Of a DNA stretch of 64,000 bases, positions 1-64,000 are shown in pieces. This stretch comes from an uncultured Anaerolinea sp. (GTDB lineage Bacteria; Chloroflexota; Anaerolineae; Anaerolineales; Anaerolineaceae), in assembly GCA_964564935.1 (NCBI GenBank), contig CAZMCF010000008.1:216-64215 (forward strand), written 5' to 3'. The position numbers and the translations under genes were made by a program. Every line of letters starts with the position of its first letter. Positions within the stretch are counted from its first letter, which is position 1. The notes beneath the pieces were generated by a model. That model had not been told where the DNA came from. It was given only the letters and a program-made list of their open reading frames with translations, and did not search any database.

Positions 1-1
1 G

Positions 2-139
2 GTCTGGCAGCGAAATTATTACGAACGCATCATACGAAATGATTTGGAGATGAGACGGATTCATGATTACATAATCGCCAATCCGGTAAATTGGTCTACT
101 GACCCCGACAATCTAGTAAGGGCGAAGCATCCGCGGTGA
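2..139 (+). mobile_element. 3' end of REP-associated tyrosine transposase (RAYT / Y1_Tnp, IS200/IS605 superfamily), truncated by window start
   Basis: Frame 2 reads VWQRNYYERIIRNDLEMRRIHDYIIANPVNWSTD...*, matching the RAYT C-terminal WQRxYxEHIIR...YIxxNP..W motif; not in ORF track. Confidence 0.85.
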
Positions 140-183
140 AGACGGAGGCAATTCTAGGTCAATCCGCGGATGCTTCGCCCTTA
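117..183. repeat. REP/REPIN-like perfect 20-bp inverted repeat
   Basis: TAAGGGCGAAGCATCCGCGG (117-136) and its exact reverse complement (164-183), 27-bp spacer, immediately at the RAYT stop. Confidence 0.8.
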
Positions 184-560
184 TGGGCGCATTCCGCGCA
201 CAGGCCGAACAGCACCAGGTGATTGGTGGCGATCTTGAAATCATGGCTGCGCTCGACCGCGTCGAAGAACGCCTGCACTTCCTCGTGCTCCAGGGTGATC
301 ACCCGCCGGCACACCTGGCAGACCAGGTGGTGGTGGATGCCCTCCTGCAGAATTTCATATACCGCCGCGCCGGTACCCATATCTGAGATCGAAATTACGC
401 CCGCATTTGCCATCCGTTCCAGCGCCCGGTAGACCGTCGAAGGATTGACTGCCGGCAGCTTGGCGCGGATGCGCTCGTAAATCTCGCTGGCGGTCAGGTG
501 GGCGGGGGCGTCCACCGTCAACGTCTCCAGGATCGCCGTCTGCACGGATGAAGCTCTCAT
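159..560 (-). CDS. Fur-family metalloregulator (Zur/Nur-like)
   Basis: HLTASEIY...STVYRAL wHTH, HHHLVCQVC and CAEC motifs; ATG at 560 (alternative GTG at 575). Confidence 0.9.
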   Translation of the reverse strand: MRASSVQTAILETLTVDAPAHLTASEIYERIRAKLPAVNPSTVYRALERMANAGVISISDMGTGAAVYEILQEGIHHHLVCQVCRRVITLEHEEVQAFFDAVERSHDFKIATNHLVLFGLCAECAHKGEASAD

Positions 561-576
561 GCCAATTCCTTTCACC

Positions 577-621
577 TTATAATTGCAAATTGTTGCAAAT
601 GCAAATCTTTGCCTTTATAAT
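577..621 (+). promoter_or_regulatory. sigma70-type promoter for the ECF operon overlapping a candidate Fur-family operator
   Basis: TTGCAA(593-598)-N17-TATAAT(616-621); dyad TTGCAA-N4-TTGCAA at 583-598; AT-rich stretch between divergent genes. Confidence 0.6.
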
Positions 622-714
622 TCATAGCATAAGTCTGTGCACATCTTATTCTATCAAACCTTCACAAAAACGAAGCTTTCCCGCTCGACCTGACCTCATC
701 TGACTGGAGGAGCC

Positions 715-1674
715 ATGCTGTTTTCACCCGAGCCCATGCACATCCCGGATGGTTTCCTCTCCCTACCGCTGGCGCTCGTCCTTTGGCTGATCTCGGCTGC
801 CTTTATCGCCGCTGCCCTGCGCCGGGTCGAACGCGACCTGGACGAGCGCGCCCTCCCGCTGATGGGCGTGCTGGCCGCGGCGATCTTTGCCGGACAGATG
901 CTCAACTTCGCCGTCGCCGGCGGCACCTCCGGTCACCTGATCGGCGCGGCTCTGGCGACCGTCCTGCTTGGACCCTGGCCGGCCATGCTGGTGATGACCA
1001 GCGTGGTTGTCGTCCAGGCTCTGATCTTCCAGGACGGCGGACTGCTGGCCCTGGGCGCAAACATGTTCAACATGGCCGTGATTGGCGTTCTGGTTGCCTA
1101 CGCCGTTCAGCGACTGTTCCAGCATCTGGCCGGCGGGAAACGCTGGGCGCTCGTCGCCGGCGGATTCGCCGCCGCCTGGAGCTCCACCGTGGCCGCGGCC
1201 CTCGCCTGCGGCTTGCAGCTGGCCATCTCCGGGCTTTCCCCGGCCAACCTGGCTGTGCCGGCCATGGGCGCCGTCCACGTCTTGATCGGGATCGGCGAAG
1301 GGCTGATCACTGCTGGCGCGCTGGCCTTCCTCTCCGCTGCCCGCCGCGACCTCGTCGCCGCTCCGCCGGGCAGTCAGAGGGCCGACCGCCCGGTCTGGGT
1401 CGGGGGGATGCTGCTGGCTTTCGGGCTGGCGGTCGCCTCGCCGCTGGCTTCCACCCACCCCGACGGGCTGGAGTGGGTGGCCGAACGGCAGCGTTTCCTC
1501 GCCGCTGCCCGCTCGCCGCTCTATCAGTTGATCCCGGATTATCTCCTGCCGGGGATTGAAAACGAAGCCCTGGCGACCATCCTGGCCGGGGTGATCGGCC
1601 TGCTGCTGGTCGCGGCTGTCAGCCTGCTCCTCGCCCGCGGCCGCCGCCGGGCCGGAAAAACCGGTCAGGCGTGA
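715..1674 (+). CDS. cbiM: Ni/Co ECF transporter S component, CbiM/NikM fused to a PDGLE (NikN-like) domain
   Basis: MHIPDGFL, GTSGHLIG, QALIFQDGG motifs; C-terminal PDGLEW. Confidence 0.9.
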   Translation: MLFSPEPMHIPDGFLSLPLALVLWLISAAFIAAALRRVERDLDERALPLMGVLAAAIFAGQMLNFAVAGGTSGHLIGAALATVLLGPWPAMLVMTSVVVVQALIFQDGGLLALGANMFNMAVIGVLVAYAVQRLFQHLAGGKRWALVAGGFAAAWSSTVAAALACGLQLAISGLSPANLAVPAMGAVHVLIGIGEGLITAGALAFLSAARRDLVAAPPGSQRADRPVWVGGMLLAFGLAVASPLASTHPDGLEWVAERQRFLAAARSPLYQLIPDYLLPGIENEALATILAGVIGLLLVAAVSLLLARGRRRAGKTGQA

Positions 1675-2477
1675 GCTCCATTAATCTCGACCCCTACCGC
1701 CAGGGGGCCAGCCTCCTCCACCGGGCGGATGCCCGCCTGAAACTGCTCCTGACGATTGGGTTCATTCTTACCGTTGCCCTGCTGCCCGACGGCGCCTGGG
1801 CAGTTTTGCTGATCCTGCTCTCGCTGGCGCTCAGCGCGGGGCTTATCGCGCGGGTTGGCTTGACCCGCCTGCTGTGCCGCTCGCTGCTGGCCCTGCCCTT
1901 CCTGCTGGCGGCTTTGCCGGTCCTCTTCAGCCTGCCCGGCCAGCCTTTGTTCCGTTTTTCGTTATTGGGCAGCGAGCTTACCCTCAGCCAGCCCGGTCTG
2001 GAACGCTTTTTGACCATTGCGCTCAAATCCTGGCTCTCCATCCTGGCCGCGCTGATCTTCACCGCCACGACGCCCGTCCCGCGCGTGCTGGAAGCGATGC
2101 GCATGCTGCGCGTTCCGCGCCTGCTGGTGGCGGTGATCGGCCTGATGGCGCGCTATCTGACTGTGATGGTCGATGCCGCCGGGCGGCTACTTCGCGCCCG
2201 CGATTCGCGCAGCGCTGCTCCTCCGCGCCCCGGGCTGCGCGGCGGAGGACGCCTGGCCTGGCGCGCCCGGGTTGCCGGCGGGATGGCCGGCAGCCTCCTG
2301 CTGCGCTCCATCGAGCGCAGCGAACGGGTCTACGCAGCCATGCTCTCGCGGGGCTACGACGGCGAGGTGCGCAGCCAGCCCTCCAGATCGCTGGATGCCG
2401 GCGCCTGGCTGGCTCTGATCAGCGGGTTGACGCTCTACGCCGGTCTTGTTCTGCTTGCCTGGCTGATTGCCGGCTGA
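1671..2477 (+). CDS. cbiQ: ECF transporter T component CbiQ/NikQ
   Basis: LHRADARLK start, hydrophobic segments, RSIERSERVYAAMLSRGY motif. Confidence 0.9.
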   Translation: MSSINLDPYRQGASLLHRADARLKLLLTIGFILTVALLPDGAWAVLLILLSLALSAGLIARVGLTRLLCRSLLALPFLLAALPVLFSLPGQPLFRFSLLGSELTLSQPGLERFLTIALKSWLSILAALIFTATTPVPRVLEAMRMLRVPRLLVAVIGLMARYLTVMVDAAGRLLRARDSRSAAPPRPGLRGGGRLAWRARVAGGMAGSLLLRSIERSERVYAAMLSRGYDGEVRSQPSRSLDAGAWLALISGLTLYAGLVLLAWLIAG

Positions 2478-2486
2478 GGAGTCCCT

Positions 2487-3191
2487 GTGGAGCCCGCAAT
2501 CGAGATCGCCAACCTCTCCTTCACTTACCCGGACGGACAGCCAGCCCTGAGGGATGTCTCGCTGCGGATCATGCCCGGCGAGCGCCTGGCCCTGGTTGGG
2601 CCGAACGGTGCGGGCAAGTCCACCCTGCTGCTCCATCTCAACGGCATCCTGCGCGGGGAGGGCCAGGTTTGTATCTGCGGGCTGCCTTGCAGCAGAGAAA
2701 ATTTCAAGCGCATCCGCGCCCTGGTCGGTCTGTTGTTCCAGTCGCCGGATGACCAGCTCTTTTCACCGACTGTCTATGAAGATGTCGCCTACGGTCCGAT
2801 CTATCAAGGTTTGCCCGAGGGCGAAGTGTCCGAACGGGTCGAGTCTGCGCTGGGTGCGGTCGGCATGACGGCGGCCGCGCAGCGGATGCCCTACCACCTC
2901 AGCCTGGGGGAGAAGAAACGCATCGCCCTGGCCAGCGTGCTCGCCATGCAGCCGCGGATTCTGGCATTCGACGAGCCCTCCGCCGGTCTGGATCCGCGCG
3001 GCAGGCGCGAGCTGATCGAGCTGCTCGTTTCTCTGCCGCAGACCTTGCTGGTCGCTGCGCATGACCTGGCCCTGGTCCGCGCTGCCACGACCCGCACGGT
3101 GATCCTCGACGGCGGGCGGGTGGTAGCCGACGGACCGACCGAGGAAATTCTGGCGGATGAAACCCTGCTGGAAGCCCACGGGCTGCGCTAG
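2487..3191 (+). CDS. cbiO: ECF transporter ATPase CbiO/NikO
   Basis: Walker A GPNGAGKST, FQSPDDQLF, LSLGEKKR, DEPSAGLDP. Confidence 0.9.
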   Translation: MEPAIEIANLSFTYPDGQPALRDVSLRIMPGERLALVGPNGAGKSTLLLHLNGILRGEGQVCICGLPCSRENFKRIRALVGLLFQSPDDQLFSPTVYEDVAYGPIYQGLPEGEVSERVESALGAVGMTAAAQRMPYHLSLGEKKRIALASVLAMQPRILAFDEPSAGLDPRGRRELIELLVSLPQTLLVAAHDLALVRAATTRTVILDGGRVVADGPTEEILADETLLEAHGLR

Positions 3192-3279
3192 ATGGCGCGA
3201 TCCTTGCATATTTGTAGGGTGGTTGTAAAGATCGCGGCGGTTTAATCCGATCTGATCTGGCTATACTGAGGATATCCTG

Positions 3280-4053
3280 ATGAGCCGCTCGCCTGGACAG
3301 GACGGTTGGCGTCCCTGCCCTGCAGCGGCCGGAGGCTGGCGCTTGCAACGCGACTGGGTTCAATATAATTCGATCAACCGCCTGACGGTTCTGCTGCTGA
3401 TCATGCTGGCCTTCAGCGGGCTGGTGTTCCTCCTGCTCGCCCCCGAGCGGCTGGCGATCCGCGGGATCCAGCGCCTGGCTATTTCGCTGCATTCCCAGCT
3501 TCAGGCTGATTACAGCCCCGACCTGCATGCCATCCCCCTTCCGCCGGTCGACCTTTCCCTGGTCAGCGAAGCCCTCGAGGACCGCAATAATATCTCCACC
3601 CCGCCGGATATCTTCAGCATTCTGAACACCCCGGTACCGCTCGTCACGCCCCTGCCGGCGGCAGTCCTGCCAACTTTCGTCCTCTTTCCGACCATTCCTG
3701 GCCCTGGGCCGTCGGCTACCGTCAGTCCCAACCCACCCGGCGTTACTCCGACCATAACGCTCTCCCCAACCAGGTCGGTTACTCCTACCGGAACCCCGAT
3801 CCCGACCACGACCAACACGCCGACCAGCCCCGCCAATCCCCCCACTCCTTCACCCACCACGCTGCCGACTGTCACGTCAACCCCGCCGACGCCGCCAACT
3901 GCTACGGGAGCGGGTTATCCAGCCCAACCGACCGCCACCCTGCAGCCTACATCGACATCGACGTACCCAATCAATACGCCAAATCCCGGTCAATCACCAA
4001 CGACCGAACCAACGGCAACCCCGATAACACCGGAACCGACCGCTTACCCGTAA
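3280..4053 (+). CDS. Membrane-anchored Pro/Thr-rich hypothetical protein (start uncertain)
   Basis: One N-terminal TM segment followed by a long PT-rich low-complexity tail. Confidence 0.65.
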   Translation: MSRSPGQDGWRPCPAAAGGWRLQRDWVQYNSINRLTVLLLIMLAFSGLVFLLLAPERLAIRGIQRLAISLHSQLQADYSPDLHAIPLPPVDLSLVSEALEDRNNISTPPDIFSILNTPVPLVTPLPAAVLPTFVLFPTIPGPGPSATVSPNPPGVTPTITLSPTRSVTPTGTPIPTTTNTPTSPANPPTPSPTTLPTVTSTPPTPPTATGAGYPAQPTATLQPTSTSTYPINTPNPGQSPTTEPTATPITPEPTAYP

Positions 4054-4104
4054 ATAAACACCACAGAACGAAAAGCAGATTGGTTTAGCGCTTATAATTT
4101 ACTC

Positions 4105-6042
4105 ATGCCCGCCGATCCGGTTGACCTCGCCTGGCACTTCCTCTCCGCCTTGATCGTCCTGGCATTGCCCGGAGCGGCCTGGCTGGCCTGGCTCCCCGGG
4201 GGCAAAGCCGATTTCTTTGAGCGCCTGGCCGACGCGGTCGGCCTTTCCATCGCCCTGACCGCGCTGTTCGGCCTGGCGGCGTTTTACCTCGACTTATCCT
4301 GGGTGGGCGAGGGGGTTCTCACCTGGACCGCTCTGGCCCTGCTGGTCGTCTTCCTGCTCGGGCTGCTGTTCCGCCTTCCCTCGCGCTCCGATGTCCTACG
4401 CCCGCGCCGCTGGCTGCGTCTGGCCGGCAGCCTGCTCGGACTGCTTCTCCTCATCGCCCTGGTTATCTGGCGGCTGGTTCAGGCCCGCAGCCTGACCCTG
4501 CCCGCCTGGGTCGATTCGGTCCATCACACCCTGATCGTCCGCCTGATTCTGGAAAGGGGCGGGCTGCCCGCCGCGCTTGACCCCTATATTCCTGTAAAAT
4601 TTTCTTATCACTACGGCTTTCACCTGATTGCAGCCCTCTTTTCACTCTGGTCGCGCAGCCTGCCGCAGGAAACCTTGCTCTGGCTCGGGCAGGTGATCAA
4701 CGCCCTCGTTGCGCTCTCGGTCTATCGACTGGGCAAGGCGCTCTGGCAGGATACCCGCCCGGCAGTATTGGCGGCTCTGCTGGTCGGCTTTGCCTTCCAC
4801 ATGCCGGCTTATTACCTGACCTGGGGGCGCTACACCCTGCTCACCGGATTGGTCGTCCTGCCCCTGGCGATGGCTGCCGCTGTCCAGGTTTCGAAAGGCT
4901 CGACCCGCGCCGGCGACTGGCTGCGCCTGGTTCTCTTGACCGCCGGAGTGGCTCTCTCGCATATCACCGCCCTACTTCTGCTCGGTTTATTCATGGCTCT
5001 GCTCCTGACATTCGGCCTGCTTACCCGGCTGGCCGGGCGCCGGCGGTCGCGCCCCCGGCCGGCTGGCAAAGAACCTGAACTTTTTCCCGAAGAGGCGACC
5101 GCGCATAGGCCCCTTCTGGACGGACTCTGGCAGCCTGCCTCGGCGGCGCTGCTCGGACTGGCGCTGGCGGCGCCCTGGCTGATCCGCGTCTGGGAGCAGT
5201 CGGGCCCGCAGGCCAACCTACGGGTGATCTCGCCGCTGGATGCCAGCCAGCTATCCTACGGCGAATACATCCTCTATCTGCTTGGTCCGCGCCACAACGA
5301 AATTCTTCTCATCTTAGCCGGGGCAGGGCTGATCGCTGCCCTGTTCAAGCGCTCAGCCCGCCTTCTGGCCGGCTGGGCGCTGCTGCTGGCCCTGCTCACC
5401 CTGCCCTGGGGAGTGCGCCTGGATCCATTCCGCCCCGATCACATGGCAATCGTGCTCTTCCTACCCGCCGCCCTGTTGATTGGCGATCTGGTTGACAGCG
5501 GACTGGGGCTGCTCGCCCGTCTGCGACTGGCCTGGCTGCGCCTGACCCTGCAGGGCGTGCTGACTCTGGCTCTGCTTGCCTTGACTGGCTGGGGCGCCTG
5601 GAACACCCGCGACGTGCTCAACCCCGTTACGATTTTCACCGACGCCGCCGACGTTGAGGCAATTACCTGGGTGGAAAGCAACACGCCCAAAGACGCCCGG
5701 TTTTTGATCAATACAGCTCTGTGGATGGGTTCCATCTACCGCGGAGTGGATGGGGGGTATTGGCTGCAGCCCGCCGCCGGACGGGATACGCTTTTGCCGC
5801 CGGTGTTTTACGCATACGGGAGCAAAGAATATGTGGAAAAGATCAACAACTGGGCGGAGCGCGCCAGCCGGCTGACTGCCTGCGACGCAGATTTCTGGTC
5901 GCTGGTCGAAGAGGCGGGAGCTACTTTCTTATACGTTCATCAAGGTCAGGGCAGCCTCCAGCCGGATTCCCTGGTAAATTGCCCGGGTCTGGTGCCTGTT
6001 TATCGCCGGGATGGGGTGTACATTTACGAGATTAATAAGTAG
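4105..6042 (+). CDS. Polytopic membrane protein, probable GT-C-fold glycosyltransferase (DUF6541-like)
   Basis: Many TM helices, WVDSVHH and YHYGFH loop motifs, soluble C-terminal domain (AITWVESNTPKDARFLIN). Confidence 0.6.
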   Translation: MPADPVDLAWHFLSALIVLALPGAAWLAWLPGGKADFFERLADAVGLSIALTALFGLAAFYLDLSWVGEGVLTWTALALLVVFLLGLLFRLPSRSDVLRPRRWLRLAGSLLGLLLLIALVIWRLVQARSLTLPAWVDSVHHTLIVRLILERGGLPAALDPYIPVKFSYHYGFHLIAALFSLWSRSLPQETLLWLGQVINALVALSVYRLGKALWQDTRPAVLAALLVGFAFHMPAYYLTWGRYTLLTGLVVLPLAMAAAVQVSKGSTRAGDWLRLVLLTAGVALSHITALLLLGLFMALLLTFGLLTRLAGRRRSRPRPAGKEPELFPEEATAHRPLLDGLWQPASAALLGLALAAPWLIRVWEQSGPQANLRVISPLDASQLSYGEYILYLLGPRHNEILLILAGAGLIAALFKRSARLLAGWALLLALLTLPWGVRLDPFRPDHMAIVLFLPAALLIGDLVDSGLGLLARLRLAWLRLTLQGVLTLALLALTGWGAWNTRDVLNPVTIFTDAADVEAITWVESNTPKDARFLINTALWMGSIYRGVDGGYWLQPAAGRDTLLPPVFYAYGSKEYVEKINNWAERASRLTACDADFWSLVEEAGATFLYVHQGQGSLQPDSLVNCPGLVPVYRRDGVYIYEINK

Positions 6043-6086
6043 AATAGGCATCATTTATTGGTACGGTCGATTACCGGCCTGGGGCC

Positions 6087-6124
6087 TTGTGAAATTTGCC
6101 ACCAGCCGTTCCCTGTGTTATACT
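6087..6124 (+). promoter_or_regulatory. nuo promoter with overlapping Rex-like site
   Basis: TTGCCA(6096-6101)-N17-TATACT(6119-6124) with TGn extension; TTGTGAAATTTGCCACCA at 6087-6104. Confidence 0.55.
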
Positions 6125-6167
6125 AGCGACAATTTAGACCATCTAAGTTGACTTTGGAAGGTTAGCG

Positions 6168-6524
6168 ATGATCGAGCAGTACTTGCCCCTGATAACCATC
6201 CTGGCCCTGGCGGTATTTGTCGGCTTCTTCGTCATCGCCCTCGGCACCATGTTTGGACCGCGCCGCCCGACCACGCGCAAAGCCGCGCCTTACGAATCGG
6301 GCATGGTGCCCTACGGCTCGGGCCGCCGCCGTGTCTCCGTCCGCTATTACCTGATCGCCGTGCTCTTCATCCTTTTCGACATTGAAGTGATCTTCGTGGT
6401 CGCTTGGGCAGTGGTCGTCCGCCGGTTAGGGGCGCTTGGCTTGATCGGTATGCTCATCTTTCTCGCAATTTTAGAGGTAGCTCACCTGTACGCGTGGAAG
6501 AAAGGAGCTCTGGAATGGGATTAG
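6168..6524 (+). CDS. nuoA: NADH-quinone oxidoreductase subunit A
   Basis: PYESG, FILFDIE, KKGALEW motifs. Confidence 0.95.
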
Positions 6525-6997
6525 AACAAAAAACCGGAAATATGGGTGTGGTCACCACCACCCTTGAACAGGTCATCAACTGGTCGCGCACCTATTCGAT
6601 GTGGCCGATGCTTTTCGGTCTGGCCTGCTGCGCGATCGAGATGATGGCGGCGCAGGCCTCGAACTATGACATGAGCCGTTTCGGCATGGAATTGATGCGG
6701 CCCAGCCCGCGCCAGTCGGATTTGATGATCGTCGCCGGGCGGGTGTCCCGCAAAATGGCTCCCGTCCTGCGCAAGCTCTACGACCAGATGCCTGATCCGA
6801 AATGGGTGATCGCCATGGGCGACTGCGCTTCCTGCGGCGGCGTGTTCAACAATTACGCCATCGTTCAGGGGGTGGACGAGGTGGTGCCGGTCGACATCTA
6901 CGTGTCCGGCTGCCCGCCGCGCCCCGAGGGGCTGCTTCACGGGGTAATGACCCTTCACGAGAAGATCAAGCGCGAAAAATTGAAGGATTGGAATTAA
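6515..6997 (+). CDS. nuoB: NADH-quinone oxidoreductase subunit B
   Basis: [25 protein letters not shown] 6515 after AAAGGAG. Confidence 0.95.
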
Positions 6998-7023
6998 TCC
7001 CGGCCTGCGGAGCAAAATAGCTT

Positions 7024-7536
7024 ATGAACGATCATTTGACCAAGGCTGTAGACGCGATCCAGACCCGTTTTGGAGCTGACGTTCACCACTACGCTGGCGA
7101 AGCGACTTTGATCGTCGGACCGGAGCACATTCTTGAGGTTGCCCAGACCCTCCGCGATGAATTTCAATTCGAGATGCTGGTCGATGAGACCGCGGTCGAC
7201 TACTGGCCGCAGCAGGAACCCCGTTTCCATGTCGTCTACCAGCTCTACTCGCTCAGTCATAACACCCTGCTCCGCCTGCGCGTCCCGCTCGTCGGCAACG
7301 CTCCTCACATCGAAACGATGGAAAAGGTCTATCCCGTCGCCAACTGGAAGGAGCGCGAAATATGGGATATGTTCGGCATCCATTTCGACGGACATTCCGA
7401 CCTGCGCCGCATCCTCATGCCGCACGACTGGCAGGGGCATCCCCTGCGCAAGGACTACCCCCTTGGCTATGAGGAAGTCCAGTTCACTTTCAACCAGCAG
7501 GCGGTTGATCAGCGTAAACCCTACGCTCAAGAGTAA
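7024..7536 (+). CDS. nuoC: NADH-quinone oxidoreductase subunit C
   Basis: EREIWDMFGI, GHPLRKDYPL. Confidence 0.95.
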   Translation: MNDHLTKAVDAIQTRFGADVHHYAGEATLIVGPEHILEVAQTLRDEFQFEMLVDETAVDYWPQQEPRFHVVYQLYSLSHNTLLRLRVPLVGNAPHIETMEKVYPVANWKEREIWDMFGIHFDGHSDLRRILMPHDWQGHPLRKDYPLGYEEVQFTFNQQAVDQRKPYAQE

Positions 7537-7553
7537 CCTCCGGAGGTCCGCGC

Positions 7554-8783
7554 ATGCCCGACATTCGTGAAGTATCCGTAGACGAGCTCCGTCATCTGGT
7601 CAGCGACCGGGCGATGACCGGCGAAACCATGCTGCTCAACATGGGTCCGCAGCATCCCAGCACCCACGGCGTGCTGCGCCTGCTGCTGGAGCTGGATGGC
7701 GAGATCGTCCTCAACTGCATCCCCGATATCGGCTTTCTCCACACGGGCGTCGAAAAGAACATGGAGGCCAAGACCTACCAGAAGGCGGAGGTGATGACCG
7801 ACCGCCTGGATTATCTCAACCCGCTGGGCAACAACCTGGTCTTCTGCCTGGCGGTTGAAAAACTGGTGGGTCTGGACGTGCCGGAGCGCGCGCAGGCGTT
7901 GCGGGTGATCCTGGCGGAGCTCCAGCGCATATCCTCCCATCTGGTCTGGATCGGCACCAGCTCGCTCGACCTGGCTGCCATGTCAGTCTTTCTCTACGCC
8001 ATGCGCGAACGCGAGATGATCCTGAACATCTTCGAAATGGTCTCCGGTCAGCGGATGATGACCACGTACATCCGTCCCGGCGGGCTGTGGCGCGACGTAC
8101 CCCCGGATTTCGAGCCGGCCGTGCGCGAGATTCTCGAGATCATCCCGCGGCGGGTAGATGAGTACGAGCGCATTCTCACCACCAACGAATTATTCATCGA
8201 CCGCACCCAGGGGATTGGGGTGATCAACACCGAGCAGTGCCTGCAATACGCACTGACCGGGCCGGTCATCCGCGCCACCGGCCTGGCTCACGACCTGCGT
8301 AAGGTCCGCCCTTACAGCGGCTATGAGCAGTATACCTTCACCGTGCCCACTCAGACCACCGGAGACGTCTACGGCCGTTACCTGGTGCGGGTCGAGGAGA
8401 TGCGCCAGTCGGTCAAGATCATCCGCCAGGCGCTGGATAAGCTTCCTGGCGGGCCGGTGCGCAGCAATAACCGCAAGTTTGTCCCCCCGCCGCGCTCGGA
8501 GATCGGGGTGAGCATGGAGGCGCTGATCCATCACTTCAAGCTGTGGACCGAGGGTTTCCTCGCGCCGGCCGAATACGTCTATGCCGCCATTGAAAGCCCG
8601 CGCGGCGAGCTTGGCGTCTACCTGGAGGGCGACGGCGGTCCCAAACCCTACCGGATCCACTACAACACGCCCTCCTTCGCCAATCTTCAGGCCATGCCGA
8701 TCATGACCCGCAACCACTTCATCGCTGACGTGGTCGGGATCATCGGCAGCATTGATATCGTTTTGGGAGATGCCGACCGTTGA
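7554..8783 (+). CDS. nuoD: NADH-quinone oxidoreductase subunit D
   Basis: NMGPQHPSTHGVLRL, DRLDY, ESPRGE, DIVLGDADR. Confidence 0.95.
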   Translation: MPDIREVSVDELRHLVSDRAMTGETMLLNMGPQHPSTHGVLRLLLELDGEIVLNCIPDIGFLHTGVEKNMEAKTYQKAEVMTDRLDYLNPLGNNLVFCLAVEKLVGLDVPERAQALRVILAELQRISSHLVWIGTSSLDLAAMSVFLYAMREREMILNIFEMVSGQRMMTTYIRPGGLWRDVPPDFEPAVREILEIIPRRVDEYERILTTNELFIDRTQGIGVINTEQCLQYALTGPVIRATGLAHDLRKVRPYSGYEQYTFTVPTQTTGDVYGRYLVRVEEMRQSVKIIRQALDKLPGGPVRSNNRKFVPPPRSEIGVSMEALIHHFKLWTEGFLAPAEYVYAAIESPRGELGVYLEGDGGPKPYRIHYNTPSFANLQAMPIMTRNHFIADVVGIIGSIDIVLGDADR

Positions 8784-9301
8784 ACGCCTTACTCGCTCAA
8801 TACCCTGACGAGATCGCTAAAATTCTGGCCAATTATCCCCCCGAGCAGAAACGCTCGGCGGTGATGCCGCTGCTCCATCTGGCCCAGCGCGAAGCCGCTT
8901 ACGTCAGCGCCCAGGCGCTCAAGGATATCGCTGAGATTTGCGAGATTTCGATCACCGAAGTGGCCTCGATCGTCGGTTTCTACAGCCTGTATTACGACCG
9001 GCCGCAGGGGCGCTACCACATTCAGGTTTGCACCGACCTGCCCTGCGCGCTGCGCGGCGCAGACCAATTCCTGGCCGGGCTGTGCGAACGGCTGGGGATG
9101 AAAGTCGGCGAGCCCTCGCCAGACGGGCTGTTTGTCATCGAAGAGGTCAAATGCCTGGCGGCCTGCCACCGCGCCCCGATGTTCCAGGTCCAGAGCGGCA
9201 GCGGCATCCACTACCATGAAAATCAGACGGTTGAAACTGCGCTTGCGGTGATCGAAGCCCTCCGCCAGCAGGCCCTCCAGGAGAAGGAGGTCCAGCCGTG
9301 A
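8780..9301 (+). CDS. nuoE: NADH-quinone oxidoreductase subunit E
   Basis: CTDLPC...CLAAC [2Fe-2S] motif, RSAVMPLL. Confidence 0.93.
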   Translation: MNALLAQYPDEIAKILANYPPEQKRSAVMPLLHLAQREAAYVSAQALKDIAEICEISITEVASIVGFYSLYYDRPQGRYHIQVCTDLPCALRGADQFLAGLCERLGMKVGEPSPDGLFVIEEVKCLAACHRAPMFQVQSGSGIHYHENQTVETALAVIEALRQQALQEKEVQP

Positions 9302-10554
9302 GTCAGTACATCTTGCTGCGCCACCGCGATACGCCCGGCATAGATCAGTTGGATGTCTATCGCCGCCACGGCGGCTTCGAAGCCTGGCGCAAGGCATTGA
9401 CCTCCATGAAACCGGCTGAAGTGACCCAGGTGGTTAAGGATTCCGGCCTGCGCGGTCGAGGCGGAGCCGGGTTCCCGACCGGAATGAAGTGGTCCTTCTG
9501 CCCGGGTGACATCTGGCCGCATTACGTGGTCGCCAATGCCGACGAATCTGAGCCGGGTACCTTCAAAGACCGCGAGATCATGGAAGGCAACCCATTCCAG
9601 TTTCTGGAAGGGGTGATGCTCGCCTCCTACGCCGTCCTGGCCGAGCATGCCTACATCTACCTGCGCGGCGAGTTCTGGCAAATCGCCAGTCAACTTGAGG
9701 AAAAGATCGCCGGGCTTGAGGCCGCTGGTCTGCTCGGCGAGAAGATCCTCGGCAGCGATTTTTCTCTACGCCTGCACATTCATCTCGGCGCCGGGGCATA
9801 CATCTGCGGCGAGGAGACCGCCCTGCTCGAGTCGATCGAGGGCAGGCTGGGCCAGCCGCGCCTGCGCCCGCCCTTCCCGGCTGTGGCCGGTCTGTTCGCA
9901 AAGCCGACCGTGATCAATAACGTCGAGACTCTGACCAATCTGCCGCCGATCATCCAGAACGGTGCCGCCTGGTATCGCGAGTTTGGCACAGAGAAAAGCC
10001 CGGGCGTAAAGATATTCTCCCTCTCCGGCTGCGTCAACAGGCCAGGCAACTACGAATTGCCCCTGGCGACAACGTTCCGCGAACTGATCTACGAGCACGG
10101 CGGCGGCATCCCCGAGGGCCGCAGGATCAAGGCGATTATGGCTGCCGGGGCTTCGTCAGCGTTAATCGCCGCCGACGAGGCTGTCCTGGATACGCCGATG
10201 GATTATGAATCGGTTGCCCGGTTGGGCGCCTCGCTCGGCTCGGCTTCGGTGATCGTCATCGACGAGTCGGTCAACATCGCCTGGCTGACCCAGAAAACCA
10301 TTCACTTCTTCAAGCATGAATCTTGCGGCAAATGCACCCCCTGCCGCGAGGGCACCTACTGGATGGCCAGACTGGCCGACCGGATCGCATCCGGCGATGG
10401 AGACGAAAACGACGTGGACCTGCTGTACAGCGTCGCCCGTCAGATGCAGAACAAGTGTCTGTGCGCGTTGGGCGAATTTTCCACCGAGGCGGTCGTCTCC
10501 GGAATTCAAAAATTCCGTCAGGATTATGTCAAAGAAAGGCAGCTCAATGGCTGA
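9298..10554 (+). CDS. nuoF: NADH-quinone oxidoreductase subunit F
   Basis: SGLRGRGGAGFPTG, NADESEPGTFKDR, YICGEETAL, ESCGKCTPCREG. Confidence 0.95.
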   Translation: MSQYILLRHRDTPGIDQLDVYRRHGGFEAWRKALTSMKPAEVTQVVKDSGLRGRGGAGFPTGMKWSFCPGDIWPHYVVANADESEPGTFKDREIMEGNPFQFLEGVMLASYAVLAEHAYIYLRGEFWQIASQLEEKIAGLEAAGLLGEKILGSDFSLRLHIHLGAGAYICGEETALLESIEGRLGQPRLRPPFPAVAGLFAKPTVINNVETLTNLPPIIQNGAAWYREFGTEKSPGVKIFSLSGCVNRPGNYELPLATTFRELIYEHGGGIPEGRRIKAIMAAGASSALIAADEAVLDTPMDYESVARLGASLGSASVIVIDESVNIAWLTQKTIHFFKHESCGKCTPCREGTYWMARLADRIASGDGDENDVDLLYSVARQMQNKCLCALGEFSTEAVVSGIQKFRQDYVKERQLNG

Positions 10555-10596
10555 GGCGCGCGGAACACGCGCCCGGCTCGAGTTCGCGAGGTGTGT

Positions 10597-13083
10597 ATGC
10601 CCAAAATGGTAACGCTGACCATCGATGACAGGCAGGTGACCGTCCCGGTCGGGACGGTGGTCGTCGACGCTGCCAAGAAAGCCGGCATCGACATCCCTGT
10701 CTTCTGCTACCACCCCAAGATGGAGCCGGTCGGGATGTGCCGGATGTGCCTGGTTGAAATCGGCCGCCCGCTGATCGACCGGGCTACCGGACAGGTAGCG
10801 TTGAACGAAGACGGCACCCCCAAGATCCAATACGGCCCAAAGCTGGAGACCGGCTGCACGGTACCGGTCAGCGAGGGGATGGTCGTCCGCACCCAGACGC
10901 AGCAGGTCGAAGAAGCCCGAAAAGGCGTGCTTGAATTCCTGCTCACCTCTCACCCGCTCGACTGTCCGATCTGTGATAAGGGCGGGGAATGTCCCCTGCA
11001 AAACCTGACCATGGGCTACGGGCCGGGAGAATCCCGCTTCCGCTTCGAGGATAAGAAGCGCCTGGCCAAGCGGGTTCCCCTCGGCGAGCTGATCGTCCTC
11101 GACCGCGAGCGCTGCATCCAGTGCGCGCGCTGTGTCCGCTTTCAGGATCTGGTAGTCGACGATCCGGTCATCGGTTTTTACAACCGCGGGCGCAGCCTGG
11201 AGATCGTCACCTACTCTGAGCCGGGCTTCGATTCGATCTTCTCCGGCAACACGACCGATATCTGTCCAGTCGGAGCGCTGACCACCGCCGATTTCCGCTT
11301 CGGCGCCCGCCCCTGGGAGCTGACTCCTTCCGCTTCCATCTGTCCGCACTGCCCGGTCGGGTGCAATTTAACCCTCAATGTGCGCCGCGAGGACAAAGCC
11401 GGCGGGGTCTCGGTGATCAAGCGCATCCTTCCCCGCCAAAACGAATTGGTCAACGAGATCTGGATTTGCGATAAGGGCCGCTTTAGCTATCATTTTACCG
11501 AGAGCCGCGAGCGTCTGGAACACCCGCTGGTGCGCAGGAACGGCGAGCTGGTCTCTGCTTCGTGGGACGAGGCGCTCGATCTGGTTGCAGCGAAGATCAA
11601 AGAGGCCAATACGCTGGTCGCCCTGGCCGGCGGGCGGCTCTCCAATGAGGACCTGTTCAATCTGCGCGAGCTGACCGCAGCGAAAAACGGGAAGGCCCTG
11701 CTCTACGCGGATATGGCCGGCGGCGATCTGACCGCCCGCTACGGCCTGCCCCCCGGCAGTAACTTTGCCGAGATGGGCAAGGGGTCGGCGATCCTCGTCA
11801 TCGCCAGCGATTTGCACCAGGAAGCACCGCTCTGGTGGCTGCGGGTCAAGCAGGCTGCCCAACGCGGAGCAGCGTTAATCGTCGCCAACCCGCGCGCCAC
11901 CCGCCTGGATTCATACGCTGCCCACGCCGTGCGCTATTCCTACGGCGAGGAGACGGCGGTTCTGGCTGCTTTTCTACCTGACACCCGCCCGCCCCGGGAT
12001 CTGCAGGCAGCAGCGGCCGCCTTTGCCGCCGCTGAAAATCGGGTCATCCTCTTTGGCGGCGAGGGTTTGGGACTGGCAGGCTCGCGGGCAGTTGCCCAAA
12101 CCGCGGCGGCCGTCCTGGCGGGCTTCGGCAGGGTCGACGCGCCGAACAACGGCATGGTCGGCGTCTGGCAGCGGGCCAACGACCAGGGCGCCTGGGAAAC
12201 CGGCTTTCGCCCGGCAGACGATCTGGCCGCCGAATTGAGTTCGGCCGGCGTACTGCTGATCGCCGCGGCTGACCCGGCTGGCGACGACCCTGCTCTGGCC
12301 GAAGCCGTATCGCAGGCCGGCTTCGTCGTCGTCCAGGAGTTGTTCCTGAGTGAGACAGCCCGCCGCGCGGACGTGGTTCTCCCTGCCCAGGCCTGGGTCG
12401 AGCGCGAGGGCTCGCTGACCTCCGGCGAACGCCGCGTCCAGCGTTACTATCCCGCCCTGCCGCCGCGCGGCGAATCCCGCCCAGACTATGCCATTACCGC
12501 CCAGATCGGTCAGCGCCTGGGTCTTGATCTTGAAGGCCGGGCTGCCTCGCTGGTCTTCCTCCGCATGGCTGCCGGTCTGGAGACCTTCGCCGGACTGAGC
12601 TATCAGCGCCTGAGCGAGACCGGCGAGCAGTGGCCGATCATCGGCCGGGCGGATGTGTATTACGGCGGCACGGCCTACGACAATCACCAGGGGCTTGGCT
12701 CGCCCCTGGCTCTGGCTGGAGAGGGAGAAGCCCCGGCGCCGGCTGCCCCGGCCAAACCAAAAGCCAGGAAAAAAGGTGATCTGCTCCTCGTTCCGGTGAC
12801 CCGGCTGTACGACCGCGGCGCGACGCTGCTCCCCACCCGGCTGCTCTCTCAGCGGATGGCGGAGCGTCAGGTCTGGCTGCATCCGCGGACCGCCGCAGAA
12901 CTGGGGTTGGAAGATGCCGGGCAGGTTGAGATTCACCTGAGCACGGGAATTGTCGCAGCCGGGCTGCGCCTGGACGAGACCGTTCCGCTGGGCGTGGGAC
13001 TCGTCCCGCGCAGTGTTGGAATTCCGTTATTCGCTCCCCAGGCGGCTGCGCTGGTTCAGCCCGCTTTGGCGGCTGAGGCGTAA
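10597..13083 (+). CDS. nuoG: NADH-quinone oxidoreductase subunit G
   Basis: CYHP..GMCRMC, HPLDCPICDKGGEC, CIQCARC, CPHCPVGC; molybdopterin-like C-terminal domains. Confidence 0.95.
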   Translation: MPKMVTLTIDDRQVTVPVGTVVVDAAKKAGIDIPVFCYHPKMEPVGMCRMCLVEIGRPLIDRATGQVALNEDGTPKIQYGPKLETGCTVPVSEGMVVRTQTQQVEEARKGVLEFLLTSHPLDCPICDKGGECPLQNLTMGYGPGESRFRFEDKKRLAKRVPLGELIVLDRERCIQCARCVRFQDLVVDDPVIGFYNRGRSLEIVTYSEPGFDSIFSGNTTDICPVGALTTADFRFGARPWELTPSASICPHCPVGCNLTLNVRREDKAGGVSVIKRILPRQNELVNEIWICDKGRFSYHFTESRERLEHPLVRRNGELVSASWDEALDLVAAKIKEANTLVALAGGRLSNEDLFNLRELTAAKNGKALLYADMAGGDLTARYGLPPGSNFAEMGKGSAILVIASDLHQEAPLWWLRVKQAAQRGAALIVANPRATRLDSYAAHAVRYSYGEETAVLAAFLPDTRPPRDLQAAAAAFAAAENRVILFGGEGLGLAGSRAVAQTAAAVLAGFGRVDAPNNGMVGVWQRANDQGAWETGFRPADDLAAELSSAGVLLIAAADPAGDDPALAEAVSQAGFVVVQELFLSETARRADVVLPAQAWVEREGSLTSGERRVQRYYPALPPRGESRPDYAITAQIGQRLGLDLEGRAASLVFLRMAAGLETFAGLSYQRLSETGEQWPIIGRADVYYGGTAYDNHQGLGSPLALAGEGEAPAPAAPAKPKARKKGDLLLVPVTRLYDRGATLLPTRLLSQRMAERQVWLHPRTAAELGLEDAGQVEIHLSTGIVAAGLRLDETVPLGVGLVPRSVGIPLFAPQAAALVQPALAAEA

Positions 13084-13096
13084 AGGAGAGGGGTGC

Positions 13097-14128
13097 ATGG
13101 TCACTGCTGGAATGATTTGGGAATGGGTCATCAAATCTCTCGTCATCATTCTGTTCATGACGGCGGGTTTCGCCTACACCACCCTTTACGAGCGTAAGGT
13201 TTTGGCCCGCATTCAATCCCGCATCGGCCCTAACCGCGCTGGCCCGTTCGGCATCCTTCAGCCGGTGGCGGACGGCCTCAAACTGATCTTCAAAGAGGAG
13301 CTGATCCCATCCTACGCCGATAAGTTCATTTTCATCCTTGCTCCGGTCATCACGGTGATACCGGCATTGATCATCACCGCAGTGATCCCCTGGGGCGAGA
13401 CCTTCACCATTGGTTCGCGCACCTACACCTGGTATCTGGCCGACATCAACATCGCCGTGCTCTATCTGATGGCGGTCACATCGATCTCGGTCTATGGGAT
13501 CACCCTGGCGGGCTGGTCCTCGAACAACAAATACGCCCTGCTCGGCGGGCTGCGTTCCACTGCCCAGATGATCAGCTACGAGCTGGCTCTCGGTCTGGCT
13601 TTTGTCGGGCCGATCATGCTGGCTGGCTCGATGAGCCTGGTCGATATCGTCCGCGCCCAGGAGAAGCTGTGGTATATCTTCCTCCAGCCGGCCGGTTTCG
13701 CTATTTTCTTCGCCGCCTCGATCGCCGAGGTCAACCGCGCCCCGTTCGATATGCCCGAGGCCGAGCAGGAGTTGACCGCCGGGTACCACAGCGAGTATTC
13801 CGGGATGAAGTTCGCCCTCTTCTTCATGGCCGAATACATCAAAATGATTGCCGTGGCGATGATCGGATCGACTCTCTTCCTCGGGGGCTATCTCTCGCCG
13901 CTCAGCTTCCTGGCGAACCTGTCGGTCGTCGGCTGGATCTTCGCCGGCGGACCGCACTGGCTGCTGATCAAAGTGGCCGTCTGGCTGTTTGGCATGATCT
14001 GGATCCGCGCGACGCTGCCGCGCATCCGCTACGATCGATTGATGCAAATGGGGTGGAAAATCCTGTTTCCGATTGGCATGTTGAACGTGATTATCACTGC
14101 CGTCGTGATCGTCCTGGTAGGAGGTTAA
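13097..14128 (+). CDS. nuoH: NADH-quinone oxidoreductase subunit H
   Basis: ERKVLARIQSRIGPNR, ADGLKLIFKE, NRAPFDMPEAE; ATG 13097 after AAAGGAG. Confidence 0.95.
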   Translation: MVTAGMIWEWVIKSLVIILFMTAGFAYTTLYERKVLARIQSRIGPNRAGPFGILQPVADGLKLIFKEELIPSYADKFIFILAPVITVIPALIITAVIPWGETFTIGSRTYTWYLADINIAVLYLMAVTSISVYGITLAGWSSNNKYALLGGLRSTAQMISYELALGLAFVGPIMLAGSMSLVDIVRAQEKLWYIFLQPAGFAIFFAASIAEVNRAPFDMPEAEQELTAGYHSEYSGMKFALFFMAEYIKMIAVAMIGSTLFLGGYLSPLSFLANLSVVGWIFAGGPHWLLIKVAVWLFGMIWIRATLPRIRYDRLMQMGWKILFPIGMLNVIITAVVIVLVGG

Positions 14129-14132
14129 CCCC

Positions 14133-14624
14133 ATGCTGAAAGGTCTGCTGACCACGTTACTTTCCTTCACAAAGAAACCGGTCACCATTGAGTATCCAGA
14201 GGTGAAACGGCCGGTGAGCGCCCGTTTTAAGGGACGGCACGTCCTTAAGCGTTACGAGAACGGATTGGAAAAATGTATCGGCTGCTCGCTGTGCGCCGCG
14301 GCCTGTCCCTCGGACGCGATCTTCGTCGAAGCGGCTGAAAACTCGGACGAGGAACGCTACTCGCCGGGCGAGCGGTACGCCAGCACTTACGAGATCAACA
14401 TGATACGCTGCATCTTCTGCGGTTTCTGCGAAGATGCCTGCCCGACTGAAGCGATCGTCCTCGGCGATAACTACGAACTGTCCTTCACCGAACGGAGCCA
14501 GTCGATCTACACCAAAGAGATGCTCCTCGAGCCGGTTCCGCAAGGCGGGCAGCCGACTCCGCAGAAAACGCCGGCGGGCGTCTACACCCGCGCGGTGCCC
14601 GAAATGCAGGATCCCACGGACTGA
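14133..14624 (+). CDS. nuoI: NADH-quinone oxidoreductase subunit I
   Basis: CIGCSLCAAACP and CIFCGFCEDACP. Confidence 0.95.
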   Translation: MLKGLLTTLLSFTKKPVTIEYPEVKRPVSARFKGRHVLKRYENGLEKCIGCSLCAAACPSDAIFVEAAENSDEERYSPGERYASTYEINMIRCIFCGFCEDACPTEAIVLGDNYELSFTERSQSIYTKEMLLEPVPQGGQPTPQKTPAGVYTRAVPEMQDPTD

Positions 14625-14636
14625 GGGAGGGTTTGG

Positions 14637-15179
14637 ATGGCGATAGGCACAATCATCGTTTTTGGGATCATGGGATTGGTGGTGGTGGCGTCGGCGGTGG
14701 GGATGCTGATCAGCCGCAACGCCGTGTACGCTGCCATGTTCCTCGTCCTGAATTTCCTGACGGTCGGCTTCATGTATCTCTCGCTTGGCGCGGCGTTCAT
14801 CGCCCTGGCCCAGGTGACCGTCTATGCCGGCTCGATCATGGTCCTGTTCCTGTTCGTGATCATGCTGCTCGGCGGCGAGCAGCTGCCCTTCATCGATGCG
14901 CTGCGCGGGCAGCGGCTGGTCGGGGTGCTGATCGGCATCGCCTTCCTGGCCGAGATCGTCCTCTACGTGGTGATGCGCGGCGACCCCGGCGGCAGCATCC
15001 GCCTGACCGGCGGCACTTTCGCCACTCCCGCATCGATCGGCATGCTGCTCTTTAACCGCTACCTGTTGCCCTTTGAAATCACCTCGGTGCTCTTGCTGGC
15101 GGCGGTAATCGGCGCGATTTTCCTCACCCGCGGCGCGAAAGCGCCAAAAGGCGAGCCAGCCCAACTTGGTAAGGAGTAG
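14637..15179 (+). CDS. nuoJ: NADH-quinone oxidoreductase subunit J
   Basis: QVTVYAGSIMVLFLFVIMLL, PFEITSVLLL. Confidence 0.93.
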   Translation: MAIGTIIVFGIMGLVVVASAVGMLISRNAVYAAMFLVLNFLTVGFMYLSLGAAFIALAQVTVYAGSIMVLFLFVIMLLGGEQLPFIDALRGQRLVGVLIGIAFLAEIVLYVVMRGDPGGSIRLTGGTFATPASIGMLLFNRYLLPFEITSVLLLAAVIGAIFLTRGAKAPKGEPAQLGKE

Positions 15180-15191
15180 GAGGGAACGCCC

Positions 15192-15491
15192 ATGCCCATG
15201 ATGTATTATCTCGGCCTATCGGCCTTTATGTTTGCGATTGGCATCATCGGGGTGGTCATCCGCCGCAACCCGCTGGTCATCTTCATGTCGCTCGAGCTGA
15301 TGTTCAACGCCGCCAATCTGGTTTTTGTTTCCTTCGCCTCCTTCCATCAGGTGCTGGATGGCGAGCTGTTCGTCTTTTTCGTGATGACCACAGCCGCCGC
15401 CGAGGTTGCCGTCGGCCTGGCGCTGATGGTGGCGATCTTCCGCGCCAAGAAGACCATCGACGTGGATCAAATGTCCAGCCTGAAAGGATAA
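15192..15491 (+). CDS. nuoK: NADH-quinone oxidoreductase subunit K
   Basis: [21 protein letters not shown]. Confidence 0.95.
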
Positions 15492-15497
15492 GCCGCG

Positions 15498-17480
15498 ATG
15501 AGCCTGAGCGAAACCGCTGTGATCGATCCTCTCTTCGCCCTGGCGCCCTGGGTGGTCTTTTTACCGGTCATCGGGATCCTGCTCAACCTGCTGATCGGCA
15601 GGCGGCTGGGCGAGAAGGGCATCGGCGCGATTGCCAGCCTGGCCGCCGGCGGCTCCTTTGTCGTCTCGGCGCTGCTGGCTTACGGGCTCTGGCGCAGCCC
15701 GGAAGGCGGCGCGCTGCTGCTGGCGAAATGGCTGCAGATCGGCTCCTTTGACATCAACTGGGCTTTTCGGATCGATACCCTCTCGGCGGTGATGATGCTG
15801 GTCGTTTCCGGGGTCGGCACGCTGATCCATATCTACTCGATCGGCTACATGCACGCCGACGTGCGCCACAACGGCGACCCGGACCGCTTCCGCCGCTTCT
15901 TTGTCTTCCTCAATCTGTTCATCGCCGCGATGATGATCCTGGTCTCAGCCGATAACTTCCTTATGTTGTTCGTCGGCTGGGAGGGGGTCGGGCTGTGTTC
16001 TTATCTCCTGATCGGCTTCTGGTTCGAGAAGGGCGAAGGCGGGATCGCCAACGCGAAAGCAGCTAAAAAAGCCTTCGTTGTCAATCGAATCGGCGACTTC
16101 GGCCTGCTGATCGCGCTCTTCCTGCTCTTCTACCACTTTGGCACGCTCGATTTCAGCGAGATCTTTGCCAGGGCGCCCCAGGTGGCCGCCGCAGCGCCGG
16201 GCGCGGTGCTGGCGGTCACCCTGTTCATGCTGCTTGGCGTGACGGGCAAATCGGCCCAGCTGCCGCTTTACGTCTGGCTGCCGGACGCCATGGCCGGCCC
16301 GACCCCGGTCTCGGCGTTGATCCATGCCGCGACGATGGTCACCGCTGGAGTGTACCTGGTAGCCCGTACTCAGGCGCTCTACGTCGAGGTACCCCTCGCC
16401 CAGGATATGGTCACCTGGGTGGGCGGGCTGACCGCCCTGTTCGCGGCGACGATCGCGGTCGGTCAGAACGACATCAAGCGCGTATTGGCATATTCGACCA
16501 TCAGCCAGCTTGGCTTCATGGTAACGGCAGTAGGGATGGGCGCGGCAGTGGCGGGCATGTTTCACCTGGTCACCCACGCTTTCTTCAAAGCGCTGCTCTT
16601 CCTGGCAGCCGGCAGCGTCATCCTCGGCGTGGAGCACGGGCACGAACACGCCGCTGCCCGCGGGCATGCGGAATTCGACCCGCAGGACATGCGCAACATG
16701 GGCGGTCTGCGCAGCCGCATGCCGCTCACTTTTTGGGTCTATCTGATCGGCGCGCTGGCCCTGGCGGGGACCGCTCCGCTGGCGGGATTCTTCTCGAAGG
16801 ATGAAATTCTCCTCTCGGCCAGCCAGCGTCAGCCGGCGGTGTACGCCCTGTTGCTGGCGGCGGCTTTCTTGACCGCCTTTTATATGGGCCGCCAGTTGAT
16901 GATGGTCTTCTTCGGTAAAGCTCGCAGCAGCGCGGCCGAAGGCGCCCGGGAAAGCCCGTTAATCGTCACCCTGCCGCTGGTGGTTCTGGCTCTGCTCTCG
17001 CTTGGCGGCGGGGTGCTTAACCTGCCCGGCAGTCACTGGCTGGAAACCTGGCTGGAGCACACCTTCCACGGCGGCAAGCCAGGCGGGTTCAATTGGACGG
17101 TCGCGCTGACCTCGCTTGGCGTTGCCCTCTTCGGGCTCCTCCTGGCCTGGCTCGTCTACGGGCGCAGGCCGCTGACCAGCGCTGAAACCCCCGACCCGCT
17201 CGCCCGCCCGCTCGGACCGCTTTTCCGCGGGATGCAGCGCAAGTGGTGGGTCGATGAGCTGTATCAGGCGGTCTTCGTCCGCCCATATTACGCTCTCGCC
17301 GACTTTCTGGCCGGCCCGGTCGATCAGACCGTGATCGACGGGGCAGCCAATGGGATGGGCAGGCTGGTGAGCGGGACAGCCAGCCTCTGGCGCAGCCTGC
17401 AGAACGGCTATGTTCGCTCCTATGCGCTCACGATTTTAATCGGCGTGGCCTTAGTCATTGCCTACCTCGCCCTGCGTTGA
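15498..17480 (+). CDS. nuoL: NADH-quinone oxidoreductase subunit L
   Basis: GWEGVG, KSAQLPLYVWLPDAMAGPTPVSALIHAATMV. Confidence 0.95.
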   Translation: MSLSETAVIDPLFALAPWVVFLPVIGILLNLLIGRRLGEKGIGAIASLAAGGSFVVSALLAYGLWRSPEGGALLLAKWLQIGSFDINWAFRIDTLSAVMMLVVSGVGTLIHIYSIGYMHADVRHNGDPDRFRRFFVFLNLFIAAMMILVSADNFLMLFVGWEGVGLCSYLLIGFWFEKGEGGIANAKAAKKAFVVNRIGDFGLLIALFLLFYHFGTLDFSEIFARAPQVAAAAPGAVLAVTLFMLLGVTGKSAQLPLYVWLPDAMAGPTPVSALIHAATMVTAGVYLVARTQALYVEVPLAQDMVTWVGGLTALFAATIAVGQNDIKRVLAYSTISQLGFMVTAVGMGAAVAGMFHLVTHAFFKALLFLAAGSVILGVEHGHEHAAARGHAEFDPQDMRNMGGLRSRMPLTFWVYLIGALALAGTAPLAGFFSKDEILLSASQRQPAVYALLLAAAFLTAFYMGRQLMMVFFGKARSSAAEGARESPLIVTLPLVVLALLSLGGGVLNLPGSHWLETWLEHTFHGGKPGGFNWTVALTSLGVALFGLLLAWLVYGRRPLTSAETPDPLARPLGPLFRGMQRKWWVDELYQAVFVRPYYALADFLAGPVDQTVIDGAANGMGRLVSGTASLWRSLQNGYVRSYALTILIGVALVIAYLALR

Positions 17481-17543
17481 TTTTATGTGTGATCCTGGCC
17501 CGGACCTCCTGGCGGGACTGAACTTTTACCCTGAGGACTGGTT

Positions 17544-19052
17544 ATGAATTTTGGGATCCATCCGCTTGTTCTGGTGACCTTCTTCCCCCTGTTGGGGTTT
17601 CTGGTCATCCTGTTCATCCCGCGTGAACAGAAGAATGCCATCCGCTGGACGGCTCTGCTCACCTCGCTGCTGAATTTCGCCATCGCCCTGTGGGTGCTGG
17701 CCCAATTTGACCGCGGCAACGGCGGCATCCAACTGGTCGTCCGCGAGCACTGGCTGCGGCTGCCCGGAATCAGCATCGACTTCTACCTGGGCGTCGACGG
17801 GATGAGCCTGCTGCTGGTCCTGCTGACGACCTTCCTGACCCCGATCACGATTTTATCCACCTGGTCGGCTGTCGAGGAGAAGGTCAAGGGCTTCATGCTC
17901 TTCTTCCTGCTGTTGGAAGTGGGTATGAACGGAGTCTTCCTTGCGCTCGACCTGGTCCTCTTCTACGTATTCTGGGAATTTACCCTGATCCCCATGTATT
18001 TTCTGATCGGTGTGTGGGGCGGCGAGCGGCGCATCTACGCTGCGGTTAAGTTCTTCCTCTTCACCATGTCTGGCTCGCTGCTGATGCTCCTGGCGATCCT
18101 GTTCATCGGCTGGACGGCGGGGTCATTCGCCTGGGAGGACCTGCTGGCCAGCCGTGATTTGTTCGCCTCGGTCCAGCTCTGGCTGTTTCTGGCCTTTGGA
18201 CTGGCGTTTGCCATCAAGGTGCCGATGTTCCCCTTGCACACCTGGCTGCCGGACGCCCACGTCGAGGCGCCCACGGCAGGATCGGTCATTCTGGCAGGGG
18301 TGCTCCTCAAAATGGGCGCGTACGGCTTTCTGCGCTTCAACCTGCCGCTTTTCCCGCAGGCGTCGGTTCAGGCGGCGCCGTGGATGGCGGCTCTTGCGGT
18401 GATCGGCATCCTCTACGGCGCGGCGGTGGCCCTGGCGCAGAAGGACGTGAAGAAACTGGTGGCGTATTCCTCGGTCAGCCACCTCGGCTTCGTCATGCTG
18501 GGTGTGTTCGCCCTGACCATTCAGGGTGTTTCCGGCGGGGTGCTGCAGATGATCAACCATGGGCTGAGCACCGGCGCGCTGTTCCTGATCGTCGGAATGC
18601 TCTACGAGCGCCGCCACACCCGCGAGATGAGCGCCTTCGGCGGAATCTGGAAAGTCATGCCGGTTTTCGCCGGGCTTTCGCTGATTGTCACTCTGTCCTC
18701 GATGGGACTGCCAGGGCTGAACGGATTTATCGGCGAGTTCACCATTCTACTTGGGTCCTTTGGCGCGCAGGCGCTGGGCTCGCCGTGGTTTGCTGGCGTC
18801 GCAACGGGCGGTGTGATCCTCGCGGCGGTTTATTTACTGGTCATGTTCGAGAAGGTCTTTTTAGGGCCGGTCAAGGTAGAGGCCAATCGGGCGCTCAAAG
18901 ATTTAAATGCTCGAGAAATTATCACGCTGCTGCCCATCCTGATCTTGATCTTTTGGATTGGACTGTATCCGCAGCCGTTCTTCCAGTTGATCAACCCGAG
19001 CGTCGAGCGGCTGGTCGCCCTGGTTCAGACTGCGGCGATGGCTGTCCATTAG
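17544..19052 (+). CDS. nuoM: NADH-quinone oxidoreductase subunit M
   Basis: FWEFTLIP, KVPMFPLHTWLPDAHVEAPT. Confidence 0.95.
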   Translation: MNFGIHPLVLVTFFPLLGFLVILFIPREQKNAIRWTALLTSLLNFAIALWVLAQFDRGNGGIQLVVREHWLRLPGISIDFYLGVDGMSLLLVLLTTFLTPITILSTWSAVEEKVKGFMLFFLLLEVGMNGVFLALDLVLFYVFWEFTLIPMYFLIGVWGGERRIYAAVKFFLFTMSGSLLMLLAILFIGWTAGSFAWEDLLASRDLFASVQLWLFLAFGLAFAIKVPMFPLHTWLPDAHVEAPTAGSVILAGVLLKMGAYGFLRFNLPLFPQASVQAAPWMAALAVIGILYGAAVALAQKDVKKLVAYSSVSHLGFVMLGVFALTIQGVSGGVLQMINHGLSTGALFLIVGMLYERRHTREMSAFGGIWKVMPVFAGLSLIVTLSSMGLPGLNGFIGEFTILLGSFGAQALGSPWFAGVATGGVILAAVYLLVMFEKVFLGPVKVEANRALKDLNAREIITLLPILILIFWIGLYPQPFFQLINPSVERLVALVQTAAMAVH

Positions 19053-19061
19053 GAGCGAAAG

Positions 19062-20507
19062 ATGACCCAGGCAGATTTATACTCCATTCTTCCCATCATC
19101 GTCCTGGTTGGCTGGGCGCTGCTTCTCCTGGTGGTGGATCTGTGGATCCTCAAAGAGGGCAAGGGGCTGACCGCCTTGCTCGCGGCGCTCGGGCTGGCAG
19201 TCTCGCTCGGGTTGACCCTGGCTCAGGGCGGGAGCAGCCAGCTGGCTTTCGGCGGGCTGGTCATGCTCGACGGATTCGCGGTGTATCTGAATGTGATCTT
19301 CCTGGTCAGCGGGCTGGTGGCGATCGCGCTCGGCTACGACTATCTCAAGCGGATGGGGCTGGAGCGCGGCGAATATTACGTGATGATGCTCTTCTCGATC
19401 AGCGGAATGATGATGATCACCCAGGCTTACAACCTGCTGGTGGTCTTCCTGGCGCTCGAAGTCCTTTCCATCCCGCTCTACATACTGGCCGGTTTTGCCC
19501 ACCCGCGTCAAGAATCGCAGGAGGCGGCGCTCAAATACTTCCTGCTCGGCGCGTTTTCCTCGGCCTTTGTTCTTTACGGAATTGCTTTGATTTTTGGAGC
19601 GACCGCCAGCATTGGCCTGGACGGCATCCTGGCGGCGCTGCAGGGGGGGACGGCGAATATTCCCCTGTTCACTGCCGGAGCGGCAATGATGCTGGTGGGC
19701 TTCGGCTTCAAGGTAGCGGCGGTGCCGTTCCACGAGTGGGCGCCGGACGTCTATCAGGGCTCGCCTTCGCCTGTTTCGGGGTTCATGTCCGTGGCGGTCA
19801 AGGCGGCCGGCTTCGCCGTGCTGCTGCGCATTTTCCTGACCGCTTTCCCCAGTCTGGCGGCGACCTTAACGCCGGCCTTGTGGGTCATTGCTGCTCTGAC
19901 CATGATCGTTGGCAACGTCCTGGCGGTGGTGCAGAGCAACATCAAGCGTCTCCTGGCCTATTCGAGCATCGCCCACGCCGGATACATGCTGATGGCTTTT
20001 GTCTCGTACGGCAGCGAAAAAGTTTCAGGCCAGTCTGTGTCGGCGATGATCTTTTACCTGATTGCTTACGGGTTGACCACCTTCGGCGCCTGGGCGGTGG
20101 TGGTTTCGCTGGAGCAGGCCGAGAGTAAAGGGTTGGAGCTGGAGGATTACGCCGGGCTGGGGCAGAAGTATCCCTGGCTGGGAGTGGCGATGATGGTGTT
20201 CATGCTCTCGCTGACCGGGGTGCCGATCACTCTGGGGTTCTGGGGTAAGTTTTACCTGTTCAAGACGGCTGTGGACGCAGGTTATGCCGGGCTGGCGCTG
20301 GTCGGTCTGCTGACCTCGCTGGTTTCGGCGTATTACTACCTGCGGGTGGTGGTGCTGATGTTCATGCGCGGCGGAGAGCCGCGGGTGCGGCGCGACGGGT
20401 GGTTGAGCCTGGTGGCGCTGGGGGCGGCGGCGGCGGTGGTGGCGCTGAGCGTGATACCCGGGCGTCTGCTGGAGGCGGCGGCGAACGCGGTGCTGCGCCT
20501 GCAATAA
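19062..20507 (+). CDS. nuoN: NADH-quinone oxidoreductase subunit N
   Basis: EAALKYF, FKVAAVPFHEWAPDVYQGSP, KRLLAYSSIAHAGY. Confidence 0.95.
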   Translation: MTQADLYSILPIIVLVGWALLLLVVDLWILKEGKGLTALLAALGLAVSLGLTLAQGGSSQLAFGGLVMLDGFAVYLNVIFLVSGLVAIALGYDYLKRMGLERGEYYVMMLFSISGMMMITQAYNLLVVFLALEVLSIPLYILAGFAHPRQESQEAALKYFLLGAFSSAFVLYGIALIFGATASIGLDGILAALQGGTANIPLFTAGAAMMLVGFGFKVAAVPFHEWAPDVYQGSPSPVSGFMSVAVKAAGFAVLLRIFLTAFPSLAATLTPALWVIAALTMIVGNVLAVVQSNIKRLLAYSSIAHAGYMLMAFVSYGSEKVSGQSVSAMIFYLIAYGLTTFGAWAVVVSLEQAESKGLELEDYAGLGQKYPWLGVAMMVFMLSLTGVPITLGFWGKFYLFKTAVDAGYAGLALVGLLTSLVSAYYYLRVVVLMFMRGGEPRVRRDGWLSLVALGAAAAVVALSVIPGRLLEAAANAVLRLQ

Positions 20508-20545
20508 GCAGTGCGCGTGGAAATTAGAGTATAATTTCAGCACCT

Positions 20546-20621
20546 GCCCCCGTAGCTCAACGGACAGAGTGACAGACTTCGAATCTGGAGGTTCAGGGTT
20601 CGAATCCCTGCGGGGGCGCCA
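20546..20621 (+). tRNA. tRNA-Arg(UCG)
   Basis: GCCCCCG/CGGGGGC acceptor stem, D arm GCTC/GAGT, anticodon loop CT-TCG-AA, GGTTCGAATCC T arm, encoded CCA; TATAAT at 20530-20535. Confidence 0.95.
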
Positions 20622-20842
20622 GATGTGGTGTGCCTTCCCATAATTACCCCCATATACGGGGGTAAATTGCTTTGGTTTCGCAGCCCCGGAAAAGCCGGGT
20701 GCAATTGGGTGCAATCGTTGTGTTTTGTTTCTGCACAAGAAAATGCCTTTTCCTCTCAAAAAATTTGCAATTCCCCGGGATGTCGTATATCATGGTAGCT
20801 GACGTTCATCCTCATGCTGACCTGGAGAGGTGTGGCGATTTG

Positions 20843-22186
20843 ATGAATGATCTTCTGTTGAAAAACGGCGATCGAGTTGCGCTCGAATACAAGGCCTTGA
20901 TTGAGCTGGTGGGAATCATCAAGGAGCGCCGCCCGCTCGGCGAAACCCTTGAGGCGAGTCTGGGGATTATTGTGCGGGTAATCCCGCAGGCAGATTTTGG
21001 GGCAGTGATGCTGTGGGATCAATCTTCGGGATTGTTCCGGCCATGGGCGTCGTACGGATGTGATGCCCAGATATTCAAAAGAATTGGCCTGCAGGCAGGC
21101 GAATCGATCACCGGGCGTGTGTACGATGAAAATAAGGCGCTCCTCCTCGAAACGCCAGAGGAAATTGCCAGGGCAATGGCGAATATGCGCCAGGCCAATC
21201 GGACTCTCTTCGCCAGGGCGATCAACCGCGAGCTCAAACCCCTCAGCTCGGTCGCAGCACCGATCGCCACCCGCCAGCAGAAGTTCGGCGTGCTGGCCCT
21301 GGAAACCTTCGACGGCCCGCAGCGCTTCTGCCAGGATGACCTGCCCTTCGTCCAAAAGCTGGCTGATCTGCTCGCTTTCGCCATCGAAACCTCACGCCTG
21401 GAAGCGCGCGCCGACGCGATCCACCAGTCGCGCGAGGCCGAACGGCTGCGCTCTGAGGCGCTGGCGACTCTCTCGCACGAGCTGCGCATGCCGCTGACCA
21501 CCATTAAAGGCTACACAACCATGCTGTTGATGGACGAAATCGCCTGGGATCCGACTAAAGCGAAAGAATACCTGCAATTGATCGACGAAGAATGCGACGG
21601 GATGCAGGCAATGATCAAGAGCATTCTGGATTCGACCATGATCGAGGCGCACCAGATCCCGATCGAGCCGCAGCCTTTGCGCTTGGGCATCATCGCCCGC
21701 GACGTGGCCGGCGAGGTGCAGCGGCGCACAGAATGCCACCGGCTGATCGTCGATTTCCCTCAGGATTTCCCGCTGGTTAATGTCGATCCGCGCTGGATCA
21801 AGCAGGTCTTCCGCAACATCCTCGATAACGCGGTCAAGTATTCGCCAAACGGCGGGTTGATCGTCATTCGGGGCGAGGCTCGCCAGACCGATGTTGTGGT
21901 CAGCACCGCCGACCAGGGTATTGGCATCTCTCCTGAGGATTTGATTCCGCTCTTTGAGAGATACTACCGGGTCCGCTCGCCGCACACAATGAATGTACCC
22001 GGCACCGGACTGGGGCTGCCTATTGCCCGCTCAATCGTCGAAATGCACGGAGGGCGGATTTGGGCGGACAGCAAGCTCGGGCAGGGAACCACTATTTACT
22101 TTTCCCTCCCGGTTTTCAAACCGGAGACAGGGCCGCTGACGCAGGGTAACCCGACCGGTACTCAAAAGACGGATATTGGAGAGTAG
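20843..22186 (+). CDS. Cytoplasmic GAF-domain sensor histidine kinase (start uncertain, 20780-20843)
   Basis: GAF region, LSHELRMPLT H-box, NILDNAVKYS, DQGIG, GTGLGL; no TM segments. Confidence 0.9.
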   Translation: MNDLLLKNGDRVALEYKALIELVGIIKERRPLGETLEASLGIIVRVIPQADFGAVMLWDQSSGLFRPWASYGCDAQIFKRIGLQAGESITGRVYDENKALLLETPEEIARAMANMRQANRTLFARAINRELKPLSSVAAPIATRQQKFGVLALETFDGPQRFCQDDLPFVQKLADLLAFAIETSRLEARADAIHQSREAERLRSEALATLSHELRMPLTTIKGYTTMLLMDEIAWDPTKAKEYLQLIDEECDGMQAMIKSILDSTMIEAHQIPIEPQPLRLGIIARDVAGEVQRRTECHRLIVDFPQDFPLVNVDPRWIKQVFRNILDNAVKYSPNGGLIVIRGEARQTDVVVSTADQGIGISPEDLIPLFERYYRVRSPHTMNVPGTGLGLPIARSIVEMHGGRIWADSKLGQGTTIYFSLPVFKPETGPLTQGNPTGTQKTDIGE

Positions 22187-22200
22187 CAACAGGTGTGCGT

Positions 22201-22905
22201 ATGAACAAACCACGCATTCTTGTGGTGGACGACGAACCGAAGGTGGTTCGGCTGCTGCGCGAAGCGCTGACCGCGACCGGATTCGAGGTGCTGGCTGCGA
22301 TGAACGGGGAGAACGCCATCGCCATGGCGGCTCTGGAACAACCGGATTTGGTCGTATTGGACATTATGCTGACCGGTGGGATGGACGGCTTCGAAGTCTG
22401 CCGGCGGCTGCGCGAATTTACCGATGTTCCCGTGTTGATGCTGACTGCCAAGGTGCGCGATATCGACAGGCTGCGCGGCTTCGAATGCGGCACCGACGAT
22501 TACATCACCAAGCCGTTTAATACCAAAGAACTGATCGCGCGGATTCGAGCAATCCTCAAGCGGGCTCAAAGCGGAGGTCAGGTGCCGCAGGAAGCCGCCC
22601 TGGAATGCGGCGAGCTGCGCATCGACCTGGCCAGGCGGAGGGTTTTCATCCGCGGGGAGGAAATCCATCTGACGCCGACAGAATATAACCTGCTGCACGA
22701 ATTGGCCCGCCATCCCAACCAGGTTATGCAGCACGAGCAGTTGCTTTCCGCCGTGTGGGGGGAAAAATACCGGCGCGACGAGGAGTATCTGCGCGCCTAT
22801 ATTTATACCCTGCGCAAGAAGATCGAAGCGGATCCGTCCAATCCGCGTTTGATCGTCCGCAGCCCGGGGTTTGGGTATATGCTCGTTGTGCCAGAAGAGG
22901 TCTGA
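22201..22905 (+). CDS. OmpR/PhoB-family (KdpE-like) response regulator
   Basis: ILVVDDE, LDIML, DYITKPF, LTPTEY, PGFGY. Confidence 0.93.
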   Translation: MNKPRILVVDDEPKVVRLLREALTATGFEVLAAMNGENAIAMAALEQPDLVVLDIMLTGGMDGFEVCRRLREFTDVPVLMLTAKVRDIDRLRGFECGTDDYITKPFNTKELIARIRAILKRAQSGGQVPQEAALECGELRIDLARRRVFIRGEEIHLTPTEYNLLHELARHPNQVMQHEQLLSAVWGEKYRRDEEYLRAYIYTLRKKIEADPSNPRLIVRSPGFGYMLVVPEEV

Positions 22906-22972
22906 CCGCCCATCTCTTAACGTGATTTTCATGTAAATTCTGTTTTCTTTTTTCCGGATTTGACGTAAGAAT

Positions 22973-23003
22973 TGCTACACTGGTTTCGTGGCAATCTTCA
23001 CAA
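22973..23003 (+). promoter_or_regulatory. Extended -10 element followed by a Rex-like site upstream of the redox operon
   Basis: TGcTACACT at 22973-22981; TCGTGGC-AATC-TTCACAA at 22986-23003 (right half matches the Rex consensus exactly). Confidence 0.5.
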
Positions 23004-23197
23004 ATTGCTTACTGGCGTTAGCGGTGCCTGAAAAGGAGGGCGCCGCTTTATCTGCGCCAGGCCTCTCGATTTAGAAATTTCTCTCATAGTCAGGCGGCGC
23101 AGGGGATGGGAACAGGCGCCAGAATCCATGCACACTGTGAATGAATTGGCTAATTCTCCTGTTCGTGATCTCGACCCATGTCTGCAGGAGCGTGCCC

Positions 23198-23674
23198 ATG
23201 GAAATTTCGATCGAAGATATTCATGAAATCATCAAAGATGAAGCCCTGGGGGACGGCTCGCTCATCGCCGCGCTGGAGGCAATCCAGGAGCGATACCGCT
23301 ACCTGCCCCCCGAGGCGTTGGTGCTGGCGAGCGAGAGTTTTGGCGTCCCGCTTTCGCAGACTTATGCGGTGGCCACTTTTTATCACGCTTTCAGCCTGAA
23401 GCCTAAAGGGATCCACTGCCTGCACGTCTGCATGGGTACGGCCTGCCACGTGCGCGGCAGCCCGCAGGTGCTTGACCGGTTGGAGACCAAACTCGGCATC
23501 AAAGCCGGAGAAACCACCCGAGACCACCGCATCACCCTGGAAACGGTCAACTGTCTGGGGGCTTGCGCGCTTGGTCCCATTGTGGTTACTGACGGTGAAT
23601 ATTCTGGTGAGATGACGGTCGCCAAAACCGACACCCTGCTCAAGCGCCTGCTGCGTGAGGATGGGGGCGGCTGA
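23198..23674 (+). CDS. HydC/NuoE-like [2Fe-2S] subunit
   Basis: CMGTACHVRG and VNCLGACALGP; AGGAG RBS before ATG 23198. Confidence 0.9.
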   Translation: MEISIEDIHEIIKDEALGDGSLIAALEAIQERYRYLPPEALVLASESFGVPLSQTYAVATFYHAFSLKPKGIHCLHVCMGTACHVRGSPQVLDRLETKLGIKAGETTRDHRITLETVNCLGACALGPIVVTDGEYSGEMTVAKTDTLLKRLLREDGGG

Positions 23675-23675
23675 G

Positions 23676-25541
23676 ATGAGCCGGATGAAATCCCCCCAAG
23701 AGTTGGACGCCTTCCGCGAGCGGCTGCAGGCCGGCGTGGACCCCGGGCGCCCGGTTGTGGCAGTCTGCGGCGAGACGGGCTGCCGGGTCTATGGCAGCGA
23801 GCAAATCTTTGAGAATTTCCGCGAGGAGCTCGCCCGCCAGGAGGTCAGCGCCACCCTGCAAATGGAGGTCAAAGCCACCGGCTGCCCGGGCTACTGCGAA
23901 AAAGGTCCGGTGGTCATGCTCCGACCGCAGGGATTGCTCTACGGCCACGTCAAGCCGCAGGACGTGCCCGAGATCGTCCGCGAGACGATCCTGGGAGGCA
24001 GGGTCATCGATCGGCTTCTGGTGACCGATCCGTGCAGCAGCGAGAAAATCCCTTATGAAGCTGACGTGCCCTTTTATAAAAATCAATACCGTCTGATCCT
24101 GAATATGCACGGCACACTGGATCCGAGCCAGATCAACGAGTATATCGCCAGAGGAGGGTACGCCTCGCTGGAAAAAGCGCTCTTTCATATGCAGCCAGAA
24201 GAGATCATCCGCGCTATCAAGGACTCTGGACTGCGCGGGCGGGGCGGGGCGGGCTTTTCGACCGGCACGAAGTGGGGATTGTGCCGGTCGAACGTGCTCA
24301 AGGTTGGCGAAGGCTACCTGATCTGCAATGCCGATGAGGGCGATCCCGGCGCGTACATGGACCGCTCGATCATGGAAGGCAACCCCCACCGGGTGATCGA
24401 AGGAATGATCATCGGCGCTTACGCAATGGGAATCCATCACGGCTACGTCTACATCCGCAACGAATATCCTCAGGCGGTCAAGCACCTGCGTCTGGCTCTC
24501 AAGCAGGCCGAGGAATATGGACTGATCGGCAGGGATATTCTTGGCAGCGGCTTCGATTTCGATCTCCACGTGCGGCTGGGCAGCGGCGCTTTCGTCTGCG
24601 GCGAGGAAACCGCGCTGATGGCCTCGATTGAAGGCCGGATCGGCGAGCCGCGCCCGCGCCCGCCCTACCCGGCCGAATCCGGGCTGTGGGGAAAACCAAC
24701 CAATATCAACAATGTAAAAACCTGGGCAACCGTGCCGCTGATCATCGAGCGCGGGGCATCGTGGTTCGCTTCGATTGGCACCGAAAAAAGTAAAGGAACA
24801 ATGATCTTCTCGATCGTCGGCAAAATCAACAACACCGGGCTGGTCGAGGTGCCGATGGGCATCACCCTGCGTGATCTGATCTTCGACATCGGCGGCGGGA
24901 TTCGCAACGGCAAGCGCTTCAAGGCCGCTCAGATCGGCGGGCCGTCGGGCGGATGCATCCCTGCCGAGCACCTCGACGTGCAGATCGACTACGAATCGCT
25001 CACGTCGCTCGGCGCAATTGTCGGCTCGGGCGGGCTGGTGGTCGCAGACGAGGACACCTGCATGGTCGATTTCGCCCGCTACTTTATGTCCTTCACCCAG
25101 CAGGAATCGTGCGGCAAGTGCGTGCCCTGCCGGATTGGCACGCGGGCGATGCTGGCCACTCTCGAGCGCATTTGCGCCGGCGAGGGACAGCCCGGCGACG
25201 TCGAATATCTGCTGGAGCTGGGAACCGAAATCAAGCGCGGCTCGCTGTGCGGGCTGGGTCAGACTGCGCCCAACCCGGTGTTGAGCACCATACGCTATTT
25301 CCGCGAAGAGTACGACGCCCACATCCACGAGAAGCGCTGCCCGGCGCATGTCTGCAAGCCGTTGATCACTTACACCATCGACCCTGAGAAGTGCAACGGC
25401 TGCATGGTCTGCCTGCGCAACTGCACCAGCGGAGCGATCGAGGGGGCGCGTAAAGAGCCGCATATCATTCACGACGAATTATGTACGCGCTGCGGCGTTT
25501 GCTACAGCCTGTGCAAGTTCGACGCAATCACCGTGCGATAG
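23676..25541 (+). CDS. HydB/NuoF-like FMN/NAD(H) subunit with N-terminal [2Fe-2S] and C-terminal 2x[4Fe-4S] domains
   Basis: CGETGC/TGCPGYCEKGP, GLRGRGGAG, NADEGDPGAYMDR, GGPSGGC, ESCGKCVPC, HIHEKRCPAHVC, two CxxCxxCxxxC motifs. Confidence 0.92.
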   Translation: MSRMKSPQELDAFRERLQAGVDPGRPVVAVCGETGCRVYGSEQIFENFREELARQEVSATLQMEVKATGCPGYCEKGPVVMLRPQGLLYGHVKPQDVPEIVRETILGGRVIDRLLVTDPCSSEKIPYEADVPFYKNQYRLILNMHGTLDPSQINEYIARGGYASLEKALFHMQPEEIIRAIKDSGLRGRGGAGFSTGTKWGLCRSNVLKVGEGYLICNADEGDPGAYMDRSIMEGNPHRVIEGMIIGAYAMGIHHGYVYIRNEYPQAVKHLRLALKQAEEYGLIGRDILGSGFDFDLHVRLGSGAFVCGEETALMASIEGRIGEPRPRPPYPAESGLWGKPTNINNVKTWATVPLIIERGASWFASIGTEKSKGTMIFSIVGKINNTGLVEVPMGITLRDLIFDIGGGIRNGKRFKAAQIGGPSGGCIPAEHLDVQIDYESLTSLGAIVGSGGLVVADEDTCMVDFARYFMSFTQQESCGKCVPCRIGTRAMLATLERICAGEGQPGDVEYLLELGTEIKRGSLCGLGQTAPNPVLSTIRYFREEYDAHIHEKRCPAHVCKPLITYTIDPEKCNGCMVCLRNCTSGAIEGARKEPHIIHDELCTRCGVCYSLCKFDAITVR

Positions 25542-25550
25542 GGAGGCGGC

Positions 25551-26258
25551 ATGGTGCGATTAACCATTAACGATCAGCCTGTAGAAATGCCCGAGGGCCG
25601 CACTCTTCTCGAAGCCTGCCGCGAGATCGGGATTGAGGTGCCGACCCTGTGCTATCACCCCGCGCTTAAACCCTACGGCGCCTGCCGCCTGTGCATGGTG
25701 GAGGTCGCCAACCCGCCGCGCCCGCCAAGGCTGGTTGCCTCCTGCGTTTATCCCTGCGAGGAAGGCGCGGTTGTTCAGACCGAGAGCGAGGCTGCCCGCC
25801 GCAGCCGGCGGATGACCGCTGAGCTGCTCATGGCAACCGCCGGCGATTCTCCCGAAATCCGCAGCCTGGCGGAAAAGCTCGGCGTTACCCGGGTGCGCTT
25901 CCGTCTGCCGGAGGAGAACACCTGCGTGCTGTGCGGACTGTGCGTACGCGCCTGCGCCGAGATCGTAGGGGTCAGCGCAATCGGGATCATCGAGCGCGGC
26001 ATCTCCAAAAAGGTCAGCGCGCCGTTCCAGATCGCCTCTTCCCGCTGCATCGGCTGCGGAACCTGTGTCTTGATCTGTCCGACCGGCGCGTTCCAGTTCG
26101 AGGAGATTGCCGGCTTTCACAACATCGAGCCGACTTTGGAAGGTTACCGGCGCGGTTATTACCGGGTCAGCGGCGAGTTGGACTTCCGCCCGGATTTCGT
26201 TCATGACGTCTTCTCCCTGCTGAAATCTCAGTCCGGCTCAGAGGAGCAGCAGGAATAG
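25551..26258 (+). CDS. HydA-N-terminus/HoxU-like Fe-S subunit without a catalytic domain
   Basis: LCYHP..GACRLC..SC [2Fe-2S]; CVLCGLCVRAC and CIGCGTCVLICP; no H-cluster motifs. Confidence 0.85.
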   Translation: MVRLTINDQPVEMPEGRTLLEACREIGIEVPTLCYHPALKPYGACRLCMVEVANPPRPPRLVASCVYPCEEGAVVQTESEAARRSRRMTAELLMATAGDSPEIRSLAEKLGVTRVRFRLPEENTCVLCGLCVRACAEIVGVSAIGIIERGISKKVSAPFQIASSRCIGCGTCVLICPTGAFQFEEIAGFHNIEPTLEGYRRGYYRVSGELDFRPDFVHDVFSLLKSQSGSEEQQE

Positions 26259-26266
26259 GAGGGCTT

Positions 26267-28408
26267 ATGCCAGAAGCTGAACTCCCTGTTGAGCATGTGG
26301 TTCCGCGGATTGGGGTGTTCGTCTGCGGCTGCGGCGGGCAGATCAGCCGCACGCTGGACGTCGCCGCGCTCAGCCGCCAGGCCGGAGAATTAAACGGGGT
26401 CTGCTTTGCGGTTCATGACGCCTATCCGTGCAGCGCCGGCGGGCAGGAGCGCCTGCGCGCCGCCATCCAGGAACACCAGCTCGAGCGAGTGCTGATCGCT
26501 GGCTGCGCGCCGCGGCTGGTCGAAAAATTGTTTCAGCGGGCGGTTCAGCCGCTGCAGATTGACCCCGCCAATGTTTCGGTAGTGAACATTCGCGAGCTGG
26601 CAGCGGCCGGAGCTGACAGGGAACCCATGGCGGCTCAGGATATGGCGGCCAGTACCATCAGCATGGGCGTGGCCCGGTTGAGCGTGACCCGCCCTGTTCC
26701 CCCTCACTTTGGCAGGGTTACCAAAGCCGCTGTGGTGATCGGCAGCACGATCAGCGGGTTGACCGTTGCCCACTCAATCGCCGAGCGCGGTATTCCGGTG
26801 ACGCTGGTCGAGCCTGGCAGCGACATTCGCGGGACGACTTTTGACATGGATGATAACATGCGCCGCGCAGCCGAAACCCGCAAGCAGGCCGTGCTGAACC
26901 ACCCGAACATCCGGGTGATGCTCAACACCCGCCTGACCGCGGTCAACGGACACCCCGGCGAATACGTCATCTGGCTGCAGCAGGGCGGCCAGACCAGCTC
27001 ACTGACGGTTGGAACCATTGTGGTAGCCAACCTGGCCCATCCTAAAGATTTGGGCAGCCTGCAGTGGTTCGACCGCTCCAGGGTGAAAACCCAGCAGGAA
27101 TTTGGCGAGGAATTAGCGCGGGTCACCCGCGAAGGCCTTCCGCTGGGGCTGGATGAGGTGGTGTTCTTCCTGTGCGCTGAAGAGTCGCAGATGGAACACT
27201 GCTCGCGGGTCTGCTGCAACGCCGGCATCCGCCAGGCGCTGCAGGTCAAGCAGCTCAATCCGCATGCCAATGTGACCGTGCTGTTCCGCGACCTTTACCT
27301 GGGCGGGGTGGGTGGTTCGGGCGAAGCGGATTTGGTCAAAGCCCGTAAAGCCGGGGTTACTTTCTTCCGTTACCGTAAAGAGACCCCGCCGGTGATTGGC
27401 GACCGCACCGTGGATGTGCAGGATTCGCTGACCGACGTGCCGGTGCAGGTCCCTTACGAGAGGGTGGTGCTTTCCATGCCGCTGGTGCCGGTGGAGAATA
27501 CCGACATGCTCTCGGCGCTCCTGGACCTGCCCAAAGATGAATACGGCTTTCTGGCCGAGCCGCGCGTCCGCCTGCGCCCGGGACGTTACGCGGATCCGGG
27601 AATCTACGTACTGGGCAGCTCGCAGCTCCCGGCTGATACCGCCGAGGCGCTCTTCCAGGCCTATTTGACCGGAGCCCGGGCGCTGCGCTTTCTCTCCCAG
27701 GAGAGCATCCGGGTCGAGGCGCCGGTTGCTGAGATCGACGCCGGGCTGTGCACCGGCTGCGGCAACTGCCCGCAGGTTTGTCCGGTGGAGGCCATCCATC
27801 TCGAAAGGCGCGACGGCGTTCTCTCGCTTTCCGAGGTGGATGATATGCGTTGTATCGGCTGCGGTAACTGCGTGGTGGTCTGTCCGGTCAAGGCCATCAC
27901 CCTGCCGGGCTGGGATAACGTGGAGATCCCGGTACAGATCAGCGCCGCACTGGAAGCGGATCGCTTCGCGCCGGACGATCCGAAGGTGCTGATGCTGGCC
28001 TGCGAGTGGAGCGCCTACGGAGCCGCCGAGGCTGCCGGTCACCGCCGGCTGGCGCCGCCGCCAAATTGCCGCATCCTGCGGATGAACTGCTCGGCCCGCT
28101 TCGACCCTTACCATATCCTCTGGGCATTTTTAAACGGCGCGGATGGAGTACTGCTTGGCGCCTGCGCCCCGGGCGAGTGCCATTACGGCATGGGCAATCT
28201 CTACGCCCGCGAGCGAGTCGAGGTGCTGCGCAAAGAGTTAGCCCAGCACGGTGTCGATCCCCGCCGCCTGCGGCTGGAGTATTTTTCGGTGAACGATGGT
28301 CAAAAGGTGGTTGAAGTGCTGGAAGATTTCATTCGAGAATTGGAGCGCGACACGGTTGACCGAGGGCGCATGCCGGCTGGCAGGCGCATCCCGGTGGTGG
28401 AACGCTGA
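26267..28408 (+). CDS. HdrA-like protein fused to ferredoxin and MvhD domains
   Basis: RIGVFVCGCG, AGCAPR, VNIRE, CSRVCC, two ferredoxin motifs, MvhD-like CEW/RMNCSAR/GACAPGECHY. Confidence 0.85.
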   Translation: MPEAELPVEHVVPRIGVFVCGCGGQISRTLDVAALSRQAGELNGVCFAVHDAYPCSAGGQERLRAAIQEHQLERVLIAGCAPRLVEKLFQRAVQPLQIDPANVSVVNIRELAAAGADREPMAAQDMAASTISMGVARLSVTRPVPPHFGRVTKAAVVIGSTISGLTVAHSIAERGIPVTLVEPGSDIRGTTFDMDDNMRRAAETRKQAVLNHPNIRVMLNTRLTAVNGHPGEYVIWLQQGGQTSSLTVGTIVVANLAHPKDLGSLQWFDRSRVKTQQEFGEELARVTREGLPLGLDEVVFFLCAEESQMEHCSRVCCNAGIRQALQVKQLNPHANVTVLFRDLYLGGVGGSGEADLVKARKAGVTFFRYRKETPPVIGDRTVDVQDSLTDVPVQVPYERVVLSMPLVPVENTDMLSALLDLPKDEYGFLAEPRVRLRPGRYADPGIYVLGSSQLPADTAEALFQAYLTGARALRFLSQESIRVEAPVAEIDAGLCTGCGNCPQVCPVEAIHLERRDGVLSLSEVDDMRCIGCGNCVVVCPVKAITLPGWDNVEIPVQISAALEADRFAPDDPKVLMLACEWSAYGAAEAAGHRRLAPPPNCRILRMNCSARFDPYHILWAFLNGADGVLLGACAPGECHYGMGNLYARERVEVLRKELAQHGVDPRRLRLEYFSVNDGQKVVEVLEDFIRELERDTVDRGRMPAGRRIPVVER

Positions 28409-28494
28409 GAACCGGCGCCCCGACGCAGGCGCGTTGAGGGCAGGCTTGACACGCTGATAACCAAGAGGCAGGAAGATTTTTCAAGGAGGATCGT

Positions 28495-29661
28495 ATGATG
28501 AAACGCCTGGAAGCAGAAGTATGGGAGCTGGACAACTGCGCCGGGTGCGGGCTGTGCACCGCAGCCTGCTCGAAGCAGGTTCTGCTCTGGCAAGGGGACA
28601 GCCACCCGGTATTGGAGAAACGAACAAAAACCCTTGGTTTGTCGAAAACCACGCTGGATAGCTGCGCGTTTTGCCAGCGGTTTTGCGAAGAGGTTTGCCC
28701 GCGCCTGGAGCGCTGGCTTCCGCTGGAAGCGCGCACCATCCGCGCTGCCCGCGCCCGTGGACCGGTCTATTCCGGCTCGCCCAACGATGTCATCCGCGCC
28801 ATTCTCAGCGCCGGGCGCTCGGCCGGGCTGTTGGATGGGGTGGTGATGCTTGATCTCGACCCGTGGACTCTTCAGCCGGTGGCGCGGGTGGTTTCGACGG
28901 TTGAACAGATCGTTTCCACGGTCGGCCCGCAATACCTTTGGGCGCCGGTCTTCGACAAACTCAACGAGGCGGTTTTCGATTACGGCATGAACAGCATCGC
29001 CGTAGTCGGCACGCCGTGCACTGCACAGGCGATTCGCAAGCTAAAGAATTCGCCCAATCCGCGCCTGCAGCCCTATAAGGATGCAATCCGCTTGAGCGTG
29101 GCGGTCTTTTGCACCGGCATATACAGGCCGGAGCTGGTCGAGGAAGTGCTGGTCAAGCGGATGGGCGTTGGGCGCGAGCAGGTCCGTCGTTTGGAAATCT
29201 CACCGGATCGAGCCTGGATGCGGGCGGTTCTGTGGGACGGCAGCATGCGCACCGTGCCGCGCCAGCAGGCCGAGCATTACACACGCCCGGGCTGCGGCAA
29301 GTGCGACGATTTTCTGGGCGAATCGGCTGACCTGGCGGTTGGCAGCCTGGGAGCGCCGGCTGACGCTTCGACCCTGATTATCCGCACCCTGGCGGGAGAT
29401 GTGTTCGCCCGCAACGCGGTCCATATGGGCCTGCTGGAGACTACACCCGAGGTGGATGTCAAAGCGCTGGAGGCGGCTGCCAGCGAAAAGGACCGCCGCG
29501 AGCGGGCTCAGGCATTCAAGGACCTCGAAATCCTGATGCTCGACGGCTTAGCCGATCCGCAGAAGCGGGCCGAGGCGATCCAGCAGTTTGTGCGCCTGTA
29601 TCGCACGCCGGTTCAGACTGGCAGGGTCGACCAAAATCCGCGCGGCTGCACGGGCTGCTAA
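28495..29661 (+). CDS. FrhB/FdhB-family (F420 hydrogenase beta-like) Fe-S protein with N-terminal ferredoxin
   Basis: CAGCGLCTAAC, CAFCQRFCEEVCPR, VVGTPC, AVFC, RPGCGKCDDF..ADLAVGSLG. Confidence 0.85.
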   Translation: MMKRLEAEVWELDNCAGCGLCTAACSKQVLLWQGDSHPVLEKRTKTLGLSKTTLDSCAFCQRFCEEVCPRLERWLPLEARTIRAARARGPVYSGSPNDVIRAILSAGRSAGLLDGVVMLDLDPWTLQPVARVVSTVEQIVSTVGPQYLWAPVFDKLNEAVFDYGMNSIAVVGTPCTAQAIRKLKNSPNPRLQPYKDAIRLSVAVFCTGIYRPELVEEVLVKRMGVGREQVRRLEISPDRAWMRAVLWDGSMRTVPRQQAEHYTRPGCGKCDDFLGESADLAVGSLGAPADASTLIIRTLAGDVFARNAVHMGLLETTPEVDVKALEAAASEKDRRERAQAFKDLEILMLDGLADPQKRAEAIQQFVRLYRTPVQTGRVDQNPRGCTGC

Positions 29662-29691
29662 GGTCAGGGGATTATGGCTGGAGGAGCAACA

Positions 29692-30342
29692 ATGGATACA
29701 ATCAGCGCAAAATCGAAAACCTTACGGGAAGTCAATACGATTCTGCGGGAGAGCCTGAATGGGACGCCCATCAAGGTAAGCGGCGTAGAGCATATTCACG
29801 GGCTGGCCGCGGGTTTGAGCCACGGCGAGGTGGTTGTCGAGGGCAACGCCGGCGATTATCTCGGCGCGCTCAATGCAGGAGCGACAATCCGGGTGATCGG
29901 AGACGCCGGTAACTACGCCGCAGATAATATGAACAGCGGAGTGATCATCATCGACGGGAACGCAGGTTACGGCGCGGCTCAATACTGTTACGGCGGTACG
30001 GTGGTCATCCGCGGGAACGCTGGCGATTTCACCGCGACAATGAACAAGGGCGCCACGATCATCATTCAGGGTAACGTCGGCGACGAAGCCGGCACGTATA
30101 TGCTCAAGGGCGACCTGATCGTGGTTGGCGACGCGGGCAGAAACTTTGCCAATTACCTGATTCGCGGTTCGGTCTACATCGGCGGTAAGTACGAATCGCT
30201 GGGGCGCAACACCCGCCTGGTCGACCTGGATGATGAGGATATTGCCCGGCTGAAAGCCTATTTTGAGATGTATGCGATTCAGGCCGATCCGCTGCGTTTT
30301 CGTAAGATCGTAGCCGCTTCGGAAAAGCCCTTCTACCACTAA
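29692..30342 (+). CDS. Glutamate synthase GXGXG beta-helix subunit (GltB3/FwdC-like)
   Basis: Repeated GNAGD/GDAGN...M.SG..II.G beta-helix units; GGAGGAG RBS. Confidence 0.88.
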   Translation: MDTISAKSKTLREVNTILRESLNGTPIKVSGVEHIHGLAAGLSHGEVVVEGNAGDYLGALNAGATIRVIGDAGNYAADNMNSGVIIIDGNAGYGAAQYCYGGTVVIRGNAGDFTATMNKGATIIIQGNVGDEAGTYMLKGDLIVVGDAGRNFANYLIRGSVYIGGKYESLGRNTRLVDLDDEDIARLKAYFEMYAIQADPLRFRKIVAASEKPFYH

Positions 30343-30354
30343 AAGGAGGATGGG

Positions 30355-31932
30355 ATGCCAATCGTTGGAGCATTTTGTGTCAGCGTAAACCGGGAAATCT
30401 GCATCAATGCCGAAATGCCCGGCAAGTGCGCCACCTGCGCCGAGGTCTGCCCGCATGGCGTTTATGCGCTCGACCTGGCCAGCGGCGAGATGAATGTGGT
30501 CAACTACAACGCCTGCGTCGGCTGCCGGATTTGCGCCGAGTTCTGTCCGGTCAACGCCATCCGGATCAACCCGGCCGAGCCGGAGTATTACACCCGCTAC
30601 CCCTGGACCTTTTCGGCAATCGAGGAAGTCCACTATAAAGCCCAGACAGGCGACTACCTGCTGCGCGGGTTTGGAACCGCCGGCCAGACGCCAAACTTCG
30701 ACATGATCACCGTCGTCCCCAGCCAGATCGCCAGTCCCGCTCCGCGCGACAAGTACCGCGAAGAGTGCGACATGGAGGTGGTGATCGGCGAAGATACCTG
30801 CAAGAAGCCGATGGTGCTGAAGAAGCCCTTCGTCTGGCCGGCCATGTCTTTTGGCGCGCTCAGCAAGGAGGCCAAGCTTGCCCTGGCGATCGGCGCTGCC
30901 ATGACCGGCATCGCCGCCAACACGGGCGAGGGAGGGCTGCTGCCGGAGGAAGTGTACCTCTCTCACGGCTTTACTGACCCGGAGGAGCAAAACAAGCGCT
31001 GGGAGCCAGGAGGTTACCTGGTCATCCAGTGGTCGACCGGGCGCTGGGGCGTCTCGGCTGACTACCTGCGGGCTGGCGACGCGGTAGAAGTCAAGATTGG
31101 GCAGGGCGCGAAGCCGGGCATGGGCGGGCACCTGCTGGGCGCCAAGGTCACCGACGAGGTCGCCCGCGTGCGCGGCATCCCTAAGGGCTCGGATGCGCTC
31201 AGCCCTTGCCGCTATTATGATGTGCAGACCCTGGATGACATTAAGCACATGGTCGAATTCATCCGCGATGTGACCGATTATCAGTTCCCGATCCTGTTCA
31301 AGCTCGGGCCCTCGCGTCCGTACCAGGATGTGGCAGCCTGCATCGAAGCTGGCGCGGACGCGATCAGTATCGACGGTATGGTGGGCGGGACGGGCTGCTC
31401 TCCGGACATCGTCACCCAGGGCACCGGAATCCCGACCATCGCCTGCATTCCTCCCGCGGTCCAGGCGTTGAAGGATTACGGCGTGTACAAGAAGGTGAAG
31501 TTAATCGCCCTGGGCGGCATCCGCAACGGGCTGGATGCCTTCAAGGCTCTGGCGCTCGGCGCTGACGCGGTCGGCTTCGGCTCGGCGGCTGAGGTGGCGC
31601 TTGGCTGCCGGGTGTGCTACGCCTGTCACAAGGGCAACTGCCCCTACGGAATCACCAGTCAGAAACCGGAGCTTTCCGCCCGGCTCGATCCAGTAGAGGG
31701 CGGGCAGAGGCTGGCGAATTTCATCAAAGCCTGTAATGAAGAAATCAAAATCCTGACGATGCTTTCCGGGCACAACTCGATCCGGGAGCTCTCGACGGAG
31801 GATTTACGCGCGCTGGACCTTAACACGGCCGCTCTGACGGGCCTGAAGCTGGCAGGCTACGACCGCCCGCTGCCGTGGTGGGAGAACGGCAGTGCTCCTG
31901 CCTGGAAAGGAGGCAATGGCCACAAAGGCTGA
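30355..31932 (+). CDS. Archaeal-type glutamate synthase FMN subunit (GltB2) with N-terminal ferredoxin
   Basis: AMSFGALS, NTGEGG, STGRWGV, EVKIGQGAKPGMGGHL, GGIRNG, CRVCYACHKGNCPYGI. Confidence 0.92.
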   Translation: MPIVGAFCVSVNREICINAEMPGKCATCAEVCPHGVYALDLASGEMNVVNYNACVGCRICAEFCPVNAIRINPAEPEYYTRYPWTFSAIEEVHYKAQTGDYLLRGFGTAGQTPNFDMITVVPSQIASPAPRDKYREECDMEVVIGEDTCKKPMVLKKPFVWPAMSFGALSKEAKLALAIGAAMTGIAANTGEGGLLPEEVYLSHGFTDPEEQNKRWEPGGYLVIQWSTGRWGVSADYLRAGDAVEVKIGQGAKPGMGGHLLGAKVTDEVARVRGIPKGSDALSPCRYYDVQTLDDIKHMVEFIRDVTDYQFPILFKLGPSRPYQDVAACIEAGADAISIDGMVGGTGCSPDIVTQGTGIPTIACIPPAVQALKDYGVYKKVKLIALGGIRNGLDAFKALALGADAVGFGSAAEVALGCRVCYACHKGNCPYGITSQKPELSARLDPVEGGQRLANFIKACNEEIKILTMLSGHNSIRELSTEDLRALDLNTAALTGLKLAGYDRPLPWWENGSAPAWKGGNGHKG

Positions 31933-32045
31933 GGAACCGGATAGCCCCACTCCCCCCGGGAGTTTTTAGCCACCTGGGCGCAATCGCAGTAGATGATTTG
32001 CATATAAGCCGGCGCCTTTCACGAGCGATTCAGAGAGGAGGCAGG

Positions 32046-34589
32046 ATGACATTCTCTCAAGATCAATCCCTTGCCGACATCCTCGTCAATGAGGCGGTCT
32101 ACGGCTGCGCCTGCCAAAAATTCTCTGGAGATGTGGAGCAGACCCGGCAGGCGCTGCGCCAGGGGCGCTGCGATATTTGTGAAATCTTTCGGGATCATCT
32201 CGTCCTTCAGATTGGGCAATACCTGGGTAAAGTCGATCCAACGATCAAGGCGATTGTAAAGTACGAGCCGGAGCTGGCTCCGCTGCTGCCGCAATCCCAG
32301 CGCCTGTCTCCCGAGTCCCGCAGGCGGGGGATTAACCTGATCGCCTGGGTAGGCCGCAAGAGCGCCGCGCTCAGCGCGCTGGGCAGCAGTTTGGAGACGA
32401 CAGTGGCCGAATCGCGGCGGAAACTGGGATGCCAGAACGCCCAGCCAGCCTGCTTCAACCTGGACATTCAGATCGTCGACGATCGCGAGGTGAGCGAATC
32501 GCGCGGGGCGGGGTTGATGGTCAAACAGCCGTTCTTGCGCTCGATCCAGATCTGGAAACGGCCGGAACCACTCGAAGAGCCCTCCCCGCCGGCCGTGTCT
32601 GAGATCGACGGAATCCTTACCGCACTCGACCTCGAGCTCGCCCCTGAGAACGTCCTCTTCGAGCAGGCTTATGCCATCGAGAAGGTCCCGCCGGAGGAGC
32701 GCCATATCCTCGAAGCGCGGCTGCGTGAACTAAAGGTCATCCTGATCCGCCGGTTGATCAGCGACCAGCTTGCGTATATCAACATCGCCAAAGATCTGCT
32801 GACCATCGGCGACCTGGAAGAGATCCACCGCCGGCGGATCGGCAACGGCAAGATCGGAGGCAAGGCCGCCGGTTTGATCCTGGCTGCGCGCATCCTCCAG
32901 GAGAAGGCGGATGAGGAGCTGAAGGCGGCTATTCGCATTCCGCCGTCAGTCTTCCTGGGATCGGATTTGATCTATATCTTCATGGCGATGAACGGCCTCA
33001 TGCACTGGAACAACCAGAAGTACAAGCCGGAAGAACAGATCTATCGCGATTATCCGCTGATCTGCGAGCAGTTCGCGGCCGGGAGTTTTCCGCCAGAGGT
33101 CGTCGATCAATTACGCGCCCGTCTGGAGGAGTTCTCCGGTCAACCGCTGATCGTCCGATCTTCCAGCCAGCTGGAGGATAACTTCGGCACCTCCTTTGCC
33201 GGCAAATATCAAAGCTTTTTCTACCCGAATCAGGGAACGATAGACGAGAACATGGCGGCGCTGACCCGGGCAATCGCTCTGACCTTTGCCAGCACTCTCA
33301 ACCCGGACGCGCTTCTCTACCGCCGCAGCAAAGGCCTGCAGGATTACGACGAGCGCATGGCGGTACTGATTCAACCGGTTCAGGGCGAGGTGTTCGACCG
33401 CTACTACTACCCCTTCGCCGCAGGCGTGGCATTCAGCCGCAACCTGTATCGCTGGGCGCCGCAAATCCGCCGGGAGGACGGGTTTGCCCGGATCGTCTGG
33501 GGACTGGGGACTCACGCCGTCGAGCGCGGCGGCAACGATTATCCGCGCCTGGTCGCGTTAAGCCACCCCACCCTTCAGCCGGATGACGAGCCGCGGGCAA
33601 TCCGCTACTATTCGCAGAAATTCGCTGACGTGATCGACCTGCACGATAATGCCTTCAAGACCGTTCAGATAGAGGATCTGCTCGACTTGCGCTACCCGCT
33701 GTTGCGCTTTCTGGTCCAGATAGAGGCGGACGGTTACTTCACCACCCCCCGCGGACGGGTGATGGCCGACGACCTGCCAGGCGCGGCGGTCACCTTCGAT
33801 GAGTTTCTGCGGCGGACTAATTTTCCCTCGCAGCTTTCGGCCATGCTCAAGCTGCTGGAACAGTACTACCGGGTGCCGGTTGACGTCGAGTTTACTGCCC
33901 GGGTCGAGGAGACCGGCGGCCTGAAACCGCGGGTTGCCATTACCCTGCTGCAATGCCGCCCGCAGTCGCAGCTGCAGCTGGTGGTGCCGAGCGTGGTCCC
34001 ATCGGATTTGAGCGAGGAAAGCATCATTTTCTCGTGCCAGTTCATGGTGCCGGTGGGCTACCTCGATAACGTCCGCTACGTAATTTATGTGCCTCCAAAG
34101 GCTTATTTTGGGCTGACCTCGGAGCGGCAGCGTAATGAGGTCTCGCGGATCGTTTCGCAATTGAACGCAGTCCTGCCCGCTAAGGGATTTATCTGCGTGG
34201 GGCCGGGACGCTGGGGGACGACCAATCTGGATCTGGGGGTTTTTGTCAACTACGCGGATGTGTTCAATGCCGGCGCGCTGGTCGAGATGGCCGGCGGCGA
34301 GACAGGTCTGGCGCCGGAGCCCTCCTTTGGCACTCATTTTTTCCAGGATTTAATGGAGGCTCAGATTTATCCGGTGGCGCTGCCGCTCGATGATCCCAAG
34401 ACAACCTTCAACCGCAGCTTTTTCGAAGACACCCCGAACCGCCTGAGCGATTTTCTTGCCGTGAATGAAGAGCTGATGGAGGCGGTTAAACTGATCGCCG
34501 TGGCAGACTACCGCCCGGGGCACCACCTTGAATTGTATCTGAACGGCGACCAGAACCGGGCGATTTCGTTCCTTACAGCTGACCGTTAG
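32046..34589 (+). CDS. PEP/pyruvate-binding (PPDK_N ATP-grasp) dikinase-like protein with Cys-rich N-terminal extension
   Basis: IGGKAAG, VRSSSQLEDNFGTSFAGKY, MAVLIQ, VWGLG, DVEF, LLQCRP, PSFGTHFFQ; ATG 32046 after GAGGAGG. Confidence 0.85.
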   Translation: MTFSQDQSLADILVNEAVYGCACQKFSGDVEQTRQALRQGRCDICEIFRDHLVLQIGQYLGKVDPTIKAIVKYEPELAPLLPQSQRLSPESRRRGINLIAWVGRKSAALSALGSSLETTVAESRRKLGCQNAQPACFNLDIQIVDDREVSESRGAGLMVKQPFLRSIQIWKRPEPLEEPSPPAVSEIDGILTALDLELAPENVLFEQAYAIEKVPPEERHILEARLRELKVILIRRLISDQLAYINIAKDLLTIGDLEEIHRRRIGNGKIGGKAAGLILAARILQEKADEELKAAIRIPPSVFLGSDLIYIFMAMNGLMHWNNQKYKPEEQIYRDYPLICEQFAAGSFPPEVVDQLRARLEEFSGQPLIVRSSSQLEDNFGTSFAGKYQSFFYPNQGTIDENMAALTRAIALTFASTLNPDALLYRRSKGLQDYDERMAVLIQPVQGEVFDRYYYPFAAGVAFSRNLYRWAPQIRREDGFARIVWGLGTHAVERGGNDYPRLVALSHPTLQPDDEPRAIRYYSQKFADVIDLHDNAFKTVQIEDLLDLRYPLLRFLVQIEADGYFTTPRGRVMADDLPGAAVTFDEFLRRTNFPSQLSAMLKLLEQYYRVPVDVEFTARVEETGGLKPRVAITLLQCRPQSQLQLVVPSVVPSDLSEESIIFSCQFMVPVGYLDNVRYVIYVPPKAYFGLTSERQRNEVSRIVSQLNAVLPAKGFICVGPGRWGTTNLDLGVFVNYADVFNAGALVEMAGGETGLAPEPSFGTHFFQDLMEAQIYPVALPLDDPKTTFNRSFFEDTPNRLSDFLAVNEELMEAVKLIAVADYRPGHHLELYLNGDQNRAISFLTADR

Positions 34590-34699
34590 GGTTCCAGGCC
34601 TTCTGCTCTTCCCGGTCAGGGAACAAGCGGGAATACAACCGAACTGCGTTTCTGTTGGCTGACCGCCGGGGTGGGGCAACCTTTTTACGATGAGGCCAC

Positions 34700-35530
34700 C
34701 TAAAACGTAAAACTGTCTGGATGCATCCCGTAGCGGTAATCCCGCTCCAGCGCGTCGATCTGCCGCATGTCCTCATCGTCCAGGCTGAAATCGAACACGT
34801 CCCGGTTTTCGTAAATTCGTTCCCTGTTAACCGACTTGGGGATGGTCACCACTTCCTTTTGCAGCTCCCAGCGGATCACCACCTGGGCCGCGGTTTTGCC
34901 GTGCTTTGCCGCGATCTCCACAATCGCCGGCTCGCTCAACCCTTTTCCCTTCATCAGCGGCGCCCAAGCCTCCAGTTGGATCCCGCGTTGGCGGCAGAAG
35001 GCATGCAAATCCCTCGACTGTAAATACGGGTGGAATTCCACCTGGTTCACCGCCGGGACGATCGACCCGGTTTTCAGGATCGCCTCCAGGTGGTGAATGA
35101 GATGGTTGCTTACCCCGATCGCGCGGGCTTTGCCTGACCTGTAGATCTCCTCCAGCACCGCCCAGGTCTCGATATACCTGCCGGGCACCGGCCAATGGAC
35201 CAGGTACAGATCGACGTAATCCATTTTCAGCCGCGCCAGGCTCTCTTCGAATGCCTGGAGGACGCGCCCCGCGCGCTGGTCGTCGTTCCACACTTTAGTG
35301 GTGATGAAGATCTCCTCGCGGGGGATGCCGCTGTCGCGCACCGCCCGTCCAACGCTGGCCTCATTCTCGTACAGGGCAGCCGTGTCGATGCTGCGGTAGC
35401 CGGCGTCCAGGGCGTACCGCACCGCCTGATAGGCCTGCTCGCCTTCCATTACTTTATAGGTCCCAAAACCCAGCCACGGCATTTGCACGCCGTTGTTCAA
35501 GGTTGTGCAGGAGCGGATATCCTCCAACAT
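34700..35530 (-). CDS. Aldo/keto reductase (2,5-DKG/glyoxal reductase-like)
   Basis: GYRSIDTAALYENE, DLYLVHWP, AIGVSN, IPKS. Confidence 0.92.
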   Translation of the reverse strand: MLEDIRSCTTLNNGVQMPWLGFGTYKVMEGEQAYQAVRYALDAGYRSIDTAALYENEASVGRAVRDSGIPREEIFITTKVWNDDQRAGRVLQAFEESLARLKMDYVDLYLVHWPVPGRYIETWAVLEEIYRSGKARAIGVSNHLIHHLEAILKTGSIVPAVNQVEFHPYLQSRDLHAFCRQRGIQLEAWAPLMKGKGLSEPAIVEIAAKHGKTAAQVVIRWELQKEVVTIPKSVNRERIYENRDVFDFSLDDEDMRQIDALERDYRYGMHPDSFTF

Positions 35531-35617
35531 CGCTCTTCTCCCTGTGCAATCGGTAAGACAGCTGTAATTTCCAGCATTATATCTGATTTGCCGGTTAGGA
35601 TCACCTTGCGGATATTG

Positions 35618-36601
35618 CTACCAGCGCTGGTGCACCTGCTCGCGAATATAGCGGTCGTAAATGGCGCGGATGGCTGCCATGGTCTGCTCGTCCAGGGCTG
35701 GCAGGCTCGACGCCGCGGCGTTGTCTCGGGCCTGCCTGGGGTTCTTCGCCCCCGGGATCGCCAGGCTGACTGCGTCGAACATCAGGATCCAGCGCAGGGC
35801 AAACTGAGCCATGCTGGCTCCAGGCGGAACCAGCGCGCGCAGTTCTTCCACCGCTGCCAGTCCGGTCTCGAAATCTACCCCCGAAAAGGTCTCGCCGACG
35901 TCGAACGACTCGCCGCGACGGTTGTATTTGCGGTGATCGCTGTCTTCAAATTGCGTGTCGCGGGTCATTTTCCCGGTCAGCAGCCCGCTGGCCAGCGGCA
36001 CCCTGGCCAGAATACCCACCCGCTTTTCCTTCGCCAGGGGGAAGAAACGTTCGGCCGGGCGCTGGCGGAAGATGTTGAATATAATCTGCACGCTCTGCAC
36101 GTTGGGATATTCAATCGCCTTGAGCGCTTCTTCGACCTTTTCCACGCTCACCCCGTAATATTGGAGCTTGCCGGCCTTGACCAGGTCGTCGAGGACGCCG
36201 AAGACCTCGGGCATGTAATAGACCTGGGTCGGGGGGCAGTGCAGCTGGAGCAGATCGAGCGCCTCGACCCCCAGGTTCTTCAGGCTGCGCTCAACGAAGG
36301 CGGTCAGATTGGCTCGGTTGTAGCCCTCAGCCGTGTGCGGGTTGAGCCTGCGCCCGGCTTTGGTCGCCACATAAATCCGCTCTGAAAACTCGCTGACAAC
36401 TTTCGCCACCAGCCGTTCGCTGCGCCCATCGCCGTACACGTCGGCGGTGTCGATGAAGTTGACCCCCTCGCGAATGGCCGTCCGCAGCGCCTCGAGCGCG
36501 TCCTCGTCGCTCACCTTCCCCCAATCCGCGCCGATCGCCCAGGCGCCTAATCCGATCTCGGATACCTGCCAGCCGGTGCGTCCAAATGGCCTGTAGTTCA
36601 T
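35618..36601 (-). CDS. Aldo/keto reductase (Tas/IolS-like)
   Basis: FIDTADVYGDGRSE, LDLLQLH, PLASGLLTGK, IPGAK. Confidence 0.9.
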   Translation of the reverse strand: MNYRPFGRTGWQVSEIGLGAWAIGADWGKVSDEDALEALRTAIREGVNFIDTADVYGDGRSERLVAKVVSEFSERIYVATKAGRRLNPHTAEGYNRANLTAFVERSLKNLGVEALDLLQLHCPPTQVYYMPEVFGVLDDLVKAGKLQYYGVSVEKVEEALKAIEYPNVQSVQIIFNIFRQRPAERFFPLAKEKRVGILARVPLASGLLTGKMTRDTQFEDSDHRKYNRRGESFDVGETFSGVDFETGLAAVEELRALVPPGASMAQFALRWILMFDAVSLAIPGAKNPRQARDNAAASSLPALDEQTMAAIRAIYDRYIREQVHQRW

Positions 36602-36633
36602 GCTGCCTCTCCTTTCTATCCCCAACCCAGAGA

Positions 36634-37605
36634 TTATCCTTCAGAATGGTGATATAGAAAGTCTAGCACATCTTGCAGGCGGGTGAAAGCCAGCGCGGTT
36701 ACCGTATCGGCGCCGCCGTAGTAGATCGCGATGCGCCCGCTGGGCGGGTCATAAAGCGCTGCGCAGGGGAATACGACGTTGGGCACGTCGCCTACGCATT
36801 CGTAATAGGTCTGGGGAGAGAGCAGGTAGGGCGCGCCGCGGCGGATGACCTTCCAGGGCTGGTCGAGGTCCAGCAGCGCCGCGCCGAAGCTGTAGACGAA
36901 CCCGTTGCAGGAGGTCAGTACGCCGTGATAGAAGAGCAGCCAGCCCTCGGAAGTCTCGATCGGCGTCGGCCCGGCGCCGATCTTGGTGCTCTGCCACCCG
37001 TCCCTGGCGCCCATCACGAAGCGGTGCTCGCCCCAGTGGATCATGTCCAGGCTCTGGCTCAGATAAATATCGCCGAAGGGAGTGTGCCCGTTGTCGCTCG
37101 GACGGTTGAGCATCACGTACTTACCGTTGATCCGCCGCGGAAAGAGCACCCCGTTGCGGTTATACGGCAGCAGCGCGTTTTCCAGGAAATGGAAGGTCTC
37201 GAAATCGAAGGTGTAGCCCACCCCAATGGTCGGGCCGTGATAGCCGTTGCACCAGGTCACGTAATAGCGGTCTTCCAGCCAGACCACGCGCGGATCGTAG
37301 CGGTACTGGAACTGGCCGATTTCGGGATCGGCGCAAAGCCACTCGATTGGCTCGTGATCCAGCCTCCAGTGGATGCCGTCCTCGCTGAAACCGCGGTGCA
37401 GGTTCATCTCCCGCTTTTTATTGTCGCAGCGGAACACGCCGGCGAACCGGTTTTGAAACGGCACCACCGCGCTGTTGAATATGCTGTTGGAGGAAGGGAT
37501 CAGATTGCGGGGGATGATCGGGTTGGCGCTGTAGCGCCAGACCACATCGGCGCAGCCCGCCGGACGTTCCTCCCAGGGGATGTTGGGCAAGGGATGGGTA
37601 TTCAT
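36634..37605 (-). CDS. GH130 beta-1,4-mannoside phosphorylase (subfamily 2-like)
   Basis: [53 protein letters not shown]. Confidence 0.9.
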
Positions 37606-37671
37606 GCGCTGGGGATCTCCTCTAGCAGGTGATTTTTGTTAATGGATGACGGATCAATGCTGATCAGGTAG

Positions 37672-37700
37672 TTGACACCCGGCAAAATAATTTGTATAAT
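37672..37700 (+). promoter_or_regulatory. Consensus sigma70 promoter of lacI
   Basis: TTGACA-N17-TATAAT exact consensus. Confidence 0.85.
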
Positions 37701-37710
37701 GATGTCGGAA

Positions 37711-37728
37711 TTTGGGAGCGCTCCCAAA
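37711..37728. promoter_or_regulatory. LacI-family operator (CelR/CebR box), copy 1
   Basis: Perfect palindrome TTTGGGAGCGCTCCCAAA just downstream of the -10 element. Confidence 0.9.
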
Positions 37729-37775
37729 AAAAATAGTAACACAAAAGCCCCCTTGATTCAAGATGGAGTTCTGTT

Positions 37776-38801
37776 GTGAGCGATCTGACCCTGGAAGATA
37801 TTGCCAGGCAAGCCGGTGTGTCGCGCTCTACTGTTTCCCGCGTGGTCAATAACCACCCGAACGTCAGCGATCACGTCAGGAAACACGTGCTGGAAGTGAT
37901 CCAGAACACCGGTTTTCACCCGAATGCCGCCGCCCGCACGCTGGCCTCGCAGCGCTCCTGGACGATCGGTCTGCTCCTGCCGCACTCCGTCTCCTTCTTC
38001 TTTACCGACCCTTATTATCCTCATCTGACCAAAGGCATCGCTCAGGCCTGCAACCAGTACGGCTACACCCTGGCTCTCTTCCTGGTCTCCACCAAGGAGG
38101 ACGAGGAACAGATCTTCCCGCGCATCCTCCGCCGCGGCCTTCTGGATGGGATCGTCATTCAATCCGGCCATCACGGCGATCAGGCGATCATCGGGCGGAT
38201 GGTCGACGCCAAAAAGCCGGTCGTGGTTGCCGGGCGGCCTTTCCGCTCCGACAACGTCAGTTACATCGATATCGATAACGTTAAGGCCGCCTGCCAGGCC
38301 GTGGAGTACTTGATCGGGCTGGGATACCGGCGGATCGCCACGATTACCGGCCCAAACAGCAGCACCGTGGGCATCGACCGAAAAGAAGGTTATATCAAAG
38401 CGCTGAGCTCCCATCAAATCGCCATTGATCCTGCGCTCATCGTTGAAGGCGATTTCACCGAGGCGGGCGGTTACGCCGCCATGCAGGCTCTTCTGCCTGC
38501 CCGGCCGGAAGCCGTTTTCACCGCCTCGGATATCATGGCGGTTGGCGCGATGCGCGCCGTCCGCGACGCAGGCCTACGGGTTCCCAACGACGTTGCCTTT
38601 GTTGGGTTCGACGACCTGCCGCTGGCGAATCTTTCCGCCGTCCCGTTGACCACCGTTCGCCAGCCGGTGGTCCAATTTGGCGCCAAGGCCGTCGAGGTCC
38701 TGATCGACCTGATCGAAAACGGCATCGATCCGCCCCGTTACGTGATCATGGAAACCGAGCTGGTCGTCCGGGAGAGTTGCGGGGCGAAATTGAGAGGTTA
38801 G
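37776..38801 (+). CDS. LacI-family transcriptional regulator (CelR-like)
   Basis: TLEDIARQAGVSRSTVSRV HTH, GFDD, LTTVRQP. Confidence 0.93.
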   Translation: MSDLTLEDIARQAGVSRSTVSRVVNNHPNVSDHVRKHVLEVIQNTGFHPNAAARTLASQRSWTIGLLLPHSVSFFFTDPYYPHLTKGIAQACNQYGYTLALFLVSTKEDEEQIFPRILRRGLLDGIVIQSGHHGDQAIIGRMVDAKKPVVVAGRPFRSDNVSYIDIDNVKAACQAVEYLIGLGYRRIATITGPNSSTVGIDRKEGYIKALSSHQIAIDPALIVEGDFTEAGGYAAMQALLPARPEAVFTASDIMAVGAMRAVRDAGLRVPNDVAFVGFDDLPLANLSAVPLTTVRQPVVQFGAKAVEVLIDLIENGIDPPRYVIMETELVVRESCGAKLRG

Positions 38802-38827
38802 CTTTTCGGTGGTTTTTTTATGCCCGA

Positions 38828-38843
38828 TTGGGAGCGCTCCCAA
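38828..38843. promoter_or_regulatory. LacI-family operator (CelR/CebR box), copy 2
   Basis: TTGGGAGCGCTCCCAA upstream of the ABC solute-binding gene. Confidence 0.9.
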
Positions 38844-38948
38844 AATGCATGCGCCCTGTATCCGGCAAGGAGGAGGTGAAGTCGATCAAGTGCAAGTCCC
38901 AATTCCCCTATCTATTGATCCGAATTTTCTCAATCGCACCAAAGGAGT

Positions 38949-40763
38949 ATGAAGATGAAACAAAAGCTGTTTATCTGGTCCATTGTACTGACATTGGCGA
39001 TCCTGCTGGCTGCCTGCGGTCCGGCTGCCACCGAAACCCCCGCTGTCCCGCCGGTAGAACCCACCAAAGCTGTCGCGCCGACCACGGTTCCGCCAACCGA
39101 ACCCCCGCCGCCCGTCGAAGCGCCCACCGCCGAAGTCGCGCCGGCCGAATTCCCGCGCAACGAAACCATCTACGTCAGCGGCGCGGCCTGGGGTCCTGCC
39201 TCCACCTGGAATCCCTTCCAGCCGGGCAGCCTGGCTAACACCACCGGCACGATCGGCTTCGTCTATGAATTCCTGTATGCCTACGATCCCCTCAAGGGTG
39301 TGATGACCCCCTGGTTGGCCGAAAGCGGCACATGGAAGGACGCAACCACCTTTGAAGTGACCCTGCGAGAGGGTCTGACCTGGAGCGACGGGAAACCGCT
39401 GACCGCCGAGGATGTCAAATTTACCTACGAGCTGGGTCAGAAATATGCCGCGATCTGGTTTTCCAACATGTGGAATTACCTGACCGGCATAGAGGCGGTC
39501 GACGCCACCCACCTGGTGTTCACTTTCTCCGATCCGCTCTACCAGGAATTCGAGAACAACCTGTACAACATCCCCATCGTGCCCAAGCACCTGTGGGAAA
39601 GCCGCAGCGAAGAGGACATCACCGTCGGCACCAATGAGAAGCCGGTTGGCTCGGGCGCGTACCTGTACCTGACCCACGCCGAGGACCGCAATATCTGGGT
39701 GCGCAATGAGAACTGGTGGGGCATTGGTGTCTTCGGCAAGCCAGCCCCCAAATACATCGTCGACATCCGCACCTCCAGCAACAACATCGCTCTCGGCATG
39801 GTCATCAAGGGCGAACTGGATCTGAGCAACAACTTCCTGCCCGGCGTGGCCACCCTGGCCGATAAGGGCTACGTGCAGACTTACTATGCCGGCCCTCCAT
39901 ACATGCTTTCGGCGAACACGGCTGTCCTCTTCCTGAACACGACCAAGAAGCCGATGGACGATCCGGCCTTCCGCCGCGCGCTGGCTTTTGCCATCGATGT
40001 TCCCTCCATCGTCAATGTCGCCTACGCCCAACTGGTCAAACCCGCCAGCCCGACCGGTTTGCTGCCCTCCCTGGAGAAGTTCGCCGACCCGGCCGTGGTG
40101 GCTGAGCTCGGTTACACTTTCGACACAGCCAAAGCCAAGGAACTGCTGGCTGCCGCCGGGTACAAAGATGTCAACAATGACGGCTTCGTCGAAGCGCCGG
40201 ACGGCTCCGCGATCGCTCTGGAAGTGACCTGCCCGAGCGGCTGGACCGACTGGATGGCGGCGATCGACATCATCGCCTCCAGCGCCCAGGCGGCCGGCAT
40301 CAATATCAAAGCCGCCACGCCCGATTATGGCGCCTGGAACACGGCGCTGCAGGGCGGCACCTTTGATATGACCCTCAATAACTGGGCTTCGATGAGCAAC
40401 ACACCCTGGACTCTCTACAATCTGCTTTTCCGCCATCCGATCCAGGAACAGATGCAGAGCGGCAATTTCGGGCGCTATGAAAACAAGGAGCTCTTCGACG
40501 CGGTCGATGCGCTGGCCAGAATCCCGACCTCGGACATCGAAGGGATGAAAGCGGCCTGCTCCAATATCCAGAAGCTCATGCTGACCGAGATGCCGATGAT
40601 CCCACTGTGGTATAACGGTCTATGGGCGCAATTCAGCAACGCCACCTGGACGAACTGGCCGACCGAATCCTCACCCAACCAGACCCTGCCGTCCACCTGG
40701 TCCGGCTACTGGCAGTTGGGCGGTTTGCAGACGCTCATTAACCTCAAACTGGCCGGGCAGTAA
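38949..40763 (+). CDS. Family-5 (Opp/Dpp-type) ABC solute-binding lipoprotein, probably for beta-linked oligosaccharides
   Basis: LAAC lipobox, PT-rich linker, WSDGKPLTAEDVKFT; glycosidase context. Confidence 0.9.
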   Translation: MKMKQKLFIWSIVLTLAILLAACGPAATETPAVPPVEPTKAVAPTTVPPTEPPPPVEAPTAEVAPAEFPRNETIYVSGAAWGPASTWNPFQPGSLANTTGTIGFVYEFLYAYDPLKGVMTPWLAESGTWKDATTFEVTLREGLTWSDGKPLTAEDVKFTYELGQKYAAIWFSNMWNYLTGIEAVDATHLVFTFSDPLYQEFENNLYNIPIVPKHLWESRSEEDITVGTNEKPVGSGAYLYLTHAEDRNIWVRNENWWGIGVFGKPAPKYIVDIRTSSNNIALGMVIKGELDLSNNFLPGVATLADKGYVQTYYAGPPYMLSANTAVLFLNTTKKPMDDPAFRRALAFAIDVPSIVNVAYAQLVKPASPTGLLPSLEKFADPAVVAELGYTFDTAKAKELLAAAGYKDVNNDGFVEAPDGSAIALEVTCPSGWTDWMAAIDIIASSAQAAGINIKAATPDYGAWNTALQGGTFDMTLNNWASMSNTPWTLYNLLFRHPIQEQMQSGNFGRYENKELFDAVDALARIPTSDIEGMKAACSNIQKLMLTEMPMIPLWYNGLWAQFSNATWTNWPTESSPNQTLPSTWSGYWQLGGLQTLINLKLAGQ

Positions 40764-40778
40764 CCTCCGCCTGTGGAT

Positions 40779-40823
40779 ATACCGCCCCTCCGCGCCTGAT
40801 AAACGCCCTGGGAGGGGCGGTAT
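40779..40823 (+). other. Intercistronic stem-loop after the SBP gene (probable mRNA stabiliser or partial terminator)
   Basis: 13-bp perfect arms ATACCGCCCCTCC / GGAGGGGCGGTAT. Confidence 0.6.
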
Positions 40824-40856
40824 CTTCCGCCCGGCGGATCGATTCAGGGAGTTTGC

Positions 40857-41855
40857 ATGCGAAAATACTTTGGCCGAAAACTGGTCATCTATCTGCTTAC
40901 CTTTTTCCTGGCGGTGACCATCGACTGGATGATCCCGCGCTTCATGCCAGGCGATCCAGTTGCCAACATGCTCGCCAGGGTTTCGGTCAGCACCAATGCA
41001 GCGGCCATGGAGCAACTGTATGACTACTACGCCCACCTCTTTGGTCTGGATGTGCCGCTCTGGCAGCAGTACCTGAATTTTTGGAAATCGCTCTTTCAGG
41101 GCGATCTTGGCATCAGCGTGTACCTGTTCCCAACCCCGGTGACCAGGGTGATCACGCGCGCGGTCCCGTACGACCTGTTCCTTCTGCTCCCCTCCATCCT
41201 GCTCAGCTGGTACGCGGGAAACAAGTTTGGGGCCATCGCCGCCCGCTCCAAATGGCTGGATAACACCATCTCGCCGATAAGCTACATTCTCACCGCAACA
41301 CCGTACATGTGGCTGGGCATCCTGCTTGCCTGGTTGTTTGGCATTGTTTTGGGGATCTTCCCCATCGCCGGCGCGTACAGCTTCTCACTCAGCCCGGCCC
41401 TCTCGTGGAGGTTCATTGGCGACGTGCTGATGCACTGGCTGTTGCCCTTTTTATCCCTGTTCATTGTCGGGTTTGGCGGCTGGGCGATCGGCATGCGCAA
41501 TATGATCATCTATGAGCTCGAGTCGGATTATTCGCACTATCTGGAAGCTCTCGGCGCGTCGAAGCGGTTGATCCGCCGTTATGCCTTCAACAACGCGGTT
41601 CTCCCCCAGATCACCGGGCTGGCTTTGCAGCTGGGAGTGATCGTAGCCGGCGCGCTGGTTACCGAAGTGGTGTTTTCATATCCCGGGATCGGCTACCTGT
41701 TGCTGGCTGCCATCCAAAATCAGGATTACTTCCTGATCCAGGGCTGTTTTCTCTTCATCATCATCGGGGTGTTAATCGCGAACTTCGTGATCGACATCGT
41801 CTATGTGATCGTGGATCCGCGCACGCGGCGGGGCATGACCGGGGAATCAACATGA
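40857..41855 (+). CDS. ABC permease (OppB/DppB-like)
   Basis: PRFMPGDP, GDLG, TEVVFSYPGIG, DPR end. Confidence 0.92.
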   Translation: MRKYFGRKLVIYLLTFFLAVTIDWMIPRFMPGDPVANMLARVSVSTNAAAMEQLYDYYAHLFGLDVPLWQQYLNFWKSLFQGDLGISVYLFPTPVTRVITRAVPYDLFLLLPSILLSWYAGNKFGAIAARSKWLDNTISPISYILTATPYMWLGILLAWLFGIVLGIFPIAGAYSFSLSPALSWRFIGDVLMHWLLPFLSLFIVGFGGWAIGMRNMIIYELESDYSHYLEALGASKRLIRRYAFNNAVLPQITGLALQLGVIVAGALVTEVVFSYPGIGYLLLAAIQNQDYFLIQGCFLFIIIGVLIANFVIDIVYVIVDPRTRRGMTGEST

Positions 41856-42712
41856 ATAGCGAGAATAAAAAGAACGAATTTCTATACTTTACGCTCCGCA
41901 ACCGCAAGCTGGTGATCGGCACTGCCATCATTCTGATTTTTCTGATCCTTGCGCTCGCAGGTCCAAAGCTGACCAAAAATCAGCCGTTCGAGTACGCCAA
42001 CCCGCTCGGCCCCCAGCCGCCTTCGAAGGAATACTGGTTCGGCACCACCTTTTTTGGCCAGGATGTGTTCTCCCAATTCGTCCACGGCTTGAAGGCTACT
42101 TTCCTGGTAGGCGCGCTCGGCGGGGGAATCGGCACCCTGCTTGGCATGTTAATTGGCTTTACCGCCGGCTACCGCGGCGGGATCGTCGATGAAATCCTCA
42201 ACTCCCTGACCAATATCGTCCTGGTGATTCCCACTCTGGCAGTGTTGTTGATCATTGCGGCGTATCTTGAGGTGCGCAGCGTTTTCACTGAGTGCATCTT
42301 CATTGGACTGACCGCCTGGCCGTGGGCGGCGCGCGCCATCCGCGCGCAGACCTTTTCGCTGCGCAGCCGCGAATTCATCGACCTGGCCAGATTGAGCGGG
42401 ATGAAATCCTCGCAGATCATTTTCTCGGAAATCGCCCCCAATATGATGTCTTACCTGCTTCTGGTTTTCATCCTCCAATTCGGCGGCGCGATCCTTGTCG
42501 CGGCGACCCTGGATTTCATCGGCCTTGGACCAACCAACGCCATTTCGCTCGGGTTGATGATGCAGTATTCCGTCCTGTGGGGCGCCCTCCAGCTCGGAAC
42601 ATGGTGGTGGTTCATTCCGCCCGGTCTGGCCATTACCATGATCGTCGGAGCGTTGTACAGCATGAATGTGGGCCTGGACGAAATATTCAATCCCAAACTC
42701 AGAGAGATGTAA
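41852..42712 (+). CDS. ABC permease (OppC/DppC-like)
   Basis: WFGTTFFGQDVF, ARAIRAQ, WWWFIPPG, NPKL. Confidence 0.92.
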   Translation: MNSENKKNEFLYFTLRNRKLVIGTAIILIFLILALAGPKLTKNQPFEYANPLGPQPPSKEYWFGTTFFGQDVFSQFVHGLKATFLVGALGGGIGTLLGMLIGFTAGYRGGIVDEILNSLTNIVLVIPTLAVLLIIAAYLEVRSVFTECIFIGLTAWPWAARAIRAQTFSLRSREFIDLARLSGMKSSQIIFSEIAPNMMSYLLLVFILQFGGAILVAATLDFIGLGPTNAISLGLMMQYSVLWGALQLGTWWWFIPPGLAITMIVGALYSMNVGLDEIFNPKLREM

Positions 42713-42715
42713 CGG

Positions 42716-43678
42716 ATGAGCTTACAAGTCGAGAACCTGACCGTTTACTACCAGACGCTGCGCGGGGACGTCCGTGCGCTGGAGAGCTCCACTTTTACCG
42801 TTCGGGATAGCGAGATCATGGGCCTGGCGGGCGAATCCGGCTGCGGCAAGACCACTCTGGCCCATTCATTGATTTCCCTGGCCCCGCCCATGAAACAGAT
42901 CAGCGGGCGGGTCCTGCTGGACGGAGAGGAGATGCCGATTGGGGACATGGAAAAAATGAACGAATTTCGATTAAAGAGAATCTCCATTGTTCCCCAGTAC
43001 GCCATGAACGCTCTGAATCCCATCCGCAAGATCGGCAGGATGGTCGATGATCTGCTGATCTCCAGAAAAGTCGACCCCGGTTCAATATACGAGGACTTGA
43101 AATGGAAACTCGACCTGGTCAACCTGCCGCACGAGGTGCTCGATATGTATCCGATCGAGCTCTCGGGCGGGATGAAGCAACGCATGGTCATGGTCGTCTC
43201 CACCCTGCTTTATCCGTCGCTGCTCCTTGCCGACGAGATCACCTCCGCGCTGGACGTCGCCAGCCAGAAAGCCGTGGCGGAGATGCTGGTCCGCTTCCGC
43301 GACGAGGGCTGCTGTAAAAGCCTCATCGTCATCACCCATGACATCTCCATCCTCTACCAGATCGCCGACAGCATCCTGATCATGTACGCCGGTCAACTGG
43401 CTGAAAAGGCGCCAACCCGGACGATCATCGAGTCCCCCCGCCATCCGTACACGAAACTGCTCATCTCTTCGCTGCCCAAGATTGGGGTGAAGTACAGCCA
43501 GACCCCGCTGTCCGGCATTCCGGGCAAACCTCCGCTGTTACTTCACCCGCCTGAGGGCTGCCGTTTCCGCGACCGCTGCCCGGCGGCTTTTGAAAAATGC
43601 GTCGAAATTCCTCCTTTCGTTGAGGTCGATCAAAATCACTACGTCGCCTGCTGGAGGGAGACAGTCAGCCATGCTTAG
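42716..43678 (+). CDS. ABC ATPase (OppD-like)
   Basis: GESGCGKT, YPIELSGGMKQR, HPYT, GCRFRDRCP. Confidence 0.92.
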   Translation: MSLQVENLTVYYQTLRGDVRALESSTFTVRDSEIMGLAGESGCGKTTLAHSLISLAPPMKQISGRVLLDGEEMPIGDMEKMNEFRLKRISIVPQYAMNALNPIRKIGRMVDDLLISRKVDPGSIYEDLKWKLDLVNLPHEVLDMYPIELSGGMKQRMVMVVSTLLYPSLLLADEITSALDVASQKAVAEMLVRFRDEGCCKSLIVITHDISILYQIADSILIMYAGQLAEKAPTRTIIESPRHPYTKLLISSLPKIGVKYSQTPLSGIPGKPPLLLHPPEGCRFRDRCPAAFEKCVEIPPFVEVDQNHYVACWRETVSHA

Positions 43679-44621
43679 CGTCGAGCGAATAACCAAAATC
43701 TACCGCGTGGGCACCTTTGGCGGCAAGGAGCTTCATGCGGTCAGCGGCGTCAGCTTTTCGGTCAAGGACGGCGAGTGTATGTCCCTGATCGGCGAAAGCG
43801 GCAGCGGGAAGAGTACAATCGGCAAAATGATCTTGCGGTTGATCTCCATTACCTCCGGCAGGATCGTGCTGGACGGCGTGGACATCTCCACCCTCCAGGG
43901 ACCGGCCCTCAAGGATTACTACCGCAAAGTACAGGGCGTCTTCCAGGATCCGTTCTCTTCGTTCAACCCGATCTTCAAAGCCGACCGCATTTTCAGGATC
44001 GTCCACCAGCAGTTCTTCCCCGAACTGGACTCGCAAACCTGGCAGGCGAAGGTGGATAAAACCCTTTGGGACGTCGGCCTTAATCCCGAGCACGTGTTGA
44101 ATAAATACCCGCACCAGCTCAGCGGCGGGCAGCTGCAGCGCTTTCTCATCGCCCGCGCGCTGCTTCTGGACAGCAGATTCCTGGTCGCGGATGAGATCAT
44201 CAGCATGCTGGATGCCTCGACCCGCATCGATGTGCTCAACCTGCTGGCGGAGCTAAAGCTGCTCGGTCTGTCCATCCTGTTCATCACCCACGACCTCTCC
44301 CTGGCGAATTACATCAGCGAGCGGGCGGTGATCCTCTACCGCGGCTGCATCGCCGAGATGGGCGCAACCGATGAGATCTTCCAGCGCCCGCGCCACCCCT
44401 ACACGCAGATGCTCATCGATTCCGTCCCCCGGCTTGACCAAAAATGGTCCACCAGGGCAATTGCCGAATCCAAAGCGGCGCAGATCGGGTATCATATGGG
44501 TTGTCCCTATTACGATCGCTGCCCGCTGGCCTTTGAAAAGTGCAAGCAACGGCCGGAACCCATCGAGATCGAGCCAGACCATTTTGTCGCTTGCTGGAAG
44601 GTGTCCGAAGAACGCCGCTAA
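43671..44621 (+). CDS. ABC ATPase (OppF-like)
   Basis: GESGSGKST, YPHQLSGGQLQR, HPYTQ; ATG at 43671. Confidence 0.92.
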   Translation: MLSVERITKIYRVGTFGGKELHAVSGVSFSVKDGECMSLIGESGSGKSTIGKMILRLISITSGRIVLDGVDISTLQGPALKDYYRKVQGVFQDPFSSFNPIFKADRIFRIVHQQFFPELDSQTWQAKVDKTLWDVGLNPEHVLNKYPHQLSGGQLQRFLIARALLLDSRFLVADEIISMLDASTRIDVLNLLAELKLLGLSILFITHDLSLANYISERAVILYRGCIAEMGATDEIFQRPRHPYTQMLIDSVPRLDQKWSTRAIAESKAAQIGYHMGCPYYDRCPLAFEKCKQRPEPIEIEPDHFVACWKVSEERR

Positions 44622-44685
44622 GCGCAGCTGCTCGCGCCGTCATGGGTGGGAGGGAAATCTTTATCGTTGATATTAAGGAGCGAGT

Positions 44686-48560
<3,875 letters not shown>

Positions 48561-48660
48561 AGTTTAGAGCGGCCCGGTCGATTAAGCTGAAATTCCTCCG
48601 TCCGGCATGCCCGGCAAGAGCCTCTCTGCCGGTTGAATGTACTGTAATGGGCTGGCGTCC

Positions 48661-48846
48661 ATGGAAGGCGGCTGCTTTCACATCCTCTTCATCCTCGCCG
48701 CCGCCGGGACGGTGCACGCGGTTAGGGCAGTCGCCAGGATGCGCTTTTCCCCGCCACCTCCTGAGGGTGAGGACGACCCCTGGCTGCGCGCCTGCCTCTT
48801 CGAGCGCCTCTTCATCGAGGGGGGCTTCTCCGCCCGCTTTCCCTGA
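48661..48846 (+). CDS. Possible small membrane protein
   Basis: Short ORF with a hydrophobic N-terminus; no recognisable family. Confidence 0.3.
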   Translation: MEGGCFHILFILAAAGTVHAVRAVARMRFSPPPPEGEDDPWLRACLFERLFIEGGFSARFP

Positions 48847-48871
48847 GCCTCCGGCGAAGGATCGACCCGAC

Positions 48872-48896
48872 AAAAAAAGGGCGGGTCAACCCCGCC
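48872..48896 (-). terminator. Intrinsic terminator of the heliorhodopsin gene
   Basis: GGCGGG/CCCGCC stem followed by T7 on the minus strand. Confidence 0.7.
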
Positions 48897-48926
48897 GTTG
48901 CATTCGTTCCTTTCCTCCTGTGGAGA

Positions 48927-49694
48927 TTACGGCCGCAGCGTGCCGCCGAAGATCTGCCAGGCCAATAACGTCTTGGCCGTCAGGCTGAGGATGATGTAGA
49001 CCCGCTCGCCGAAGAGGTAGTCCTTCCACGGGCCGACTTTCTTGTACTGCAGCACCATGTTGACCGCAAAGATGTTGAAGAAGACGAACAGCGACGGGAC
49101 GATGGCGTAGACGAAGGCCGGCGGCTTGGCGTCGCTCGAGTTGATCGAGCCGACGAAGTAGAGCACGATCACGATCCAGGGCACGATCCCGGCGATGCTG
49201 CCGTAGATGAAGGCGGTCCAGTCCACTTTTTTGGTGTACTGGTTGTGAACCTCCATCATGATCCCGAACAGGTTCATCGTCGCGTTGACCGCGAAGATCA
49301 GGATCAGCGCGCCCAGGTCGGTGATGCCCACCAGCATGCCGATCAGGACGATCATCACTGACGAGCTCAGCGCGTACTCATAGAAGCGCACCGGGTTCAT
49401 TCCCTTTTCCAGATTGCGCACGTAGAGCCTGTAGCCAAAGCTGGCCAGGAAGAAGTGCGCGACCGCCGAAAGCAGCAGGAAGATCGCCACGAACGGGCCA
49501 AAGCGCAGCTCGCCGATCAAAGTCGGGTTGGGGATCAATGTCCTCAGCTCGGGGTCGAACTTGAGAAAATTGGTAAAGACCGGGTAGGCGGTGTCGTTGC
49601 TGACCACCCACATGAACACGCCCTGGATCAGGTGCAGAAAGCCCATGATCAGGTTAAAACGCCGCAGCCCCTGGTATTTCTTTTCGGTATTCAT
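48927..49694 (-). CDS. heR: Heliorhodopsin
   Basis: LRRFNL..GFLHLIQG, NPVRFYEYALSSS, YIILSLTAK retinal-binding Lys motif, 7 TM segments. Confidence 0.93.
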   Translation of the reverse strand: MNTEKKYQGLRRFNLIMGFLHLIQGVFMWVVSNDTAYPVFTNFLKFDPELRTLIPNPTLIGELRFGPFVAIFLLLSAVAHFFLASFGYRLYVRNLEKGMNPVRFYEYALSSSVMIVLIGMLVGITDLGALILIFAVNATMNLFGIMMEVHNQYTKKVDWTAFIYGSIAGIVPWIVIVLYFVGSINSSDAKPPAFVYAIVPSLFVFFNIFAVNMVLQYKKVGPWKDYLFGERVYIILSLTAKTLLAWQIFGGTLRP

Positions 49695-49773
49695 TCCACT
49701 CTCCTGAGGTTTGTTGATGATCTTTTGTTTATTATCCCGCTTTCCCTCAGGATTGCGTATAGTTTGTATAAGG

Positions 49774-50628
49774 TTAGCCGCCCCCCGGTTGGATGAAGGT
49801 GCCGTTGCGCAGCTCGTCCAGAGCCTGGAGGATCTCCTCGCGGGTGTTCATCACGAACGGCCCGTAGGGCGCGATCGGCTCGCGGAACGGCGCGCCGGCA
49901 AAGAGCATGAAGCGCGCCGGGGCGTGATCCGCCTTGACCAGCACCCGGTCGCCCTCGTTGAAGACGACCAGCCGCGCCGCCGAGACCAGCGTTCCGGCGA
50001 AGTAGGCTTCGCCCTCGAAGATATAGGCCAGGGCGGTGTGACCCTCCGGCACAGCCTGGACGAACTCCGCGCCAGGCGCTAACTCTACTTCCATGTAGAG
50101 CGGGCTGGCGGCGATCTCGCTCACCGGGCCTGTTACGCCGAATGCCTCGCCCGCCACCACCCGCGCGCGGATTCCGCCGGCCTCGCTTGCGGGGATGCTC
50201 CCGGCGGAGACCTCCTGGTATCGCGGCGGGCTCATCTTCAGCGCCGCGGGCAGGTTGACCCACAGTTGAAAACCGTAGATGCTGCCCGACGGTCCGCGCT
50301 GGGGCATCTCCTCGTGGAGGATGCCGCGCCCTGAGGTCATCCACTGCACGTCGCCCGCGCCGATCACCCCGGTGTTGCCCAGGCTGTCGCGGTGGCGTAC
50401 GCTGCCCTCCAGCATATAGGTGACCGTCTCGATCCCGCGGTGCGGGTGCATCGGAAAGCCCAGGATGGGGCCTTCCCGGGGATCGTTGAAGGCGAAGTGG
50501 TCGAAGAGCAGAAAGGGATCGTAGAGATTCGCAACGCGCGGGGCGATCGAGCGGCGCAGCAGCACCCCCGCGCCCTCGATGACCATCTGCGGGGTGATCA
50601 CTTCTTTTACGGTGCGGATTTGATCCAT
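49774..50628 (-). CDS. Pirin-family protein
   Basis: DPFLLFD, HPHRGIETVTY, GILHEEMP, QLWVNLP, GPFVMNT. Confidence 0.93.
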   Translation of the reverse strand: MDQIRTVKEVITPQMVIEGAGVLLRRSIAPRVANLYDPFLLFDHFAFNDPREGPILGFPMHPHRGIETVTYMLEGSVRHRDSLGNTGVIGAGDVQWMTSGRGILHEEMPQRGPSGSIYGFQLWVNLPAALKMSPPRYQEVSAGSIPASEAGGIRARVVAGEAFGVTGPVSEIAASPLYMEVELAPGAEFVQAVPEGHTALAYIFEGEAYFAGTLVSAARLVVFNEGDRVLVKADHAPARFMLFAGAPFREPIAPYGPFVMNTREEILQALDELRNGTFIQPGGG

Positions 50629-50865
50629 GCGGCCTCCGGGTGCCGTCGGCCCGAACAGAGTCGGCCAGCGGACGATTATTTGGATAATATGTGTCTTATT
50701 ATATCAAGAAACAGGGGAGAACTGCCCTGCGCCGGGCGGACAGGGAGGATGCCGGGTCCATTTGGCCTGCAGGGATGGAATAAATCCGCGATGGGCTCTT
50801 GAACACCCTCGAATTAATATGATAAAATTGATATTAATAGGATATATATTGGCAGTCAGGAGAAC

Positions 50866-51315
50866 ATGAGCATGGACCGTTTCATGAGGGCGGCAATCGA
50901 AGAGGCCCGCAAGGGGCAGCGCGAAGGCGGCATCCCGATCGGGTCGGTGCTGGTCATCGACGGCAGGATCGTCGGGCGGGGTCACAACCGCCGGGTGCAG
51001 AAGGGCAGCCCGATCCTGCACGCCGAGATGGACGCTTTCGAGAACGCCGGCCGGCTGAGCGCCCGCGACTACCAGCGCGCGGTGCTCTATTCGACCCTCT
51101 CGCCCTGCTCCATGTGCACCGGCGCAGCCCTCCTGTATAAAATTCCCAGGGTGGTGATCGGCGAGAACCGGACGTTCAAGGGCGCCGAGGATGCTCTCCG
51201 CCAGCACGGGGTCGAGCTGGAAGTGCTTAACGACCCGGAATGCATCCGGTTGATGCAGGAGTTCATCGAGCGCCGCCCGGAGCTGTGGTACGAGGACATC
51301 GGCGAGCCTGCCTGA
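50866..51315 (+). CDS. Zn-dependent nucleoside/cytosine deaminase (FCY1-like)
   Basis: GGIPIGSVL, HAE, SPCSMC, W.EDIG end. Confidence 0.9.
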   Translation: MSMDRFMRAAIEEARKGQREGGIPIGSVLVIDGRIVGRGHNRRVQKGSPILHAEMDAFENAGRLSARDYQRAVLYSTLSPCSMCTGAALLYKIPRVVIGENRTFKGAEDALRQHGVELEVLNDPECIRLMQEFIERRPELWYEDIGEPA

Positions 51316-51334
51316 AGAGAATCGGCGTCATAAC

Positions 51335-51368
51335 CGGCCGCGCGGAACCCAACCGCGCGGCTGTTTTT
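51335..51368 (+). terminator. Intrinsic terminator
   Basis: GCCGCGCGG/CCGCGCGGC stem followed by TGTTTTT. Confidence 0.7.
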
Positions 51369-51453
51369 GCGCAACTTAACCGGCGATCCTGCGTACATAT
51401 GGATTGAAAGCGCGTAACTCGTAATTCAATTACATGAAAGGATTGCCAGAACC

Positions 51454-51897
51454 ATGACTGATCCAACCCCTGTCGTCGTCCATCCCCGCGACCGCGGACC
51501 CGGCTGCCTGATCCGCATCCTCTACTTTATCTTCGTCGGCCTGTGGCTGGGCGGAATCGTCACCGTCCTCGCCTGGGTATTGAACGTCACCATCATCGGG
51601 CTGCCGCTCGGGCTGTGGCTGCTCAACCGCCTGCCGCAGGTGATGACCCTCAAGCCGGCGCCAACCGAAGGCCGGGTGACGGTTGTGGACGGCCGGGTGA
51701 TCTACCGCGAAACCTCCCTGCCGGCGCATCCCTTCCTGCTGCGCGCGCTGTATTTCCTGCTGATCGGCTGGTGGTTCAGCCTGGTCTGGCTGATCCTGGC
51801 CTGGCTGCTGACCGGGCTCTCGCTCGGTCTGGGCCTGCCGCTGGCCTTCTGGATGTTCGACCAGGTTCCTGCGGTCACCACATTGGCGCGCTATTGA
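51454..51897 (+). CDS. YccF (DUF307) domain membrane protein
   Basis: Two YF..GxW...TIIGLPLG repeats. Confidence 0.8.
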   Translation: MTDPTPVVVHPRDRGPGCLIRILYFIFVGLWLGGIVTVLAWVLNVTIIGLPLGLWLLNRLPQVMTLKPAPTEGRVTVVDGRVIYRETSLPAHPFLLRALYFLLIGWWFSLVWLILAWLLTGLSLGLGLPLAFWMFDQVPAVTTLARY

Positions 51898-51917
51898 TCA
51901 AAACCCTCTCCCGCCGG

Positions 51918-51968
51918 TGTATTGATCGGAGACATACTTTACAGGTATTCGGAGACATAGCTTACACC
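51918..51968. mobile_element. Solo IS481-family-like terminal sequence (relic)
   Basis: Starts with TGT; contains two 18-bp direct repeats TCGGAGACATA(CT/GC)TTACA at 51926 and 51949; no transposase follows. Confidence 0.55.
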
Positions 51969-52063
51969 TTATGTAGAATAGGGCATTCGTGTTTCTAGGA
52001 ATGGAGGCTGGCGGCCAGGGTGAGGGACTGCCCGCGAAAAATGCCAGGGCGAGTACTTCCCCG

Positions 52064-52096
52064 AATAAAATCGCCCTCCCCGGGTTGGGGAGGGCG
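52064..52096 (-). terminator. gdhA terminator
   Basis: 10-bp stem CGCCCTCCCC/GGGGAGGGCG with a T-rich tail on the minus strand. Confidence 0.7.
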
Positions 52097-52120
52097 GGCA
52101 ACCACGGAGGGAGAATCAGT

Positions 52121-53407
52121 CTAAATCCAGCCGCGCAATTCCATCGCCTTGACTACGCGCGCAATCGCCACCATATACGCCGCGTCGCGCATGTACACTT
52201 TTTCCTTGACCGACATCTCCAGCACAGCCGCGAAGGCCTCGGTCATCTTGGTGTCCAGCTTGGAGAGCACTTCCTCTTTCGTCCAGTAGAAGTTCATGTC
52301 GTTCTGCACGCTCTCGAAGTACGAGACGGTCACGCCGCCTGCGTTGCAGAGGAAGTCGGGGATGATGAAGATGCCGCGCTGCATGATCACTTCGTCGGCC
52401 TCGGGGGTGGTGGGGCCGTTGGCGCCCTCGGCGATCAGCTTAACCCGCGGGCTGACCCGCTTGACCGTCTCGGCGTTGATCTGGCCTTCCAGCGCCGCCG
52501 GGATGAGCACGTCCACATCTTTACTGATCCAGGCTTCGCCGTCTTCGATGACGTAACCGGCTGCGCGGGCTTTATCCTTGTTAATTGAGCCGTACTGGTC
52601 GGTGATGCTCATCAGGAAGCGCGGATCGAGGCCGTCTTCTTTGCTGACCGTGTAGGAGGTGCGGTCGTCGCGGTCCCAGTAAGAGACGCAGACTACTTTG
52701 CCGCCGAGCATCTCAGTGAAGCCGATGGCGGCGTACTGGGCGACGTTGCCAAAGCCCTGAATCGCCGCCTTGCACTGCCCGGGGTCCATCTTGAGGTGTT
52801 TCATCGCTTCGCGCACGGTGTAGATCACACCGTAGCCGGTCGCCTCGGTGCGGCCCTGCGAGCCGCCGCCGCCGAGGGGTTTGCCGGTGATCACGCCCGG
52901 GGTGTACTGGCCGGAGAGTTTGGAGTACTCGTCCATCATCCAGCCCATCATCTGCGGGGTGGTGCCGACGTCCGGAGCGGGCACGTCCTGGCGGGGGCCG
53001 ATGTTCTTCCACATCTGGCCGATGTAGCCGCGCACCAGGCGCTCCTTCTCGCTGGTGGAGAGGGTGGCGGGATCGACAATCACGCCGCCCTTGCCGCCGC
53101 CAAGCGGGATATCGACCACGGCGCATTTCCAGGTCATCCAGGTGGCCAGGGCGCGGACGGTGTCGATCGTCTCCGCCGGGTGGAAGCGAATGCCGCCCTT
53201 GTTCGGACCGCGGGCGTCGTTGTGCTGCACGCGGAAGCCCTGGAAAACGCGGATCGTGCCGTCGTCCATGCGGACCGGGATGCGGAAGTGGTATTCGCGC
53301 AGCGGCCAGCGCAGGATTTCGCGCACCTGCGGATCGAGCTTGAGAAGCTCGGCGACATGATCGAACTGGCGCTGAGCCATTTCAAACGCATTGGTGGTTT
53401 CTGCCAT
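52121..53407 (-). CDS. gdhA: Glutamate dehydrogenase (Glu/Leu/Phe/Val family)
   Basis: GPNKGGIRF, MTWKC, GGGKGG, DVPAPD, GFGNVA, EGANGP, NAGGV. Confidence 0.93.
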   Translation of the reverse strand: MAETTNAFEMAQRQFDHVAELLKLDPQVREILRWPLREYHFRIPVRMDDGTIRVFQGFRVQHNDARGPNKGGIRFHPAETIDTVRALATWMTWKCAVVDIPLGGGKGGVIVDPATLSTSEKERLVRGYIGQMWKNIGPRQDVPAPDVGTTPQMMGWMMDEYSKLSGQYTPGVITGKPLGGGGSQGRTEATGYGVIYTVREAMKHLKMDPGQCKAAIQGFGNVAQYAAIGFTEMLGGKVVCVSYWDRDDRTSYTVSKEDGLDPRFLMSITDQYGSINKDKARAAGYVIEDGEAWISKDVDVLIPAALEGQINAETVKRVSPRVKLIAEGANGPTTPEADEVIMQRGIFIIPDFLCNAGGVTVSYFESVQNDMNFYWTKEEVLSKLDTKMTEAFAAVLEMSVKEKVYMRDAAYMVAIARVVKAMELRGWI

Positions 53408-53575
53408 CGACGTTTCTCCTGTTAATCAGTATTTGAATTGGATTGAATGAATGAGAACGGCTGCCTGATAAACGAAAAAAGAGGCTGACGCCGCGGTTTG
53501 GCGTCCGCCTGATGGACGGTGGGCAACTGGGTTGTTGGGTGCAATCGGACCCTCCGCAGGCCGTGGTACTTCACA

Positions 53576-53664
53576 AGGGTAGCAAACCTTGCACCCCCCG
53601 TCAAGATGATGAAAATCGCCTCTCTTGTGTGATACCTATCCCCCAATTGTGCAATTTGTCACAA
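53576..53664 (-). promoter_or_regulatory. gdhA promoter with Rex-like site
   Basis: Minus strand TTGACG(53604-53599)-N17-TACCCT with TG extension; TTGTGCA-ATTT-GTCACAA at 53647-53664. Confidence 0.55.
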
Positions 53665-53695
53665 TAGAAGCCAACTCTGCGGATCGGCCGCGCGC

Positions 53696-55162
53696 TCAGC
53701 GTCGGCGCAGTGCGCCAAGCTGCCGCTCGAGCTCAGCCCGCACCACCTGGGGGTTGGCCGTCCCGCCTGCCGCGCGCATCACCTGGCCGAAGAACCAGTT
53801 GGCCAGGCTCTCCTTGCCGGCCAGGTAGCTGGCGATTTGCTCCGGGCAGCTTTCCAGGGTGCGCCGCACCAGCCTGGCGATTTCCTCTGCGTCCGAAACC
53901 TGGCCCAGGCCGCCGGCCTGGATGATCTCGCCGGCGCTCCGCCCGCTGCGCAGCATCTCGGTCAAAACCGCCTTGGCAGTGGTCAGGTTGATCTCCCCAC
54001 CGGCAACCCGGCGGAGCAGATCCGCAAGCGCTTCGGGCGGGGCTTTGACCTGCTCGATGCTTTCCCCGCTCTGATTCAGCCAGGCGAACAGCTCGCCGCT
54101 GACCCAGCTCGCCGCCATGCGGGCGGGGACTTCCCTGCCCGCGGCGCGGACGGTACGCTCGAAGTAATCCGCTGCCGCCTGGTCGCCGGTCAGGATTTCG
54201 GCCTCGTCCGCCGATAAACCGTACTCGCGCTGCAGGCGCGCCCGCCGGGCGCGGGGCAGTTCCGGCAGGCCGGCGCGGATTTGCTCGACCCAGTCCGGCT
54301 CGATCACCAGCGGCGGCAGGTCGGGCTCAGGGAAGTAGCGGTAATCGTGGGCTTCTTCCTTGCTCCGCTGCGGGTAGGTGGCTGCGCTGGCTTCGTCCCA
54401 GCCAAGGGTCTCCTGCTCCACCTGACCTCCGCTTTCTAAAATGGCGGTCTGGCGCTCGATTTCGTAAGCCACCGCCCTTTCCATGGCGCGGAAGCTGTTC
54501 AGATTCTTGATCTCCACCCGGGTGCCCAGTTCCCGGCTGCCGGCCGGGCGCAGGGAGACGTTGGCCTCGAAGCGGATTGCGCCCTTTTCCATATCACCGC
54601 TGCTTGCGCCGACGTAGCGCAGCAGGCTGCGCAGGGCGGTTGCGTAGGCGCGGACTTCCTTCACGCCGCGCAGGTCCGGCTCGGAAACGATTTCCAGCAG
54701 CGGCACCCCCGCCCGGTTGAGATCGACCAGCGAATAGGTCTCGCCGCTCTCGGCGCGGACGTGGGAAAGCTTGCCGGTGTCTTCTTCCAGGTGCACCCGA
54801 CGGATGCGCACATCCCGCTCGCCCTGCCCAGAGCTGATCCACAGGCTGCCGCCTTCCGCCAGGGGGTATTCGTACTGCGAGATCTGATAGCCCTTTGGCA
54901 GGTCGGGGTAGAAGTAGTTCTTGCGGGCAAACAGGCTGACCGGGTTGATCCGGCAGCCCAGGGCCAGGGCGGCCCGCAGCCCGAGCTCGACCGCCCGCTG
55001 GTTGACCACCGGCAGCGCTCCCGGCATCCCGGCGCAGACCGGACAGACCGCGCTGTTCGGCAGGGCGCTGGTCGAGTCGACCACCGGGCAGGCGCAGAAC
55101 ATCTTCGAGCGGGTTAGCAGCTCGGCGTGGACTTCCAGGCCGATCACCGCTTCATAATTCAC
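53696..55162 (-). CDS. gatB: Asp/Glu-tRNA amidotransferase subunit B
   Basis: [47 protein letters not shown]. Confidence 0.95.
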
Positions 55163-55210
55163 GGGCGCACCTCGCGGGCAGGATGATGGGAAATTGTACC
55201 ATGCGCCCGG

Positions 55211-56194
55211 TCACAGCCGGACGGGTTCGCCCCTTCGGGCTGATTCGAGCAGAGCGACGAGCGCCTGATTGATCTCGCGGCTCTCGCTGAGCGGCAGGCG
55301 CTGCTCTGCGCCGGTCAGCGCTGCCCTGCCGAGGTCTTCGACCTCGCCCTGGGCGAGCTCGCCCGGCAGGCCGGTGCGGATTTTCCGCCTGCGCCCGTCC
55401 TTGAGCAGATAGAGCGCGTCGCCGCGCCCGGCGGAATACGGGTTCTCCACGATCAGGGTTCCTTCGCTGCCGAAGATTTCCATCCGGGAATGATGCTCGT
55501 GGACGTAGCTGCAATAAAAATTAAGCGTGGCGCCGCCCGGGTAGGTCAGCAGACCGGTGAAGGACTGATCCACGCCGCCCGGTGTCATTTCGGCTTTGCC
55601 GTGGACTTCGACGGGATTGACGCCAAAGACCATCCGCGCGTAGCTGACCGGATAGCAGCCGATGTCCCACAGACAGCCGCCGCCCGCTTCCGGCTGCCAG
55701 CGGTAATTATCCGGGCGGCCGAGTTGAATGGTGTAGGCCGCGTCGATGTGGCTCACCTCGCCGATTGCTCCGGATTGGATCCATTCCTGGATTTTTTGGG
55801 TGCGCGGATGATGGCGGTACATGAACGCCTCGGCGATGATCACCTGGTGTTCGCGGGCGGCCGCGATCATCGCGTCGATCTCCTCGGCGGTGAGAGCCAG
55901 CGGCTTTTCGCACAGGACGTGCTTGCCGGCCTGCGCGGCGTGGATGCTCCACTCGGCGTGCAGGTGATTGGGCAGCGGGTTGTAGATCACGTCGATCTCT
56001 GGATCGGCGAGCAGCTCCTCATAGCTGCCGTACGCGGCGGGGATCTTCCACTCCCGGGCGTACTGGCGGGCCCGGTCCAGGTCGCGGCTGGCGACCGCCC
56101 GCAGGCTGTGACCGCGCGCCGCGCGGATGGCCGGAATCAGCCGGCGGTTGATCCGCGCCGTGCTGAGCAATCCCCAGCGAAGTGTTTGCGTCAT
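55211..56194 (-). CDS. Gfo/Idh/MocA-family oxidoreductase
   Basis: WGLLSTARI, AGKHVLCEKP, GGGCLWDIGCY. Confidence 0.9.
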   Translation of the reverse strand: MTQTLRWGLLSTARINRRLIPAIRAARGHSLRAVASRDLDRARQYAREWKIPAAYGSYEELLADPEIDVIYNPLPNHLHAEWSIHAAQAGKHVLCEKPLALTAEEIDAMIAAAREHQVIIAEAFMYRHHPRTQKIQEWIQSGAIGEVSHIDAAYTIQLGRPDNYRWQPEAGGGCLWDIGCYPVSYARMVFGVNPVEVHGKAEMTPGGVDQSFTGLLTYPGGATLNFYCSYVHEHHSRMEIFGSEGTLIVENPYSAGRGDALYLLKDGRRRKIRTGLPGELAQGEVEDLGRAALTGAEQRLPLSESREINQALVALLESARRGEPVRL

Positions 56195-56246
56195 GGCAGC
56201 CTCCGTCCGCTGGCAGGCTGCATCCGCCTGCCGGGAATCATGATTG

Positions 56247-56263
56247 GGATATTTATACCAGAT
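56247..56263. repeat. 17-bp intergenic direct repeat, copy 1
   Basis: GGATATTTATACCAGAT, identical to 57769-57785. Confidence 0.75.
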
Positions 56264-56427
56264 ATGCCGGCTGGCGTAAAATCAAGCCCGATCTTGAGCC
56301 GGCCAATCAGCTGCCTTTCGACAAGCCCTGCGCGCATCTCAGAGATCGGCCCGGTATGATTGGCCGGGCAAGCTGGCCCGCTCCCCAGGTGGGATGCCCC
56401 CGCATCGTTCAAGACCACTCCGAATGT

Positions 56428-57720
56428 TCAGCGCGCGAGAAAGGGATAAAAGAGTGCGTACAGGATGGATGCCAGACCGGTTGTGGCCAGCATGACCGGC
56501 AGACCGCGTTTGTTCCAGACTTTGGAGGTGATGGGATGGCGGGTGCGCTCAGAGAGGGAGGCGATGACCACGTTGGCGGTCGAGCCGATGATGGTGCCGT
56601 TGCCGCCGAACCCGGCCCCAAAGGCCAGCGCCCACCAGAGCGGCATGGGGTTGATCCCGGCCGCGCCCAGTTCGAGCACCACCGGGATTAATGCGATGGT
56701 GATCGGGATATTGTCGATGATGGCGGAGAGGATCGCCACGATCCACATCAGAGCGATGCCCAGCCAGATCGGCGGCAGCCCTTTGGCTTGCAAAATGAAA
56801 TTGGCCAGGCTATGCAGTACGCCAGCCTGTTCCATCCCGCCCACCATGATGAACAGCGCTCCAAAGAACATCAGCACATCCCATTCGATCCGTTTCAGGG
56901 TTTCGCGCACGTTTGGCCGCAGCCAGACAAAGGCGATCGCAGCGCAGCCCAAGGCAATCAGGGACGGGCGGACGTGGAGCTGTTCCTCCAGCAGAAAGAG
57001 CACAACCGCCAGGGCAACCACAGCCAGCACCTTATAAGCGGACTTGCGGTCTTCCAGAACCTCGTTTGGATCCAGTTGAAGAATCACCTCGCGATTGGGA
57101 GGAGTTTCCGACAGTTCCCTGCGGAAGAGATAACGAAGAAGCGCCAGGGCAGCCAGCCAGGCAAAAAATACAATCGGTAACGAATGGGTCAAAAAGTCAT
57201 TAAAAGATAATTCCGCCGCCGACGCAATCAACACATTAGGGGGATCGCCGACCAGCGTGGCAACGCCGCCGGTATCCGAGAGCAGCGCCTCAGCCATCAA
57301 CAGCGGTTGAGGGTTGATGCCCAGAATTTCACATATCAGGATCGTCACCGGCCCGATGAGGACTATGGTGGTCACATTATCCAGGAACATGGACACGACC
57401 GTGGTAACTGTACCCAGAAGCACCAGCAGCCTTACCGGCCGGCCTTTCGAAAGCCTGGCGACCCACACCGCCAGGTACTGAAAAAATCCGGTTGGCTCCA
57501 GCAGGGCGACCAGGATCATCATCCCCAACAGCAAACCCAATGTCTGAAAATCGATCGAGGCGATCGCCTGGTCTTCGCTGTAAAATCCCAACAGCATCCC
57601 GCCGACTACCATCAGCACGGCGCCGGCTATCGCCGCGATGGTGCGATTGAGTAGATCCGTAAAGATCAAAATCAAACAAACGATGAATATGGCTGTTGAG
57701 AGTACGGCTGGAATGATCAT
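56428..57720 (-). CDS. ArsB/NhaD (IT superfamily, P-protein-like) transporter, paralog 2
   Basis: SMFLDNVTT, ATLVGDPPN, SAIIDNIP, GGNGTIIGSTAN. Confidence 0.88.
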   Translation of the reverse strand: MIIPAVLSTAIFIVCLILIFTDLLNRTIAAIAGAVLMVVGGMLLGFYSEDQAIASIDFQTLGLLLGMMILVALLEPTGFFQYLAVWVARLSKGRPVRLLVLLGTVTTVVSMFLDNVTTIVLIGPVTILICEILGINPQPLLMAEALLSDTGGVATLVGDPPNVLIASAAELSFNDFLTHSLPIVFFAWLAALALLRYLFRRELSETPPNREVILQLDPNEVLEDRKSAYKVLAVVALAVVLFLLEEQLHVRPSLIALGCAAIAFVWLRPNVRETLKRIEWDVLMFFGALFIMVGGMEQAGVLHSLANFILQAKGLPPIWLGIALMWIVAILSAIIDNIPITIALIPVVLELGAAGINPMPLWWALAFGAGFGGNGTIIGSTANVVIASLSERTRHPITSKVWNKRGLPVMLATTGLASILYALFYPFLAR

Positions 57721-57768
57721 GGATTGACTCTATGCCCTTCAGACGCCCCGCGTAACCGCAATGTTCTT

Positions 57769-57785
57769 GGATATTTATACCAGAT
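57769..57785. repeat. 17-bp intergenic direct repeat, copy 2
   Basis: GGATATTTATACCAGAT. Confidence 0.75.
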
Positions 57786-57871
57786 TTGGCCTGTCGTTCG
57801 AGAAAGCTGGAGTGGTCGGGTGAGGATATCGGAGTTAATCGAATCGTCTCAGCGGTCGGGCAATCCCGGAC

Positions 57872-59164
57872 TCAGCGGGAAAGGACCGCGTAAAAAATCA
57901 CGTACAGCACGCTCGCTACACAACAGGTTACCAGCATCACCGGTAAACCGCGTTTATTCCAGACTCTGGAGGTAATGGGATGGCGCGTCCGCTCGGACAA
58001 TGAAGCGACGATGACATTGGCGGTTGATCCGATGATCGTTCCGTTGCCGCCCAAACCTGCGCCGATCGCCAGCGCCCACCACAGAGGGAGGGGATTGATG
58101 CCCGCCTTGCCGAGATCGATCACCACGGGGATCAGCGCAATGGTTATGGGCACATTATCAATAATCGCCGACATGATTGCGATGAACCACAGCATCAACA
58201 GGCCGAGGGCTACTGGCGGCAGCCCTTCTGCGTGAACAATCAAATTCGACAGTGCATGGAGCACACCCGCCCTCTCCATTCCGCCCACCAGCACAAAGAG
58301 GGCGGCAAAAAACAGGAGCACATCCCACTCAATCCGCTTGAGGGTCTCCTGGATATCTGGTTGCACCAGAACCAGACCAACCCCGGCGCCCGCCAGGGCC
58401 ACGAAGGCCGGCTCGAGATGGAGCGGTTCCTCAATCAGAAAGAATCCGATTGTGACCGCGATCACAAGAAGTGATTTAATCGCGGATTTTCGATCACTTA
58501 ACACCTCGCGCGGATCCATCAGCAATAAGACTTCTCCATTTTCTGCTCCCTTCGTCAACTCCTTGCGGAAGAGAAAACGAATCGCGGCTAAAGCGGCAAA
58601 CCAGACGATTATCACAATCGGCAGGACGTGGGTTAAAAAATCCACAAAACTAAAATTGGCTGCCGAGGCAATTAAAATGTTTGGGGGATCGCCAACGAGG
58701 GTGGCCAAACCACCCGTGTTGGAAAGCAGCGCTTCGGTCATCAAAAAAGCCTGCGGGCTGATTCCGACGATTTCGCAAATCAGGATGGTCACCGGCGCAA
58801 TCAAGACGACGGTGGTCACGTTGTTGAGAAACATGGATATGATGGTCGTTACCGTACCAAGAAGGATGAGCAGTCGGATCGGACGTCCCCGGGATAAACG
58901 CGCGACCCACACGGCCAGATACTGGAAGAATCCGGTCGGCTCGAGCATGGCCACCAGTATCATCATGCCAAGCATCAACCCAAGAGTGTTGAAATCCAGG
59001 GTGCCGACTGCCTGAGGCTGGGTATAAAAACCAAAAATCAATCCAACCGCAACCATGAGCAGCGCGCCGGCCAGAGCCGCGATCGTGCGGTTCATCTTTT
59101 CGGTAAATATCAAAATCAGACTGGCTATGAAGATAGCGGTCGAAAGGATGGCGGGCAGGTTCAT
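57872..59164 (-). CDS. ArsB/NhaD (IT superfamily) transporter, paralog 1
   Basis: SMFLNNVTT, ATLVGDPPN, SAIIDNVP, GGNGTIIGSTAN; same length (430 aa) as its neighbour. Confidence 0.88.
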   Translation of the reverse strand: MNLPAILSTAIFIASLILIFTEKMNRTIAALAGALLMVAVGLIFGFYTQPQAVGTLDFNTLGLMLGMMILVAMLEPTGFFQYLAVWVARLSRGRPIRLLILLGTVTTIISMFLNNVTTVVLIAPVTILICEIVGISPQAFLMTEALLSNTGGLATLVGDPPNILIASAANFSFVDFLTHVLPIVIIVWFAALAAIRFLFRKELTKGAENGEVLLLMDPREVLSDRKSAIKSLLVIAVTIGFFLIEEPLHLEPAFVALAGAGVGLVLVQPDIQETLKRIEWDVLLFFAALFVLVGGMERAGVLHALSNLIVHAEGLPPVALGLLMLWFIAIMSAIIDNVPITIALIPVVIDLGKAGINPLPLWWALAIGAGLGGNGTIIGSTANVIVASLSERTRHPITSRVWNKRGLPVMLVTCCVASVLYVIFYAVLSR

Positions 59165-59640
59165 CAGTCGGACTCATCAGGCAGTGAGGGCAGCTCCCAT
59201 TCAGACATCAGGCCAATTCCCAGATCGACATGGGAAACAATGCCGACCAGAATGTTGTTTTCGTCCACGACCGGCAGGTCTTTCAGGTCATGGTGATGCA
59301 GCAATGAAGTGGCTCGAACCAGCCCGGAATCAGCATGGACAAAAATCGGCTCATCCATAATATCCTCCACCGGCTGGGCTAACTGGGCGGGATCCGGGTG
59401 GCGGAATTCCAGAACGCCAAAATCGTGTACAAATTCAAAATGGTCTACCAGCCTGACAAAGTCCGGCATGATCAGGGTTAGCAGCCTGCGCAGACGGACC
59501 ACGCCGACCATCTGGCCGTTCTGGTTGACAACTGGCAGGGTGCCGATGTGATATTTGCGGAATAATGCCGCAGCCTGACCGATCGTAGCGTCATTTCGGA
59601 CCGAGATCACACGCTGTTTCATAAAATCTTTCACTTTCAT
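59164..59640 (-). CDS. Stand-alone CBS-pair protein
   Basis: MKVKDFM, LPVVN..G..VGVV, LPVVD...LVGIVS. Confidence 0.88.
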   Translation of the reverse strand: MKVKDFMKQRVISVRNDATIGQAAALFRKYHIGTLPVVNQNGQMVGVVRLRRLLTLIMPDFVRLVDHFEFVHDFGVLEFRHPDPAQLAQPVEDIMDEPIFVHADSGLVRATSLLHHHDLKDLPVVDENNILVGIVSHVDLGIGLMSEWELPSLPDESD

Positions 59641-59842
59641 AGAAGCAGCCTCCCTGGTTTATCAAAACCACTACGAGTTTAGTGTATCAGAAATTCCCCT
59701 ATTTCATCATCTGCTCCCCACCCCGATCATGGATGGGTTCCGTTGTCCTCCAGCGGTGGTCATTGAATTTTCTCAGGATTTGAACGGGCAATTTGATACA
59801 ATAGTCTTTACCCGCATGCCGGAAAAACGGAGGACAGCTGCC

Positions 59843-60208
59843 ATGCACATGATCTTGTTTGTTCTCGACAACCCTGACCTGCTGGACGATCTCCTCGACG
59901 CCTGGGAATCAGTCGGCATAACCGGTGTGACGATCACCGAAAGCACCGGCATCTATCGTTTTCGCAGCGCCCGGAAGAAGATTCCCATGCGCTACGTCTT
60001 CGGCGCGGTGGGAGCAAAAACTGAGGTGGGCCATTTCACCCTGATGGCCCTGGTGAAAGCGGAGGAAACAGTCCAGCGCTGCCTGGAAGCGACCGAGAAG
60101 CTGGTCGGCGACCTGGAACAGCCTAACACGGGCGTGTTCGCCGCCTGGCCGGTCGCCATGGTCAAAGGGTATCCCAAAAAGTCCTTGCCGGGGGAGGAAG
60201 GCGGATGA
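59843..60208 (+). CDS. PII-like (GlnB-fold) protein
   Basis: AWESVGITGVTITESTG, GDLEQPNTGVFAAWPV; GGAGG RBS before ATG 59843. Confidence 0.7.
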   Translation: MHMILFVLDNPDLLDDLLDAWESVGITGVTITESTGIYRFRSARKKIPMRYVFGAVGAKTEVGHFTLMALVKAEETVQRCLEATEKLVGDLEQPNTGVFAAWPVAMVKGYPKKSLPGEEGG

Positions 60209-61194
60209 CCTGGGTCTTTTTTGCCCTTAGCGCGGGTGTGATCGTCCTGGCGGCGATGCGGCTGGCTGAGTACGGAGACGCCATCGCCCTGCGCACCAGG
60301 CTGAGCGGGATGTTCATCGGTACGCTGCTGCTGGCGGGAGCCACTTCGCTGCCCGAGCTGCTGACCACGATCAATTCGCTGCAGCAGGGTTCGCCGAACC
60401 TGGCGGCCGGCAATCTCTTCGGCTCGAATATGTTCAACATGGTCTTACTGGCAGTCCTGGATATGGTCCACCGCCGCGAGCGCATCCTGCGTAAGGCAGC
60501 TTTAAAGCACGCCCTGACCGGCAGCCTGGCCACCCTCTTGATCGGCCTGGCAGTGTTCTTCGTGATGGCAGATATCGATGTGAAAATCGGCTGGATAGGA
60601 GCCGACAGCCTGGTGATCCTCATCGGTTACGTGGTGGCAGTCCGCCTGCTGCAAAAGAGCAACCCGGCGGCGCCAAAGGCGGCAGCCGTCCAGATGGTTC
60701 CTCAGGGGACGCCCGGGCTGGGCGCGGCGATCTTTGGTTTCCTGGTCGCCGCCGGCGCGCTGGTCTATGTTACGCCGATCCTGGTGCGATCCAGCCTGGA
60801 GATCGCTGAGATCACCGGGCTGGGGGCGACCTTCATCGGTACCACTCTGGTTGCCCTGGCTACCTCGCTGCCTGAGCTGGTCACCACCCTGACAGCGGCG
60901 AAACTTGGGGCTGACGATATGGCCATCGGCAACCTGTTCGGCAGCAACATGTTCAACATGTTCGCCATCGGTCTGACCGATTTGTTCTATCTGGATGGGC
61001 GATTCCTGTCGGTAATCGACCCGGCCTTCCTGCTGGTGGGCATGCTCGGGCTGATCATGACCGGTCTGGGGCTGGTCGGCAACCTGGCGAAAATTGAGCG
61101 GCGCATCTTCCTGGTGGAAACGGACGCGCTGCTGCTGTTCCTGGTCTACTTTGGCGGGATGTGGCTGCTCTACTCGCGCGGGATCAATCCTTGA
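60205..61194 (+). CDS. Ca2+/cation antiporter (CaCA, YrbG-like)
   Basis: Two alpha repeats ATSLPEL...GNLFGSNMFN. Confidence 0.9.
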   Translation: MTWVFFALSAGVIVLAAMRLAEYGDAIALRTRLSGMFIGTLLLAGATSLPELLTTINSLQQGSPNLAAGNLFGSNMFNMVLLAVLDMVHRRERILRKAALKHALTGSLATLLIGLAVFFVMADIDVKIGWIGADSLVILIGYVVAVRLLQKSNPAAPKAAAVQMVPQGTPGLGAAIFGFLVAAGALVYVTPILVRSSLEIAEITGLGATFIGTTLVALATSLPELVTTLTAAKLGADDMAIGNLFGSNMFNMFAIGLTDLFYLDGRFLSVIDPAFLLVGMLGLIMTGLGLVGNLAKIERRIFLVETDALLLFLVYFGGMWLLYSRGINP

Positions 61195-61212
61195 GGCGCG
61201 CGCCTCGCGGGT

Positions 61213-62472
61213 TCAGGATTCTGGCTCTAGCGGCCGGGCAGGCGCAGCCGCTGCAGCCTTGAGATCCGGCCGCAGAAGAAAATACAACAGGAAAAGCGCG
61301 GCAGAAACCAGGCCGATCAGACCGCCGCCGTACCAGATGGTGCGCGGGCCGAGATGGTCGTTCAAGAACCCTCCCAGGACGGGGCCGACGCCTGAGGCGA
61401 TGCTCCAGGTCAGGCCGTAAATGCTCATATACCGCCCGCGCATATCCGCCGGGGCGAGGTTGGCGACGAAAGTCGATGAGGTGGGAATCATGATCAATTC
61501 GCCAATTGTCATGATCACCATGCTTGTCCAAAAGCCCCAAAAACTGGAGCTAAGCGCCACGCTGGCGACGCCGGCGGCGTAAAAGGCAGCGCCGACCGCC
61601 AGGACGGGCATCGCTTTGAACCGTTTGGTCACCTGGGTGACCGGCAGCTGCAGGAACACCACCATCAGCGCGTTGGTCGTCGGGATCAGCCCGTAGCGGC
61701 TTTCCGAGAGGCCGAAATTAGTCTTGGTGTAGACCGCCAGAAGTACCCAGAGCATGGCTGCCGCCATCATCGTCAACCAGAAGGCAAAAGTGAAGGAAAT
61801 GAAGGTACGGTCGCGCAGCACCCGTCCGTAGCCTCCAAAACGCTCCCCAACCGGTTTTAGGAAGCGCTCGGGGTCGTTAGCGGCTGCCAGCGGCAGCGTC
61901 TCGCGGGCAAGGGAAGCCAGGAGCAGTCCGTAGATCGTCAGGCCGCTCGCGGCGAAGTAGAAGGCCGTGTTGTACGATGAGGCTGCCAGGAAACCGCCGA
62001 TCGCCGGGCCGATGGCGATGCCGGCGTTGTTACTCAGGCGCAGCAGGGAATAGGCTTCGATCCGCCTGGTGGGCTCAATCAGGTCGGCCATCATGGCGTC
62101 GGCGCCAATCCGGTAGAGCGGGTTGGCCGCGCCGCGCAGGGCCATCAATGCGGCAAAGGCGGGCAGGGTATTCGCCCGGCTCATCAGCAGAAAACCCGCC
62201 CCGTCGACGATCAGGCTGATCACCATCACCCACTTTCTTCCCAGCCGGTCGATGATCGGTCCGGCGATGAAGGAGGCAACCAGGCCGACCGCCGCGTTAA
62301 TCGAAAGCAGGCTCGCCAGAGCGGTCATCGGCAGGTCGAGCCGCTCGCTTGCATAGATCAACAGGAAGGGCCAGATCATGCTGGAGCCGATGGTGCTGAT
62401 CAGCATGCCTCCGAACATCAGCCAGTATTGCGCGGGGAATTCTGCGTTGAAGAGCCTGATCGGGCGGAGCAT
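61213..62472 (-). CDS. MFS transporter (MdtH-like)
   Basis: GPIIDRLGRK motif A, 12 TM segments, RGRYMSIY. Confidence 0.88.
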   Translation of the reverse strand: MLRPIRLFNAEFPAQYWLMFGGMLISTIGSSMIWPFLLIYASERLDLPMTALASLLSINAAVGLVASFIAGPIIDRLGRKWVMVISLIVDGAGFLLMSRANTLPAFAALMALRGAANPLYRIGADAMMADLIEPTRRIEAYSLLRLSNNAGIAIGPAIGGFLAASSYNTAFYFAASGLTIYGLLLASLARETLPLAAANDPERFLKPVGERFGGYGRVLRDRTFISFTFAFWLTMMAAAMLWVLLAVYTKTNFGLSESRYGLIPTTNALMVVFLQLPVTQVTKRFKAMPVLAVGAAFYAAGVASVALSSSFWGFWTSMVIMTIGELIMIPTSSTFVANLAPADMRGRYMSIYGLTWSIASGVGPVLGGFLNDHLGPRTIWYGGGLIGLVSAALFLLYFLLRPDLKAAAAAPARPLEPES

Positions 62473-62669
62473 AATGAGATGAGCCTTCCTCGATTATTGG
62501 ATCGTCAAGCCGGTCAATTGTACTATCGAACGGCGGATGCGGGATAATTTCCGCCTGATCAGACGCAGCGCACCTCGTGGTACAATTACATCGTTCATTC
62601 CAGTCCGCTGCGCTTCGGCCGGCTGGCCTGAAGCGTACATCTGATCATGTTTCCAGATACGGAGGGTCG

Positions 62670-62891
62670 ATGGTCAGTCAGGATTTGCTTGAGATTTTGC
62701 GCTGCCCGCATTGCGTGCGCGAGCGGGACGGCTTGCTCGATCTGGTCAAAGAGAGCTGGCTGGTCTGCCGCGACTGCGGACGTAAATACCCGATCGTCGA
62801 GGATATCCCGGTGATGCTGATCGATGAGGGGGATAAATGGATTCAGACGGACGTGGATCAGCTTCCCGTCCCGCCTCCGCCGGTCCAATAA
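62670..62891 (+). CDS. Trm112/YcaR-like protein
   Basis: LLEILRCPHC...LVCRDCGRKYPIVEDIPVML; GGAGG RBS. Confidence 0.85.
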   Translation: MVSQDLLEILRCPHCVRERDGLLDLVKESWLVCRDCGRKYPIVEDIPVMLIDEGDKWIQTDVDQLPVPPPPVQ

Positions 62892-62984
62892 GGGGTTATA
62901 ATAAGCCGATCGCGACTTCGTGGCACTGATCTTGCAGCATCAAGGCGCATGATCCCATTGGGTACTCCTACAAAGAAACGAAAT

Positions 62985-64000
62985 ATGGCAAATCGTCGCA
63001 ACCAGATGGCTGTCAAGCCAAAAACCTCTTCCGACCGTCTGACCAAGATTATTCTGATCGCCTTCGCCGTGCTGGCGGTGATCACCGGCATCGTCCTTTT
63101 TGGCGTCGCCCGTGATATTTTCCGCACCTGGACCTCTACTCCGTTGGAGGGCATTCCGGTAGAAGCTGGAGGCAGCCAGGGGTCAAGTAACGCAACCCTG
63201 GTGCCGTTGGATACCGTCCTGCAGCCGCAGGGTGGACCGACCCCAGAGCCCTGGGACGGCAAAAGCCGCGTAACCCTGCTGGTGATGGGCCTGGATTACC
63301 GCGACTGGGAAGCCGGCGAGGTTCCCCGCACCGATACGATGATTCTGCTGACTCTCGATCCGGTCAGCAACACTGCCGGGATGCTTTCCATCCCGCGGGA
63401 TATGTGGGTCAACATCCCGGGTTTCGATTACGGCAAGATCAACACGGCTTATTACCTGGGCGAGATTAACCACCTGCCCGGCGGAGGACCCGGCCTGGCA
63501 GTCGAAACGGTAGAGCAATTCCTCGGCGTGCCGATTAATTATTACGCCCAGATCGATTTCAACGCCTTCGTCCGGTTCATCGATGAGATCGACGGGGTCA
63601 AGCTGGAGATCAAAGAGCCGATGACCGTCTCGATCATTGGCTCGAATAAAAAGGTTAACCTGGAACCGGGAATCGTTACCCTTCCGGGCGATATTGCCCT
63701 GGCCTATGCCCGTAACCGTTACACCGAGGGAGGCGATTTCGACCGGGCCGCCCGCCAGCAGCAGGTGATTCGCGCCATTCGCGACCGCATTCTCAGCTTC
63801 GATATGCTCCCCAAACTGGTCACCCGTGCGCCGGTGCTCTACCGCGATCTGGCTTCGGGCATCAGCACCAACCTGACCCTCGAAGAGGTGATCAAGCTTT
63901 CCTGGCTGGCCATGCAGGTGCCGGAACAAAACATCAAGTCGTTGGTCATCGGTCCGGAAATGGTCGAGATGGGCATGTCGCCGGATGGATTGTCGATTCT
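62985..64000 (+). CDS. LCP (LytR-CpsA-Psr) family protein, truncated by window end
   Basis: N-terminal TM segment, LLVMGLD, RTDTMILL, LSIPRD, KINTAY, DFDRAARQQQVI; not in ORF track. Confidence 0.88.
   Translation, partial: MANRRNQMAVKPKTSSDRLTKIILIAFAVLAVITGIVLFGVARDIFRTWTSTPLEGIPVEAGGSQGSSNATLVPLDTVLQPQGGPTPEPWDGKSRVTLLVMGLDYRDWEAGEVPRTDTMILLTLDPVSNTAGMLSIPRDMWVNIPGFDYGKINTAYYLGEINHLPGGGPGLAVETVEQFLGVPINYYAQIDFNAFVRFIDEIDGVKLEIKEPMTVSIIGSNKKVNLEPGIVTLPGDIALAYARNRYTEGGDFDRAARQQQVIRAIRDRILSFDMLPKLVTRAPVLYRDLASGISTNLTLEEVIKLSWLAMQVPEQNIKSLVIGPEMVEMGMSPDGLSI

What the first reader, a model, noticed from the sequence alone, without database searches (positions are those of the whole stretch)
23198..31932. 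Putative electron-bifurcating, glutaminase-less glutamate synthase/oxidase complex (HydCBA'-HdrA/MvhD-FrhB-GltB3-GltB2)
Seen: seven tightly spaced co-oriented genes encoding HydC, bifurcating-type HydB, a HydA-like Fe-S subunit with no H-cluster, an HdrA-ferredoxin-MvhD fusion, an FrhB-like protein, a GXGXG subunit and a ferredoxin-GltB2 with intact FMN/2-oxoglutarate motifs. No hydrogenase, formate dehydrogenase, HdrBC, GltD or GltB1 (Ntn glutamine amidotransferase) gene lies in the window. Known: methanogen split GOGAT clusters carry GltB1/2/3 with an FrhB-like subunit, and HydBC modules are coupled to varied catalytic heads. Inference: GltB2 is the catalytic head of a new HydABC-class enzyme. 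It could use free ammonia (or another amine) for reductive amination, or oxidatively deaminate glutamate, coupled to NAD(H) and ferredoxin. I know of no characterised enzyme with this composition.
Basis: partly seen in the sequence, partly recalled or inferred. Interest (0 to 1): 0.9.

Follow-up and report, generated by a model that had tools for sequence, protein, structure and literature searches.

The report
Ferredoxin-wired glutamate synthase lacking glutaminase
A conserved gene cluster of Anaerolineae bacteria places the glutamate-making half of glutamate synthase, without its glutamine-splitting half, beside an NADH/ferredoxin electron-bifurcation-type module, and likely encodes an undescribed enzyme that would fix free ammonium into glutamate using ferredoxin instead of ATP.

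Summary
Seven co-oriented genes encode BfuC, BfuB, BfuA, HdrA-MvhD, an FrhB-like protein, GltB3 and Fd-GltB2. The 94%-complete genome shows no GltB1/MgsA, HdrB, CofH or second glutamate synthase. The FrhB-GltB3-GltB2 core recurs in 46 of 48 Anaerolineae loci (including cultured Longilinea arvoryzae); none of the 48 holds GltB1 and 16 hold a glutamate dehydrogenase gene.

- BfuB keeps every bifurcation signature, but HdrA has lost K409/E356, its glycine motif and its inserted ferredoxin, and FrhB has lost its flavin/F420 loops; both look like Fe-S wires.
- GltB2 is not from methanogen F420-GOGAT (AU p 1e-41); it forms its own clade with archaeal GltB1-less loci.
- The input module varies: of 37 loci, 30 have plain BfuB, 5 a BfuB::GltD fusion, 1 GltD alone, 1 none.

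Best reading: NADH plus reduced ferredoxin confurcate to drive 2-oxoglutarate + NH4+ to glutamate; oxidative deamination to NAD+ and ferredoxin is uphill. No activity or assembly is shown. No paper found; this scan has already noted the same operon in other genomes.

The parts
20672..22186 (+). GAF histidine kinase, likely regulator (conserved upstream in many loci; true start probably a later ATG)
22195..22905 (+). OmpR-type response regulator, conserved upstream; gdh sits between kinase and regulator in one lineage
23198..23674 (+). BfuC/HydC, [2Fe-2S] C1 (C78, C83, C119, C123 conserved)
23655..25541 (+). BfuB/HydB: FMN/NADH site, B1-B5 ligands intact, AxM, F313 and GGPSG bifurcating-type motifs
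25551..26258 (+). Minimal BfuA: [2Fe-2S] plus two [4Fe-4S]; no His-ligated cluster motif, no catalytic domain
26267..28408 (+). HdrA-MvhD fusion with decayed FAD site (GSTISG; E356 to G280; K409 to R322), no inserted ferredoxin; N-terminal, C-terminal ferredoxin and MvhD cysteines conserved; inferred Fe-S wire
28495..29661 (+). FpoF/Fsr-N-type FrhB-like protein: three [4Fe-4S] ligand sets kept, flavin/F420 loops replaced, extra C-terminal CxxC; inferred adaptor
29674..30342 (+). GltB3-like GXGXG beta-helix
30355..31932 (+). Ferredoxin-GltB2: 2x[4Fe-4S], FMN barrel with synthase-site residues, CxxCxxCxxxxC cluster motif; inferred catalytic subunit
32046..34589 (+). Fusion of a ~170-aa nucleotidyltransferase-like domain (a free gene beside gltB2 in deeper loci) to a PPDK_N-like domain; likely accessory or regulatory part
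52121..53407 (-). The genome's only glutamate dehydrogenase gene; not adjacent here, but adjacent to the cluster in 16 of 48 related loci

Best explanation
The seven genes form a conserved cluster that likely encodes one soluble enzyme, predicted to take electrons from NADH and reduced ferredoxin at BfuBC and pass them along iron-sulfur wires to the FMN of GltB2, which would join free ammonium to 2-oxoglutarate and reduce the imine to glutamate. Net inferred reaction: NADH + 2 Fd(red) + 2 (2-oxoglutarate + NH4+) gives NAD+ + 2 Fd(ox) + 2 glutamate. Shown: gene content, order, cofactor ligands, absence of a glutaminase gene, decay of the HdrA and FrhB flavin motifs, gdh linkage. Inferred: assembly into one complex; the path BfuA, HdrA C-terminal ferredoxin, MvhD, FrhB clusters, GltB2 clusters, FMN; ammonium as amine; confurcation; the assimilatory direction. 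The roughly -390 mV confurcated electrons would match the roughly -380 mV that the NADPH-type GltD input gives in sister loci.
For: Core in 46 of 48 loci, GltB1 in 0 of 48, plain BfuB in 30 of 37 loci with enough upstream DNA. Every full-length stand-alone GltB1/MgsA found in carrier genomes has its own Glt partner gene beside it. The cluster gene is the only PF01645 match in 22 of 30 genomes. BfuB meets all Bfu sequence criteria. Synthase-site residues are kept. gdh is adjacent in at least five different arrangements. GltD variants carry GxGxxA plus YRR, a recalled NADPH signature. Glutamate formation is -12 to -35 kJ/mol from a -390 mV donor against -13 to +9 from NADH (standard potential and concentrations assumed). 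Ferredoxin-linked 2-oxoacid oxidoreductases are present. Ammonia-dependent amination is a reported side activity of GOGAT (PMC6237917 passage).
Against: No activity, expression or assembly data. Seven of 37 loci lack a plain BfuB, so ferredoxin coupling is not essential to the family. The genome also has two glutamine synthetases and a GDH, so another assimilation route exists. The nearest characterised relative by identity is MgsC (about 45%), which handles methylamine, and loop 4 reads SPCR, like some MgsC-type and unlike the SPxPH of GltB1-coupled synthases. Free-ammonia affinity of GltS is poor (recalled). An archaeal sister locus lies beside alanine dehydrogenase and keeps an intact-looking HdrA, which fits amino-acid breakdown. 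The cluster was not found in the genome's own family or order among those searched (0 of 3 and 0 of 12).
Confidence: 0.4

Rival explanations
1. Catabolic or reversible flavin glutamate dehydrogenase: one complex, but it oxidises glutamate to 2-oxoglutarate + NH4+ with NAD(P)+, with ferredoxin coupling loose or, in relatives with intact HdrA, through HdrA confurcation.
For: gdh, aminotransferase and alanine dehydrogenase neighbours; deeper bacterial loci and archaeal L191 keep GxGxxG, E356, K409 and the FAD-side cluster cysteines; the couple is near NAD equilibrium.
Against: In this strain the HdrA site is gone, and strict BfuBC bifurcation from glutamate is uphill. NAD-only chemistry would duplicate GDH with seven genes, while B2-B5 ligands stay conserved.
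Confidence: 0.2
2. Same wiring, different amine or imine: an N-alkylglutamate, opine-like or cyclic imino-acid oxidoreductase, which would explain why no glutaminase is needed.
For: GltB2 and GltB3 fall on the MgsC/MgsB side of both trees; loop 4 differs from GOGAT.
Against: No gmaS, mgd or amine genes were seen in the loci; gdh linkage; the clade is separate from MgsC.
Confidence: 0.15
3. Redox shunt with GDH: the complex makes glutamate and GDH breaks it again, so the pair moves electrons from ferredoxin to NAD(P)+ (for example into complex I).
For: gdh placed inside the kinase-regulator-cluster block in one lineage; complex I with NuoF and NuoG in the window.
Against: Dissipative with NAD; an NADP version needs extreme metabolite ratios (inference); gdh is 20 kb away in this genome.
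Confidence: 0.1
4. Two or more separate enzymes under one regulator (a BfuABC-HdrA module with other partners, and a ferredoxin-fed GltB2-GltB3-FrhB).
For: Input module is swapped or absent in 7 of 37 loci; the largest gap (86 nt) precedes frhB.
Against: BfuA has no catalytic domain and no other head is encoded; order is fixed; no HdrB in the genome.
Confidence: 0.08
5. Ordinary glutamine-dependent GOGAT completed by a glutaminase encoded elsewhere or lost from the assembly.
For: Genome is 94% complete; two glutamine synthetases; relatives on the same side of the tree (MgsC; Ignicoccus-type, PMC2614490 passage) do use a separate Ntn subunit.
Against: Only AsnB and GlmS types here; none in 48 loci; no orphan GltB1 in 30 + 32 carrier genomes searched (partly overlapping sets).
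Confidence: 0.05

Closest known systems
Bfu family (HydABC-type), e.g. A. mobile NiFe-HydABCSL (7T2R); Schut et al. 2022, PMC9304861
   Same: Complete BfuBC core with B1-B5 and C1 ligands; BfuA as a pure Fe-S link to extra subunits.
   Different: Third-substrate head is a glutamate-synthase FMN barrel; 'glutam' occurs 0 times in that paper's main text and 'glutamate' 0 times in its one held supplement. BfuA has no A4/A5 branch.
Class II benzoyl-CoA reductase BamB-I (Bam-Bfu)
   Same: Bfu module plus an HdrA-type module in one cluster.
   Different: No tungstopterin subunit; HdrA flavin site decayed here, so no double bifurcation in this strain.
[quoted passage not shown]
   Same: FrhB-like + GltB2 + GltB3; these are the nearest FrhB relatives outside the clade (29-35%).
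   Different: They carry GltB1, usually beside glnA, and intact flavin loops; their GltB2 is a different clade.
N-methylglutamate synthase MgsABC
   Same: Split GXGXG and FMN subunits; MgsC-like proteins are about 45% identical.
   Different: Has the Ntn subunit MgsA and gmaS/mgd context; no N-terminal ferredoxin, FrhB, HdrA or Bfu.
FdhAB-MvhD-HdrABC (7BKB) and ElpABC-HdrABC (8RVU)
   Same: FrhB-family protein together with MvhD and HdrA.
   Different: No HdrBC; HdrA lacks the inserted ferredoxin and K409/E356; ferredoxin domain of the FrhB-like protein is N-terminal.
NAD(P)-dependent glutamate dehydrogenase
   Same: Same net carbon-nitrogen reaction is inferred.
   Different: Unrelated fold; hydride direct from NAD(P)H, no ferredoxin.

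Membership tests
Bfu (HydABC-type) | BfuB with FMN, SLBB, B1 and C-terminal B3/B4, N-terminal B5; BfuC adjacent | tested here: met
Bfu (HydABC-type) | Five B2 ligands (A. mobile C438, C476, H525, C531, C536) | tested here: met
   C469, C507, H556, C562, C567
Bfu (HydABC-type) | AxM, Phe and GGPSG motifs of bifurcating beta subunits | tested here: met
   A233-Y-M235, F313 (= A. mobile F282), G428-G432
Bfu (HydABC-type) | BfuA with at least a [2Fe-2S] and a ferredoxin domain | tested here: met
Bfu (HydABC-type) | Strictly coupled NAD(H) and ferredoxin turnover with a third substrate | not testable with these tools
   needs purified enzyme
Bifurcating HdrA | K409 and E356 at the FAD; GxGxxG | tested here: not met
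   R322, G280, GSTISG in the window; kept in deeper loci such as L027, L125-L134
Bifurcating HdrA | Inserted ferredoxin domain and HdrBC partners | tested here: not met
Glutamate synthase (GOGAT) | FMN synthase domain with 2-OG site and Fe-S motif; GXGXG domain | tested here: met
Glutamate synthase (GOGAT) | Ntn glutaminase domain or subunit | tested here: not met
F420-dependent glutamate synthase (FGltS) | FrhB subunit with flavin/F420 loops and a host that makes F420 | tested here: not met
   xGG.VT, AGSRY and FCTE replaced by PNDVI, VGPQY and FCTG; no CofH match; single PF01933 match of 480 aa, read as YvcK-type
F420-dependent glutamate synthase (FGltS) | GltB2 in the methanogen GltB1-coupled clade | tested here: not met
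   AU test p 9.8e-42
N-methylglutamate synthase MgsABC | MgsA subunit, gmaS/mgd context, GltB2 inside the MgsC clade | tested here: not met
N-methylglutamate synthase MgsABC | Use of methylamine | not testable with these tools
   needs assay

The most novel reading that the evidence does not exclude
A new class of Bfu enzyme with a carbon-nitrogen head: a strictly confurcating, glutaminase-free glutamate synthase that spends reduced ferredoxin instead of ATP or NADPH to fix ammonium, built by turning two former flavoenzymes (HdrA, FrhB) into flavin-less wires, with sister forms that swap in an NADPH input or use an intact HdrA to run the reaction catabolically.
Probability: 0.35. Interest if true: 0.88.

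Novelty: new variant of a known kind. Interest (0 to 1): 0.7.

Why it matters
No Bfu enzyme with an amino-acid substrate is listed in the family survey I read, and stand-alone GltB2 genes without a glutaminase have no assigned function in the papers found. If right, this is a third route of ammonium assimilation beside GDH and GS-GOGAT, in a class of bacteria common in digesters and sediments (about 9% of sampled Anaerolineae genomes). It is directly testable in cultured Longilinea arvoryzae KOME-1. The natural series (HdrA intact or decayed; Bfu, BfuB::GltD or GltD input) is also a ready comparative system for how bifurcation sites are gained and lost.

Tried and rejected
No RNA holder was listed. 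The AlphaFold model of the FrhB-like protein was low confidence (pLDDT 66); it confirmed only the FrhB/FpoF fold, not the flavin site. The fold search of the 172-aa domain gave no match at E <= 0.001; top rows were MNT-type nucleotidyltransferases, agreeing with the Atlas lead. Promoter and terminator scans were at chance level. The careful tree did not finish; quick trees were used. The idea that intact HdrA goes with the GltD input was not borne out: intact motifs occur with both inputs. A regex miss of B2 in L135-L140 and L186 was an artefact; ligands are present, with Thr at the C476 position. L021 is titled an archaeon but matches Anaerolineales loci in order and identity, so it was not taken as an archaeal occurrence. 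F420 use, HdrA bifurcation in this strain and methanogen-GOGAT descent were rejected as above.
Full report
Observation. The genome (94% complete) has one glutamate-synthase-family gene, no GATase_2 match, three Ntn amidotransferases that are AsnB and two GlmS types, no CCG protein, no CofH, two glutamine synthetases, three ferredoxin-linked 2-oxoacid oxidoreductase matches and one GDH, in this window.

Conservation. A genome scan with GltB2 gave 29 loci at 68-87% identity, titled Chloroflexota/Anaerolineae apart from one contig titled as an archaeon that matches Anaerolineales loci, and including Longilinea arvoryzae. In an even sample of 401 class-level genomes, the FrhB-like protein matched at 47% or more in 37 including this genome, across more than ten families, but not in the genome's own family (0 of 3) or the other family of its order (0 of 12). 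I fetched 20 of these regions. Dropping L134 as a duplicate of L028, 48 loci were counted: core FrhB-GltB3-GltB2 in 46 (the other two start at a contig end), GltB1/MgsA in 0, gdh in 16 (11 of 26 with long flanks). Of 37 with 5.5 kb or more upstream, 30 have plain BfuB, 5 BfuB::GltD, 1 GltD with BfuA, 1 (L141) only ferredoxin/MvhD pieces. Kin are not independent, but gdh appears between kinase and regulator, before bfuC, after gltB2, after the small accessory gene, and convergent downstream.

No orphan glutaminase. A GltB1/MgsA profile over 30 carrier genomes found one full-length stand-alone hit, G412, beside its own MgsB/MgsC; G409 and G419 have GltB1::GltB3 fusions and G401, G425 and G426 large GltB frames. 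Over 32 further, partly overlapping carriers at E <= 1e-24, 7 matched: G530 (with its own GltB2), G802 (with its own GXGXG gene; contig ends), G469 and G693 (fusions with own GltB2), and three of GlmS/PurF size. That cut-off would miss weak matches. The cluster gene is the only PF01645 match in 22 of 30 genomes. Most are incomplete MAGs.

Cofactor sites. BfuB aligns end to end with A. mobile HydB and keeps the five B2 ligands, B3/B4, B5 and the AxM, Phe and GGPSG motifs (criteria from PMC9304861 section 6, PMC7311640 section 17, PMC8880783 passages). BfuA has three clusters and no His-ligated motif. HdrA lacks the inserted ferredoxin and the FPTxDCxxC segment; in the window E356 and K409 (PMC12054007 passage) map to G280 and R322 and the glycine motif reads GSTISG. 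Across 61 aligned HdrA rows the site is intact-looking in one deeper group (L027, L125-L134), and the FAD-side cluster cysteines are lost in at least two lineages (L018 group, L135 group), while the C-terminal ferredoxin and MvhD cysteines are invariant in the 30-row alignment. The FrhB-like protein keeps all cluster ligands but replaces the loops that methanogen FGltS subunits share with solved FrhB proteins; loss of flavin is inferred from this, not shown. GltB2 keeps the synthase-site residues (roles recalled).

Origin. In quick trees of 62 and 36 rows, the Anaerolineae GltB2 proteins and three sister sequences form one clade (99-100), on the side of MgsC-like, Methanobacteriaceae 620-aa and GXGXG-fused proteins, apart from GltB1-coupled methanogen and Dehalococcoidia-type synthases; holding them with the methanogen group is rejected (p-AU 9.8e-42). 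GltB3 agrees. The nearest outside FrhB relatives are in glnA-gltB1-gltB2-gltB3-frhB loci, one of Methanospirillum type. Sister loci L190 and L191 look archaeal by neighbours and also lack GltB1 in the DNA held. The system is therefore a mosaic, not a methanogen GOGAT with a new input.

Mechanism. With NAD -280, NADP -380 and ferredoxin -500 mV (PMC9304861 Table 1) and a recalled standard potential of -125 to -160 mV, the glutamate couple sits at -210 to -330 mV over assumed concentrations. Confurcated electrons at about -390 mV drive amination by 12-35 kJ/mol; the reverse is uphill by as much. With HdrA disabled, BfuBC is the only coupling site, so amination is the favoured direction. The GltD variants would supply a similar potential from NADPH. 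GltS reduces 2-iminoglutarate at FMN (PMC8097209 section 6.1), and ammonia use is a reported side activity (PMC6237917 passage). Against this: amino-acid dehydrogenase neighbours and intact HdrA in relatives fit breakdown; MgsC kinship allows another amine; the genome has other assimilation enzymes. No binding prediction could be obtained.

Literature. Searches of the open-access library found no description of this cluster; subscription papers are not covered. Seen: PMC9304861 (abstract, sections 4-6 in part, one supplement searched; its supplementary figures were not visible as such and lists unassigned clades 1-17, which may include this BfuB); PMC8097209 (passages, section 6.1 part 1); PMC7311640 (passages, section 17); passages only of PMC12054007, PMC3448663, PMC9012536, PMC6237917, PMC8880783, PMC11406978, PMC5736913, PMC9241837 and PMC2614490. 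PMC9012536 mentions ANME FrhB10 clusters with glutamate synthase subunits, which I could not compare. The names QmoB-like and YvcK-type, and the NADPH signature, are recalled. Earlier notes of this scan describe the same operon in other Anaerolineae and archaeal Hdr-linked forms; I read them after forming my view and count them as leads, not support.

Verdict. Real, conserved and apparently undescribed: a Bfu-family member by every sequence test, not a GOGAT, FGltS or Mgs member by their defining features, and most likely a ferredoxin/NADH-driven, ammonium-using glutamate synthase. Interest 0.7; new variant of a known kind.

Noticed in passing
window 32046-34589; free gene e.g. L027:11595-12110: A ~170-aa cysteine-bearing nucleotidyltransferase-like protein of no Pfam family travels with the cluster (free, duplicated, or fused to a PPDK_N-like domain); catalytic motifs look degenerate, possibly a regulator.
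   Followed up: partly
L027:2072-5251, L126, L128, L131, L132, L133, L155, L159, L187: BfuB with B3/B4 replaced by a GltD-like FAD domain of NADPH-type signature; a similar fusion is described for Hydrogenedentota hydrogenases (PMC11406978).
   Followed up: partly
L190 and L191: Archaeal-looking sister loci without GltB1: one with an HdrB-like CCG gene before frhB, one with alanine dehydrogenase, GltD-like, a short HdrA and HdrA-MvhD.
   Followed up: partly
L076, L086, L228, L231: A further glutamate-synthase type with a ~900-aa GltB1::GltB3 fusion; in L076 it follows MTHFR genes and two Glu_synthase-domain genes.
   Followed up: no
window 25551-26258 and 28495-29661: Deeper BfuA proteins carry a C-terminal His..CxxC that the window lineage lost; the FrhB-like protein keeps a terminal CxxC. 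Possible extra metal site.
   Followed up: no
window 6404-20621: Complex I gene run with its own NuoF and NuoG, then tRNA-Arg (20546-20621) directly before the kinase gene; with the patchy distribution this may mark an insertion site.
   Followed up: partly
G000 C23:20174-21730: NiFe hydrogenase large subunit with one in-frame TGA, possibly selenocysteine.
   Followed up: no
L067, L071: Split GOGAT genes interleaved with hisH and hisF, beside amtB.
   Followed up: no
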